DNA from: an uncultured Acidiferrobacterales bacterium
Lineage (GTDB): Bacteria; Pseudomonadota; Gammaproteobacteria; Acidiferrobacterales; UBA6901
Assembly (NCBI GenBank): GCA_964355495.1
Contig: CAYHES010000004.1
Coordinates: forward strand, 1-44,434
DNA length: 44,434 nucleotides
Reading direction: 5' to 3'
In this document: in pieces, positions 1-44,434 of the stretch
How the letters are laid out: each line of letters opens with the position of its first letter
Numbering within the stretch: position 1 is the stretch's first letter
The notes under the pieces: generated by a model
What the model was told of the DNA's origin: nothing
Database searches by the model: none
What the model saw: the letters and a program-made list of their open reading frames with translations, nothing else
Translations under genes and position numbers: made by a program

Positions 1-260
1 TGCTCAAGGGCCGGTCGCGCGAGGAATGCCTGGAGGAGATGGAAGAGCTGCGCCAGCGCATCGAGACACTGCGCCCCGAGGGACGCGACCTGACGGCCAG
101 CATCGGCGTGGCCAGCAACATGCTGCGCGCCAATGCCGGCTACGAGGAAATCCTCGACGAGGCCGACCGCGCCATGTACCGCGCCAAGGACCTGGGCCGC
201 AACCGCGTGGTCATGACCGGGGTTACGACGCGCCGCACGGCGCCGACCGAGTTGCGTTAG
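1..260 (+). CDS. GGDEF-domain (diguanylate cyclase) protein, C-terminal fragment; N-terminus lies outside the window
   Basis: The frame is open from the window edge to TAG at 258-260. The tail ...SIGVAS...DEADRAMYRAKDLGRNRVV is the conserved end of a GGDEF domain. Confidence 0.8.
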   Translation, partial: LKGRSREECLEEMEELRQRIETLRPEGRDLTASIGVASNMLRANAGYEEILDEADRAMYRAKDLGRNRVVMTGVTTRRTAPTELR

Positions 261-364
261 TCGTGCAAGCCCTTCGTCATCTTCGTCTTGGTCATCGCGA
301 CCTGGAAGTGCGTCTGAGCCGCGCCGCACAGGCGGCGTTGACCGCAGGCACGCTGGTGGTGGAA

Positions 365-625
365 ATGGAGCTCTATTTCAGTTGTCTCATACGCAAGCGC
401 GTACTGTTTCCGCCCGCACCGCACGCGGATGCAACCTGTGCGATGCTCGATGAGCGCCTCACGGTTTGTTTCCGCCCGGTCATGACCCGGCAGTGCGCCG
501 TGAGCGGCGTGCAAGATAGTCCGGAACTGGAAACCTTTCCCATCCAGCGCCCCGATGCATTTCTGCCAAAGTGGCTGGCGCTCAATTTCCATCACGGCAA
601 CTGGTCGGGTGAATTCGGCTATTAG
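365..625 (+). CDS. hypothetical protein (about 87 aa; in-frame GTG at 263 is an alternative start)
   Basis: This is the most protein-like reading of the 261-965 gap (MELYFSCLIRKRVLFPP...WLALNFHHGNWSGEFGY). Third-position GC is only moderate and I recognise no motif. The antisense ORF 257..652 competes with it. Confidence 0.35.
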   Translation: MELYFSCLIRKRVLFPPAPHADATCAMLDERLTVCFRPVMTRQCAVSGVQDSPELETFPIQRPDAFLPKWLALNFHHGNWSGEFGY

Positions 626-965
626 TCGCGACACAGAAAATACTTGCCGCACGTCATTCCTGCAATATGCGATAATCCCTATGTGCAGGATTGGAACCGA
701 ACCGCATTCTTACCGATACGTGATGTGCGCGCCGCCCGCGCTGAGCGCGATCACGGGTTTGTGAACCCGTGCCAAGGGACGGCGGCTCCCAGGGAAAAGG
801 GCGGTTATTCTTCCTATATTCCCACAGGGGCTGGATCACAAATGGGGTTTTGGCGCGGTTGGTTAACGTCGCTTGAATAATACGAGTCCAGCTTGCGCAA
901 ATTGAGTCGCCGTCTATAGTTAATCATTCTCTACCCGATCCTCTTCGGCCTCCGGGACAAAAAGA

Positions 966-1760
966 ATGCCGCCGACTTCCATGGGAAATTGCCGTTTCGG
1001 CGGGCGACTTGCGTGTTTACTCGTCGCCCTCGGGTCGCTTGCTCCTTTGGCCGCGCTCGCTTGGACCAGCGAAGAAATCGCACGCGTTACGCCGGATCGC
1101 TGGGTGTTGCGGGACATTCAATACCTGCCGCAACCCTCCGGGGCCGTCAAGATTCGTTATCGGGTGGTCGAGGATGCCTATGTCATCATTCGCGCGCACG
1201 CATCGTTTCCGCCGTTCCCGTTGTTAAGACATATCGTGCCGCGCGCACTGCGCACGCCGGGCAATTACGAAGAAGTCTGGGATGCGCACGACGAGAGCGG
1301 CCGGCCGGTCTCGCATTTCAAGGCTCAGGTCGTGGTGCGCGCCGAGCCGGTCAATTTCCAGCCGGCCGCGCACGAGCTCGAAGGCGCGCTTGCCAATCCC
1401 CCGGTCGCCCCGGCGCTCGCCATCTCGCACCATCTGCATAATCCCGCGCTGTGCGGCGTGCTTGCCTTCACCGCCGAGATTCCCGCTGCCGACACAGCAA
1501 ACCCGGAGGTCATTCTGGTGCGCCGTCTCGGCGCCGTTGCCGGTTATGGCGCCAAAGTCGGGCTCGGCATCAAGGTATTCGTGAACGAGCGTTTCGCCGG
1601 CGAGCTGATGCTACCGCCCGCGGACGCCGCGGCGGCGAGCACCTATCGCGTACCGGTAAGACTCGCTCCGCTTCTGTCCGGGGCCAACACGGTCCATGTG
1701 GTCATGACCGACTTCGCCGACCACTTCGGCGCGGTCATTTTTGAATACCGTAAACCGTAA
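966..1760 (+). CDS. secreted hypothetical protein with a FlgD-Ig-like beta-sandwich signature
   Basis: N-terminal signal peptide (LACLLVALGSLAPLAALA-W). The segment ...GNYEEVWDAHDESGRPVSHFKAQVVV resembles the WDG.D..G..V motif of FlgD-Ig domains. GC3 is high, and it is the first gene of a tightly packed three-gene unit. Confidence 0.7.
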   Translation: MPPTSMGNCRFGGRLACLLVALGSLAPLAALAWTSEEIARVTPDRWVLRDIQYLPQPSGAVKIRYRVVEDAYVIIRAHASFPPFPLLRHIVPRALRTPGNYEEVWDAHDESGRPVSHFKAQVVVRAEPVNFQPAAHELEGALANPPVAPALAISHHLHNPALCGVLAFTAEIPAADTANPEVILVRRLGAVAGYGAKVGLGIKVFVNERFAGELMLPPADAAAASTYRVPVRLAPLLSGANTVHVVMTDFADHFGAVIFEYRKP

Positions 1761-1764
1761 CGCC

Positions 1765-3051
1765 ATGCGCCGATACAAAAATATCGCCATGGGATTCGCG
1801 GGCCTCGCGCTGATGGCTATAAGCATGGGCGCGAGCGCCTTCAGTACGTATAACGTCGTTTTCATCACCGGTCTCGATGCTAGTCCCAATCCGTTCAATC
1901 CCGACCGTGAAACGAGCAGCGTGAGCGTGCGCACATTCGAGTATGCCGAGTGGTATTGGTTGGTGTCGAGCACCATGGTCCGGCCCACGGTGATCGTGAC
2001 GGTGGCGGGCCGGCCGCTGATCGCCAATGTCACCGCGGAGCGGCTGGATCCCACCGGCTTCTTCGGGATACCGCCGATTTTCTTTTTCTTCAACCAGATC
2101 GGCGAATGGACCCACACCGCGACCTGGGACGGTCGGGATTTAGCGGGTGCCACCGCGACGCCGGGCCCGCACCTCGCCTTGGTCAACGTCTATGCCGGCG
2201 CCGCCACGATGTTTCAAAGCTTCATCTGGGACGTGCGGCCGGACATTCAACTCGCGCTCACGCTCGCGCCGGCGGAAGTCATGCCGGACGGCACCGTTAC
2301 TGCAAGCGTCACGGCTACGGATGCGCAAGGCAATGCCGTGCCGAACTACGCCGTGCGACTGGAGGCCACCGCCCCGCAATACACTACCGAACCCTGCGCC
2401 GATTGCGGCGGGCATTCGCACGACGGCGGTCGGCCGGTCGGCCGGTTTCTCGACGCAGGTGGCGCAGACTTGGGTTCCACGACCAATGGCGCCACCGGCC
2501 CCGTCGGCGAGGCGCTCACACTCAGCTACCGGGCCGACGCCTTTGGCGGGATGGATACGCTGCGTGCCAGCGCGTTTTTCCAGCCCGACCTGTTCGATAC
2601 ACAGCGGCTCACTGTGCGTGTGCCAAACTTGCAGCTACTCCCCAATTCCGCCGATTATGTGAAGATCGGTGGCACGCCGGGACATCTCGGCCCACCCCTA
2701 TCCGTCACCGATAACAACCACTACGGCACTGCCACGTTGATTGCCGCCATTCAGACAATTTCTGCCGAGCATCGCTGGACCTTTACTCAGTTGCTGCAAA
2801 TCAACGACATGAGCCTGCCGTATGGCGGAGGCTTCGATATCAGAGGTGGCTGGCGTCTGAATATCGACGCACCTGCATGCCAAGCTGCCGGAGGAGGACA
2901 CTGCACTCATCGGTTCGGCACAAATGTTGATGTGAGTGATTTAACAGCTGACGGGTTTTTGGTTAACTCGTTTTGGCTAGAACCAGCCGTTACCAATCGT
3001 AATGGTTTATTTCGTGACGAAGGCAATCACTTCCACCTGACGTTCCAGTAA
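1765..3051 (+). CDS. secreted multidomain protein: FlgD-Ig-like, Big_1-like Ig and a C-terminal MepA-like LAS zinc-peptidase signature
   Basis: ATG 1765 lies 5 nt after the upstream stop; the ORF-track TTG 1741 would overlap. Signal peptide MRRYKNIAMGFAGLALMAISMGASA. Motifs seen: SPNPFNP...TATWDGRD, then TVTASVTATDAQGNAVPNYAV (invasin-type Ig). The C-terminus INDMSLPYGGGF...GGGHCTHRFGTNVDV...EGNHFHLTF parallels IGDMGMPAGGRF..GGHASHQTGLDVDI and HMHVRL of E. coli MepA. Confidence 0.7.
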   Translation: MRRYKNIAMGFAGLALMAISMGASAFSTYNVVFITGLDASPNPFNPDRETSSVSVRTFEYAEWYWLVSSTMVRPTVIVTVAGRPLIANVTAERLDPTGFFGIPPIFFFFNQIGEWTHTATWDGRDLAGATATPGPHLALVNVYAGAATMFQSFIWDVRPDIQLALTLAPAEVMPDGTVTASVTATDAQGNAVPNYAVRLEATAPQYTTEPCADCGGHSHDGGRPVGRFLDAGGADLGSTTNGATGPVGEALTLSYRADAFGGMDTLRASAFFQPDLFDTQRLTVRVPNLQLLPNSADYVKIGGTPGHLGPPLSVTDNNHYGTATLIAAIQTISAEHRWTFTQLLQINDMSLPYGGGFDIRGGWRLNIDAPACQAAGGGHCTHRFGTNVDVSDLTADGFLVNSFWLEPAVTNRNGLFRDEGNHFHLTFQ

Positions 3052-3066
3052 CGCGGAGGATCGACT

Positions 3067-3969
3067 GTGAAGCTGGCATGCCCGTTAGTATTGATACTGA
3101 TTCTCACGCCGATCGCGTTGCAGGCGGCCGACGAATTTGAACCGCGCAATCGAATCGATGTGCACGTCACGGCACAGGTGTCTTTCAACCCAAAGGAAAA
3201 CGCCTTTACTTACCGTTATACCGTTGCGAACGGCAAGGCCGCCAAACAAAGTGTTTGGCGGTTGCGTGTCAGTATGCCCGATGATGGGTTGGTGACCGGG
3301 ATTTCCGTCCCCGACGGCTGGTTTAAGCCGGGTTATACTCCCAAAGGTCTAGGATGGAATTCCGCACTACGCTCTCTGGCGTTTGTCAGCTGGGCAAGTC
3401 AGCCGCCCTTCCACATCGCCCCAGGCCGGAAAGAAAAAGGATTTTCCTTTACCTCCATCGCCTCGCTGCCTGGCATCGTAGATTATTACGTGGAGGGGTA
3501 TGCCCCGCCACCCAAGTTCCCGCCAGGCGGTGCGCCAGAAGGCCCCATCCCCGGTTACGACGACCTTACCCCCTACGGTTCGGGTGTGGTCGGCCGCACG
3601 GTCGGACCAGTGAAGCCACCCGCGCCCTTGATCCCGGCGGTGTTCGTGGATTATCTGATCGGCATGGTGGAGGAAGCGACCCGGCTGGGGTGGGTACACG
3701 ACAAGGATCCAAGACACAGCCTCCTTGTTGATCTCAAAGAGGCCAAAGCCGCATTGTTGCGCGGCGATACCAAGGCTGCGCGCAAAAAACTCAAAGATGC
3801 GCTCGATGGTGCTCACGCCGGCAAGCACGGCGGGGAAAACGGAAAAAAAGAGAACGACAAGGAAGACCGTGGGGAAGGGAATGAGGAGCCGTCTGCAGAA
3901 GGAGCTGCGTTACTGCGCTACAACCTCCGCTATCTGATTGCAGGCTTGCAGTCACCCGACAAAAACTAA
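3067..3969 (+). CDS. secreted hypothetical protein with a charged Lys/Glu/Gly-rich C-terminal tract
   Basis: GTG start 15 nt after the upstream stop, preceded by ggagga. Signal peptide MKLACPLVLILILTPIALQA-AD. I recognise no family. Confidence 0.65.
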   Translation: MKLACPLVLILILTPIALQAADEFEPRNRIDVHVTAQVSFNPKENAFTYRYTVANGKAAKQSVWRLRVSMPDDGLVTGISVPDGWFKPGYTPKGLGWNSALRSLAFVSWASQPPFHIAPGRKEKGFSFTSIASLPGIVDYYVEGYAPPPKFPPGGAPEGPIPGYDDLTPYGSGVVGRTVGPVKPPAPLIPAVFVDYLIGMVEEATRLGWVHDKDPRHSLLVDLKEAKAALLRGDTKAARKKLKDALDGAHAGKHGGENGKKENDKEDRGEGNEEPSAEGAALLRYNLRYLIAGLQSPDKN

Positions 3970-4123
3970 TCTGGAATACATTGCCGGTGGTCATCCCGCC
4001 GCCAGGCCATGGCGATGGTGGTTCGCCGTAGCAATGTCAGATGATTTCAGTTTCTGATCCGATTTTCCTGCGCGTCCCGAACAGGGTAATCTGCGTACTC
4101 CGATTAGCGGCGAGACCTGCGAC

Positions 4124-4937
<814 letters not shown>

Positions 4938-4948
<11 letters not shown>

Positions 4949-6389
4949 GCGCACTCGTCCACTCTATCTCGCGCTCGATCAGGGCGGGCACGCCTCGCGC
5001 GCGCTGGTATTCGATGCGCACGGCGTGGCCCAGGCGCGCAGCCTGCGCGAGGTGCAGGTGCATCATCCGCAAGCGGACTGGGTTGAACAGGATCCGGATG
5101 ATCTGGTGGCGTCGCTGCTGGAGGCCACGCGCGAGGTCTTGCTCGAACTGGGCACGCGCAGCGCGCAGCTTGTTTCGGTCGGTCTCGCCACGCAGCGCTC
5201 CAGCATCGTGTGCTGGGACCGCGTTACCGGCCAGGCACTGTCACCGGTGATCAGTTGGCAGGACCGGCGGGCGCACGCCTGGCTGGCGCGCTTCGCGTCG
5301 CACGCCGAGGCCATCCATGCCAGCACCGGCCTCATGCTCTCGGCGCACTACGGCGCGAGCAAGCTGCGCTGGTGTCTCGATCACCTGCCGGCGGTGGCGC
5401 GGGCCGAGACCGCGGGGCGCCTCGCCTTCGGGCCGCTGGCCAGTTTTCTCATTTTCCGGCTCACCGCCGAACACAGCTTGGCCGCCGATCCGGCGAATGC
5501 CGCGCGCACGCTCCTGTGGAATATCAAATCCCTGGACTGGGATGAAGGTCTCCTGCACCTGTTTGGTATCCCGGCAACGGCCTTGCCGCCGTGCGTGCCG
5601 ACATGCCACCACTTCGGTCACATCGAGGCAGACGGGCAACGCATCCCGCTCAGCGTTGTGAACGGCGATCAGTCGGCGGCGCTGTTTGCCTACGGTGCGC
5701 CGCACGCCAACAGCGCCTACATCAACATGGGCACGGGCGCCTTCGTGCAACGCACATCCGGCGATTATCCGGGCCACCAGCCGCGCCTGCTCACCGGCAT
5801 GGTGCTGCAGGATGGTGATGAGAAGGTTTACGTGCTGGAAGGGACGGTCAATGGTGCCGGTGCGGCGTTGCAATGGATCGAGGAAGATCTTGGGCTTGAG
5901 GATCTTGAGCAGCAATTGCCGGCATGGCTCGCGCAGAACAGCGTGGAGCCGCCGCTGTTTCTCAATGGCATCAGCGGCCTGGGTGCGCCCTATTGGGTCG
6001 CGGACTTCGAATCGCGTTTTTCCGTCGAGGCCGAGCCGTGGCAAATGGCGGTGGCGGTGGCCGAATCCATCGTGTTCCTGATTCAGGCCAACCTCGATCT
6101 TTTTCAGAAACTCGCCTCGCCACTGGAGCAGATTATCGCCAGCGGCGGGCTCACCTGGTACGAGGGCCTGTGCCAGCGCCTCAGCGACCTGTCCGGCCTG
6201 CCGCTCTACCGGCCGGCCGAGTACGAAGCCACGGCGCGCGGCACGGCCTGGCTGCTCGCCGGCAAACCCAAGGACTGGCCGGAACCGGAATTCGGTGTGT
6301 GGTTCAAACCGCGCGCCAACCCGGCGCTGCACGCGCGCTACCAACGCTGGCGCGCGGCCATGGACGCGGCACTCATCGACCATGTCTGA
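4938..6389 (+). CDS. FGGY-family carbohydrate kinase (glycerol-kinase-like)
   Basis: LYLALDQGGHASRALVFD N-terminal phosphate-1 motif, with GTGAFV and GGL motifs downstream. ATG 4938 overlaps the cysQ stop; the ORF-track start 4908 is probably too early. Confidence 0.85.
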
Positions 6390-6494
6390 GCCAGGTCTTG
6401 CTGAGGAAAACGCTAAATAGTGCGCACCGCCGCATCTATTAAGTCCATTCTCCCTTCGGGTACAGGTCTCTATACAAACCAGAAGTCCTCAACT

Positions 6495-6651
6495 CCCCTC
6501 TCCCACCTGTGGGAGAGGGGTGGGGGGAGAGGGTGTGTGGTTCGGCACGGTCTTTCAACCATCGTCCGTGCCAAGCCGTTTCGTTGTCCGGCAGTGGCTC
6601 GGTCCTTCGTTGCCCTCTCCCCTGGCCCCTCTCCCGCGAGCGGGAGAGGGG
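6495..6651. repeat. REP family 1, inverted pair (6495-6533 and 6613-6651)
   Basis: cccctctccc-N6-8-gggagagggg hairpin with an asymmetric ggggagaggg tail. The two copies face each other in the convergent gap between the FGGY kinase and the DUF4198 gene. Other copies are at 15294, 15723, 15784 and 43137. Confidence 0.85.
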
Positions 6652-6680
6652 AAAAGAACGTGCACTATTTTCCGGTCGGA

Positions 6681-7574
6681 TCAGTAACGCTCGCTTTTGG
6701 TCTCGAAGCTGAGCGAGGCCCAGAAGCTTTCCCAGTCCGCCTTCGCGTCGGCCGGTGCCGGGATCATGTGCACGGCGGACAGCATCCAGATATCGGCATG
6801 TGGCAGGACAAAACGCGCGCGTCCTTCGGCATCGGTGCGCTGCGCCAGTTGGGTCTTGAGCTTTTTCTTCGAGAAGGCCACCAGCTTTGCATTGGCCAGC
6901 GGCCGGTTTTCGTATAACAGTTGCACTTCCAGGGCCTGACCGCGCTTCAACTGGTAAATTGGCGTCAGCGGCACGATTTCCAGCCGCAGGCCGATCGGCC
7001 GTTTGGCGTCGAGACCGTCGTCGCGGCCACCGACCGCGAGCAGCGACTTGGCGCAACGCGAGTACACCTCGCGCACCGGTTTGTCACGCTCGCCGCGTTG
7101 CGCGCGCAGGGCGCGAATGGCATCCAGGCCTTCCTTTTCAAGATACTGTTCGAAGGTTGCAGCATCCATGTCCAATGAATAACGCGTGCTCTGGTAGGCG
7201 ACGAGCAGGAGGCCGGGATCGGCCGGTGTCAGGCGCGCGGCCGGGTCGTCGCCGGACAGGCCGGGAATATTCCGGGTGCCGCGCGCGTTAACCGTAACGA
7301 AGCGTTCGAAGGCCTCTGGCAGATAGATCATGGTGTCGCCGCGGAATTCCTGGCCGACCAGCAGGCGTACGTCCACCGCTTTGCCGGCCGGCGGCCGGAA
7401 GTTCGCCGGCTCGATCCAGAATTCGTGCGCGGCCGCCGGCGCCGCCAGCCCGAGCAGGACGGACAGCAGCAATCCGTATCGGCTACACTCCGACCGCCAT
7501 GGATGGCGGAAGTGCCGGAAACGCAGGAGCAGTGTTCCGGCGCGCCACATGATTTTATTAAAAATCGGTTGCAT
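6681..7574 (-). CDS. DUF4198-family periplasmic protein (putative Ni/Co-uptake component)
   Basis: The signal peptide ends ...LLGLAAPAAA-HEFWIEP, and mature DUF4198 proteins typically begin H-x-F-W. The start is uncertain (7574 or 7550). Confidence 0.75.
   Translation of the reverse strand: MQPIFNKIMWRAGTLLLRFRHFRHPWRSECSRYGLLLSVLLGLAAPAAAHEFWIEPANFRPPAGKAVDVRLLVGQEFRGDTMIYLPEAFERFVTVNARGTRNIPGLSGDDPAARLTPADPGLLLVAYQSTRYSLDMDAATFEQYLEKEGLDAIRALRAQRGERDKPVREVYSRCAKSLLAVGGRDDGLDAKRPIGLRLEIVPLTPIYQLKRGQALEVQLLYENRPLANAKLVAFSKKKLKTQLAQRTDAEGRARFVLPHADIWMLSAVHMIPAPADAKADWESFWASLSFETKSERY
7492..7540 (+). repeat. repeat module A (ccgccatggatggcgg palindrome plus aacgcaggagcag), copy 1 of 3
   Basis: Near-identical to 33611-33660 (+) and to the reverse complement of 27542-27592. 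It lies within the annotated 5' end of the DUF4198 ORF. Confidence 0.8.
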
Positions 7575-7585
7575 CGTTTTTCGAG

Positions 7586-8749
7586 ATGATAAATTTTCTC
7601 AAGCTTAACACGACCGTCCGAATGCCGAATCCCGATCCATTCCGACCGTTGCTCGGATTCCTGCTGTGCCTGTACGCATTGCCGCTAACAGCGCACGAGA
7701 TCCGCCCGGCGGTCGTCGATGTGCACTTGCAAGTTGACGGAAATTATCAGGTTGCCTTACAGGTCAACATGGAGGCGGTGCTGGCGGGCGTGAGTCCGGC
7801 GCACAGCGACACCAGCGAGTCGCCGAATGTGGAGAGCTACAACCGTCTGCGCGCCTTGCCGGCACGCAAGCTGGAAGAACGCATCCGCGCCTTCTGGCCG
7901 CAGTATCGTGACGGCCTGCGTCTGGATTTCGACGGTGCGCGCAGCACGCCGGACCTCGCGGCCCTCGACATTCCCGAGCCCGGCGATCTGGCCCGCGCGC
8001 GCCTCACCACCGTGCGGCTCACCGGCCGCATTCCGCCCGGCGCCAAGACCCTGCGCTGGAGCTATGCGCCGCAGTACGGTGGCAGCGTGTTGCGCCTGCA
8101 CCGTGCCGGCGGTGTGACAGCGGCCTGGGTCCGTGAAGGCGAGGCGAGTGCGGCCTACCCGCTCGCCGGTGACATCGCCGCCGCCACGCGCAGCGCGGTG
8201 TTCGGGCAATACCTGGTGCTCGGCTTCACCCACATCCTGCCCAAGGGGCTGGATCACATGCTGTTCGTGCTCGGCCTGTTTCTGTTGAGCACGCGGCTTG
8301 CACCGCTGCTGTGGCAGGTCACGGCGTTCACGCTCGCGCATTCGATCACGCTGGCGTTGAGCATGTACGGGGTGATCGCGCTGTCGCCGGCGATCGTCGA
8401 ACCGCTGATCGCCGCGTCCATTGTCGCGGTGGCGGTGGAGAACCTGCTCACCGCGCGCCTGCACGCGTGGCGGGTGTTCGTGGTGTTCGGCTTCGGTTTG
8501 CTGCACGGCCTCGGTTTCGCCGGCGTGCTCACCGAGATCGGCCTGCCGCGCGACGAGTTTGTTACCGGCCTGATCGCCTTCAATGTCGGCGTCGAGGGCG
8601 GGCAACTGGCGGTGATCGCGCTCGCGTCCCTGGCGGTCGGCTACTGGTTCCGGCACAGGCCGTGGTACCGCGCGCGCGTGGTGTTGCCGTCGTCGGCGCT
8701 GATCGCGCTGATCGGGTTGTATTGGATGGTTGAACGCCTACTTGGCTGA
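7586..8749 (+). CDS. HupE/UreJ-family membrane protein (putative Ni/Co transporter)
   Basis: The C-terminal half HILPKGLDHMLFVLGLFLL...HSITL...GLLHGLGFAG is the HupE/UreJ_2 signature. ATG 7622 (MPNPDPF..., signal peptide ending LTA-HEI) is the more likely start. Confidence 0.8.
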   Translation: MINFLKLNTTVRMPNPDPFRPLLGFLLCLYALPLTAHEIRPAVVDVHLQVDGNYQVALQVNMEAVLAGVSPAHSDTSESPNVESYNRLRALPARKLEERIRAFWPQYRDGLRLDFDGARSTPDLAALDIPEPGDLARARLTTVRLTGRIPPGAKTLRWSYAPQYGGSVLRLHRAGGVTAAWVREGEASAAYPLAGDIAAATRSAVFGQYLVLGFTHILPKGLDHMLFVLGLFLLSTRLAPLLWQVTAFTLAHSITLALSMYGVIALSPAIVEPLIAASIVAVAVENLLTARLHAWRVFVVFGFGLLHGLGFAGVLTEIGLPRDEFVTGLIAFNVGVEGGQLAVIALASLAVGYWFRHRPWYRARVVLPSSALIALIGLYWMVERLLG

Positions 8750-8786
8750 CCTCCTGCGGCCAGTCTTGTCAGCACCTCAAAACGAT

Positions 8787-8851
8787 GTAGGGTGCGCCCT
8801 GCGCACCGATCAACGGTTTGACGAACCGATGGTGCGCAGGGCGCACCCTAC
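8787..8851. repeat. REP family 2 inverted pair (gtagggtgcgccctgcgcacc / ggtgcgcagggcgcaccctac)
   Basis: Two facing hairpin units downstream of the HupE-like gene. A second pair of the same family is at 34263-34326. Confidence 0.85.
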
Positions 8852-8895
8852 GAGAATCGACGCAAGGGAATCTTTCGAGATATCTTCCAGGCAGG

Positions 8896-9717
8896 TCAGC
8901 GCCGCGCCAGCGCGCGGTGGCGATAACAGTGCATCAGGTGGTCGTTGACCAGGCCGGTCGCCTGCATGTGCGCGTAGACGATGGTCGAGCCGACAAAACG
9001 GAACCCGCGTTTCTTGAGATCGGCACTGAGTGCGTCCGATTCGGGCGTGCGCGCCGGGATCTGCCGCAGCGTCCTCCAGCGGTTGACGATCGGCCGGCCG
9101 CCGACGAACTGCCAGACATAACGGTCGAAGCTGCCGAACTCCTTCTGTACGGCAAGAAAGGCGCGCGCATTGCCGATCGCCGATGCGATCTTGAGGCGGT
9201 TGCGGATGATGCCGGCGTTCTTCAGCAGCGTCTTCACCTTGCGTGCGTCGAAGCGCGCCACGCGCCGCGGGTCGAAACCGGCAAAGGCAGCGCGATAGGC
9301 GGCGCGCTTGTGCAGCACCGTGCGCCAGCTCAGGCCGGCCTGCGCGCCTTCCAGAATCAGGAACTCGAAGTGTTTGCGGTCGTCGTGCACCGGCACGCCC
9401 CATTCCTCATCGTGGTAACGGAGCATGTGCGGGTCGTTGGCCGGCCAGGCGCAGCGCGGTTTCACGGCCGCGGCCGCCTTGAGCTGCGCCTTGCGCTTCG
9501 CCGGCAGCCGCTTCCAGTCACGGTCGCGCAGCGCGCCCTCGATGGCGTATACCAGGTTGAGAGTGGCGTTGTAGCCGTGCGCCCTGAGAATCCTGTAGGC
9601 ATCGACCGCGCCGAGCTTTTCCAGGTCGCGGCGGGTGTGCACGCCGATGGCGTTCAGCCAGCGCGTGCTCGCCGGGCCGAGGTTTTGCAATGCCGTGAGT
9701 GTACCGATTTTGGTCAT
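8896..9717 (-). CDS. tag: TfoX_C domain fused to DNA-3-methyladenine glycosylase I
   Basis: The N-terminal 85 aa (LTALQNLGPASTRWLNAIGVHTRRDLEKLGAVDAYRIL...LNLVYAIEGAL) match the TfoX C-terminal helix-hairpin-helix. The rest (YHDEEWGVP...LILEGAQAGLSW...) is Tag. ATG 9717 is preferred over the ORF-track start 9891. Confidence 0.8.
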   Translation of the reverse strand: MTKIGTLTALQNLGPASTRWLNAIGVHTRRDLEKLGAVDAYRILRAHGYNATLNLVYAIEGALRDRDWKRLPAKRKAQLKAAAAVKPRCAWPANDPHMLRYHDEEWGVPVHDDRKHFEFLILEGAQAGLSWRTVLHKRAAYRAAFAGFDPRRVARFDARKVKTLLKNAGIIRNRLKIASAIGNARAFLAVQKEFGSFDRYVWQFVGGRPIVNRWRTLRQIPARTPESDALSADLKKRGFRFVGSTIVYAHMQATGLVNDHLMHCYRHRALARR

Positions 9718-9929
9718 GGGCCGGGCCGGGAAGCGACGCTGGCAGGCTAGCATGTTCCAAACTGCGGCAGTATCCATCCCCGGCACCGGCTGTATGCGCC
9801 AATCGGGCCACGGCCGGTGCGTCACAGGTTCCGAAGAATCAGGGACTTGGAACGCGTGAATTTGACGCTGGCCTGGAGCCGTCCGTGGCATATTTGTTGC
9901 AAATAGTGCTCAAAATCTGGCGCCCCTCC

Positions 9930-11528
9930 ATGCAAGCATTCTTGACCGGAAAGAATCGCCACCTACTCGCCATTGCCGTCAGCTTGGCGCTTTTATTCAC
10001 GCTCGCCGACGTCGCGGTGCATGTGTGGCTGGATGTGTCGGGTGCGGTGACCGCGCGACCGTGGTGGTCGGTTGTTCTTGTGGAATTGACCGCGCCCGGC
10101 GCCCATGAGCTGTGGACGCGGATGCTGGGTGGCGGGCTGTTCGTATTGTTTGTCGCCTATGTTCTGTATGAGCGCCGGCGCTCCGGGCTTCAGCTCCATT
10201 ATCAGGCCAATCACGACGCGCTTACCGGCCTGCCTAATCGCAAGGCCTTTCTCGAACAACTCGACAGCGAGGTGGCGCGGGCGCATCGCAACCATCAGAA
10301 ATTCGCCCTGCTGTTCATCAACCTCGACAACTTCAAGGCGGTGAACGATACGCTTGGCCACGAAGATGGCGACTGCCTGCTGCTGGTGGCGGCACAGCGT
10401 CTGTGTTTCGTGCCGCGCCAGTCCGACATGCTGGCCCGGATCGGTGGCGATGAGTTCGTGTTGCTGGCGCGCGATGTGCAGGATCCGGTCGCCATCTCGG
10501 CCGTGGCCCAGCGACTGCTGGAGGCCCTGTCGATGCCGTGGGACATCAATGGCCACCCGCTGCATGTCACGGCCAGTATCGGCATCACGGTGTTCCCTGG
10601 CGATGGCGCCGATGCCCAGACGCTGCTGCGCCACGTCGATATCGCCACGCATCACGCCAAGGGCAGGGGCCGGAATTGCTATCAGTTTTACGCGCCCGAA
10701 ATGAACGAGCGTGCCGTGGCGCGCGTGCACCTTGAAAGCCGCCTGCGTCAGGCACTGGAGCGCGGCGAATTCGAACTGCATTACCAGCCGCAGGTTGATC
10801 TCAACACCTTCAGGGTGATCGGCGCCGAGGCGCTGATACGCTGGCGCGATGCACAGGGCAATCCGATTGCACCGATGCAGTTCATTCCACTCGCCGAAGA
10901 GACCGGGCTGATCGTGCCGATCGGCGAATGGGTGTTGCGCACCGCCTGCGCGCAGGCGGTGGCATGGCAACGGCTCGGGTTGCCGCCACTGTGCATGGGC
11001 GTGAATGTGTCCGGACGGCAATTGCGGCAGGACGACTTTGTCAGCGTGGTGCGTGCGGCGCTGCGTGACACCGGGCTCGAACCGCGCTGGCTCGAGCTCG
11101 AAATCACCGAAAGCCTGCTCATGGAGAAGCTGGAAGAGAGCATCGGCAAACTCAAGGAACTGCGGGCGCTCGGTGTCCAGGTCGCCATCGATGACTTCGG
11201 CACGGGTTATTCATCCATGAATTACCTGCACCGCCTGCCGATCGACCGCCTCAAGATCGACCGCAGCTTCATCCAGAACATCACCCAGAACGGCGACGAC
11301 CCGGTGGTGGCGCGCGCCATTATCGCGCTGGGACACGCGCTCGGGCTCAGTATCGTGGCCGAGGGCGTGGAGACCGAGGTGCAATCCGGGTTCCTGCGCG
11401 ACCAGCTTTGTCAGACCGTGCAGGGCTTTCTGTACAGCCGCCCGCTGACCGTGGGGCAGTTTGAGGCGCATCTCGCCAATCCGCCCGCTCACACGCAGGT
11501 TAAAGACATCCGGCCGGCGCCGCACTGA
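9930..11528 (+). CDS. membrane-anchored GGDEF-EAL c-di-GMP turnover protein
   Basis: Two predicted TM segments, RQSD-x5-GGDEF (I-site plus active site), then EALIRW...DDFGTGYSS...EGVE. ATG 9930 is preferred over the ORF-track 9699. Confidence 0.85.
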   Translation: MQAFLTGKNRHLLAIAVSLALLFTLADVAVHVWLDVSGAVTARPWWSVVLVELTAPGAHELWTRMLGGGLFVLFVAYVLYERRRSGLQLHYQANHDALTGLPNRKAFLEQLDSEVARAHRNHQKFALLFINLDNFKAVNDTLGHEDGDCLLLVAAQRLCFVPRQSDMLARIGGDEFVLLARDVQDPVAISAVAQRLLEALSMPWDINGHPLHVTASIGITVFPGDGADAQTLLRHVDIATHHAKGRGRNCYQFYAPEMNERAVARVHLESRLRQALERGEFELHYQPQVDLNTFRVIGAEALIRWRDAQGNPIAPMQFIPLAEETGLIVPIGEWVLRTACAQAVAWQRLGLPPLCMGVNVSGRQLRQDDFVSVVRAALRDTGLEPRWLELEITESLLMEKLEESIGKLKELRALGVQVAIDDFGTGYSSMNYLHRLPIDRLKIDRSFIQNITQNGDDPVVARAIIALGHALGLSIVAEGVETEVQSGFLRDQLCQTVQGFLYSRPLTVGQFEAHLANPPAHTQVKDIRPAPH

Positions 11529-11616
11529 TTGCCTTCCGGGCCCTCGCCACGGCTGCGCGTGCGGATAGCGTTCTTTATCGAGCGCCACAAACCGGCCGCG
11601 GAATCTCACCGCCGTC

Positions 11617-11757
11617 TCACCGCCGGAGCGGGGCACGCAACGTCAGTCCCGTGGCGTCGAAGTGCGCCACGGTCACACCCATGGCGCGGATGAGTGGAAT
11701 CTGTGCATGCAGGGCCCGTTCCGGTTCCCGCAGTACTTCGGTTCCGAGCGGCTGCCT
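11617..11757 (-). pseudogene. remnant of a YiiD_C/PaaI-like thioesterase (about 46 codons, no start codon)
   Basis: Translation LREPERALHAQIPLIRAMGVTVAHFDATGLTLRAPLRR* resembles the N-terminus of YiiD_C-type thioesterases. It has no ATG/GTG/TTG and lies in frame directly after the glpD-like stop. It terminates where the conserved core should begin. Confidence 0.35.
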
Positions 11758-11760
11758 GGG

Positions 11761-12924
11761 CTAGTCCTTGAGCCGCAGTGTGGCGGTGTCGGCGCGCGCC
11801 GGCCGCACGGGTAATGCCGCACGCAGCAACGTCAGCGCCTTCCGTGCGGTAGCCCGGTAGCCGGTGAGTTTGCCGCCGTAGATGTTGACCAGGTGTGGCT
11901 GTTCCGGTGTATCAGTCCGATAGAGTGTTTCGCGCGGCCGGTGGAAGGCCGTGCCTTGCGCCAACGGCAACACGCGCAGGCCGGCGAACTGGTCGCGCAG
12001 CGACGCGTCGCGCTCCGGAAAATAACGGTGGAAAGTACGCAACAGGTATTCCACCTCCGCCGGCAGCGGCCGCACCCGCGCCGGATCGCCGCGGAAGTGC
12101 GTTTCGGTGGTGCCGACCAGGGTCATGCCGCGCCACGGCATGACAAATACCGCGCGCCCGTCCTCGGCCTCGGTGTAATACACGCCGCGCTGCAATGCCC
12201 CGTCGAGCACGATATGTGCTCCCTGTACCAGCTCGATCGCAGGTGGCGGTACTTGCGGCGTGATGCGCGCCAACACGGTATTGATCCACGGGCCGGCGGC
12301 ATTCACCAGCGCCGTGCAGTGGCTCTCGGCCTCGCCCCGCGGTGTGCGGTAGCGCACGGCATAGCCGCTTGCGGTGCGCTGGGCAGCGAGGAACTCACCG
12401 GGCAGGACCAGTTGCGCGCCGAGCGATTGCGCCGAGCGCATCACCGCCAGGGTGAGCGCGGCATCATCGGTCTGGGCATCCTGATAGCGGAATACTGCCT
12501 GAAGATTTTCGGTGGCGAGGCCGTCGAGCTCGCCCCACTGCGCGCGCGGCAGCGCGGCGAACCACGCATGCCGGCGCAGGTTGCCGAGCAGCGCGTAGAG
12601 GCTGAGGCCGGCGCGGATTTGCCACGGCCGGCGCGCGGTGTGACGGTAGACCGGAATATGGAACGGCACCAGCCGCACCAGCTGCGGCGCGATGCGCAGC
12701 AGAATATCGCGCTCGCGCAGGCTCTCGCGCACCAGATTGAACTGGCCGCTTTCCAGATAACGCAGCCCGCCGTGAATGAGTTTGCTCGAACGGCAGGAGG
12801 TGGCGCTGGCGATGCCGGACTGTTCCAGCACCAGCGCCGTATATCCAGCGGCGGCCGCCGCCTGGGCCACGCCGGCACCGTGGATGCCGCCGCCGATCAC
12901 GACCAGATCGTGCTGTCCGGTCAT
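11761..12924 (-). CDS. glpD: FAD-dependent glycerol-3-phosphate dehydrogenase-like oxidoreductase (short form)
   Basis: DLVVIGGGIHGAGVAQAAAAAGY...SSKLIHGGLRYLE is the GlpD N-terminal signature. ATG 12924 overlaps the upstream gene stop (ATGA). The ORF-track extension to 13497 is an out-of-context overlap. Confidence 0.8.
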   Translation of the reverse strand: MTGQHDLVVIGGGIHGAGVAQAAAAAGYTALVLEQSGIASATSCRSSKLIHGGLRYLESGQFNLVRESLRERDILLRIAPQLVRLVPFHIPVYRHTARRPWQIRAGLSLYALLGNLRRHAWFAALPRAQWGELDGLATENLQAVFRYQDAQTDDAALTLAVMRSAQSLGAQLVLPGEFLAAQRTASGYAVRYRTPRGEAESHCTALVNAAGPWINTVLARITPQVPPPAIELVQGAHIVLDGALQRGVYYTEAEDGRAVFVMPWRGMTLVGTTETHFRGDPARVRPLPAEVEYLLRTFHRYFPERDASLRDQFAGLRVLPLAQGTAFHRPRETLYRTDTPEQPHLVNIYGGKLTGYRATARKALTLLRAALPVRPARADTATLRLKD

Positions 12925-13670
12925 GCCGGACTTTTGCGCAGCGGCTCGAAAGCGGCGAGCATCTCGCCGATGGCGAAGGTCTCGATGAAGCCCACGCCGC
13001 GCTTCGCCAGCTTGAGCGCGAGTTGCGGGTCGGTGATTTCGTACACCACGATCTTGGCGCCGGCCTTCTCGAGATCGCCGAAGCGCGGCAGGTCCACGGC
13101 GTCGCAGAACAGGTAGTCCGGGCGGATCGCCTGCACGTCGGCGTTGCGCTGGTGGTGCCAGCGCTCCAGGATGGCGCCAACGCTGTGATAGCCCTGCTGG
13201 CGCGCCGCGGCCAGCACCGGCACGTTGTAGGAGATCAGCACGCACTGCGGTAGCACCGGCGCCAGCGAACGCAGCACGTTGTCCAGCACCGTCTGCACGC
13301 CGAACACCTCGATCGACACGCGCTTGAGCTCGATAAACGCGGTCACCTGCGGGTGGCGCGCGAGCAGCGCGCCGAGCTCGGCGAGCGTCGTGATCGGGTT
13401 CTGCGCGAACTTGTAGCCGAAGCGCTCGAATTCGAATACGTGGAAGGCCTTGAGCTCCTCGCGCGTGTAGCGGTGGATCATGCCCTGCGCGCGGCACAGC
13501 CGGTCCAGGGTGCGGTCGTGGAACAGCACCGGCACCTTGTCGGCGCTCAACTGCACATCCACCTCGACGTAGCGCGCGCCGGCGCGGATCGCCGCTTCGA
13601 TGCCGATCAGCGTGTTCTCGGGGTAGTGCAGCGCATAGCCGCGATGGGCGACCAGTTCCGGGATATCCAA
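12921..13670 (-). CDS. glycerophosphodiester phosphodiesterase (GDPD family)
   Basis: VAHRGYALHYPENTLIGIEAAIRAGARYVEVDVQLSADKVPVLFHD is the canonical GDPD catalytic motif. It is translationally coupled to the glpD-like gene. Confidence 0.85.
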   Translation of the reverse strand: MDIPELVAHRGYALHYPENTLIGIEAAIRAGARYVEVDVQLSADKVPVLFHDRTLDRLCRAQGMIHRYTREELKAFHVFEFERFGYKFAQNPITTLAELGALLARHPQVTAFIELKRVSIEVFGVQTVLDNVLRSLAPVLPQCVLISYNVPVLAAARQQGYHSVGAILERWHHQRNADVQAIRPDYLFCDAVDLPRFGDLEKAGAKIVVYEITDPQLALKLAKRGVGFIETFAIGEMLAAFEPLRKSPA

Positions 13671-13743
13671 ATCAATGTGCTCCTGCCGTCGGTACGGTGC
13701 CTGGACTTTACCACCCCGCGGGCGCGGCCGCGAACCACGCCGG

Positions 13744-14394
13744 TCAGCGCACGCGCACCACCCGCAGCAGCGCGGTTGTCATGACAACGAGGCCGGCAAG
13801 ATACAGCGGCCAGGCGAATGCGCCCGGCAGCCAGCCGTGCAACGCCGCCGCGCCGCCGGTCAGCAGTGGCCAGGCCGGTGCGAGAAAGCTGGCCAGGGCC
13901 AGCAGCGCGCCGGCCACGAACAGCAGCGCATCCGTCCGGCGCAGGCGCAAATCACGCGGCGTGGCCAGTACCCACCCGCCCCAGAGCGCGAACAGCAGCG
14001 CGATCAACGCCGGCGCCAGCCATGGTCCGAACCACGGCCAGGGCATGAGAAACAGGATGTCCCATTCCAGCCACCGGTCGGGCCAGCCAAGGTAGGCCTT
14101 CAGCCAGATGTAGTAGAAGATATCCCACAGTCCAAACACATACACAAACGCCGCGCACCGGCGCACGAAACCGCGCGCGGCCAGCAGTGCAACGACGAGC
14201 ATCATGACCAGCGTAGCGAGTTCGCGCGCCAGTTCGAGCGCAAGATCGTCGGCGCTCAGCAACCGCAACGGGAAGAGCGCGAGCGGATTCTCCGGGTAAT
14301 AGACGTGGCGCAGGTGCACGACCACGGCCGCCTCGACCAGCGCCATGGCAATGGCGTAGGCCGCAAGCCACAGCAGCAACGCGCGTGGTTTCAT
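13744..14394 (-). CDS. hypothetical polytopic membrane protein
   Basis: Five to six hydrophobic segments, rich in Trp/Pro/Leu, with high GC3. ATG 14394 (MKPRALLLWLAAY) is preferred. Confidence 0.6.
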   Translation of the reverse strand: MKPRALLLWLAAYAIAMALVEAAVVVHLRHVYYPENPLALFPLRLLSADDLALELARELATLVMMLVVALLAARGFVRRCAAFVYVFGLWDIFYYIWLKAYLGWPDRWLEWDILFLMPWPWFGPWLAPALIALLFALWGGWVLATPRDLRLRRTDALLFVAGALLALASFLAPAWPLLTGGAAALHGWLPGAFAWPLYLAGLVVMTTALLRVVRVR

Positions 14395-14468
14395 AAACGG
14401 GTCTCGCTGTTCACGAATGCAGGCCCGCGGCCGGTGCACGTCACGGTCGGCGTGAGCATGTCATGCGG

Positions 14469-15250
14469 TCAGTGCAGATAGCTGCGCAGTGATGGCGGCA
14501 GCGGCTGGCGCAGCAGCGCATTGCGCGCCTGCCACTCGTCGCCGGCTTCGAGCGTCGCCAGGAAGCGGGTCTCGCCGCCGGCCTGCACGGCGATCGGCAC
14601 GCCGTCGCGCGCGCGATTTCCTCGATCGGCTTCTGTGTGGCCGACAGGCCGATGCGCGTGAGCGCGTGCGGGCTTGCGAGCGCCGCCAGGCGTTCCAGCG
14701 ACAGCGCCAGATGCGAGCCACGCTTGCTGCCGGCCACCGCATGAATCTCATCCACGATCATCGTACGCGCCGTCGCCAGCATGTTGCGCCCGGATTCGCT
14801 GGTGAGCAGCAGATACAGCGACTCGGGAGTCGTGACCAGAATATGCGGCGGGCGCTTGATCATGGCCGCGCGCTCGCCGGGCGTGGTGTCGCCGGTGCGC
14901 ACCTGCACGCGAATGTCCACGTCCGGCAGATGGAGCGCCTTCAGTTGCGCACGAATGCCGGCCAGCGGCCATTGCAGGTTGCGCTCAATGTCGTTGGACA
15001 GCGCCTTGAGCGGCGACACGTACACCACGCGGGTTTCGTCTGCGAGCCGGCCTTCAACGCCGTCGCGCACCAGTGCATCGATCGCCGCGAGGAACGCCGC
15101 CAGTGTCTTGCCCGAGCCGGTGGGCGCGGCGATCAGTGTGTGTTGTCCGGCACGGATTGCCGGCCAGGCCTCGGCCTGCGGCGCCGTCGGCGCGCTGAAG
15201 GTCGCCTGGAACCAGCCAGCGACGGCGGGATGAAAGGGCGTGAACGGCAT
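14469..15250 (-). pseudogene. lhr: Lhr-type DEAD/DEAH helicase remnant with a large internal deletion and frameshift
   Basis: The first ~211 codons are a good Lhr N-terminus ([26 protein letters not shown]). At a (GC)n run near 14606-14616 the frame is lost. In the -1 frame the text resumes [46 protein letters not shown], which reads like an Lhr C-terminus. Full-length Lhr is well over 1000 aa. Confidence 0.7.
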
Positions 15251-15288
15251 GCTCAGTCGGCGTCAGCCTCAGTGATCAAAAGAAACTC

Positions 15289-15693
15289 TTATTCCCCTCT
15301 CCCGCTTGCGGGAGAGGGGTCGGGGGAGACGACTGCATGGATGCAGGAGGTAGGGCAGCGCCGGGAGCGGCTGCCGAGGGTGCAACGAATTTGCTCCAAC
15401 ACACTCTCCAACTGCTGCATCACATCGTTGTTCCAGAAACGCAGCACTGTATAACCCTGGCTGCGCAACCACGCATCCCGATCCTGGTCGTAGTCCACCT
15501 GTTCAGAATGCTGACCACCGTCAATCTCGATAATCAGCCGCTGCTCCAGACACACAAAATCCACAATGTAGCGGCCCATAGGTTTTTGCCGCTTGAATTT
15601 CAGACCCAAGAAACGATGCGCCCGCAGGTGATACCACAGTCGTTGCTCGGCCTCGGTCTGTTTGCTGCGTAAGGTTTTGGCATTGTTGAGCAT
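15289..15693 (-). CDS. DUF559 (Vsr/very-short-patch-repair-like endonuclease fold) protein
   Basis: TEAEQRLWYHLRAHRFLGLKFKRQKPMGRYIVDFVC...IIEIDGGQH...GYTVLRFWNNDV is the DUF559 signature. The last ~12 codons (SPDPSPASGRGE) are encoded by a REP family 1 copy. Confidence 0.85.
   Translation of the reverse strand: MLNNAKTLRSKQTEAEQRLWYHLRAHRFLGLKFKRQKPMGRYIVDFVCLEQRLIIEIDGGQHSEQVDYDQDRDAWLRSQGYTVLRFWNNDVMQQLESVLEQIRCTLGSRSRRCPTSCIHAVVSPDPSPASGRGE
15294..15330. repeat. REP family 1 copy overlapping the 3' end of the DUF559 gene
   Basis: cccctctcccgcttgcgggagaggggtcgggggagac. Confidence 0.85.
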
Positions 15694-15722
15694 GCGCCTG
15701 TATCCCTTGGCACCCTCTCCCC

Positions 15723-15821
15723 CAGCCCCTCTCCCGCAGGCGGGAGAGGGGAGCAGTATGCTTCATACACGAAACCCTTTACGCCCCTCTCCCACTCGTG
15801 GGAGAGGGGTAGGGGAGAGGG
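15723..15821. repeat. REP family 1, two copies in opposite orientation (15723-15761, 15784-15821) just upstream of the DUF559 gene
   Basis: ccctctcccccagcccctctcccgcaggcgggagagggg and cccctctcccactcgtgggagaggggtaggggagaggg. Confidence 0.85.
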
Positions 15822-15964
15822 CGGTTCCGTTCTCTCCAGTAACTATCTTGATCCCAACTGCCTGTGACTGCCAGCCCTGTCACGGACAGCGTGACAAAAC
15901 CCGCAGACAAGCGCTACCTTTGGCGTCACAGGCCGGCATCCGCCGCCCGGAATCGGGAGCAACC

Positions 15965-16786
15965 ATGAGTGTGAGCGGAAAACCCAAGACCCAGAACATG
16001 GCCCTGTTCTGCGATTTCGAGAACGTCGCGATCGGCGTGCGCGACGTGCGCGCCGCCGAGTTCGACATCCAGAAGGTGCTGGAGCGGTTGCTGCTCAAGG
16101 GCAGCATCGTGGTCAAGAAGGCCTATTGCGACTGGGACCGTTACAAGCAGTTCAAGGCCACCATGCACGAGGCGGCGTTCGAGCTTATCGAAATTCCGCA
16201 CGTGCGCCAGTCGGGCAAGAACTCGGCCGACATCCGCATGGTGGTCGACGCCCTCGACCTCTGCTACACCAAGGCGCACGTCGATACCTTCGTCATCATC
16301 AGCGGCGACTCGGACTTCTCGCCGCTGGTCAGCAAGCTGCGCGAGAACAACAAGCTGGTGATCGGCGTCGGGGTGAAGCAATCCACCTCCGACCTGTTGA
16401 TCGCCAACTGCGACGAGTTCATTTTTTACGACGACCTGGTGCGTGAGCAGAAAAAAACGCCGCAGCGCAAACCCAAGGCGGCCGCTGGCAAGGCGCCGGA
16501 GAAAGCCGCCGCCGGCGATGACACGCAGAAGCAGCAGGAGGCGCTCGACCTGGTGGTGGAAACGGTCGAGGACCTGTTCAAGGAACGCGGCGAGGAGGAA
16601 AAGGTGTGGGGCTCGATGGTCAAGCAGGCGCTGAAGCGCCGCAAGCCCGGCTTCAACGAGACCTACCACGGCTTTCGTACCTTCAGCAAACTGCTGGAAG
16701 CGGCACAGGCGCGCGGCCTGTTGCAACTGGAACACGACGAGAAGTCCGGCGGTTACATCGTCACGAGCCTCGCGGCCGAAGAGTAA
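15965..16786 (+). CDS. NYN (LabA-like) domain protein with C-terminal OST-HTH/LOTUS domain
   Basis: ALFCDFENVAIG...VKKAYCDW...IISGDSDFSPLVSKLRE is the NYN/PIN-like core. A Lys/Ala-rich linker follows, then VWGSMVKQALKRRKPGFNETYHGFRTFSKLLE, a LOTUS-type RNA-binding module. ATG 15965 is preceded by gggag. Confidence 0.8.
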   Translation: MSVSGKPKTQNMALFCDFENVAIGVRDVRAAEFDIQKVLERLLLKGSIVVKKAYCDWDRYKQFKATMHEAAFELIEIPHVRQSGKNSADIRMVVDALDLCYTKAHVDTFVIISGDSDFSPLVSKLRENNKLVIGVGVKQSTSDLLIANCDEFIFYDDLVREQKKTPQRKPKAAAGKAPEKAAAGDDTQKQQEALDLVVETVEDLFKERGEEEKVWGSMVKQALKRRKPGFNETYHGFRTFSKLLEAAQARGLLQLEHDEKSGGYIVTSLAAEE

Positions 16787-16840
16787 TCCCGCGGCACGGA
16801 TCGGCGCACGTTGCAGGTATCATATCGCGGAGCATGCTGC

Positions 16841-17233
16841 ATGGACTGGTTCGGTTACCTCATTGCGACCTTCATCACGGTTTTCGTGCTGATCAACTTC
16901 CTGCCGCTGCTGCGCGCGCGCCAGGCGCGCGGCCGCGCGGTGCCGGAGCTGGACGCGTTGCTCAGCGACGCGCAGCGTGGCAAGCAACGGCTGCTGGTGT
17001 ATTTCTGGAGCCCGACTTGTGGCATGTGCCGCGGCATGACACCCATCATCGACAAACTGGCCGCGGAGCGCGGCGACGTGCTCAAGGTGAACGCCGCCGA
17101 ATCGGTCGCACTCGCCAAACATTTCGGCGTGATGGCCACGCCGTCGCTCGCGCTGGTGGAGCAGGGCGTGTTGAAAAAACTCGTGGTCGGCGCGAAGGGC
17201 GAGTCGCAGATCCGTGCGCTGCTCGAAGTGTGA
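16841..17233 (+). CDS. membrane-anchored thioredoxin-family protein (CGMC active site)
   Basis: One N-terminal TM helix, then LLVYFWSPTCGMCRGMTPIIDKL...ATPSL thioredoxin fold. Confidence 0.8.
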   Translation: MDWFGYLIATFITVFVLINFLPLLRARQARGRAVPELDALLSDAQRGKQRLLVYFWSPTCGMCRGMTPIIDKLAAERGDVLKVNAAESVALAKHFGVMATPSLALVEQGVLKKLVVGAKGESQIRALLEV

Positions 17234-17336
17234 TCAACGGCCGAATGTTTACCAATGGATATTCATGTCCACCAGACCGGTTTGTTGGGGTTCGCTTCAC
17301 TCACATCAACCTACACCTGCTTATAGATAAACACCC

Positions 17337-17999
17337 ATGAAACCCGATTTCTGGCACGAACGCTGGCAGCGCAACGAGATCGGCTTTCACCAGCAGGAGA
17401 TCAACGCACACCTGCAGGACTATTGGGCGCGGCTGGCGGTTCCGGCCGGCGGCCTGGTGTTCGTGCCGCTGTGCGGCAAGAGCCGCGACTTACTGTGGTT
17501 GCGTGCCCGCGGCCACGCAGTGCTCGGTGTCGAGATCAGTCCGATCGCGGTGCGCGATTTCTTTATCGAGAACGCCCTCACGCCGCAGGTCACGCGCCAG
17601 GGCGCGTTCGAGCGCTACGAGGCGGACGGGCTTGTGGTGCTGTGCGGGGATTTTTTCGATCTTACGCCGGAGTTGCTGCAGGCTGTGGCCGGTGTCTACG
17701 ACCGCGCCTCGCTCATTGCCCTGCCGCCCGAGCTGCGCACGCGTTATGCCGGGCACAGCGCGGCCATTCTGCCGGCCGCGGTCGGCACGCTGCTCGTCAC
17801 CATGGAATATGCGCAGAACGAAATGAGCGGGCCGCCGTTTGCCGTGCGCGAGGACGAGGTGCGCCGGTTGTATGACAAGCGTTACGCAGTCACCAGCCTG
17901 CTCAGCAAAGACATCCTGGCCGAGAATCCGCGCTTTCGCGAGCGCGGGCTGAGCGCGCTCAGCGAGAAAGTCTATCGGCTCGCGCCACGCCCGCTGTAA
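17337..17999 (+). CDS. tpm: thiopurine S-methyltransferase
   Basis: FWHERWQRNEIGFHQQEINAHL...VFVPLCGKSRDLLWL...VLGVEIS, typical TPMT family, 220 aa. Confidence 0.9.
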   Translation: MKPDFWHERWQRNEIGFHQQEINAHLQDYWARLAVPAGGLVFVPLCGKSRDLLWLRARGHAVLGVEISPIAVRDFFIENALTPQVTRQGAFERYEADGLVVLCGDFFDLTPELLQAVAGVYDRASLIALPPELRTRYAGHSAAILPAAVGTLLVTMEYAQNEMSGPPFAVREDEVRRLYDKRYAVTSLLSKDILAENPRFRERGLSALSEKVYRLAPRPL

Positions 18000-18060
18000 C
18001 GGGCTCTGCCGCTCTATCTGGCCCAGCACCCCGTCAAGATTGATATGTCCCGGCCAATAC

Positions 18061-18876
18061 TCACAAGAAGTAATAACTCAGGCGCAGGCCATAGACGTCC
18101 ATGTGGCTGCGCGGCTGCACCACCAGATAGGTCGAGCCGCCGTAGGTCAGCAACTCCGGGTCCGACCGGCTGAAGCGGTAGCTGTCGTAATACAAGGCGA
18201 CACCGAAGCGGTCATGCCGGCCGGAACCGAAATCAAACTGGAAATTGGCGAACGCGGAAGGCTTGAGTCCCGGTTCAAGGTCAACGCCGCTGCCCAGGTC
18301 CACATGCTCGCTGGTGGCGAGCGGCATTTTCACGCCGCCCTGCAGCATGTAGCGCCAGCCATCCAGCAGCTGGAAAAATCCCAACCCGGCCTTGCCATAC
18401 AGGATGGTGTAGTACTCTTCGTAACCATACACAGTCGTTCCGTTTGCGGCTCTGCCATCGGCAATCGAGCGTATCCACTCATCGATTCCCAGCGCGCCGA
18501 AGACATCCACACCGACGCGCCGGCCGAAACGATATCCGCCCTGTAGCTCGATGTTTAGTCCGAGATAGCTTACGTCTGTCGTGGCCGGGGTGCCGGATTG
18601 GGTCTGGCCATCGTAGTCGACGCTACCCAGGTAAATCTTGCCGTTGACGTTGTACAGAACGCCGGAGTCTTCGCGTCGAAAATTGTCGAATGCGGCGCCT
18701 ACGGAAAAGCGCGCGCCTTGCTCCTGCAGCAGGCGTCCGCCGGTGTCACCGAACTCACGCCAGAGGAAACTCTGGGGACCAAACTGTACGCTCGCCTGGT
18801 TCGCATCGGCGGCCTGAGCCGTCGCGGAGCATCCCAGCAGAAAGAAAAGGATCGCGGAAAGTTGTTTTGCACGCAT
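18061..18876 (-). CDS. outer-membrane beta-barrel protein (hypothetical)
   Basis: Signal peptide MRAKQLSAILFFLLGCSATAQA-AD, alternating aromatic/Gly beta-strand pattern, and C-terminal ...YGLRLSYYFL. It lies downstream of dadA on the same strand. Confidence 0.7.
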   Translation of the reverse strand: MRAKQLSAILFFLLGCSATAQAADANQASVQFGPQSFLWREFGDTGGRLLQEQGARFSVGAAFDNFRREDSGVLYNVNGKIYLGSVDYDGQTQSGTPATTDVSYLGLNIELQGGYRFGRRVGVDVFGALGIDEWIRSIADGRAANGTTVYGYEEYYTILYGKAGLGFFQLLDGWRYMLQGGVKMPLATSEHVDLGSGVDLEPGLKPSAFANFQFDFGSGRHDRFGVALYYDSYRFSRSDPELLTYGGSTYLVVQPRSHMDVYGLRLSYYFL

Positions 18877-18991
18877 GGCGAATGCCCCCTGTCGTAGCCC
18901 GTGGTGGATACCGCTCCTTGCAGCGCTGCTCGCCAGTAAACTATCCGCCAGGCCTGGTTTCAAGGCAAGCGTTTGCACTCCTGCCGAGGCG

Positions 18992-20245
18992 TCACCCGAA
19001 ACGCGCGAGCGTAAGGCCCGCGAGGTCGATGTCGGGCGCGCGTCCGGCAACGAGATCGGCCAGCACCTTTGCCGAGCCGCAGGCCATCGTCCAGCCGAGG
19101 GTGCCGTGGCCGGTGTTGAGGAACAGATTCTGATATGGCGTCGCGCCGATCACCGGCGGGTTGTCCGGTGTCATCGGGCGCAGGCCGGCCCAGGGTTCGG
19201 CAGCGGTGAGATCGCCGATCGCGGGGAAGAGGTCGCGCACCACATGCGCGAGCGTGGCGAGGCGCGCCGGGCGCAGTGTGAGATCGTAGCCGCAGAGTTC
19301 GGCGGTACCGGCGGCGCGCAGTCGCTTGCCGAGCCGGGTGATCACAACCTTATAGGTCTCGTCGGTGAGCGTGCCCTGGGGCGCGCCGGCATCGTTTGCA
19401 ATGGGCACGGTGATCGAATAGCCCTTCACCGGATACACCGGCAGCTTGATGCCGAGCGGCTTGAGCAGCAGCGGCGAGTAGCTGCCGCAGGCGAGTACAT
19501 AGGCGTCGGCGGTGAGCTCGCCGCAGTCGGTGGTCACGCGGGTAATGCGATCGCCATCGGCGACCAGCCGGGTCACGTTGGTGGAGGCGAGAAATCTAAC
19601 GCCGTGCGTCCGTGCACGCGCCGCCAGCTCTTCGGTGAAAAGCCGGCAGTCGCCGGACTCGTCGCCCGGAAACAGCATGCCACCGGCAATTTTTTCCTGC
19701 GAGTCCCGGAGCGCCGGTTCGTGCGCGACGCAGGCGGCGCGGTCGAGGAATCGATAGGCAATCCCGAGACGGTCGAGCAGTTGCGCCTCGCGGGTCGCCG
19801 CCGCAAGATCGCGCGCGCTGCGATACAGAATCAGCAGGCCGTGCGTGCTCTGGTCGTAGTGCAGGCCGGTTGCGTTGCGCAGTTCGGTCAGGCACGCGTG
19901 GCTGTAGCGCGCGAGCCGGAGCTGGCGTTCCTTGTTGGCGAGATAGCGCGCGTCCGTGCAATTGCGCAGCATCTGGCCGAGCCACCGCCACATGGCTGGA
20001 TCGAGCCTCGGGCGCAGTACCAGTGGCGCGTGCTGCTTGAACAGCCAGCCGAGCGCCTTGCCGGGAATGCCCGGCGCCGCCCACGGGTTGGCCGCGCCCC
20101 ACGACACCTGCCCGCCGTTGGCGAAGCTGGTTTCCATCGCCGGCTGCGGCTGGCGATCGACCAGTGTCACTTCATGACCGGCGCGCGCCAGATACCAGGC
20201 GCTGGTCACGCCGATCACGCCGCTGCCGAGAACCAGGATTTTCAT
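18992..20245 (-). CDS. dadA: D-amino-acid dehydrogenase
   Basis: MKILVLGSGVIGVTSAWYLARAGHEVTLVDR Rossmann start, ETSFANGGQ, and ...NTGHGTLGWTMACGS near the C-terminus. ATG 20245 is preferred. Confidence 0.9.
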   Translation of the reverse strand: MKILVLGSGVIGVTSAWYLARAGHEVTLVDRQPQPAMETSFANGGQVSWGAANPWAAPGIPGKALGWLFKQHAPLVLRPRLDPAMWRWLGQMLRNCTDARYLANKERQLRLARYSHACLTELRNATGLHYDQSTHGLLILYRSARDLAAATREAQLLDRLGIAYRFLDRAACVAHEPALRDSQEKIAGGMLFPGDESGDCRLFTEELAARARTHGVRFLASTNVTRLVADGDRITRVTTDCGELTADAYVLACGSYSPLLLKPLGIKLPVYPVKGYSITVPIANDAGAPQGTLTDETYKVVITRLGKRLRAAGTAELCGYDLTLRPARLATLAHVVRDLFPAIGDLTAAEPWAGLRPMTPDNPPVIGATPYQNLFLNTGHGTLGWTMACGSAKVLADLVAGRAPDIDLAGLTLARFG

Positions 20246-20451
20246 AAGGGGCGGAATATCGCCGCGCCCGGTGTACGCGCGGCACGGAAAGAACCGGAAT
20301 GCCGTCAGGATAACATGCGCCGGCGGCGCCATGTGCCGGCCGGCCGGCCGCGGCCGGGGTTGCGTGAGGCGGCACAGGTGAAACGCGCTGCTCTACCCGC
20401 CGGAGCGTCTGCGCTATAGTGGTGTCGGTTATTCCGCCGGCAGGAGGCGCC

Positions 20452-20844
20452 ATGCTCGAGCTCGAACTCAACCCCGACACCGTCTGTTTTCTCATCGACA
20501 AGGCGCGCGAGTTCCACGCCAAGGAAGAAGTGGTGATTCCCGACACGCCGGGCAGCCCGACCGAGGACTGGGCGTTGCAGGTGCTGGCCGACCATGCCGA
20601 CGATGCCACTTATCAGGAGTTCCGCGCCACGGTCAACGACCTCGAACCCGATCAACAACACCAGCTGGTGGCGCTGCTGTGGCTCGGGCGCGGCGATTAC
20701 GACACCGCCGAATGGGACGAGGCGCTCGCCGAGGCGCGCCGCAGCTGGACGAAGCGCACCGCCGACTATCTGATCGCCCACCCGCTATTGGCCGATCACC
20801 TCGAAGACGCGCTCGATCAGCTCGGTTATTCCTGCGAGGACTGA
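20452..20844 (+). CDS. DUF3775 domain protein
   Basis: VCFLIDKAREFHAKE...DDATYQEF...LVALLWLGRGDYDTAEWDEAL...LADHLEDALDQLGYSCED matches the DUF3775 pattern. Confidence 0.75.
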   Translation: MLELELNPDTVCFLIDKAREFHAKEEVVIPDTPGSPTEDWALQVLADHADDATYQEFRATVNDLEPDQQHQLVALLWLGRGDYDTAEWDEALAEARRSWTKRTADYLIAHPLLADHLEDALDQLGYSCED

Positions 20845-20855
20845 CGGGAGCGCGG

Positions 20856-21848
20856 CTAGATCGCCGCGGTGGTGAACGGAATGCGGCGCTCGGTGTTGAT
20901 CAGCCAGTCGCGGATGCGCTGCGCGTCGCCGTACTTGCTGGCCTTGCCCCAGGAGTTGAGCAGCACGATGCTGAGCGGCCGGCCGGCGACCGTGACGCGC
21001 ATCACCAGGCAATTGCCGGCGTCGGCGGTGTAGCCGGTTTTGCTCAAGGCCATTTCCCAGCCATCCTGGCGCACCAGGCGATTGGTGTTGAAGAACCCGA
21101 TGGCGCGGCCGGTGGCGAGGTCGGTGACCCAGAGTTCACCGCTGGTGGTGAAGGCATGCATGCGCGGCTGGGCGCGTGCGGCTTCGAGCAGTTTGAGCAG
21201 GTCGCGCGCGGTCGAGACGTTGCGTGGGTTGAGCCCCGAGGCGTCGGCGAAGCGGGTGTGGGTCATGCCGAGCGCCAGCGCCTTGGCGTTCATGCTCGCG
21301 ACGAATGCCTCCGTGCCGCCGGGGGCGGTGCGCGCCAGCGCCGCGGCCGCGCGGTTGTCGGAGGCGCTGAGCGCGGCGCGCAGCAGGTCATCGCGCGTGA
21401 GAATGGCGCCGATGTGCAGGCGCGAGTGCGAACCCTTGAGACGATCGCGGTCGGCGGTGGTGATGGCGATCGGGGCGTCCAGCGGCAGGTCGGATTCGAG
21501 CACCACGAGCGCGGTCATGAGCTTGGTGAGCGAGGCGATTGGGCGCGGTGTGTCGATGGCGCGCCCGTAGAGCATGACCCCGTCGCGTTCATCCATCACC
21601 AGCGCCACCTGCGAGAGCAGCGCCAGGCGCCCGGGGCTGGCGTGGCGCAACAGCTCGGTGGCCTTGACGTAGGGGATAGGCGCCGGCGCCACGGGTGTGG
21701 TGTCTGAGTTGGCCACGCCCAAATAAAGCAGCGTACCGGCAACGCCGAATCCCGCCCCGAGGGCGAACAGTATATTGATCGGTTTCACGCGGAGTTGGAC
21801 AGGTGAGCTGGTGGCCGGACGCGACATTATTATAAGAAAGCGTAGCAT
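20856..21848 (-). CDS. pbpG: D-alanyl-D-alanine endopeptidase (PBP7/PbpG-like, peptidase S11)
   Basis: SLTK, SASDN and SKTGYT active-site triad motifs, with an N-terminal membrane anchor. The start is uncertain (21848 or 21827). Confidence 0.85.
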   Translation of the reverse strand: MLRFLIIMSRPATSSPVQLRVKPINILFALGAGFGVAGTLLYLGVANSDTTPVAPAPIPYVKATELLRHASPGRLALLSQVALVMDERDGVMLYGRAIDTPRPIASLTKLMTALVVLESDLPLDAPIAITTADRDRLKGSHSRLHIGAILTRDDLLRAALSASDNRAAAALARTAPGGTEAFVASMNAKALALGMTHTRFADASGLNPRNVSTARDLLKLLEAARAQPRMHAFTTSGELWVTDLATGRAIGFFNTNRLVRQDGWEMALSKTGYTADAGNCLVMRVTVAGRPLSIVLLNSWGKASKYGDAQRIRDWLINTERRIPFTTAAI

Positions 21849-21883
21849 AGGACAAGGGCGTTCTGCTGCACGGGAGATTTGCG

Positions 21884-22285
21884 ATGAAGAATGGTCCGAT
21901 CGAGGCCCCGCCACCCCCCGCTGCCTCGGCCACAACCGGCGACGCGGCGGTCTGTCCGTTGCCGCAACCGCCGGATCTGTCCGGCATCGCGGTCGTGGCC
22001 CTGCACCCGCAGCCGCCGCTCGCGGACTACCTCGCGGCCTTGCCGCTTGCCAGGGCCGAGGCGCAAGCGCGGCTCGGCGACTGCATGCTGCTGTCCTGGT
22101 ACGATCGCGACCGGAATTTCGAAGCGCCGCAGCATGTGAGCGAATGCCATCAGGCGAGCGCCGTACCGGGCTATGTGGACTACGCCGTCCATCGCGGTGC
22201 GAGCCTCAAGGTGGACATCGAAGGCGGGCGGTTTGTATTCTTCTTTCGGCCGGCGATTGAACGGGACTCGACCACAGTGCTATAA
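21884..22285 (+). CDS. AF1514-like (DUF5619-type) small protein
   Basis: The core MLLSWYDRDRNFEAPQHVSECH...PGYVDYAVHRGASLKVDIEGGRFVFFF is as I remember it for the AF1514 family. The Pro-rich N-terminal 35 aa may not be translated (an internal GTG is possible). Confidence 0.55.
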   Translation: MKNGPIEAPPPPAASATTGDAAVCPLPQPPDLSGIAVVALHPQPPLADYLAALPLARAEAQARLGDCMLLSWYDRDRNFEAPQHVSECHQASAVPGYVDYAVHRGASLKVDIEGGRFVFFFRPAIERDSTTVL

Positions 22286-22320
22286 CGGCGAGATCACGAT
22301 CCACAAGGAGGAGGTCATCC

Positions 22321-22644
22321 ATGACGCATACCTACGAGGAACTCAAGCACAAGACCGTCGCGGAACTGCGCGACATCGCCAAAGGCATCGAGCACGAGGC
22401 GGTGCAGGGCGCGACCCAGATGAACAAGGATCATCTGCTGAAAGGGTTGTGTGCGGCGCTCGGGCTCGATACGCACGTGCACCATCACGCGGTCGGCATC
22501 GATAAGACCGCGATCAAGGCCAGGATCCACGCACTCCAGAAGCAGCGCGACGCGATGCTCGCCTCCAAGGAACGCAAGGAATTAAGCAGCGTGCTGCGCC
22601 AGATCCACGCGCTCAAGCGCACCATCCGCCGCGCCACGGTTTGA
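22321..22644 (+). CDS. Rho_N (SAP-like) domain small protein with a His-rich patch
   Basis: Strong RBS aaggagga. LKHKTVAELRDIAKGI...MNKDHLLKGL is the Rho N-terminal helix-extended-helix pattern. It is followed by THVHHHAVG and a basic coiled tail. Confidence 0.65.
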   Translation: MTHTYEELKHKTVAELRDIAKGIEHEAVQGATQMNKDHLLKGLCAALGLDTHVHHHAVGIDKTAIKARIHALQKQRDAMLASKERKELSSVLRQIHALKRTIRRATV

Positions 22645-22649
22645 GCACC

Positions 22650-22680
22650 AAAAAAATGAGCCCGGCAGCGCGCCGGGCTC
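22650..22680 (-). terminator. rho-independent terminator of hsp20 (the hairpin is also positioned after the convergent Rho_N gene)
   Basis: gagcccggc-agcgc-gccgggctc stem-loop, followed on the minus strand by a run of seven U. Confidence 0.8.
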
Positions 22681-22701
22681 GCAGGCTGGTCGAAGGGATA
22701 C

Positions 22702-23178
22702 TCAGGTCTCTTCGATCTTGAGCGTATGGCGCTTGGCGCGCTCCAGCTTGGGTAAAGTAACCTCGAGCACACCGTCGTGGAAGGTCGCGCGCGCCTTGGT
22801 GTCGTCCACCGGCGCGGGCAGGCGGACGGTGCGCAAGAAGTCCTCGCAGCGGATCTCCCGACAGTAGTACTCACCATCCTCGCTCTTGTCGGTGCGCATG
22901 CTGCCACGGATGGTCACGGCATCGTTGGTCGAGGTGACCTCGATGTCGTCCTTGCCGAAACCGGGCACCGCCGCGCGCACGATGAGATCAGCCTCGCGGT
23001 CAATAACATCCACCTGCGGCAAGGCGCCGCCCCAGAACATCCGCTCGGCCGGCGCCGTGCGCCACGACGGCATCATGCGTCCAGCCAACTCTTCCATTTC
23101 CTCAAGCAACTGGAAGGGACGCAACATTCCCATGCCGCGTGTTTCCGGCATCCGTTTAACAGGAATTGTGCTTACCAT
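22702..23178 (-). CDS. Hsp20/alpha-crystallin small heat-shock protein
   Basis: PQVDVIDREADLIVRAAVPGFGKDDIEV...FLRTVRLPAPVD...ATFHDGVLEVTLPK alpha-crystallin domain. ATG 23178 is preceded by aaaggaga. Confidence 0.9.
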   Translation of the reverse strand: MVSTIPVKRMPETRGMGMLRPFQLLEEMEELAGRMMPSWRTAPAERMFWGGALPQVDVIDREADLIVRAAVPGFGKDDIEVTSTNDAVTIRGSMRTDKSEDGEYYCREIRCEDFLRTVRLPAPVDDTKARATFHDGVLEVTLPKLERAKRHTLKIEET

Positions 23179-23306
23179 AATTGTCTCCTTTTTACCGGGA
23201 GGGTACGGGTCGCAGCCCCTGTTCTTGCGCGGACTCCCGGGTAGCGAAACGATACGCCGTGTGGGCATGGCGGCATTGATGTGCGTCAAAATACCCATGC
23301 CATAAA

Positions 23307-23341
23307 ATTGCCTGATGAATTTCCGATTCTAAATAGGCAAT
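23307..23341. promoter_or_regulatory. inverted repeat ATTGCCT-N21-AGGCAAT in the AT-rich hsp20 upstream region (candidate operator)
   Basis: Perfect 7-bp arms in the only AT-rich patch of the 397-bp divergent gap. It matches neither CIRCE nor HAIR. Confidence 0.25.
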
Positions 23342-23575
23342 GTCTATAACGAGCTGAAAGGGTTGTGTACGGGTGTCTGTGGCAGCCATGCCGGAGGATA
23401 TGCCTGGCAGACCGGCACGCGTACATCGTCCGAAATGGCCAATTCCCGCACACGCTGCCGGCTGTGTCAGGGTCTCCGCGCAGGTCGGTTTTGCACTATA
23501 GTTCGGAAGGAATCGGGACGATAACCCGACGCGGGATCCGCGGGGAAAGAGCGGAACAAACAGCCGGAACACGAT

Positions 23576-24565
23576 ATGCCCACCCCCGTATTAATCTGTG
23601 ACGACTCGAGCTTTGCGCGCAAGCAGATGGCCCGGGCCCTGCCGAAGGGCTGGGACGTGGACGTGAGCTTTGCCGGCAACGGCGCCGAGGCGCTCGTGGC
23701 CATCAAGTCCGGCAAGGCCGATATCCTGTTCCTTGATCTCAACATGCCGGTGATGGACGGTTACGAGACGCTGGCCACGATCCGCGCGCTCGATCTGCCG
23801 ACCCTGACCATCGTGGTGTCGGGCGACATCCAGCCGGAGGCGCAGGCGCGCGTGACGCAGCTCGGTGCCATGGCCTTTCTCAAGAAGCCGGTGAGCGAGG
23901 AAGAGATTGCACAGGTGCTGACCCGGTACGGTATTCGCGGCACCGACAAGGCAGGTGCCGCGCCGGTGCAGGTCGAGGTGGACATCCGCGACGGCTATAA
24001 GGAGGTGGCGAACGTCGCCATGGGCCAGGCCGCCGACTTCCTCGCGCGCCTGCTCAATGTGTTCGTGCTCATGCCGGTGCCGCACGTGAACATGATCGAT
24101 TCGGCCGATCTGCGCATGGCGCTCGGCGCCGTGGCCGCGGGTGAGAACGTCTCGGCCGTCTGCCAGGGCTTCATCGGCGCGGGTATCGCCGGGGAAGCGC
24201 TGCTGTTGTTCCATGAATCGAGCTTTCAGGACATCGCCGAACTCACCCAATACCAGGGCGAGATCGACGAGAGCGCCGAACTTGAGCTGCTCATGGACAT
24301 GGCCAATATCCTGATCGGCGCCTGTCTCAAGGGACTGGCCGACCAGCTTGAGGTGACCTTCAGCCAGGGGCCGCCCGTGGTGCTCGGGCGGCATGTAAAG
24401 GTGAGTGACTTGCTCAAGGGCAACGTGCTGCGCTGGAAGCAGACGCTCGCGATCGAGATGGGTTACCGCATCGAAAACCGCAAGATCAGTTGCGATCTGC
24501 TGCTGCTCCTGACCGAGGACTCGATTACCCCGCTCAACAAGCGCCTGCAGTACCTGATCGGATAG
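23576..24565 (+). CDS. response regulator: CheY-like receiver fused to a CheC/CheX-like domain
   Basis: Receiver residues are present (CDDSS, ILFLDLNMPVMDG, VVSGD, FLKKP). The C-terminal 200 aa begin YKEVANVAMGQAADFLARLL, the CheC/FliN-type repeat signature. Confidence 0.8.
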   Translation: MPTPVLICDDSSFARKQMARALPKGWDVDVSFAGNGAEALVAIKSGKADILFLDLNMPVMDGYETLATIRALDLPTLTIVVSGDIQPEAQARVTQLGAMAFLKKPVSEEEIAQVLTRYGIRGTDKAGAAPVQVEVDIRDGYKEVANVAMGQAADFLARLLNVFVLMPVPHVNMIDSADLRMALGAVAAGENVSAVCQGFIGAGIAGEALLLFHESSFQDIAELTQYQGEIDESAELELLMDMANILIGACLKGLADQLEVTFSQGPPVVLGRHVKVSDLLKGNVLRWKQTLAIEMGYRIENRKISCDLLLLLTEDSITPLNKRLQYLIG

Positions 24566-24570
24566 GCCCC

Positions 24571-25542
24571 ATGGAGAGCAGCAAGATCGAACTCAGTGAA
24601 GTGCATTGGCTGCTGGACATGCTGCAGTCGATCGACGTTGGGCTGGTGGTGCTCGACCGCAATTATTGCGTGCAGGTGTGGAACGGCTTCATGATGAATC
24701 ACAGCGGTCTGTCACCGCAGCAGGTAATCGGCCAGCCGTTTCTCAAACTTTTTCCGGACGTGCCGGGGGACTGGTTCCGGCGCAAGGTCGAATCGGTGCG
24801 ACTGCTCAAGAACCGCGCCTTCACCACATGGGAACAGCGCCCGTACCTGCTGCGCTTCAAGAACTACCGCCCGATTACCGGCGCCGCCGAGTACATGTAC
24901 CAGAACATCACCTTCATCCCGCTCACCAGCATCACCGGCGAGGTCGAACATATCGGTGTGGTGATCACCGACGTGACCGATATCGCCATCGGCCAGCGCG
25001 ATCTCGAGGCCGCCAATCAGGAGCTCGGGCACCTGTCGCGCACCGACCGCCTGACACAGCTCAATAACCGCGGGTATTGGGAGGAATCCCTGGAGCAGGA
25101 GTTCCGCCGCCTGAAACGCACCCATCGGCCGGGGACACTGGTCATGTTCGACATCGACCACTTCAAGAAGGTGAACGACACCTACGGCCACCCGGCCGGT
25201 GACGAGGTGATCCGCCAGACCGCGGCGATGTTGCGGCAGACCATGCGCACGACGGACGTGGCCGGCCGTTATGGGGGCGAGGAATTTGTCGTGCTGCTGG
25301 TCGAGACCCCGGCAGAGGGCGCACACACCTTCGCCGAACGCTTGCGTGCCGCGATCGCGGCCCTCGCGATTCGTCACGATCAGCATGAAATCCGCTACAC
25401 CATCAGCCTGGGCGTTGCCGAGGTCTCCATGCAGCTGGAAACCCCCAAGCAGTGGATCGAATGTGCCGACCGGGCGCTGTACGAAGCCAAGCACGGCGGA
25501 CGCAACTGCGTCAGGCAGTACCAGTACCCGGCGGCTCCCTAA
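24571..25542 (+). CDS. PAS-GGDEF diguanylate cyclase
   Basis: PAS-like N-terminus (GLVVLDRNYCVQVWNGFM...), then RTTD-x5-GGEEF with an intact I-site and active site. ATG 24571 is 5 nt after the upstream stop. Confidence 0.9.
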   Translation: MESSKIELSEVHWLLDMLQSIDVGLVVLDRNYCVQVWNGFMMNHSGLSPQQVIGQPFLKLFPDVPGDWFRRKVESVRLLKNRAFTTWEQRPYLLRFKNYRPITGAAEYMYQNITFIPLTSITGEVEHIGVVITDVTDIAIGQRDLEAANQELGHLSRTDRLTQLNNRGYWEESLEQEFRRLKRTHRPGTLVMFDIDHFKKVNDTYGHPAGDEVIRQTAAMLRQTMRTTDVAGRYGGEEFVVLLVETPAEGAHTFAERLRAAIAALAIRHDQHEIRYTISLGVAEVSMQLETPKQWIECADRALYEAKHGGRNCVRQYQYPAAP

Positions 25543-25851
25543 CCGCGCCTGGCCTGGCAGGCACTGTTGACAGCGATACCTTGACGGCGCAGAGAGAGAG
25601 TGCACTTTCAGCGATGTTCGTGTATAGTGTCGTCACCCTGTAGGTACAAGGGTTTAGACGTTTCTGACCTTCCCCTGCTGTTTCTAAGCGGTTTCCTGGT
25701 TAGCGACGTGTGGGCCGCACCCCGTTATCGGTGCGCGGCCATTCGGGACCAGGCGCTGACATTACCTGCCACGTAATTTACGCTTTGTTCGTCTGTTGTA
25801 TTCATTCATTAATACAATTTTCGCCCGTGGTAGGCGGAAGAGGAACTTATT

Positions 25852-27231
25852 TTGTCTTTTGAAAACCTGAAGCTCGACGAAAAACTGCTGCGCGCCATCG
25901 AGGCCTGTCATTACAAGACACCCACCGCCATCCAGATCGAGGCCATCCCGGTGGCGCTCGCGGGCCGCGACCTGATGGCCTCGGCCCAGACCGGTACCGG
26001 CAAGACGGCGGCCTTTGTGCTGCCGGCCCTGCAGAAACTGCTGACGCCTTCCACCGTAAAGGGCCGCGGCCCGCGCGTGCTGGTGCTGACCCCGACCCGC
26101 GAGCTCGCCATGCAGGTGAGCGACAACATCAAGCAATTCGGCAGCCATTGCAAGGTGACCTCCGGCAGCATCGTCGGCGGCATGAGCTACGGCCCGCAGC
26201 TCAACCTGCTGGGACGGCCGCTCGACCTGCTGGTCGCGACCCCCGGCCGGTTGATGGATCACATGGAACGCGGGCGCGTGGATTTCTCGCGCCTTGAGAT
26301 CCTGATTCTGGATGAAGCCGATCGCATGCTGGACATGGGCTTTGTCGATGCCGTGCGCGACATCGCCAAGGCCACGCCGGCGAACCGCCAGACGCTGTTG
26401 TTCTCCGCCACGCTCGAAGGCAAGGTGCTGGAGATCGCGCGCCAACTGCTCAAGAACCCGGCGCGCATCCAGCTCGCCGACAACAAGGAACAGCATGCGT
26501 CCATCACCCAACAGGTGCACCAGGCGGATGACCATGCACACAAGCATGCCATGCTGTCGCACCTGCTGAAGAACGACGCGCTCTACCAGGCTGTGATTTT
26601 CACCGCCACCAAGCGCGGCGCCGACAAGCTGGCCGAGACCCTGACCGCGAAGGGCCATTCCAGTGCCGCCCTGCACGGCGACATGAACCAGGGCCAGCGC
26701 AAGCGCACCATCGACCGCATGCGCCGCGGCGAGCATCGCCTGCTGGTGGCGACCGACGTCGCGGCCCGCGGCCTCGACATCGCCGGCATCAGTCATGTGA
26801 TCAACTTCGATCTGCCGATGGTGCCGGAAGACTATATCCATCGCATCGGTCGTACCGGCCGCGCTGGCGCCACCGGCATTGCCATCTCGTTCGTGGGTCC
26901 GGAAGACCGCCACAAGATTGCCGGCATCGAACGCATCATCGGTCGTCGTTTGCAGCGCGAAACCATTCCGGGTCTTGAGCCCAAGCGCGCCATGGCCGGC
27001 GCCGGTCGCGGACGCCCCACGGACTCGCGTCCGCAGGCGCGCAAGCCGTCGTATTCGCCGCGTGGCGGTGCGGGTCGTCAGGATTTCGGTAAGGGCGCGG
27101 CCCACAAGCCGCGTGCGGCGTCGGGCTTCCGTGACAGCCGGCCGGATGGCCGTCCGACCGGTGGTGACAAGCCGGTAAACCCCGCCGGCAAGCGCGGTCG
27201 TAACGCGCGTCTGGCGACGGCGCTCGGTTAA
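25852..27231 (+). CDS. rhlE: ATP-dependent DEAD-box RNA helicase RhlE
   Basis: Q-motif region, AQTGTGKT, DEAD, SAT and HRIGRTGRAG, with an Arg/Gly/Pro-rich basic tail. It appears to use a TTG start preceded by aagagga. Confidence 0.9.
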   Translation: MSFENLKLDEKLLRAIEACHYKTPTAIQIEAIPVALAGRDLMASAQTGTGKTAAFVLPALQKLLTPSTVKGRGPRVLVLTPTRELAMQVSDNIKQFGSHCKVTSGSIVGGMSYGPQLNLLGRPLDLLVATPGRLMDHMERGRVDFSRLEILILDEADRMLDMGFVDAVRDIAKATPANRQTLLFSATLEGKVLEIARQLLKNPARIQLADNKEQHASITQQVHQADDHAHKHAMLSHLLKNDALYQAVIFTATKRGADKLAETLTAKGHSSAALHGDMNQGQRKRTIDRMRRGEHRLLVATDVAARGLDIAGISHVINFDLPMVPEDYIHRIGRTGRAGATGIAISFVGPEDRHKIAGIERIIGRRLQRETIPGLEPKRAMAGAGRGRPTDSRPQARKPSYSPRGGAGRQDFGKGAAHKPRAASGFRDSRPDGRPTGGDKPVNPAGKRGRNARLATALG

Positions 27232-27297
27232 GGTCATCCGCGCCAACCGTGGCGCCTGACAACCGCTTCGAATAATGAGTCAATGCACCTGCCTCAC

Positions 27298-27330
27298 AGG
27301 CTTGTGAGGCAGGTTTTTTTGGACTGGAGT
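27298..27330 (+). terminator. rho-independent terminator of rhlE
   Basis: cctgcctcaca-ggct-tgtgaggcagg followed by seven T. Confidence 0.85.
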
Positions 27331-27420
27331 TAGGACTTTGAATTGTGCCCGCTCACAAAGGCGTGCAGCACTCGAAGCTTGCCCCGGCATGTTTTAAGCC
27401 GGGGCGGTGCTCAGGAATCA

Positions 27421-27592
27421 AAATCAATGGTTTCAGAGACATCCTGGATTCCGGCTTTCGCCGGAATGACGAAGCCCGATGTTTCGGTGCATTTTTCAAC
27501 AGCTCTGTTAGAGCATGACATGGTGTTGGTCCTTGTTGGGCGGAAAAACTGCTCCTGCGTTTTCCGCACTTCCGCCATCCATGGCGGTCGCC
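27421..27592. repeat. composite repeat: module B (27421-27513, attccggctttcgccggaat core) plus inverted module A (27542-27592)
   Basis: Module B is close to 33674-33766. Module A is the reverse complement of 33611-33660 and 7492-7540. Confidence 0.8.
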
Positions 27593-27897
27593 GTGCCGGG
27601 GATTTTCGCCGTGCCACGCTGCAAAATCTTCAATTGTGGGAAACAGTTAAAGACTAATATTAGGGACATCCCGCATGACCGGCACGGTCCGTTCCATAGC
27701 TGCGTTACCCCCCACGGTCTCTGGAGGGGGATAAAAATCCGTTCGCATTTTTACCAAACTTGTGTAAGCTAAATCCGTTGCAGCGTACTTCTGCCCGTAC
27801 TTCCGGAAGTTTTCCAGTCACTTCGGCAGTTACTCCCGCAGGCACGTTCCAGGAAACACTCTGCAGCACTTTTATTAACTATTTCAGAGGTGATTCC

Positions 27898-28101
27898 GTG
27901 ATTACAGGAACGGTCAAGTGGTTCAACGATGCCAAGGGCTTCGGCTTCATTACCCCGGACGACGGCAGCAAGGATGTATTCGTACATCACTCCGCCATTC
28001 AGGGTAGCGGCTTCAAGTCGCTGGCCGAAGGTCAGAAGGTAAAGTTTGAATTGACGCAGGGCCCGAAGGGTCCGTCGGCTGCCAACGTCACGCCGGCGTA
28101 A
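27898..28101 (+). CDS. cspA: cold-shock protein CspA family
   Basis: [19 protein letters not shown]...[11 protein letters not shown] motifs. GTG start preceded by agagg. A long AT-richer leader is typical of csp genes. Confidence 0.9.
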
Positions 28102-28130
28102 ACTGCTCCTGCATCGCAGGTTTCAGTCGA

Positions 28131-28157
28131 AACCCCGCCGATCGGCGGGGTTTTTTT
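28131..28157 (+). terminator. rho-independent terminator of cspA
   Basis: ccccgcc-gatc-ggcgggg followed by seven T. Confidence 0.85.
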
Positions 28158-28169
28158 ATCACTCGACTT

Positions 28170-28505
28170 TTACGAACCGGTAACGTCGGCTGGTTTGGGG
28201 GCGTTTGCCGGCTTGCGACCGCGCGGCGACCACAGCGACTGCTTGCCGAAGCCGCGCGCGTTGATCTGTTCGGCGCAGTGCGCGGCGTGTGCGGTCACAT
28301 CCTTGAGCGAGCCGCAGCGCTGGCCGGTGATGGTCGATTTGCCGTTATCCAGCACGTAGCGATACCAGCCAGTCCCGTCGCTGCCGTCCGGGGCAGCGGT
28401 CTTTTCGACGCGCGCGACCTTGAAAGGTCGCGCTTGATGCGATGCCCGTTCCAGGATGCTCCCGGGGGTACTGGTAGGTCGTTCGATATCAGTCATGTGT
28501 ACCAA
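28170..28505 (-). CDS. hypothetical small protein (108-111 aa)
   Basis: High GC3 in this frame. It lies 48 nt downstream of the RRM gene on the same strand and I recognise no motif. The conserved-looking core is GWYRYVLDNGKSTITGQRCGSLKDVTAHAAHCAEQIN. Confidence 0.55.
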   Translation of the reverse strand: MVHMTDIERPTSTPGSILERASHQARPFKVARVEKTAAPDGSDGTGWYRYVLDNGKSTITGQRCGSLKDVTAHAAHCAEQINARGFGKQSLWSPRGRKPANAPKPADVTGS

Positions 28506-28553
28506 TCGTCATTGAAACGTAAATAAATAGAGTGGTTGCAGGTCAGGCGGCGC

Positions 28554-28829
28554 TTAACGCCGTCCGCGGCCGCCGGACCCGGCCTTGTCGCGCGGCTTTT
28601 CCTCGTTCACCTTGATCTGTTTGCCCATGAATTCCTTGCCATTGAGGGCGGCGATCGCGGCGCGCGCCTCGTGGCCTTCCATCTCGACGAAACCGAAGCC
28701 GCGGCACTGGCCGCTGAAGACGTCGGCGGCCAGGCGGATGGAGCGCACCTTGCCGTGTTGCGAGAAAAGCGCCTGAATATCCGCTTCGCGGGTGTCCGGG
28801 GAGAGATTGCCGACGTACATCTTGAGCAT
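28554..28829 (-). CDS. RRM-type RNA-binding protein
   Basis: MYVGNLS (RNP2) and RGFGFVEM (RNP1), with a Gly/Arg tail. ATG 28829 is preceded by gagg. The ORF-track extension to 29144 is not supported. Confidence 0.9.
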
Positions 28830-29128
28830 GTGAAACCTCGTATCGGTATGACGTCCGGCGCTGCGGCCAAGCAGTGCGCGGAATCGTGCAGGGCGGCGAA
28901 TGCCGTTCACTTCACCCAAACTGCGGTGGAAAGGCCGGGTGGGCGGTGGAACAGTACTGCCGCGCGTGGTTTGAGGGGTCGGTGGCGCGGGAGGGGCGGC
29001 GTAAGCCCATACAATCCGCCACTCACTTGTGCAATATACCACAATTTGCCCGCCTTGGCCTAATGCGGGTGCTCCGGACCGGTTTTTGCCGGCTTCTTTG
29101 CCGATTGCCAGCCCGGCGCGCGGCGGGC

Positions 29129-29734
29129 ATGATCGCAGCCGCAATCAAGGGAGACAGCGTGGCCAATCCGACAGAAATCTACGTCAGTACCGATATCGAG
29201 GCGGATGGTCCGATTCCCGGGGCACATTCGATGTTGAGCCTGGCCTCGGCCGCCTACCGCGCGGACAAAACCGTGGTTTCGACCTTCACCATCAATCTCG
29301 AAACTCTCCCGGGAGCGCTTCCCGACGCGCGTACCATGGCCTGGTGGCAGGGCTTTCCCGAGGCGTGGGCGGCCTGTCGCCGCGACACCCGCCCGCCGGA
29401 AGCGGCCATGCGCGAGTACGCCGAATGGCTCAAGACCCTGCCCGGGCGGCTGGTGTTCCTCGGCTTTCCCGCCTCCTGGGATTTCATGTGGGTGTACTGG
29501 TACCTGGTGCGCTTCACCGGCGAACGGCCGTTCCGCGAGCATGCGATCGACGTGCGCTCCTACGCCATGGGCATGCGCAAGACCAGCTTCCAGGAGACCA
29601 CGCGCACCTATCTGCCGAAGCGCTGGTTCGACGCCAGCCTGCCGCATACGCACGTGGCGCTGGACGATGCATTGGAACAGGGCGCGATGTTCTGCAACAT
29701 GCTGGCCGAGAACCGCCGGCCGTCCGAGAAATAA
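29129..29734 (+). CDS. DEDDh-type 3'-5' exonuclease-fold protein
   Basis: [14 protein letters not shown] (Exo I D-x-E) and [13 protein letters not shown] (Exo III H-x4-D). ATG 29129 is preferred. Confidence 0.7.
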
Positions 29735-29740
29735 TCACCC

Positions 29741-30103
29741 ATGGTCCAGGGCTATCGTCTCGATCCGGACGGCAAGGTTGCCGACGAGCGCTTCGCCGTC
29801 GTGTATGCACCGAAACGCGCCCGCGACCGGGTACCGGAGGGCAACGTGCAAGTGGTTGAGACGGAAGCCGCCGCGCTTGCCGCCGCCGATCCCGTGAAAA
29901 AACTTTTTCCCGCGCGCGTCATCGGCCCGGCGCGCTCCTCGACCGCTTGTTCCCGGCAACTGCTCCCTGCGTTGCTCTACCTCCCCACATCCCTGTGGGT
30001 CGCCGACGCGGTCTACCTCGTCCATCCATGGACTCGTCCGAAGGGGTTTCTGTCTACTACATTGTCTGCTGGCTGGATGGTGGGCCGGATTAACGCGAAA
30101 TGA
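29741..30103 (+). CDS. hypothetical protein
   Basis: GC3 is high in the first ~60 codons. The stop overlaps the ybgA-like start (ATGA). The C-terminal half is compositionally odd and I recognise no motif. Confidence 0.4.
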   Translation: MVQGYRLDPDGKVADERFAVVYAPKRARDRVPEGNVQVVETEAAALAAADPVKKLFPARVIGPARSSTACSRQLLPALLYLPTSLWVADAVYLVHPWTRPKGFLSTTLSAGWMVGRINAK

Positions 30104-31047
30104 GCGCGCGCATCCGCATCGGCATTTCGAGCTGCTTGCTTGGGCAGGCGGTGCGCTACGACGGCGGCCACAAGCACAACGGCTACATCACCGAGTCGCT
30201 CGGCCAGTTCTTCGACTTCGTGCCGTATTGCCCGGAGGTGGCGATTGGCCTCGGCGTGCCGCGCCCGCCGATTCGCCTGGTGAAAAGCGCGCACGGCCCG
30301 CGCGCCCGCGGCGTTAAAGACGCGACGCTGGATGTCACCGGCAAGCTCGTGGCCTATGCCAATAAAGTCGCCCTGACGCTGCGCGACCTGAGTGGCTACA
30401 TCCTCAAGCAAGGTTCGCCGAGTTGCGGCATGGAACGCGTGAACGTGTACGGCCCGCACGGCAGGTCGGTTGCCACCGGCGCCGGCCTTTACGCCGGCAC
30501 GCTGATGGCCCAGTTGCCGGAGTTGCCGTTCGAGGAAGAGGGCCGGCTCATGGACCCGGCGTTGCGCGAGAATTTCGTGGAACGCGTGTTCGTCTACCAT
30601 CGCTGGCAGCAGCTCACGACGCCGCGCCTGACGGCCAGGGCGCTGGTCGAGTTCCACGCGCGCCACAAGTTCATCGTGCTGGCGCACGACGAAAAGCGCT
30701 ACCGCGAACTCGGCCGCCTGGTGGCCACGGCCGGTCGCCGCGGCATGGCCGGGCTTGGGCGCACCTATATCCAGTTGCTGATGCAGGCCTTGAAGAAACC
30801 GGCCACGCGCACCCGCCACGCCAACGTGCTGCAGCACCTGTTCGGTTTTCTCAAACAGAACCTGGACGCCGCCGACAAGCGCGAACTGCTCGAATCGATC
30901 AACACCTACCGCCGCGGCCGGCTGCCGCGGGTGGTGCCCATCACCCTGCTGCGCCATTACCTGCGACGCTTTCCTGCACCGTACCTGAGTGAGCAGTACT
31001 ACCTTGCCCCGCACCCCGGCGAGCTCTTGTTGCGCAACCAGGTTTAA
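30100..31047 (+). CDS. ybgA: YbgA-family protein (DUF523 + DUF1722)
   Basis: IGISSCLLGQAVRYDGGHK...SPSCG (DUF523), then FHARHKFIVLAHD...LQHLFGFLK (DUF1722). Confidence 0.85.
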   Translation: MSARIRIGISSCLLGQAVRYDGGHKHNGYITESLGQFFDFVPYCPEVAIGLGVPRPPIRLVKSAHGPRARGVKDATLDVTGKLVAYANKVALTLRDLSGYILKQGSPSCGMERVNVYGPHGRSVATGAGLYAGTLMAQLPELPFEEEGRLMDPALRENFVERVFVYHRWQQLTTPRLTARALVEFHARHKFIVLAHDEKRYRELGRLVATAGRRGMAGLGRTYIQLLMQALKKPATRTRHANVLQHLFGFLKQNLDAADKRELLESINTYRRGRLPRVVPITLLRHYLRRFPAPYLSEQYYLAPHPGELLLRNQV

Positions 31048-31298
31048 CCTGCATCGGTTCGCGCGGCATGACTTGGCTGGCGCCGAAATATTTTCGGCAG
31101 GCCTGTAAGCAACCTTGAGGTTATCCGATCTACTCCTTGCCGGCAGTCTGGCGATTGTCGGCAACCGCGGCGAGCCCCTGGACGCGCTGGAACGCCGGCT
31201 GCGCGTGCAATTTCGTGGCAAGGATGTGTAAGTTCCCTGGCGGGGCGCCGACCAACGTCCAGATGCACCGAACTTAAACAACCTGAACGAGGAAACCC

Positions 31299-31586
31299 AT
31301 GCACAACACACGTTATGTGATTACCGCCGCTATCGCCGCGCTCACCAGCGGGGGCATGCTGGCCGCTGCCACCGCGCAGGCCGCCGGCACCGTGGTGTGC
31401 GCCGAACAGGAACGCTGTTACGGCATTGCCAGGGCCGGTAAGAACGACTGTGCCACATCGAGTTCGGTCTGTTCGGGCAGCGCCAAGCAGGATAACCAGA
31501 AGGATGCCTGGGTCTACGTCCCGAAAGGCATGTGCCTGAAAGTCGCCGGCGGCACGCTCGCTCTGCCGGATGCAAAAAAGAAGTAA
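31299..31586 (+). CDS. DUF2282 bufferin-type RiPP precursor, copy 1 (5 Cys)
   Basis: Sec signal peptide (AAATAQA-AG), then C..ERCYGIARAGKNDCATSSSVCSGSAK...DAWVYVPKGMC, the DUF2282 CYG...GKNDC...C.G pattern. RBS gagga. Confidence 0.85.
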   Translation: MHNTRYVITAAIAALTSGGMLAAATAQAAGTVVCAEQERCYGIARAGKNDCATSSSVCSGSAKQDNQKDAWVYVPKGMCLKVAGGTLALPDAKKK

Positions 31587-31691
31587 GCGACCGCGCAACG
31601 TGGTGATGCATGCCATGGAAGCGACGCGCGTCCCGGTCGCAGAAGGAATGCATCAACATCTAATTCTCAACCATAGCAAGGAGCCAACAAC

Positions 31692-31949
31692 ATGAAGCAT
31701 CGTAATGTCGTCATCACCACCGCCATCGGCAGCCTGTTCGCGCTCGGCTCACTTACCGCTGCCGCCGCCGACAAGGCACCGGTGGAAAAATGCTATGGCG
31801 TCGTCAAGGCCGGCAAGAACGACTGCCAGACCGCGAGCAGCGCCTGCGCCGGCACCGCGACCAAGGACGGACAGAAGGATGCCTGGATTTATCTCCCCCA
31901 GGGCAGCTGCGACAAGATCGTCGGCGCCTCGCTCAAGTCCGGCAAGTAA
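31692..31949 (+). CDS. DUF2282 bufferin-type RiPP precursor, copy 2 (4 Cys)
   Basis: Signal peptide (LTAAAA-DK), then EKCYGVVKAGKNDCQTASSACAGTATKDGQKDAWIYLPQGSC. RBS aaggag. Confidence 0.85.
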   Translation: MKHRNVVITTAIGSLFALGSLTAAAADKAPVEKCYGVVKAGKNDCQTASSACAGTATKDGQKDAWIYLPQGSCDKIVGASLKSGK

Positions 31950-31950
31950 T

Positions 31951-32823
31951 ATGGCGAGTGCCGCGCTCATCGGGCGTCCGCACGGGCCGATCCCGCCGCG
32001 CAGCGGGATCGGCCTGCGCGCCGAGCATTACCGCGACCTGCTGGAGCGGCGTCCGCCGCTGGCGTTTGTCGAAGTGCACAGCGAGAACTATTTCGGTGCC
32101 GGCGGGGCGCCGCACTATTTTCTCGAACAGGCGCGAGTGCACTATCCGCTCAGCCTGCATGGTGTCGGGCTGTCGCTTGGATCATCTGATCCACTCGATC
32201 GCGAACACCTGCGCCGGCTCAAGACGCTGATCCAGCGCTACGAACCGGCGCTGGTGTCCGACCATCTGAGCTGGAGTTCGGTCGGCGGCGTGTTTCTCAA
32301 CGACCTGTTGCCGCTGCCGTACACCGAGGAAACGCTGGCGCACTTCAGCACGCGCGTCGTGCAAGCGCAGGACTATCTCGGCCGCGAGCTGCTGATCGAA
32401 AACCCGTCGAGCTACCTGCAATACACCGAATCCGCGATCCCCGAGGGGGAATTCCTCGCCGCGGTGGCGCGCACCAGCGGCTGCGGCCTGCTACTGGATG
32501 TGAACAATATCTATGTCAGCAGCCAGAACCACGGCTTCGACGCGCACCGCTATCTCCAGGCGCTGCCGGCCGCGGCGGTGCGCGAGATCCATCTCGCCGG
32601 TTACACCGTCAACCGCTATCCCGAGGGCGAGATGCTGATCGACAGCCACAACGCGCTGGTCTCGGAGCCGGTGTGGGAGCTGTACGCGCACGCGCTACAC
32701 CTGCTCGGGCCGCGCCCGACGTTGATCGAGTGGGACAGCGATCTGCCGCCGCTCGATACCCTGCTCGGCCAGGCCGGACTGGCCGACGCCATACTGGCGC
32801 GCGAGACCGCCGATGCTGCGTGA
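31951..32823 (+). CDS. DUF692 / MNIO (multinuclear non-heme iron oxidative) enzyme, BufB/MbnB-like
   Basis: GIGLRAEHY...FVEVHSENYF...LSLHGVGLSLGS...VSDHLSW...LIENPSSY...LDVNNIY...EIHLAGY...LIDSH...LIEWD is the DUF692 TIM-barrel pattern. The start is 2 nt after the precursor stop. Confidence 0.85.
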   Translation: MASAALIGRPHGPIPPRSGIGLRAEHYRDLLERRPPLAFVEVHSENYFGAGGAPHYFLEQARVHYPLSLHGVGLSLGSSDPLDREHLRRLKTLIQRYEPALVSDHLSWSSVGGVFLNDLLPLPYTEETLAHFSTRVVQAQDYLGRELLIENPSSYLQYTESAIPEGEFLAAVARTSGCGLLLDVNNIYVSSQNHGFDAHRYLQALPAAAVREIHLAGYTVNRYPEGEMLIDSHNALVSEPVWELYAHALHLLGPRPTLIEWDSDLPPLDTLLGQAGLADAILARETADAA

Positions 32824-33577
32824 CCTGCAAGCCGAGTTTGCCGCCGCGCTGTTCGACGAGCGGCCGGAGATGGCCGCGCGTGTGCGCGCCGGCCGTTTCC
32901 CGGCCGCGCAGCACCTGCAGGTGTACCGCAACAACGTCGTCGAGAGCCTGACCGGCGCGCTGCGCGCGGTGTACCCGGTGGTCGAGAAACTGGTGGGCGA
33001 CGGCTTCTTCCGCTACGCCGTACACGAGTACCTGCGCGCGCACCGGCCGCGCAGCGGCAACCTGCATGATTTCGGCGATGCCTTCGCGGGTTTTCTCGCC
33101 GGCTTTGCGCCGGTCGCGGGATTGTCATACCTGCCGGATGTGGCGCGCCTCGAATGGGCCTGGCACCAGGCCTTCCATGCCGCCGACGCACCGGCCTTCG
33201 ATCTTGCGCGCCTTGGTGCGGTGCCGGCGGAACGGCATGAGACGCTGCGCTTCGTGCTGCACCCGAGCGCGCAGCTGCTGGCTTCGGTCTTCCCGGTCGT
33301 GCGCATTTTTGAAATCAACCAGGAAGGTTATGGCGGTGATACAAGCGTCGATCTCGCCGAGGGCGGCGTGCGTGCGCTCGTTATCCGGCGCGAATTGACG
33401 GTGTATGTCGAACCGCTCGCCGCCGGCGAAGCCGAGCTGTTGACCGCGCTCGCTGGACAACAACCGCTCGGTGCTGCCGTGTCGGCGGCGCTGGCCGTGC
33501 AACCGGAGTTCGATCTCACCGACACGCTCGCCGGGCATCTGCGGCGCGGCACCCTGGTGGACTGTCATGCGGACTAA
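32813..33577 (+). CDS. DUF2063 protein (BufC-like partner of the MNIO enzyme)
   Basis: LQAEFAAALFD...LQVYRNNVVESLTGALRAVYPVVEKLVGDGFF DUF2063 N-terminal signature. It overlaps the DUF692 stop by 11 nt. Confidence 0.8.
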   Translation: MLRDLQAEFAAALFDERPEMAARVRAGRFPAAQHLQVYRNNVVESLTGALRAVYPVVEKLVGDGFFRYAVHEYLRAHRPRSGNLHDFGDAFAGFLAGFAPVAGLSYLPDVARLEWAWHQAFHAADAPAFDLARLGAVPAERHETLRFVLHPSAQLLASVFPVVRIFEINQEGYGGDTSVDLAEGGVRALVIRRELTVYVEPLAAGEAELLTALAGQQPLGAAVSAALAVQPEFDLTDTLAGHLRRGTLVDCHAD

Positions 33578-33580
33578 CAG

Positions 33581-33768
33581 GTTGTTGAAAAAAGGGCTCG
33601 TCACACCGGCGCGACCGCCATGGATGGCGGAAGTACTGGAAACGCAGGAGCAGTTTCCGGTGCAAGCCGGTGTCCAGGAATTAAAATCAAGGGTTTCATC
33701 GACATCCTGGATTCCGGCTTTCGCCGGAATGACGAAGCTTGATGTTTCGTTGTGTTTTTCAACACCCT
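33581..33768. repeat. composite repeat element (module A 33611-33660 + module B 33674-33766) bounded by short inverted ends gttgttgaaaaa / tttttcaacac
   Basis: Same modules as at 27421-27592 but with opposite relative orientation. It occupies almost the whole DUF2063-DoxX spacer. Confidence 0.75.
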
Positions 33769-33794
33769 GCTAAACCATAACAACGGGAGGAACC

Positions 33795-34244
33795 ATGTCC
33801 TTACTGGCCAGACTCGATACTGTTTGCACACCGGTAGTGCGCGCCCTGGTGTGGCTGCAACCGGTGTTTGTGCTCGGTGTGCGTTTTTACGTCGCCAGCG
33901 TGTTCTTCAAATCCGGCCTCACCAAGATCGCCAGCATGGACACCACCATCCTGCTGTTCACGCACGAGTACCAGGTGCCGCTGCTCTCGCCCACGCTCGC
34001 GGCTTACCTCGGCACGGCCGCCGAGCTGGTCTTGCCGGTAATGCTGGCACTCGGTCTGGGCGGGCGCCTGGCCGCCGCTGCGCTATTCGTGTTCAACATT
34101 GTTGCGGTGATTTCCTACCCGGATCTTAACGAGGTCGGCGTCATGCAGCACCAGTACTGGGGCGTGCTGCTGCTGATACCGTTGCTCTATGGTCCGGGCA
34201 AGCTGTCGTTCGACTGCTTCATTAAACGCCGGCTGTCCAAGTAG
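33795..34244 (+). CDS. DoxX-family membrane protein
   Basis: Four TM segments, RFYVASVFFKSGLTK...AELVLPVMLALG DoxX pattern. RBS gggagg. Confidence 0.8.
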   Translation: MSLLARLDTVCTPVVRALVWLQPVFVLGVRFYVASVFFKSGLTKIASMDTTILLFTHEYQVPLLSPTLAAYLGTAAELVLPVMLALGLGGRLAAAALFVFNIVAVISYPDLNEVGVMQHQYWGVLLLIPLLYGPGKLSFDCFIKRRLSK

Positions 34245-34262
34245 GTACCGGTTTCCATTTTT

Positions 34263-34326
34263 GTAGGGTGCGCTTGCGCACCGTTGGCCTTGCCGAGCCG
34301 TGGATCGGTGCGCAAGCGCACCCTAC
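34263..34326. repeat. REP family 2 inverted pair
   Basis: gtagggtgcgcttgcgcaccg ... cggtgcgcaagcgcaccctac, the same family as 8787-8851. Confidence 0.85.
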
Positions 34327-34433
34327 TCAGAGGAGTTGCCGTTTTCCGCAGATTCCCATAAGAAACACAGGGCGTTGATGGCCGCGTTCCGGAACTTGGT
34401 GCAGACTGGGCACCCTCAGGTAAGGAGGGGGCC

Positions 34434-35069
34434 ATGTCCGGTTTCCTGAAAAAACAGCAAATGCCGGCGCCGCACGAGGCGCCACCCGGGCGCGCCGAGA
34501 AGCTGCGCGTGCCGGAAAAGCATTTCGTCAACGGCCATGCGCTCGCGCCGCCGTATCCGGATGGCCTGGAACTGGCGCTGTTCGGTCTTGGTTGTTTCTG
34601 GGGCGCGGAGAAATGTTTCTGGCAGCAGCCGGGCGTGTATGTGACCGCGGTGGGTTATGCCGGCGGCTACACGCCCAATCCGACTTATCAAGAGGTGTGC
34701 AGCGGCCGCACCGGGCACAACGAAGTGGTGCGCGTGGTGTTCGACCCGAAGCAGGTGAGCTACGCGCAACTGCTCAAGGCATTTTGGGAAGCGCACGACC
34801 CGACCCAGGGCATGCGCCAGGGAAACGATGTCGGTACCCAGTACCGCTCCGGCATCTATACCTATGGCGAGGCACAGCAACAGGCGGCGCGTGCTTCACT
34901 TGAACGCTATCAACAGGAACTGGCGCGTGCCGGTTTCCCACCGGTCACCACCGAGATCCGCGACGCGCCCGAGTTCTACTTCGCCGAGGATTATCACCAG
35001 CAGTATCTCGCCAAAAACCCGCGCGGCTATTGCGGCCACGGCGGCACCGGCGTTGCCAGCCCGGTGTAG
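34434..35069 (+). CDS. msrA: peptide-methionine (S)-S-oxide reductase
   Basis: [15 protein letters not shown]...[35 protein letters not shown] aaggaggggg. Confidence 0.92.
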
Positions 35070-35071
35070 CG

Positions 35072-35632
35072 ATGCACGACGCGCTGACGATCTGGACCAT
35101 CGGGCACAGCAATCGCTCGATCGAAGAGCTGATCGCCATGCTGTCGGAAGCCGGGATCGCCACACTCGTGGATGTGCGCGCCCAGCCGCGCTCCGCGCGC
35201 CATCCGCAGTTCAACGAGCAAAGCCTGCGCGCGTCCTGCGGCCAGGCGAGTATCGTTTACCACTGGGCCGGCCGGCACCTGGGCGGCAAGCGCGCGCTGC
35301 AATTCAATTCGCCGCACAGCGCGCTGGATGAAGGCCGGCGCGGATTCGCCGATCACATGGGCACGGAGGCCTTCAGGCGCGCGGTCAGCCAGGTTGTGAA
35401 CCTCGCCGCGCGCGCGCCGACCGCCATGCTCTGCGCCGAACGCGATCCGCAGCAGTGCCATCGCGCGCTCATCGCCGATTACCTTGTTCTGCAAGGCTTG
35501 CGCGTCGTGCATCTCATGGCGTCGGGCGCGAGTCACGAGCATCTGCTGAGTCCGCAGGCGCGCCGCGAGTCGGCGGCGCTCATCTATGACCGGCAGGCGA
35601 CCGCCGAACTCGATCTCGGCGGGCCGGGATAG
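35072..35632 (+). CDS. DUF488 domain protein
   Basis: IWTIGHSNRSIEELIAML...LVDVRAQPRS...FN...LCAERDPQQCHR DUF488 pattern. Confidence 0.8.
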   Translation: MHDALTIWTIGHSNRSIEELIAMLSEAGIATLVDVRAQPRSARHPQFNEQSLRASCGQASIVYHWAGRHLGGKRALQFNSPHSALDEGRRGFADHMGTEAFRRAVSQVVNLAARAPTAMLCAERDPQQCHRALIADYLVLQGLRVVHLMASGASHEHLLSPQARRESAALIYDRQATAELDLGGPG

Positions 35633-35744
35633 CCCCCTCAAGCCGGGGCGTTCCCGGCCGATACAATAGACTATTCTCTTAAATAGTCATTCAACCTGAG
35701 TGTCGGCCGGGAACGCCCGGCACGGCCGCGTGCGCTGACCAAAC

Positions 35745-38159
35745 ATGGATAGCCGGATTGCCGGAAAAACCCTTGGCCGGTTTCAGCTTGTCGGCGTCCT
35801 GGGCGAAGGGTCGCAGGGCACGGTGTATCTGGCCGATGACGCACACCTCGGTCGCCAGGTGGCGATCAAGACACTGAACCTGGCCCCGACCGACCGTATC
35901 GCGACGGTTCGGCGCCTGGCGCAGGAAGCGCGCAATGTCAGCCGCCTCAGCCATCCGCACATTGTCACGCTGTATGACGCCGGTGAATCCGACGGCGAGC
36001 CTTATCTGGTCTTCGAATACGTGCCGGGCGAAACCCTGGCGTGGGTACTGGAGCGCGAGACGCGCTTGCCACTCAATCGTGCGGTCACGATCACCATCCA
36101 GATTCTGGAAGGCGTGGCGTGCGCGCACGAACACAAGGTGCTGCACCGCGATCTCAAGCCGGGCAACATTATTTTCGATGCCGCCGGGCGTGCGCGCATT
36201 GCGGATTTCGGCATCAGCACGCCGCTGTCCACGACCGCCGGTGGGGCTTTCGCCGGAACACCCTTGTATGCCGCGCCGGAGTATGTCGCGCGCGGCGAGT
36301 TTCTGCCGCAATCCGATCTGTATGCAGTCGCGGCCATGCTCTACGAGATGATCGCCGGTCGTACCGCCGCGCAGGGCGAGACGGTAAAAGAAGTCTTGCA
36401 GCGTGTGCTGCAGGAAGATGCGTCGCCGCCATCGCGCCACAACAGCGAGGTGGATGAGAAGCTCGATGCGCTGGTATTGCGCGGACTGGTCCGGCGCCCG
36501 GAGCAGCGTTACCGCACGGCGCGTGAGATGATTGACGCGCTGCGTGCCTGGCTCGAACCGGAGACGCCACCCGCGCTGACCACCGAGGCGAACCAGAGCA
36601 CCATCGAGTTTCTGCTGCGGCGCATGCGCGTGAAAAGCGAGTTTCCGGCGCTGTCCCACAGCATTCGCAGCATCAACCGCATTGCCTCCTCGGACAAGGA
36701 AAGCGCCAGCACCCTCGGGCGCGTGATCCTCAAGGACTTCGCCCTCACCAATCGCCTGCTCAAGCTGGTCAACGCCGCCACGTTCGGCCAGTACGGCAAG
36801 GTGAGCACGATTTCCCGCGCGGTAGTGATCGTCGGTTTCGAGGTGGTGCGCAGCATGGCGGTCACGCTGCTGTTTCTCGATCACCTGCAGAACAAGGCGC
36901 AGGCCGAAAGTCTCAAGGAAGACGTGGTCGGCTCGCTGCTGAGCGGCCTGCTTGCCCGGCAGATCGCCGGCGGTGACCTGCGCGACAACGAGGAGGCCTA
37001 CATCTGTGCGGTCTATCAGAACCTCGGCCGGCTGCTCGCTACCTATTACTTCTACGAAGAATCGCAGGAGATCGAGCGGCTCATGGCCAGCAAGCATTTC
37101 AGCGAGGAGCGCGCATCGAGCCAAGTACTGGGGGTCAGTTACGAACAGCTCGGGATCGAAATCGCCAAGACCTGGAGTTTCCCGGAGCGCATCCTCTACA
37201 GCATGAGCAAGATCGGCGCCGGCAAGGCGCCGCCCCAGAAAACCGCGGACGATCGGGCGCGGGTCATCGCCAACCTGGCCGATGAGCTGCGCGCGATCGC
37301 GACCACCGTCCCGGCGGATGAATCGGCCGTGCGGCTCAAGCAGATCAGCGAGCGCTACGCGGACTGCATGCAGTTCGACGTCACGCAGCTCAAGCGCATC
37401 ACACAGGATGCCGTGCAGGAAATTACCAAGGAAGCGTCTCTTTTCAATCTCGATCTCAAGAACAGCGGTGTGATGCGCCAGGCTCGGTCCTGGGCGGCGG
37501 AGGCGGGGACGAATGCCAGCGTGCACGGGGAAAACAGCAAGCCGGACGCACTCGGTGAAACCGACCTGGAAAGAACGCTGATCAGAGACGAAGGCAGCGC
37601 GGCGGCGGAAACCGTGACGTCCACCGGCGGCAAACCGGAGAACGCCGCCGCGATCCTGAGTGCCGGCATTCAGGACATCACCAACACCCTGGTGTCGGAA
37701 TACCAGCTCAACGACCTGCTCAACATGATCATGGAGACCATGTATCGCGGCATGGGGTTCGCGCGCGTGTTGCTGGCGGTGCGCGATGCGCGCAGCGGAC
37801 TGATTGCCGGGCGCTTCGCCCTCGGCGAGGGCGGCGACAACCTGGCGCGCCGGTTCTCGTTTCCGCTCGCCGGCAATCCGGACCTGTTTCGCCTGGCCGT
37901 TTCGCAGGGCCGCGACATCCTGATCTCCGACGCGCACGCCGAGAAGGTGCATGCGCAGTTGCCCGAGTGGTATCGCACCCATGTGCACGCATCGGCGTTT
38001 GTGTTGTTCCCGATTCTGGTCGGAAAGAATCCGGTGGGTCTTTTCTATGCCGATGTGCTCGGCGAGACTCCCTTGCAGATCGCGCGCGAGGAGGCCAACC
38101 TGCTGGTGACGTTGCGCAACCAGGCGGTGCTCGCCTTCAAAAACGCCGCCGCGGGCTGA
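35745..38159 (+). CDS. Ser/Thr protein kinase fused to HDOD and GAF domains
   Basis: Kinase: GEGSQGTVY, VAIK, HRDLKPGNIIF, DFGIS, YAAPEY. Middle: FPALSHSIRSINRIASS...LTNRLLKLVNAATFG...VSTISRAVVIVGFEVVRSM (HDOD). C-terminal: LNDLLNMIMETMYRGMGFARVLLAV...PVGLFYAD (GAF-like). Confidence 0.8.
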   Translation: MDSRIAGKTLGRFQLVGVLGEGSQGTVYLADDAHLGRQVAIKTLNLAPTDRIATVRRLAQEARNVSRLSHPHIVTLYDAGESDGEPYLVFEYVPGETLAWVLERETRLPLNRAVTITIQILEGVACAHEHKVLHRDLKPGNIIFDAAGRARIADFGISTPLSTTAGGAFAGTPLYAAPEYVARGEFLPQSDLYAVAAMLYEMIAGRTAAQGETVKEVLQRVLQEDASPPSRHNSEVDEKLDALVLRGLVRRPEQRYRTAREMIDALRAWLEPETPPALTTEANQSTIEFLLRRMRVKSEFPALSHSIRSINRIASSDKESASTLGRVILKDFALTNRLLKLVNAATFGQYGKVSTISRAVVIVGFEVVRSMAVTLLFLDHLQNKAQAESLKEDVVGSLLSGLLARQIAGGDLRDNEEAYICAVYQNLGRLLATYYFYEESQEIERLMASKHFSEERASSQVLGVSYEQLGIEIAKTWSFPERILYSMSKIGAGKAPPQKTADDRARVIANLADELRAIATTVPADESAVRLKQISERYADCMQFDVTQLKRITQDAVQEITKEASLFNLDLKNSGVMRQARSWAAEAGTNASVHGENSKPDALGETDLERTLIRDEGSAAAETVTSTGGKPENAAAILSAGIQDITNTLVSEYQLNDLLNMIMETMYRGMGFARVLLAVRDARSGLIAGRFALGEGGDNLARRFSFPLAGNPDLFRLAVSQGRDILISDAHAEKVHAQLPEWYRTHVHASAFVLFPILVGKNPVGLFYADVLGETPLQIAREEANLLVTLRNQAVLAFKNAAAG

Positions 38160-38287
38160 TTGTCGCCGCGCGCGCTTGTATTTTTCACCCGTGCGAAGGC
38201 ATCTGCTGAAAGACGGCCTCCTGCATTGTCCCGGAGAGAACAGTGCTCAGCGCGCCTGCCCGTCGCGGCCGACTGAGTCAGACGGCA

Positions 38288-38938
38288 TTATTGCCGGTGT
38301 GACCTTAGACGCTCCAGCCCTTCGCGCGCGATCTCGCGCACGTCGGCAACCTCATCCTGCAGCAGATGCTCAAGGTGCGGCTGTACCGAGGAGCTGAGCG
38401 TGAGCGACAGGAGATGCGCGGCATCGCCGCGGATATGGGCATCGCGGTGCGCGCTGAGCGCAATCAGCGCCGCGACCGCGCGTTGCAGCGCGGCATCGCC
38501 TTCCAGCCCTTCAAACACGGCGTTGATGCCGATGCGCACGGTCAGTTCGGTATCCGGGTCGCCGAGCAGCCGCAGCAACGCATCCAACGCCGCCGGGTCG
38601 CGCGCGGCCTGCGCGCTCACCTTCGGCAATGCGCCTTCCTTCAGGAGTTCGTGGAAATATTCAGCCAGTCCCTCGGGCGTGCCGGCGCGTTCCACCCACT
38701 GCTTGAACTCGGCCGGCGAACGCAGGCCTTCCAGCTCGAACGGCCCGAGTCGTACCCACGGGACGGTGCGCACGCCGTATTGCTGAGCGATATCCGGGTG
38801 CGCGCCGATGTTCACGACTTCGAGGCGGCCGATGTCGCCGCTTTTCACCAGATCGCTCAGCGCGGCGAGCACTGTCGGACAATACGGGCAGGTGGAGGTA
38901 AGGAGCAGCAGTGCGTCCGGGCGATCAGTGAGAGGCAT
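38288..38938 (-). CDS. thioredoxin/glutaredoxin-like (CPYC) domain fused to HEAT-like repeats
   Basis: LLLLTSTCPYCPTVL...VRTVPWV thioredoxin-fold N-terminus. The helical C-terminal half has a repeated ...LLRLLGDPD...AALIALSAHRD...LLQDEV pattern. ATG 38938 has aagga about 10 nt upstream. Confidence 0.65.
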   Translation of the reverse strand: MPLTDRPDALLLLTSTCPYCPTVLAALSDLVKSGDIGRLEVVNIGAHPDIAQQYGVRTVPWVRLGPFELEGLRSPAEFKQWVERAGTPEGLAEYFHELLKEGALPKVSAQAARDPAALDALLRLLGDPDTELTVRIGINAVFEGLEGDAALQRAVAALIALSAHRDAHIRGDAAHLLSLTLSSSVQPHLEHLLQDEVADVREIAREGLERLRSHRQ

Positions 38939-39039
38939 GGCGGGCATTTCCTTGGGTTTCTTCAGGGCTGGGCGCAAGTGGAATCATATCCGTTTTGTGA
39001 CCCCGCAAGCGGGTGGCTTTGAAATTACTCACAAGATAG

Positions 39040-41493
39040 GTGGTCGGGAAAGGATGGGGTAAACTCGATAAAAACAAGTTTGTTTCATTTCCACCGATAT
39101 CTTCCTGGGGAGCGGATTCCGCTTTGAACGAGGCCGATACCTGCCGCCGGTTGGTGGTGCCCAAGCTGCAAGTGGCCGGCTGGGACAACGAACCGCATTC
39201 GATCGCCGAGCAACGCACCGTCACCGATGGGCGTATCGTGCCGGTCGGCAAGGGCTTCATCCGCAAACCACCCAAGCGCGTGGATTACCTGCTGCGCTAC
39301 ACGCGCGACTTCCCGCTCGCCGTGGTTGAGGCCAAAGCGGGCTATAAATCCGCCGCAGACGGAATGCAGCAGGCCAGGCAGTACGCCGAGATGCTGGACT
39401 TGAAGTTTGCCTATGCGACGAATGGGCGCGAAATAATCGAGTTCGACTATTTTACGGGTCGCGAGATACCCGTTACGGACTATCCGACACCGGCTCAGCT
39501 CTGGCAGCGTTACCGCACCGGCAGCGGCGTCAAGGATCAGCAAGCCGCCGAGCGCCTGCTTACGCCCTTCAATCACGCCGTCGGCAAGGGCGAGCGTTAC
39601 TACCAACAAATCGCCATCAACCGTACGATCGAGGCTATTCTGAAGGAGCAGCGGCGTCTGCTCATTACGATGGCGACCGGCACGGGCAAGACGGTCGTGG
39701 CCTTTCAAATCTGCTGGAAGCTGTGGAACGCCCGCTGGAACCGCACCGGCGATCACCGCCGTCCGCGCATTCTCTATCTCGCGGACCGCAACATTCTGGT
39801 GGATCAACCGAAGGATGGCATATTCGCGGCCTTCGGCGATGCGCGCTACAAGATCGAATTCGGCGAAGTCGTTCAGAGCCGCGAGATGTACTTCGCCATC
39901 TATCAGGCGCTGGCCGAGGACGAGCGGCGTGCCGGTCTGTTCAGGGCCTATGCGCCGGATTTCTTCGACCTCGTGATTGTGGACGAATGCCACCGCGGCA
40001 GCGCGCGTGACGACAGCGCTTGGCGCAGCATCCTTGATTACTTCGAGCCCGCGGTGCAGCTCGGCATGACGGCTACTCCGTTGCGCGAAGAAAGCCGCGA
40101 CACTTATCTCTATTTCGGCAACCCGATCTACGAATACAGTCTGCGCCAGGGCATCGAGGACGGCTTCCTCGCGCCATATCGCGTGCATCGGGTCATTACC
40201 GAATGGGACGCCGCCGGCTGGCGCCCTAGCAGGGATGAGCTGGACCGCTATGGTCGCGCCATCCCTGACGATGAATACCAGACCAAGGATTTCGAGCGGG
40301 CCGTGGCATTGCGTGCCCGCACCGAAACCATCGCGCGCCACCTCACCGACTTCCTCAAAAAGACCGATCGCTTCGCCAAGACCATCGTCTTCTGCGTGGA
40401 TCAGGAACACGCCAGCGAAATGCGCCAAGCTCTGAACAATCTCAATAATGATCTGGTTGCCCAGCACCCGGATTACGTCTGCCGCGTCACCTCCGACGAA
40501 GGCGATATCGGGCGCGGCCACCTCAGCCGCTTTCAGGACGTGGATACCCAAACACCCACGATCCTCACCACCTCGCAGTTGCTCACCACTGGCGTTGATG
40601 CGCCGACCTGCAAGAACGTGGTCCTTGCCCGCGTCATCGGTTCCATGAGCGAGTTCAAGCAGATCATCGGGCGTGGCACGCGCGTGCGCGACGACTACGG
40701 CAAGCTCTGGTTCAACATTCTCGACTACACCGGCTCGGCCACGCGCCTGTTCGCCGATCCAGATTTTGACGGCGATCCGGTGAGGCTGACCGAAGAAGAG
40801 CTAATGGCAAGCGGTGAAGTCCGCGTCATCACGGACAGCGTGCTGTATCCGGAAGGAGCGGAAGAGCAGATTGCCCACGGGCCAGAAGGTGGCGTGATGG
40901 AACCGCCTGCCGATGAGCGCCGCAAGTATTACTTCGATGGCGGCCAGGTCGAAATCGCCGCGCATCTGGTGTACGAGCTGGACCCGGACGGCAAGCAACT
41001 GCGCGTGGTGCGCTACACCGACTACGCCGTTGAGAAGATTCGTTCGCTCTGTCCCACGGCCAAAGAGTTGCGCGACCAATGGGCCGACCCCGAGCGCCGT
41101 TCAGAAATCATCCGCAGCCTGGAAGAGCGCGGCGTGAGCTTTACCGAACTGGCCGAGGCTGCCCAACAGCCCGAGGCCGACCCGTTCGATCTGTTGTGCC
41201 ATCTCGCCTTCAACGCGCCGCTGCGCACCCGCCGCGAACGGGCGCAGCGCCTGAAAAGCGAGCGCAAGGACTTCTTCGACCGTTACGGCCCCGAGGCGCG
41301 CCAGATTTTGGATGAGCTTTTGGAGAAATACGCCGAGCACGGCAACGCGCAGTTCGTCCTGCCCGATGTGCTGCACGTTCCGCCGCTTTCCGGGCACGGC
41401 ACCATCCGCGAGATCAGCGCCGCCTTCGGCGGCGCCGACAAGCTGCGGGCGGCCGTGCACGACCTGCAAAACCTGCTGTATGCCGCGTCGTGA
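39040..41493 (+). CDS. hsdR: type I restriction enzyme R subunit (HsdR, EcoEI_R_C-type)
   Basis: LNEADTCRRLVVPKLQVAGW (HsdR_N), MATGTGKT, VDECHRG, MTATP, QIIGRGTR, and a C-terminal ...PFDLLCHLAFN...FFDRYG...LLEKY EcoEI R C-terminal domain. Family N-termini usually begin right at NEADTCR, so TTG 39124 is a plausible true start. Confidence 0.9.
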   Translation: MVGKGWGKLDKNKFVSFPPISSWGADSALNEADTCRRLVVPKLQVAGWDNEPHSIAEQRTVTDGRIVPVGKGFIRKPPKRVDYLLRYTRDFPLAVVEAKAGYKSAADGMQQARQYAEMLDLKFAYATNGREIIEFDYFTGREIPVTDYPTPAQLWQRYRTGSGVKDQQAAERLLTPFNHAVGKGERYYQQIAINRTIEAILKEQRRLLITMATGTGKTVVAFQICWKLWNARWNRTGDHRRPRILYLADRNILVDQPKDGIFAAFGDARYKIEFGEVVQSREMYFAIYQALAEDERRAGLFRAYAPDFFDLVIVDECHRGSARDDSAWRSILDYFEPAVQLGMTATPLREESRDTYLYFGNPIYEYSLRQGIEDGFLAPYRVHRVITEWDAAGWRPSRDELDRYGRAIPDDEYQTKDFERAVALRARTETIARHLTDFLKKTDRFAKTIVFCVDQEHASEMRQALNNLNNDLVAQHPDYVCRVTSDEGDIGRGHLSRFQDVDTQTPTILTTSQLLTTGVDAPTCKNVVLARVIGSMSEFKQIIGRGTRVRDDYGKLWFNILDYTGSATRLFADPDFDGDPVRLTEEELMASGEVRVITDSVLYPEGAEEQIAHGPEGGVMEPPADERRKYYFDGGQVEIAAHLVYELDPDGKQLRVVRYTDYAVEKIRSLCPTAKELRDQWADPERRSEIIRSLEERGVSFTELAEAAQQPEADPFDLLCHLAFNAPLRTRRERAQRLKSERKDFFDRYGPEARQILDELLEKYAEHGNAQFVLPDVLHVPPLSGHGTIREISAAFGGADKLRAAVHDLQNLLYAAS

Positions 41494-41520
41494 AACGAGG
41501 AAGTATGTGTAAGGATGATT

Positions 41521-42041
41521 CTGGATTGCTTCGCGCCCGTTGGGCGCTCGCAATGACGAGGCTGGGTCCACCGTTCTGTCATTGCGAGGAGGGCGCGGCC
41601 CGACGAAGCAATCCAGCCATCAGCCAGAACCCATTGCACGAATCCTGGTGGGGCCCATGAAACAGCCATGCGTTTACATCATGGCAAGCCAACGAAACGG
41701 CACGCTGTATACGGGAGTCACTTCAAACCTCGTTCAGCGCGTCTACCAGCACAAGGAAAGTCTGGCGGAGGGTTTCACCTGCAAATACGGTTGCAAGATG
41801 CTGGTTTGGTACGAGCCGCACGAAACGATGGAAAGCGCCATCCAGAGGGAGAAACAGATCAAAGCGGGAAGTCGTGCGAAAAAGCTGGCGCGGATTGAGG
41901 CCGCAAATCCGGCATGGCGGGATTTGTACGATGAGATCGTATAGCTTGGATTGCTTCGCGCCCTTCGGTCGCTCGCAATGACGGGGCTGCATCAGCCGTT
42001 GCGTCATTGCGAGGAGGGCGGAGCCCGACGAAGCAATCCAG
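41521..42041 (+). mobile_element. candidate mini-cassette: hairpin repeat, GIY-YIG gene, hairpin repeat
   Basis: Two direct ~96-nt nested-palindrome repeats (41521-41616 and 41945-42041, about 12 mismatches by eye) immediately bracket one small nuclease ORF inside the hsdR-hsdM spacer. Confidence 0.4.
41657..41944 (+). CDS. GIY-YIG nuclease-family protein (UPF0213-like, 95 aa)
   Basis: CVYIMASQRNGTLYTGVTSNLVQRVYQHK...KMLVWYE...AIQREKQIKAGSRAKK, a GIY / YxG / R / E pattern of the small stand-alone GIY-YIG proteins. Confidence 0.85.
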   Translation: MKQPCVYIMASQRNGTLYTGVTSNLVQRVYQHKESLAEGFTCKYGCKMLVWYEPHETMESAIQREKQIKAGSRAKKLARIEAANPAWRDLYDEIV

Positions 42042-42096
42042 AAACAGCCCGGAAGCTTCCCGGAAACATCCAATATAGAGCGAGAGAACACGCGTA

Positions 42097-43671
42097 ATGC
42101 CCCGAACCAAGAAAACCAAAGCGATGGCGGACAAACCCCAGACCACCGCCCAGTCCCTCGGCAGCCTGATCAAGTCCGCGCGCGACATCATGCGCAAGGA
42201 CAAGGGCCTGAACGGCGATCTCGACCGCCTGCCGATGCTCACCTGGATCATGTTCCTCAAGTTTCTGGACGATCTGGAGATGCAGCGCAAGGACGAAGCC
42301 GACCTGGCCGGCACGAAATTCCGCCCGGCTGTCGAGAAACCTTACCGCTGGCGCGACTGGGCGGCGCAGGCCGATGGCATTACCGGCGATGAGTTGCTCG
42401 CGTTCATCAATCAGGACAAGTGCCGGCGGCCGGATGGAACCAAAGGCGCCGGTCTGTTCGCCTATCTGCGCAATCTCACGAGTTCCAACGGTGACAACCG
42501 CCGCGATGTGATCGCCACCGTGTTCAAGGGCGTGGACAACCGCATGAAGAGCGGTTACCTGCTTCGCGATGTGATCAACAAGGTGAACGGCATCCATTTC
42601 ACCGCCAGCGACGAGCTGCATACCTTGGGTAGCCTGTACGAATCCATGCTGCGCGAGATGCGCGACGCGGCCGGCGATTCCGGTGAGTTCTACACGCCGC
42701 GCGCGGTGGTGCGTTTCATGGTCGATGCGGTCGATCCACGGCTTGGCGAAACCGTGCTCGACCCGGCCTGCGGCACCGGCGGGTTCCTGGTCGAGGTATT
42801 CAGTCACTTGAGCCGGCAGGTGAAGACCGTTGCCGACCGAAAGCTGCTCCAGACACGCTCGGTCACTGGCTACGAGGCCAAGCCGCTGCCGTACCTGCTG
42901 GCGCAGATGAACCTGCTGCTGCACGGGCTCGACGCGCCACAGATCGACCCCGGCAACGCGTTGCGCTTCAAACTTACCGAGATCGGCGAGAAGGAGCGCG
43001 TAAACGTGATCCTCACCAACCCGCCGTTCGGCGGCGAGGAAGAAAAGGGTATCCAGGGCAACTTTCCCGAAGACCGCCAGACTGCTGAAACCGCGCTGCT
43101 GTTCCTGCAACTCATCATGCGCCGGCTCAAGAAAAACCCCTCTCCCTCTGGAAGAGGGGCGGGGGCGAGGGCCGCGCGCGCCGCCGTGGTTGTTCCTAAC
43201 GGCATGTTGTTCGGCGACGGCGTCTGCGCCCGCGTCAAGGAAGAACTGCTCAAGGACTATAACCTCCACACCATCGTGCGCCTGCCCAACGGTGTGTTCG
43301 CGCCGTACACCAGCATTCCGACCAACCTCCTATTCTTCGACCGCGCCGGTCCGACCAAGGAGGTCTGGTACTACGAACAGCCATTGCCAGAAGGCCGCAA
43401 GAACTACACCAAAACCCAGCCGCTCCAGTTCGAGGAATTCAAGCCGTGCCTCGAATGGTGGAGCAAGCGGGAGGAAAACGATCGCGCCTGGAAAGTGAAT
43501 GCCGAAGAACTGCTCGCCAACAACTGCAACCTCGACCGCAAGAACCCGCGCGGCAAAGTGGACTTCGAGCACCTTCCGCCGGAACAGCTTGCCGATGACA
43601 TCTTGAAGAAGGAACAGCGCATTGCCAAGATCATGGCGGAGATCAAGATTCTGCTGGTGCAGAAGGTGTGA
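42097..43671 (+). CDS. hsdM: type I restriction-modification N6-adenine DNA methyltransferase (HsdM)
   Basis: HsdM_N region (SLIKSARDIMRKDKGL...LTWIMFLKFLDD), FYTPRAVVRFMV, DPACGTGGFL, LTNPPFGG. It contains an in-frame REP family 1 copy at 43137-43171. Confidence 0.9.
   Translation: MPRTKKTKAMADKPQTTAQSLGSLIKSARDIMRKDKGLNGDLDRLPMLTWIMFLKFLDDLEMQRKDEADLAGTKFRPAVEKPYRWRDWAAQADGITGDELLAFINQDKCRRPDGTKGAGLFAYLRNLTSSNGDNRRDVIATVFKGVDNRMKSGYLLRDVINKVNGIHFTASDELHTLGSLYESMLREMRDAAGDSGEFYTPRAVVRFMVDAVDPRLGETVLDPACGTGGFLVEVFSHLSRQVKTVADRKLLQTRSVTGYEAKPLPYLLAQMNLLLHGLDAPQIDPGNALRFKLTEIGEKERVNVILTNPPFGGEEEKGIQGNFPEDRQTAETALLFLQLIMRRLKKNPSPSGRGAGARAARAAVVVPNGMLFGDGVCARVKEELLKDYNLHTIVRLPNGVFAPYTSIPTNLLFFDRAGPTKEVWYYEQPLPEGRKNYTKTQPLQFEEFKPCLEWWSKREENDRAWKVNAEELLANNCNLDRKNPRGKVDFEHLPPEQLADDILKKEQRIAKIMAEIKILLVQKV
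43137..43171. repeat. REP family 1 copy inside the hsdM coding sequence
   Basis: cccctctccctctggaagaggggcgggggcgaggg, translated in frame as PSPSGRGAGAR. Confidence 0.8.
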
Positions 43672-43673
43672 GC

Positions 43674-44396
43674 ATGGCGTGGCCGAAAGTGCGGTTGAGC
43701 GAAGTTCTTACGCATCGTAAGGAGTTCGTGACCATCGACGACCTCCAAACTTACAAGCGCCCACGCGTTCAGTTGCACGCTCAGGGAATCGTGTTGCGGG
43801 ATGAAGTACCCGGCGCACTCATCAAAACAAAGAAACAACAACCTTGTCGCGCAGGCGAGTTTCTCGTTGCCGAGATTGACGCGAAAGTTGGCGGCTTTGG
43901 CATCGTGCCGTCGTCACTCGACGGTTCCATCGTCAGCAGTCACTACTTTCTGTTCATCATTGATGAGACAAAACTCGACCGGCGGTTCCTCGATTTCTTC
44001 ATCCGCACGCCAGCGTTTCGCGAGCAGGTCGCGGCACAAGGGTCAACGAACTACGCAGCGATTCGACCTGCGCATGTGCTTGGCTACGAAATCCCCCTGC
44101 CACCGTTGGCCGAACAGCGGCGCATCGTTGCGCGTATCGAAGCACTGGCCACTAATATCTCCGAAGCCCGTTCCCTTCGCCAGCAGGCCGTCGAGGAAAC
44201 CGAAGCGCTTTGGGAACGCGGCGCATCCAAGATTTTCGACAGAGCCGCGGAGACAAATCCCATCCGGCCACTCATAGACCTCGTGGCAATTCGTGGTGGA
44301 GGAACGCCATCGAAGTCCGACCCATTCTACTGGGAAGGCGCAATTCCATGGATTACGCCCAAGGACATGAAGCGTCGCGAGCTTAGTCGGTGTTAA
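43674..44396 (+). CDS. hsdS: type I R-M specificity subunit HsdS, truncated early in its second target-recognition domain
   Basis: TRD1, then the conserved helix PLPPLAEQRRIVARIEALATNISEARSLRQQAVEETEALW, then the start of TRD2 (GGGTPSKSDPFYWEGAIPWITPKDM). It stops abruptly at KRRELSRC-TAA-TAA, followed by AT-rich sequence. The start overlaps the hsdM stop region (GTG 43668 or ATG 43674). Confidence 0.8.
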   Translation: MAWPKVRLSEVLTHRKEFVTIDDLQTYKRPRVQLHAQGIVLRDEVPGALIKTKKQQPCRAGEFLVAEIDAKVGGFGIVPSSLDGSIVSSHYFLFIIDETKLDRRFLDFFIRTPAFREQVAAQGSTNYAAIRPAHVLGYEIPLPPLAEQRRIVARIEALATNISEARSLRQQAVEETEALWERGASKIFDRAAETNPIRPLIDLVAIRGGGTPSKSDPFYWEGAIPWITPKDMKRRELSRC

Positions 44397-44434
44397 TAAA
44401 TAAAGGTAGCAATTGACACGGGGAAGTGATATGC

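Follow-up and report, generated by a model that had tools for sequence, protein, structure and literature searches.

Why would a single maturation enzyme be encoded beside two diverged precursor genes, and how would such an operon be expressed when no intact regulatory gene adjoins it? Both questions are raised by a five-gene locus in a contig of an uncultured Acidiferrobacterales bacterium (the window, meaning the whole stretch of 44,434 nt that was analysed) and both had been left open by the initial annotation of this DNA. Bufferins, RiPPs that bind copper in the periplasm, form a very large class that was recognised recently and, to our knowledge, experimental work on them has so far been limited to single precursors with four or six Cys.

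By every profile match obtained, the segment 31299–34244 of the window is a genuine Buf1-type bufferin (captophorin) cluster, of a kind already known, with the operon order bufA1a-bufA1b-bufB-bufC-bufD (Table 1). An ORF check placed the five genes, all on the plus strand, at the coordinates that the initial annotation had given, and its reading of the gene set DUF2282-DUF692-DUF2063-DoxX as a bufferin operon was borne out by Pfam and NCBIfam, which support all the family assignments; its accession for DUF2282 (PF09987) has to be replaced by PF10048, the one returned by hmmscan. A BufB-type MNIO adjoins the precursors (it is above the cutoff of 310 of the equivalog model NF050167 MNIO_BufB and covers profile positions 2–260 of 262), and the DUF2063 partner and the DoxX protein of Buf1 clusters are both present by Pfam. 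The adjacent ECF sigma/anti-sigma pair, which is facultative and accompanies some Buf1 BGCs but not others, is absent from the window. The bufB start codon lies 1 nt past the bufA1b stop, which makes translational coupling likely, and the bufC and bufB reading frames overlap by 11 nt. The BufA2 profile NF050166 (Buf_6/12Cys) gave 22.4 and 28.2 bits with the two precursors, which carry five and four Cys, against a cutoff of 60. The HvfB/oxazolin model NF003818 gave 241.5 bits with the window BufB, under its cutoff of 360, and neither precursor contains KCG repeats; BufC matches the NCBIfam HvfC model weakly (44.9 bits, under cutoff). In PDB sequence searches the nearest solved structure to BufB was 3bww (E=8e-45), and searches with the precursor and with BufC gave no match. 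The flanking genes are ybgA and msrA, as had been reported. The only metal-related genes in the 44 kb are a DUF4198/HupE-UreJ pair located 23 kb from the cluster, and no link between this pair and the buf genes was found. An Rfam scan of 30000–35000 at E<=1 returned no riboswitch or other RNA family.

Table 1. Features of the buf locus and its flanks (positions in the window; bit scores from profile searches)
Feature	Position	Strand	Remarks
YbgA-like protein, DUF1722 + 2-thiouracil desulfurase domain	30100–31047		upstream flank; Pfam
Terminator-like site of ybgA	31073–31086		weak
P1, ECF-type promoter-like site	31105–31133	+	GTAAGC-N15-CGATCTAC; matches sigma-gene upstream site
Anti-sigma 3' stub, DUF3379-type	~31141–31231	+	last ~30 codons and stop; ends in GSLAIVGNRGEPLDALERRLRVQFRGKDV and stop codon
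P2, ECF-type promoter-like site	31227–31256	+	TGTAAG-N16-CGACCAAC; 43 nt upstream of bufA1a start codon
bufA1a, 5-Cys DUF2282 precursor	31299–31586	+	95 aa; PF10048 79.4 bits, cutoff 22.4
bufA1a/bufA1b spacer, 105 nt	31587–31691	+	with bufA1b Shine-Dalgarno AGGAG
bufA1b, canonical 4-Cys DUF2282 precursor	31692–31949	+	85 aa; PF10048 82.4 bits
bufB, MNIO (DUF692) maturase	31951–32823	+	ATG at 31951, stop at 32823; PF05114 351.7 bits; NF050167 385.9 bits
bufC, DUF2063 partner protein	32813–33577	+	PF09836 86.5 bits, cutoff 27.2
bufC-bufD spacer, 217 nt	33578–33794	+	two repeat units, A and B
Repeat unit A	33611–33663		in bufC-bufD spacer
Repeat unit B	33668–33782		in bufC-bufD spacer
Terminator-like hairpin	33729–33753		within repeat insert
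bufD, DoxX-family membrane protein	33795–34244	+	PF07681 60.7 bits, cutoff 23.6
Perfect 21-nt inverted repeat, REP-like	34263–34326	none	downstream of bufD
MsrA	34434–35069		downstream flank; Pfam

The chemistry and function of the bufferin family have been described (PMC11626156; 10.1101/2025.11.18.689057). The buf1 operon of Caulobacter vibrioides (bufA1BCD, CCNA_03363-03366, with SigF/NrsF) matches the window in its four protein families and in their order, and its precursor is likewise a DUF2282 protein with a four-Cys core and, as is predicted for those of the window, a Sec signal peptide. However, Caulobacter buf1 has one precursor whereas the window has two, one of them with a fifth Cys, and the window lacks the adjacent sigma and anti-sigma genes. 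Additionally, the Caulobacter anti-sigma factor is NrsF (DUF1109), whereas those found among the relatives of the window are of the DUF3379, zf-HC2 or RskA type. The gig operons of Cupriavidus metallidurans and Legionella pneumophila, which are metal-induced (PMC11626156), share the DUF2282-DUF692-DUF2063-DoxX set with the window; in their published description, the basis of this comparison, no 5-Cys/4-Cys pair is described. In the oxazolin (HvfABC) and fontiphorin systems a related MNIO and a DUF2063 partner install 5-thiooxazoles on Cys residues of a copper-binding peptide, but the precursors consist of EGKCG repeats whereas those of the window are folded DUF2282 domains. Methanobactin MbnB/MbnC belongs to the same MNIO superfamily as the window BufB, which PDB MbnB matches at E about 1e-9, but it is distant (63 bits vs a cutoff of 325), and its product (oxazolone-thioamide), its partner protein and its leader-dependent export are all unlike the window system. 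By analogy with Caulobacter buf1, BufB and BufC would turn two central Cys of each precursor, that of GKNDC and that of S-x-C-[SA]-G, into 5-thiooxazoles; the peptides would be exported by the Sec pathway and lose their signal peptide, a CysI–CysIV disulfide would form, and the small proteins would bind copper in the periplasm. One BufB/BufC pair would then serve two conserved substrates.

The two tandem precursor genes are separated by 105 nt, as the initial annotation had stated, and its other observations on them hold as well. The four-Cys DUF2282 core (C-Y-G ... G-K-N-D-C ... C-x-G ... C) can be read in both copies; the string VVCAEQERCYG is found in copy 1, where the extra Cys lies six residues ahead of CysI within CAEQERCYG; and the copies are clearly diverged, with 43 of 85 aligned residues identical (51%). 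On inspection, both N-termini look like Sec-type signals, with a basic N-region and a hydrophobic stretch, followed in copy 1 by an AQA/AG site (predicted cut after AQA28) and in copy 2 by an AxA-type site (AAA/DK). From sequence comparison with related loci (given L numbers below), bufA1a and bufA1b are ancient paralogues and not a chance duplicate. CAEQERCYG is kept in all of the 120 best homologues, the most distant of them 59% identical to copy 1, while other positions vary, and the 5-Cys type (type a) adjoins the 4-Cys type (type b) in 22 of the 23 judgeable loci, in either order. Mean identity amounts to 77% within type a and 81% within type b vs 58% between them. Type b also occurs alone, the lone precursors of related loci being orthologues of bufA1b, and it is the canonical precursor of the BufB enzyme clade of the window; in L088 a separate BufB/BufC accompanies the 5-Cys type. 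Both copies, whose conservation had been put forward as a check, are kept as separate orthologous groups over many loci and are under purifying selection, with dN/dS of 0.07–0.17 for bufA1a and 0.10–0.21 for bufA1b in comparisons that include other sigma-less lineages (dS 0.3–0.7). The question of why there are two substrates is thereby narrowed, the pairing being an old, conserved trait of a 5-Cys subfamily and not peculiar to this genome.

The tandem arrangement is less unusual than the initial annotation implied, since it is found in 8 of 80 BufB relatives and the main text of PMC12452194 (Microb Genom 2025) already reports tandem precursor genes in some bufferin BGCs, in the same arrangement as in the window, suggesting more than one substrate per MNIO. 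That main text makes no mention of a fifth, five or extra Cys, of DUF3379 or of zf-HC2, nor does it describe the conserved 5-Cys subfamily with its obligate pairing. The spacer between the two precursor genes holds a lineage-specific insert of ~50–65 nt that is absent from L083, L010 and L001. A hairpin in this spacer was considered as an attenuator or terminator and rejected: its fold is no better than that of shuffles (z 0.0 to -1.3), it has no T-run and the insert is lineage-specific.

As to the role of the fifth Cys, a lipoprotein Cys was discarded on inspection, the preceding residues (T-V-V-C, D-V-R-C, L-V-Q-C) being unlike a lipobox and the AxA site lying upstream. AlphaFold2 prediction of mature copy 1 from a 48-sequence alignment produced an unusable model (pLDDT 43, pTM 0.21). 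The extra N-terminal Cys most likely gives the mature type a peptide a free thiol and hence a different binding property, and we infer that this thiol would be an additional metal ligand or a mixed-disulfide site. The thiol could be a third sulfur ligand shifting metal specificity or affinity, a third MNIO-modified site, or the covalent link of a homodimer or heterodimer. That the 5-Cys peptide is a chemically distinct bufferin acting together with the canonical 4-Cys peptide is proposed tentatively, as a possible rather than a probable outcome; if true, the two conserved peptides would make up a two-component periplasmic metallophore system and would not be interchangeable substrates. Near-identical tandem copies in other lineages, such as Photobacterium L015/L018 and L045, suggest that duplication for dosage does happen among bufferins, and the window precursors might likewise be redundant in function, serving gene dosage only, with a fifth Cys of no specific role. 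We find this scarcely credible for copies that are just 51% identical and belong to separately conserved orthologous groups, one of which retains CAEQERC without exception among the 120 homologues amid variation at other positions and is accompanied by its own BufB/BufC in L088.

Concerning regulation, the earlier statement that no sigma, anti-sigma or metal-sensor gene is present stands for intact genes in the 44 kb (Pfam on all large ORFs and a home-made ECF sigma HMM), but it overlooked the 3' stub of an anti-sigma gene upstream of bufA1a. In the orthologous contig L169 the same flanks enclose, in addition, a gene for an ECF sigma factor and one for a DUF3379 anti-sigma factor, directly upstream of the precursor pair (gene order Na/H exchanger, third bufA, sigma, DUF3379, A5, A4, B, C, D, msrA, DUF488). 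By blastn, window 31138–33577 aligns to L169 3826–6286 at 86% and window 31086–31137 aligns to L169 2674–2724, so that the window is without L169 2725–3825; the deletion boundary of the stub was set in this way. Judging from these alignments, the ECF sigma and anti-sigma pair (1.1 kb) has been deleted from the window lineage, leaving a promoter and a gene stub. The anti-sigma protein of L010 matches the window at E=7e-12 (tblastn), the intact anti-sigma genes of L010 and L001 are PF11859 (DUF3379), and the stub sequence has decayed to 36% identity in L081. The gene order of the window recurs in the independent contigs L081, L082, L084 and L170, and the presence of the ybgA-buf junction in four independent contigs rules out an assembly chimera at this point. 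The sigma-less arrangement was found in at least 6 diverged contigs, and a sigma gene is nearby in 31 of the 150 fetched BufB loci. The question of regulation is thus narrowed, in that relatives have an ECF sigma/anti-sigma pair upstream and the window has lost the pair but has two ECF-type promoter-like sites.

The pattern common to these sites, P1 and P2, has two matches in the window vs 0.00 expected from shuffles. A counterpart of P1 immediately precedes the sigma gene in L010 (312) and L169 (2692); by this correspondence, P1 is the promoter that the deleted sigma gene left behind, now fused to the anti-sigma stub. Its decay in L081/L082 and its partial loss in L084 indicate that P1 is not under strong constraint. 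A tblastn match that would extend the anti-sigma coding sequence over 31109–31140 was set aside, the segment being better explained by the P1 region of L010/L169, with two perfect blocks at the same spacing. P2 (TGTAAG-N16-CGACCAA) resembles the sigmaF site of the Caulobacter buf operons, experimentally mapped as GTAACC-N16-CGAA (PMC3511200), the window counterpart being TGTAAG-N16-CGAC, but its GTAA-to-CG half-site spacing is one base shorter than the Caulobacter consensus. When six relatives are aligned, neither P2 half-site varies, whereas the stub that flanks them has decayed. Every close relative has P2, as do the more distant loci L093/L094, which makes 17 fetched loci altogether, and other buf loci also have the motif upstream of DUF2282 genes. 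It is kept across sigma-less lineages whose upstream neighbours differ, ybgA in the window and L081 and a Na/H exchanger in L083, and this strict conservation points to selection on P2 itself. Transcription would most likely start at P2, and because the adjacent pair has been deleted, the operon is probably driven from there by a sigma factor whose gene lies elsewhere in the genome.

The bufC-bufD spacer, with its 217 nt, is 21 nt in L082, L083 and L084, and repeat elements have been inserted between the two genes in the window, where units A and B fill the spacer and further copies of these units occur at 7491–7543 and 27405–27591. The terminator-like hairpin within the insert may uncouple bufD from the other genes of the operon. 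The inverted repeat downstream of bufD is possibly the operon terminator; a related copy lies at 8787–8860, and the repeat is absent from L081, L082 and L084.

The deletion of the sigma and anti-sigma genes is real, repeats with a terminator-like hairpin separate bufC from bufD, another repeat follows bufD, and P1 has decayed in L081/L082. From these signs the operon might be taken for a silent remnant, unexpressed since the deletion and on its way to pseudogenes, which we consider highly unlikely. None of the five ORFs is disrupted, BufB covers its profile from one end to the other, the dN/dS of both precursors was obtained against lineages that are themselves sigma-less, the sigma-less arrangement has persisted in the diverged contigs mentioned above, and P2 remained invariant while the adjoining stub decayed.

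Alternatively, the genes might be expressed by read-through from ybgA or from a housekeeping promoter that escaped recognition, in which case P1 and P2 would be inherited sequence that now has no function. The cognate sigma factor is absent from the window, ybgA ends just 251 nt upstream on the same strand with a weak terminator-like site, and the scarcity of sigma genes near the fetched BufB loci suggests that many buf clusters are under trans control or some other kind of regulation. Against this, a sigma-70 promoter scan of 30900–34500 returned 0 sites, and read-through does not sit well with a P2 that is strictly conserved in sigma-less lineages behind different upstream neighbours; expression of this kind is regarded as unlikely, if less so than silence. 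The preferred reading, a Buf1-type operon with two conserved substrates that would be driven from P2 after deletion of its sigma and anti-sigma genes, is held with a probability of about 0.8.

A widespread 5-Cys subfamily that is nearly always found beside the canonical precursor, with one common BufB/BufC, offers a natural test of the substrate scope of MNIO enzymes, and with the same 5-Cys/4-Cys pair one can test if metal binding is tuned by an added thiol. In close relatives the operon stands behind DUF3379, zf-HC2 or RskA modules, or behind none, and the ECF-type promoter is kept throughout. The P2 site is therefore a testable handle on the control of sigma-less bufferin clusters, which are the majority.

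Five open reading frames lie on the forward strand within window positions 31299-34244, as first described, and profile matches (table below) support the earlier proposal that the gene set DUF2282-DUF692-DUF2063-DoxX constitutes a bufferin cluster. The maturase BufB also matches the NCBI curated equivalog for the bufferin maturase (NF050167 MNIO_BufB) from end to end with 385.9 bits (cutoff 310). The locus is a Buf1-type bufferin cluster and a true member of a known RiPP family, as the initial annotation had correctly interpreted it; its only factual slip was the accession PF09987 for DUF2282, for which hmmscan gives PF10048. In an hmmsearch of the whole window the two precursors were the only DUF2282 ORFs, and the neighbors named earlier were recovered by Pfam as a YbgA-like protein (DUF1722 plus a 2-thiouracil desulfurase domain) and MsrA. 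Good Shine-Dalgarno sequences precede bufA1a, bufA1b and bufD; since bufB starts one base past the bufA1b stop and overlaps bufC by 11 nt, translational coupling of bufA1b with bufB and of bufB with bufC is suggested.

Features of the buf cluster and of the rest of the window
Feature	Position	Strand	Description
P1	31105		promoter-like site, GTAAGC-N15-CGATCTAC; counterpart of the site before the sigma gene in L010 and L169
P2	31228		promoter-like site, GTAAGT-N15-CGACCAAC; overlaps the stop codon of the anti-sigma stub, ends 43 nt before the bufA1a start codon
bufA1a	31299-31586	+	first precursor, 95 aa; DUF2282 (PF10048), 79.4 bits, far over threshold
bufA1b	31692-31949	+	second precursor, 85 aa; DUF2282 (PF10048), 82.4 bits, far over threshold
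bufB	from 31951 (preferred start, ATG)	+	MNIO maturase; PF05114, 351.7 bits
bufC	32813-33577	+	DUF2063 protein (Pfam)
bufC-bufD spacer	33578-33794		repeat units A and B, also at 7491-7543 and 27405-27591
bufD	33795-34244	+	DoxX protein (Pfam)
Inverted repeat	34254-34326		perfect, 21 nt, past bufD; relative at 8787-8860
Other repeat pairs	6493-6657/15287-15753; 41522-41616/41947-42041
DUF4198 and HupE/UreJ_2 genes	6681-8749	divergent	typical of a nickel/cobalt-type uptake system
Kinase-HDOD-GAF protein	35745-38159		804 aa; Ser/Thr protein kinase, HDOD and GAF domains
Type I restriction-modification genes	39040-43671		HsdR-like (817 aa) and HsdM-like (524 aa); a direct repeat pair of 95 nt lies between the two
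Long coding-like ORFs	11893-13116; 13675-14481; 18875-20419; 23591-24394		no Pfam match

The 105-nt spacer between the precursor genes and the fifth cysteine of the first precursor (VVCAEQERCYG) were both confirmed in the sequence, as was the clear divergence of the two peptides, which share 43 of 85 aligned residues. The spacer includes a lineage-specific insert of 50-65 nt without convincing structure. Tandem DUF2282 genes occur in 8 of 80 genomic relatives of BufB, and some of these pairs are near-identical recent duplicates, as in Photobacterium; the pair in the window differs from them in kind. The same two precursor types are found in the two nearest relatives, L010 (an Acidiferrobacterales MAG whose BufB is 95% identical) and L001 (BufB 68% identical). 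A search of the first precursor against 5.8 billion proteins gave 176 matches, and among the best 120 of these the fifth cysteine lies within CAEQERCYG or a close variant in every case (120/120), down to 59% identity; it is the signature of a precursor subfamily. Twenty-four loci with a 5-Cys gene were collected, 23 of them with enough sequence to judge the neighborhood, and in 22 of the 23 its direct neighbor is a DUF2282 gene of the 4-Cys type, which may come first or second. The lone exception is L088, where the 5-Cys precursor has its own BufB/BufC. This locus (L088 6001-11648) continues with genes for an ECF sigma and a zf-HC2 anti-sigma factor, then another MNIO/DUF2063/DoxX set with two precursors, which are KCG-repeat (oxazolin-like) peptides; it therefore combines two types of captophorins, the class in which a later paper groups the 5-thiooxazole peptides bufferins, oxazolin and fontiphorin (10.1101/2025.11.18.689057).

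Across loci, mean identity is 77% and 81% within the two types compared to 58% between them; the types are separate orthologous groups. Related loci with one precursor gene encode a peptide similar to the 4-Cys type, which is therefore the canonical substrate, with the 5-Cys type as a conserved addition. The possibility raised earlier that only one precursor might be conserved is not what was found: dN/dS against four relatives is 0.07-0.21 for both, which by this measure are kept by selection, and the two form an ancient, conserved pair. A third DUF2282 gene, absent from the window and with CAG in place of CYG after CysI, stands divergent from the sigma gene in regulator-bearing loci (L010 3-245, L001 2-142 and L169 2297-2569, all on the minus strand).

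The bufferin family was characterized in Caulobacter vibrioides, where the two central cysteines of BufA1 are converted to 5-thiooxazoles through BufB and BufC, the outer two form a disulfide, the Sec-exported peptide has very high affinity for Cu(I) and Cu(II), and DoxX is dispensable (PMC11626156). By homology, the two central cysteines of both window peptides would be converted likewise, and both peptides would undergo Sec export and then bind copper. With the other four engaged in two heterocycles and one disulfide, the fifth cysteine would remain free, as a thiol in the periplasm, and might act as an additional ligand, in dimerization or as a third position for modification. An AlphaFold prediction that could have shown its position was dropped since the model's confidence was too low.

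Regarding regulation, the initial annotation had reported no regulator gene on either side of the cluster. Pfam searches of every large ORF and an ECF sigma HMM built from relatives' sequences detected no sigma, anti-sigma or metal-sensor gene in intact form in the 44 kb, but the 3′ end of an anti-sigma gene remains. The precursor genes of L010 and L001 directly follow a gene for an ECF sigma factor and one of the DUF3379 family; the encoded DUF3379 protein carries HxxxCxxC at its N-terminus, a hydrophobic segment in the middle and a domain at the C-terminus, the architecture of a membrane anti-sigma factor. L169 (GCA_973471985.1) is an orthologous complete locus with the order Na/H exchanger, third bufA, sigma, DUF3379, 5-Cys bufA, 4-Cys bufA, bufB, bufC, bufD, msrA, DUF488, the downstream genes being as in the window. 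Window 31138-33577 aligns to L169 3826-6286 (86%) and window 31086-31137 to L169 2674-2724; therefore L169 2725-3825 is missing from the window. This 1.1 kb comprises the whole sigma gene and the anti-sigma gene except about its last 30 codons, and the stub left behind, which tblastn detects (E = 7e-12), has the sequence GSLAIVGNRGEPLDALERRLRVQFRGKDV*. L083, L081 and L084 show the same loss, with progressively more decayed stubs. An assembly artefact at the ybgA-bufA1a junction was ruled out, since the same gene order recurs in four independent contigs (L081, L082, L084 and L170). The alignments show deletion of the sigma/anti-sigma regulator. Absence of a sigma gene is common as such: of 150 BufB loci fetched, only 31 have one nearby. 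Within the anti-sigma gene of L010, 35 nt (1303-1337, peptide GEVDRVG) match window 30003-30037 on the minus strand, upstream of ybgA, with 91% identity, and are probably a small repeat inserted in frame in L010.

Two ECF-type promoter-like sites of the same architecture, P1 and P2, remain upstream of bufA1a; their joint pattern occurs at these two window positions only, compared to 0.00 expected from shuffles. P2 is unchanged across six relatives in which the adjoining stub decays, and it occurs in every close relative as well as in the more distant L093 and L094. The P2-type motif TGTAAG-N16-CGACMAA also precedes DUF2282 genes in unrelated buf loci (L039-L041); in L016 (2399), L086 (5268) and L094 (4392) it additionally falls within the 3′-terminal part of the ECF sigma gene, immediately ahead of the anti-sigma gene, where it may be an internal promoter. 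P2 resembles the sigmaF site GTAACC-N16-CGAA mapped experimentally in the Caulobacter buf operons (PMC3511200), although its GTAA-CG half-site spacing is one base shorter. We infer that P2 is the working promoter, from which the operon would be transcribed by an ECF sigma factor encoded in trans, elsewhere in the genome. Among close relatives the upstream module is of the DUF3379, zf-HC2 or RskA (L171) type, or there is none; with such varied modules before one promoter, the regulator therefore seems to turn over fast whereas the promoter stays. The three anti-sigma types can be seen at L171 2442-3724 (RskA_C), L172 3073-3893 (zf-HC2) and L169 2731-3919 (DUF3379).

Repeats fill the bufC-bufD spacer, which is 217 nt long compared to 21 nt in L082-L084 and holds a terminator-like hairpin with a T-run. 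Unit A (~50 nt), unit B (~116 nt, with ..WIPAFAGMT.. in one reading frame) and the other repeats listed belong to families of short MITE/REP-like elements. No Rfam family matched in the buf region. Apart from the buf cluster, the window has no metal-related genes but the DUF4198 and HupE/UreJ_2 pair, 23 kb away. The kinase-HDOD-GAF protein is conserved in L081 and L082, where its gene lies past msrA and DUF488, and some of the long ORFs without a Pfam match may be artefacts of high G+C content.

The tandem precursor arrangement is already known in general terms, its existence being stated in a published survey of MNIO clusters (PMC12452194). The main text of that survey contains no match for a fifth, five or extra Cys, and a further literature search gave nothing specific. 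Two additions are made here: a 5-Cys precursor subfamily that is widespread, almost always paired with the canonical type and apparently undescribed, and a clear record of the regulator having been lost and the promoter kept. They make the locus a modest variation on a known RiPP family rather than a new kind of system.

Follow-up and report, generated by a model that had tools for sequence, protein, structure and literature searches.

Ssn proteins are single-domain GIY-YIG proteins (cd10448) of ∼94 amino acids that act as site-specific nucleases on single-stranded DNA (Chenal et al. 2025, PMC11893778). The four Ssn enzymes that have been characterized bind their hairpin repeat only in its single-stranded form and cut a few nucleotides 5' of the repeat, with no action on double-stranded DNA, RNA or the reverse strand (PMC11893778). 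In Neisseria the hairpin repeat is called NTS and has the sequence CGTCATTCCCGCGMAVGCGGGAATCYRG, the more general class of such repeats being referred to as SRM; Nm SsnA cleaves the DNA a few nucleotides 5' of the NTS head, CGTC, mutation of Y6, Y17 or E64 abolishes cleavage, and in the Neisseria cell SsnA constitutes an ssDNA restriction mechanism during transformation (PMC11893778). Homologues were counted in that study at E < 1e-10 to Nm SsnA and repeats with the degenerate SRM search sequence HGTCWYN(0-2)YYVSBRHN(0-5)WNVSBRGN(0-2)RNCYNB, and a nearby SRM was reported for 71% of the Ssn homologues, with SRMs on both sides of the gene in 42% (PMC11893778). The authors compared the NTS-ssnA-NTS arrangement with an insertion sequence and with REP-associated transposases, mobility not being demonstrated there (PMC11893778).

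A second body of work concerns the repeats themselves. In the CGTC-tagged REPs described by Di Nocera et al. (2013, PMC3733652), a head that reads CGTC or TGTC precedes a stem starting with AT and an unpaired CCA tail, and most copies are arranged as inverted dimers. Their stems are perfect palindromes of 8-9 bp closed by loops of 4-5 nt; the class includes dRS3 of Neisseria and RPE-4 and RPE-6 of Rickettsia and prevails in Alphaproteobacteria, and no dedicated enzyme was found for it in the 2013 study (PMC3733652). Neither of these two papers cites the other. The repeats described in 2013 as CGTC-tagged REPs and those described in 2025 as Ssn-related motifs appear to form a single class.

The hsdR-hsdM spacer and its hairpin repeats

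The window that we have analyzed is a stretch of 44,434 nucleotides from an uncultured Acidiferrobacterales bacterium, near the end of which lies a type I restriction-modification (R-M) operon, Table 1. Between the end of hsdR at 41493 and the start of hsdM at 42097 there is a spacer of 603 nt. The original prediction, made from the letters of the DNA, was that this spacer is occupied by a repeat, a GIY-YIG open reading frame of 95 codons and a second repeat that abuts the nuclease stop codon; coordinates and Pfam agree with it on each point, with the stop codon at 41942-41944 and the second repeat beginning 1-2 nt further on. The third gene of the operon, hsdS, is short, its relatives having 390-397 amino acids vs 242 in the window.

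Table 1. Features of the hsd operon and of the cassette within it (window coordinates)
Feature	Position	Strand	Remarks
hsdR, type I restriction subunit; upstream host gene of the insertion	39040..41493	+	Pfam ResIII, EcoEI_R_C, SWI2_SNF2, HSDR_N
SRM-type unit, short form, left half of upstream dimer	41521..41558	-	reads CGTCATTGCGAG-CGCCCAACGGGCG-CGAAGCAATCCAG
18-nt spacer between heads, upstream dimer	41559..41576	.	predicted Ssn cleavage region, both strands
SRM-type unit, long form, right half of upstream dimer	41577..41616	+	TGTCATTGCGAG-GAGGGCGCGGCCCGA-CGAAGCAATCCAG
ssn, 95-aa single-domain GIY-YIG nuclease gene	41657..41944	+	Pfam PF01541, E = 5.6e-17
SRM-type unit, short form, left half of downstream dimer	41946..41983	-	1-2 nt after ssn stop
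18-nt spacer, downstream dimer	41984..42001	.	second predicted cleavage region, as for 41559-41576
SRM-type unit, long form, right half of downstream dimer	42002..42041	+	CGTCATTGCGAG-GAGGGCGGAGCCCGA-CGAAGCAATCCAG
hsdM, type I methylase; downstream host gene of the insertion	42097..43671	+	Pfam N6_Mtase, HsdM_N
hsdS, specificity subunit	43668..44396	+	Pfam Methylase_S; only 242 aa

The protein encoded in the spacer has the size expected of a single GIY-YIG domain (∼90-100 amino acids) with no accessory DNA-binding domain. The Pfam GIY-YIG match spans residues 4-76 of the 95 and is the only family match found; a homologue search returned 7991 proteins at E <= 1e-5 among 8000 scored, and among the 120 matches listed almost all have lengths of 95-100 amino acids. 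The PDB yielded only a marginal match, to the UPF0213 structure 1zg2 (E = 0.0097), and no model in NCBIfam, PADLOC or PHROGs matches the protein. By position rather than by alignment, Y7 (in VYI), Y18 (in LYTG) and E65 (in REKQIK) correspond to Y6, Y17 and E64 of Nm SsnA, and all three residues are conserved in each of the six copies that were compared. We consider it very probable that the spacer holds an Ssn-SRM cassette, that is, a small single-domain GIY-YIG gene with a head-to-head pair of cognate hairpin repeats on each side. The proposed membership in the Ssn family rests on this architecture, on the positions of the putative catalytic residues and on close homologues that are flanked by canonical NTS.

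The two direct repeats extend over 41522-41616 and 41947-42041 and are 87% identical over 95 nt each, in accord with the ∼12 mismatches that had been counted by eye. They had also been described as nested palindromes, and both sets of arms are fully complementary: the outer arms are CTGGATTGCTTCG/CGAAGCAATCCAG and the inner ones, of 11-12 nt, are CTCGCAATGAC(G)/(C)GTCATTGCGAG. In the window, 0.45 occurrences of the inner-arm word would be expected and 4 are found; for the outer-arm word, with at most one mismatch, 0.97 would be expected and 6 are found, and its four exact matches all lie inside the two repeats. When folded as RNA, each repeat gives energies of -55 to -61.5 kcal/mol on either strand, with z = -5.4 to -7.3 relative to shuffled sequences; folded as DNA (+ strand only) the value is about -35 kcal/mol, z = -6.1.

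It is more accurate to regard each 95-nt repeat as two inverted units of ∼38-40 nt, with heads that face one another across 18 nt, so that there are two oriented units on each side of the gene. In the window a unit takes the form (C/T)GTCATTGCGAG-[small variable hairpin]-CGAAGCAATCCAG, the usual head being CGTCATTGCGAG and the unit at 41577-41616 having TGTC in place of CGTC. Stem 1 is ATTGC/GCAAT and is followed by an asymmetric GA/GAA internal loop, a variable stem 2 and a CCAG tail. The sequence and length of stem 2 vary between copies while its self-complementarity is kept via compensatory changes, with GCCC/GGGC, CATCC/GGATG, GCTGAC/GTCAGC and TCCCGA/TCGGGA among the pairs observed, and perfect stems of at least 4 bp are found in 37% of internal segments vs 3.9% of shuffles. 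As single-stranded DNA, the unit at 41521-41558 is predicted to form the ATTGC/GCAAT stem, the internal loop and a stem 2 of 6 bp, at -10.7 kcal/mol (z = -3.0). For two of the four units in the window the predicted hairpin energies are no better than those of shuffles (z about 0), the value for 41577-41616 being z = 0.01. Pairing at the level of the dimer (-35 kcal/mol in the folding model) would compete in ssDNA with the single-unit hairpin that is thought to be bound by the enzyme.

Comparison with the published repeats reveals both agreement and divergence. The non-palindromic flanks are common to the NTS (CGTCATT...AATCYRG) and to the window units (CGTCATT...AATCCAG). Between them, however, the perfect ATTCCCGC/GCGGGAAT palindrome of the NTS is replaced in the window unit by ATTGC-GA...GAA-GCAAT, a stem that has an internal loop and into which a second hairpin, variable in sequence, has been inserted. 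None of the four units matches the degenerate SRM pattern, which serves for searching and does not define the class; the units conform to it at head and tail and depart from it in the sequence and length of the stem. The arrangement as head-to-head dimers with 18-nt spacers is also unlike that of published Ssn repeats.

Several other matches and readings were considered. The degenerate SRM pattern has two matches only in the window, a canonical ATTCCGGC-type copy at 27444 and a further canonical copy at 33707, and these are unrelated to the cassette units. At 40033-40071, within hsdR, there is a fuzzy match to the unit that is due to chance. Searching the literature with words of the repeat sequence gave nothing but noise. 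SRM repeats, as a general matter, often give rise to spurious small open reading frames. The covariation in stem 2 might suggest a structured RNA such as a riboswitch or ribozyme; we have rejected this as the primary reading because the units occur in both orientations as inverted dimers, because the enzyme family acts on ssDNA and not on RNA, and because an Rfam scan of 41000-42600 at E <= 10 gave no match. Integron attC sites, the ends of IS200/IS605 elements and group II intron domains show no correspondence in sequence or protein.

The insertion site

In order to place the cassette in the context of related operons we have made use of 80 metagenomic loci encoding relatives of HsdM (72-93% identity), in 66 of which both hsdR and hsdM could be seen. 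The spacer between the two genes is at most 30 nt in 45 of the 66, with the genes overlapping in 33 of these, and the GIY-YIG gene is present in 0 of the 80. The closest relative, L207, is empty: its HsdR and HsdM are 96.8% and 92.9% identical to those of the window and the genes are separated by 10 nt. Filled sites exist as well. L121/L122 carry the same cassette at the same site, with an Ssn protein that is 95% identical and with three dimers vs two in the window, the extra one being downstream in L121; L123-L126 (= L127, GCA_041695325.1) also carry it at the same site, with an Ssn protein that is 88% identical and with different upstream neighbours. The HsdR protein of the window is 85% identical to those of L121 and L123, both filled. 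The three copies of ssn that lie in R-M operons have dN/dS of 0.06-0.09 at dS of 0.4-0.6, so that ssn is old at the hsdR/hsdM site and still functional.

That the cassette has been inserted into an R-M operon, as was claimed at the outset, is upheld by these comparisons, since empty sites are the rule among related operons. The claim would have been in difficulty if all related operons carried the same gene at this position, and L207 and most of the others are empty. As judged from the aligned loci, the module is an insertion at the hsdR/hsdM junction that has been carried along with one operon lineage under purifying selection. The junction is generally permissive, with more than 200 nt of unrelated genes in 17 of the 66 relatives and a solitary canonical SRM in L243.

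We have also examined 80 close homologues of the Ssn protein (62-88% identical) on one-genome-per-species contigs from Alpha-, Beta- and Gammaproteobacteria, Dehalococcoidia and Nitrospinota, and only one of them has hsd neighbours. Most likely, the location in an R-M operon is incidental and the junction simply tolerates many kinds of insert. It is improbable, to our mind, that the cassette is kept as an accessory of the R-M system, the nuclease adding an ssDNA restriction activity or the hairpins, as terminator, attenuator or mRNA stabilizer, uncoupling hsdR from hsdMS. A role of this sort would accord with an intact gene at the same position in three operons diverged to dS of 0.4-0.6, with the part that SsnA plays in restricting ssDNA during transformation of Neisseria and with the extra genes that type I operons of this family often hold at the hsdR-hsdM junction. 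Against it are the single homologue in 80 with hsd neighbours and the absence of the gene from all 80 related metagenomic operons, as well as the lack of any match in PADLOC or PHROGs; constraint on the gene is, moreover, similar wherever it is found, so that selection need not relate to R-M. With regard to the hairpins, no plus-strand terminator-like or promoter-like site was found in 41300-42300 and no T-run follows either repeat, and the suggestion that the cassette terminates hsdR transcription or insulates it from that of hsdMS is without support.

The edges of the insertion form a mosaic. The hsdR gene of the window resembles that of L207 (about 90-100% identity per 30-nt window) until its last ∼24 nt, and over these ∼24 alignment columns it is 88-92% identical to the filled alleles vs 62% to L207. 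In the first 23 nt of hsdM there are 2 mismatches to L121 and 6 to L207, and past this point a 6-nt indel is common to the window and L207. At least once, therefore, recombination near the ends of the cassette has led to its exchange or loss. Neither sliding identity nor comparison of the junctions separates a gain in the window lineage from a loss in L207. The genes of L207 do not overlap and its junction is possibly duplicated, features compatible with a deletion scar.

The finding that closely related operons differ at one site in having or lacking the cassette, together with a mosaic around the cassette that resembles short co-conversion tracts, might bring to mind a free-standing GIY-YIG homing endonuclease that cuts double-stranded DNA at an empty hsdR/hsdM junction, the cassette being copied in through double-strand-break repair, and the original prediction had drawn this comparison. 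We regard such an origin as very unlikely. The protein is a bare catalytic domain of 95 residues that lacks a DNA-binding domain, and of the 80 close homologues, 79 are found outside of R-M operons, at sites that are unrelated. In place of a conserved target, hairpin units flank the genes, some unit head being found within 300 bp of 81 of 82 genes and one gene being without any. Finally, characterized members of the family neither bind nor cut double-stranded DNA.

A clean pair of filled and empty sites between genes that are normally translationally coupled offers a system for studying both the movement of the cassette and the effects of its hairpins on operon expression.

Linkage of gene and repeats among homologues

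If the gene and the hairpins form a module, as had been proposed, the repeats should accompany the gene elsewhere. Of the 80 close homologues, 49 have a ATTGCGAG-type unit within 350 bp of the gene, 39 of them on both sides and 10 on one side. The density of units is 3.28/kb within 350 bp of the gene vs 0.06/kb beyond 1 kb, a 54-fold enrichment that bears out the linkage. Hairpins scattered without association to GIY-YIG genes would have spoken against a module, and this is not what is seen among the 80 homologues. Canonical NTS-type units lie beside the gene in most of the remaining 31 loci, those without a ATTGCGAG-type unit, and 22 of the 31 have units that match the published SRM pattern. 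In L177, whose protein is 70% identical to that of the window, there are exact NTS-consensus copies, CGTCATTCCCGCGAAAGCGGGAATCCAG, and homologues at 62-75% identity to the window protein have repeats on their flanks that conform to the published NTS/SRM definitions.

The type of flanking unit tracks the protein clade when 82 proteins are placed in a neighbour-joining tree. The commonest layout among homologues places an inverted dimer to either side of the gene, with the tail-to-tail order commoner than the head-to-head order of the window. At the nucleotide level, similarity to cassettes outside of the R-M lineage is confined to the open reading frame and the units, the linkers not being conserved. 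The co-variation of nuclease clade and repeat type should be of use in picking enzyme-site pairs as ssDNA tools.

Units are also found well away from the gene. The half-unit pattern is extremely common and occurs in at least 120 IMG/VR contigs, usually as inverted dimers in either order, and a GIY-YIG match is present in 1 of the 120 viral-contig loci listed that have a unit, 2.2 kb away. The many copies far from ssn fit a dispersed repeat family that is served in trans, with the gene not needed in cis. That the spacer is a passive or decaying cluster of ordinary REP-like intergenic repeats, with the GIY-YIG gene as an unrelated neighbour, has hardly any likelihood left, for although units are abundant in viral contigs without a nearby GIY-YIG gene and L243 has a lone canonical unit at the corresponding junction, the units are 54-fold enriched beside the gene, lie symmetrically on both sides in about half of the homologues and are of a type that co-varies with the protein clade.

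The variant of the repeat described here is common and the published pattern misses it, so that the system has been under-counted, especially in Alphaproteobacteria and Betaproteobacteria. For annotation, the ubiquitous 95-amino-acid "GIY-YIG nuclease family proteins" and the repeats that surround them can be named Ssn and SRM.

Mobility and comparison with known systems

By analogy with the characterized enzymes, the Ssn protein of the window would bind a unit only in single-stranded DNA, as might be exposed during replication, transformation, conjugation or repair. It would recognize both sequence and hairpin and would cut a few nucleotides (about 3 nt) 5' of the CGTC head. Because Nm SsnA cuts 5' of the head and both heads of a dimer face the spacer between them, the predicted cuts fall inside the 18-nt spacers, at 41559-41576 and 41984-42001, on both strands. 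We infer cleavage of ssDNA and its position from the characterized Ssn homologues, and any effect on transformation or recombination and the arrival of the cassette are to be read as inferences also. What is directly seen with regard to movement is the polymorphism of the cassette and the co-variation of nuclease and repeat only.

A broader reading, which we put forward tentatively and consider possible rather than probable, is that Ssn is the missing mobilizing enzyme of the CGTC-tagged REPs, cassettes and repeats having spread through nicking by Ssn followed by copying or recombination by the host. The nicked substrate would in this case be extruded or replicative ssDNA hairpins. A duplicated junction motif, with ATGCCGCG... 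at the end of hsdR and ATGCCCCG... at the start of hsdM, the breakpoints within ∼25 nt of the cassette and the difference in dimer number, 2 in the window and 3 in L121, fit the proposal that Ssn mobilizes these repeats. Any mobility must use host functions, since a hydrolytic GIY-YIG enzyme cannot rejoin DNA alone, and the remark in the original prediction that no mobility mechanism has been demonstrated for small stand-alone GIY-YIG genes still holds. Should Ssn prove to be the mobilizing enzyme, the hsdR/hsdM junction would be a natural filled/empty pair recording such an event.

Of the described systems that the cassette resembles, the free-standing homing endonucleases (I-TevI, SegA-G) share with it the GIY-YIG domain, a selfish lifestyle and presence/absence polymorphism at a gene junction. 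Homing enzymes have a separate DNA-binding domain and cut double-stranded DNA at the empty allele, whereas the window protein has no such domain and its relatives are bound to no single target site.

REPtrons and IS200/IS605 elements are alike in that a small nuclease gene is flanked by hairpin repeats recognized as ssDNA, in the dispersed inverted doublets and in a module that looks single-copy and domesticated. RAYTs are, however, HUH/Y1 transposases that proceed through covalent intermediates and can rejoin DNA, and they are not homologous to Ssn proteins; the sole domain of the window protein is GIY-YIG, and not an HUH/Y1 transposase domain as in IS200/IS605. GIY-YIG enzymes act by hydrolysis of DNA and we know of no strand-transfer activity among them, so that RAYT-like cut and paste is not to be assumed here by analogy. 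The likeness to RAYT/REPIN systems, to which the original prediction had pointed, is the same one that was drawn by the discoverers of Ssn (PMC11893778).

The agreement with CGTC-tagged REPs is in the units themselves, which read CGTC, ATTGC...GCAAT, CCAG, with one TGTC head, and which form inverted dimers. Alphaproteobacteria, dominant for these REPs, are also the source of most of the ATTGCGAG-type cassettes found. The stem is bipartite in the window unit whereas it is a perfect palindrome in the REPs, and while the REPs were left without an assigned enzyme, the window and the Ssn paper together point to a GIY-YIG nuclease gene as the linked protein.

With regard to Ssn/NTS, a cassette inside of a type I R-M operon is a context absent from Chenal et al. 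(PMC11893778). The features in common are a protein of ∼94-95 amino acids, Tyr, Tyr and Glu at equivalent positions, oriented flanking repeats, dispersed copies and paired variants of nuclease and repeat. The notion of an undescribed element has been overtaken by the publication in 2025 of Ssn and its flanking hairpin repeats, complete with the biochemistry of ssDNA cleavage beside the hairpin; the feature is real and was accurately observed, but it is a member of this recently described kind and not an unknown element.

The hsdR-hsdM junction and hsdS

The hsdR-hsdM junction of related operons, examined in 80 metagenomic loci carrying relatives of the HsdM protein (L207-L286), is an insertion hot spot. 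In 17 of the 66 relatives where both hsdR and hsdM could be seen, more than 200 nt with unrelated open reading frames separate the two genes, and these inserts include a recurrent protein of ∼164 amino acids with the N-terminus MKYKRFEDLPVWQAA as well as paired small ORFs and larger genes. A lone canonical SRM is found within the 121-nt hsdR-hsdM spacer of one of the loci, L243. Downstream of the junction, the HsdS protein encoded in the window is 242 residues long as compared with 390-397 residues in related operons. Either this specificity gene has been truncated or inactivated, or it encodes a half-size HsdS.

Canonical hairpins and their surrounding repeats

Two hairpins of the canonical NTS/SRM type, identical to each other and different in type from the cassette units, are found elsewhere in the window, where the number of matches to the SRM pattern expected by chance is 0. 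No ssn gene cognate to these hairpins is present in the window and a second Ssn/repeat pair is therefore probably located elsewhere in the source genome. Each hairpin forms the center of one copy of a direct repeat and is adjoined by one arm of an inverted repeat, with ∼6 kb bracketed between the arms. Both sites are intergenic, one following a DEAD-box helicase gene and preceding a cold-shock gene, the other lying between a DUF2063 gene and a DoxX gene. The paired direct and inverted repeats could be a 5'-UTR module common to both sites, the trace of an inversion or the termini of a mobile segment.

Positions of hsdS, the canonical hairpins and the associated repeats in the window
Feature	Position	Strand	Properties
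Canonical NTS/SRM-type hairpin, CGTCATTCCGGCGAAAGCCGGAATCCAG	27444-27471	(-)	matches published SRM pattern
Canonical NTS/SRM-type hairpin, CGTCATTCCGGCGAAAGCCGGAATCCAG	33707-33734	(-)	matches published SRM pattern
97-nt direct repeat	27405-27501 / 33668-33764		copies 89% identical
46-nt inverted repeat	27546-27591 / 33611-33656		arms 93% complementary
hsdS	43668-44396		242 aa, two stop codons at end

Variation among hairpin units

The cassette of a second R-M operon, L121, is 95% identical to that of the window and contains a second downstream dimer (4630-4900), giving three dimers in total, and its short and long unit forms lie on opposite strands compared with those of the window. The number and arrangement of dimers thus change over short periods, through gain, loss or rearrangement. 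Among the 82 ssn homologues compared, the one at L180 alone has no CGTC-type unit that can be recognized; the long repeat at its flanks, which contains cgtcgtcccagcggagggtgaa, is of a different kind and may be another repeat variant. Separately, a 10.4-kb IMG/VR viral contig (L072) carries an unusually dense array of nine unit matches in 10 kb, with the eight that are among the matches listed all on the same strand.

The internal segments of units from L001-L206 vary with unit length. Minimal units of 30 nt contain GCGNAGC, replaced in longer units by GC-rich stems of 4-8 bp, and the commonest version of this motif is GCGAAGC, the classic, unusually stable DNA mini-hairpin.
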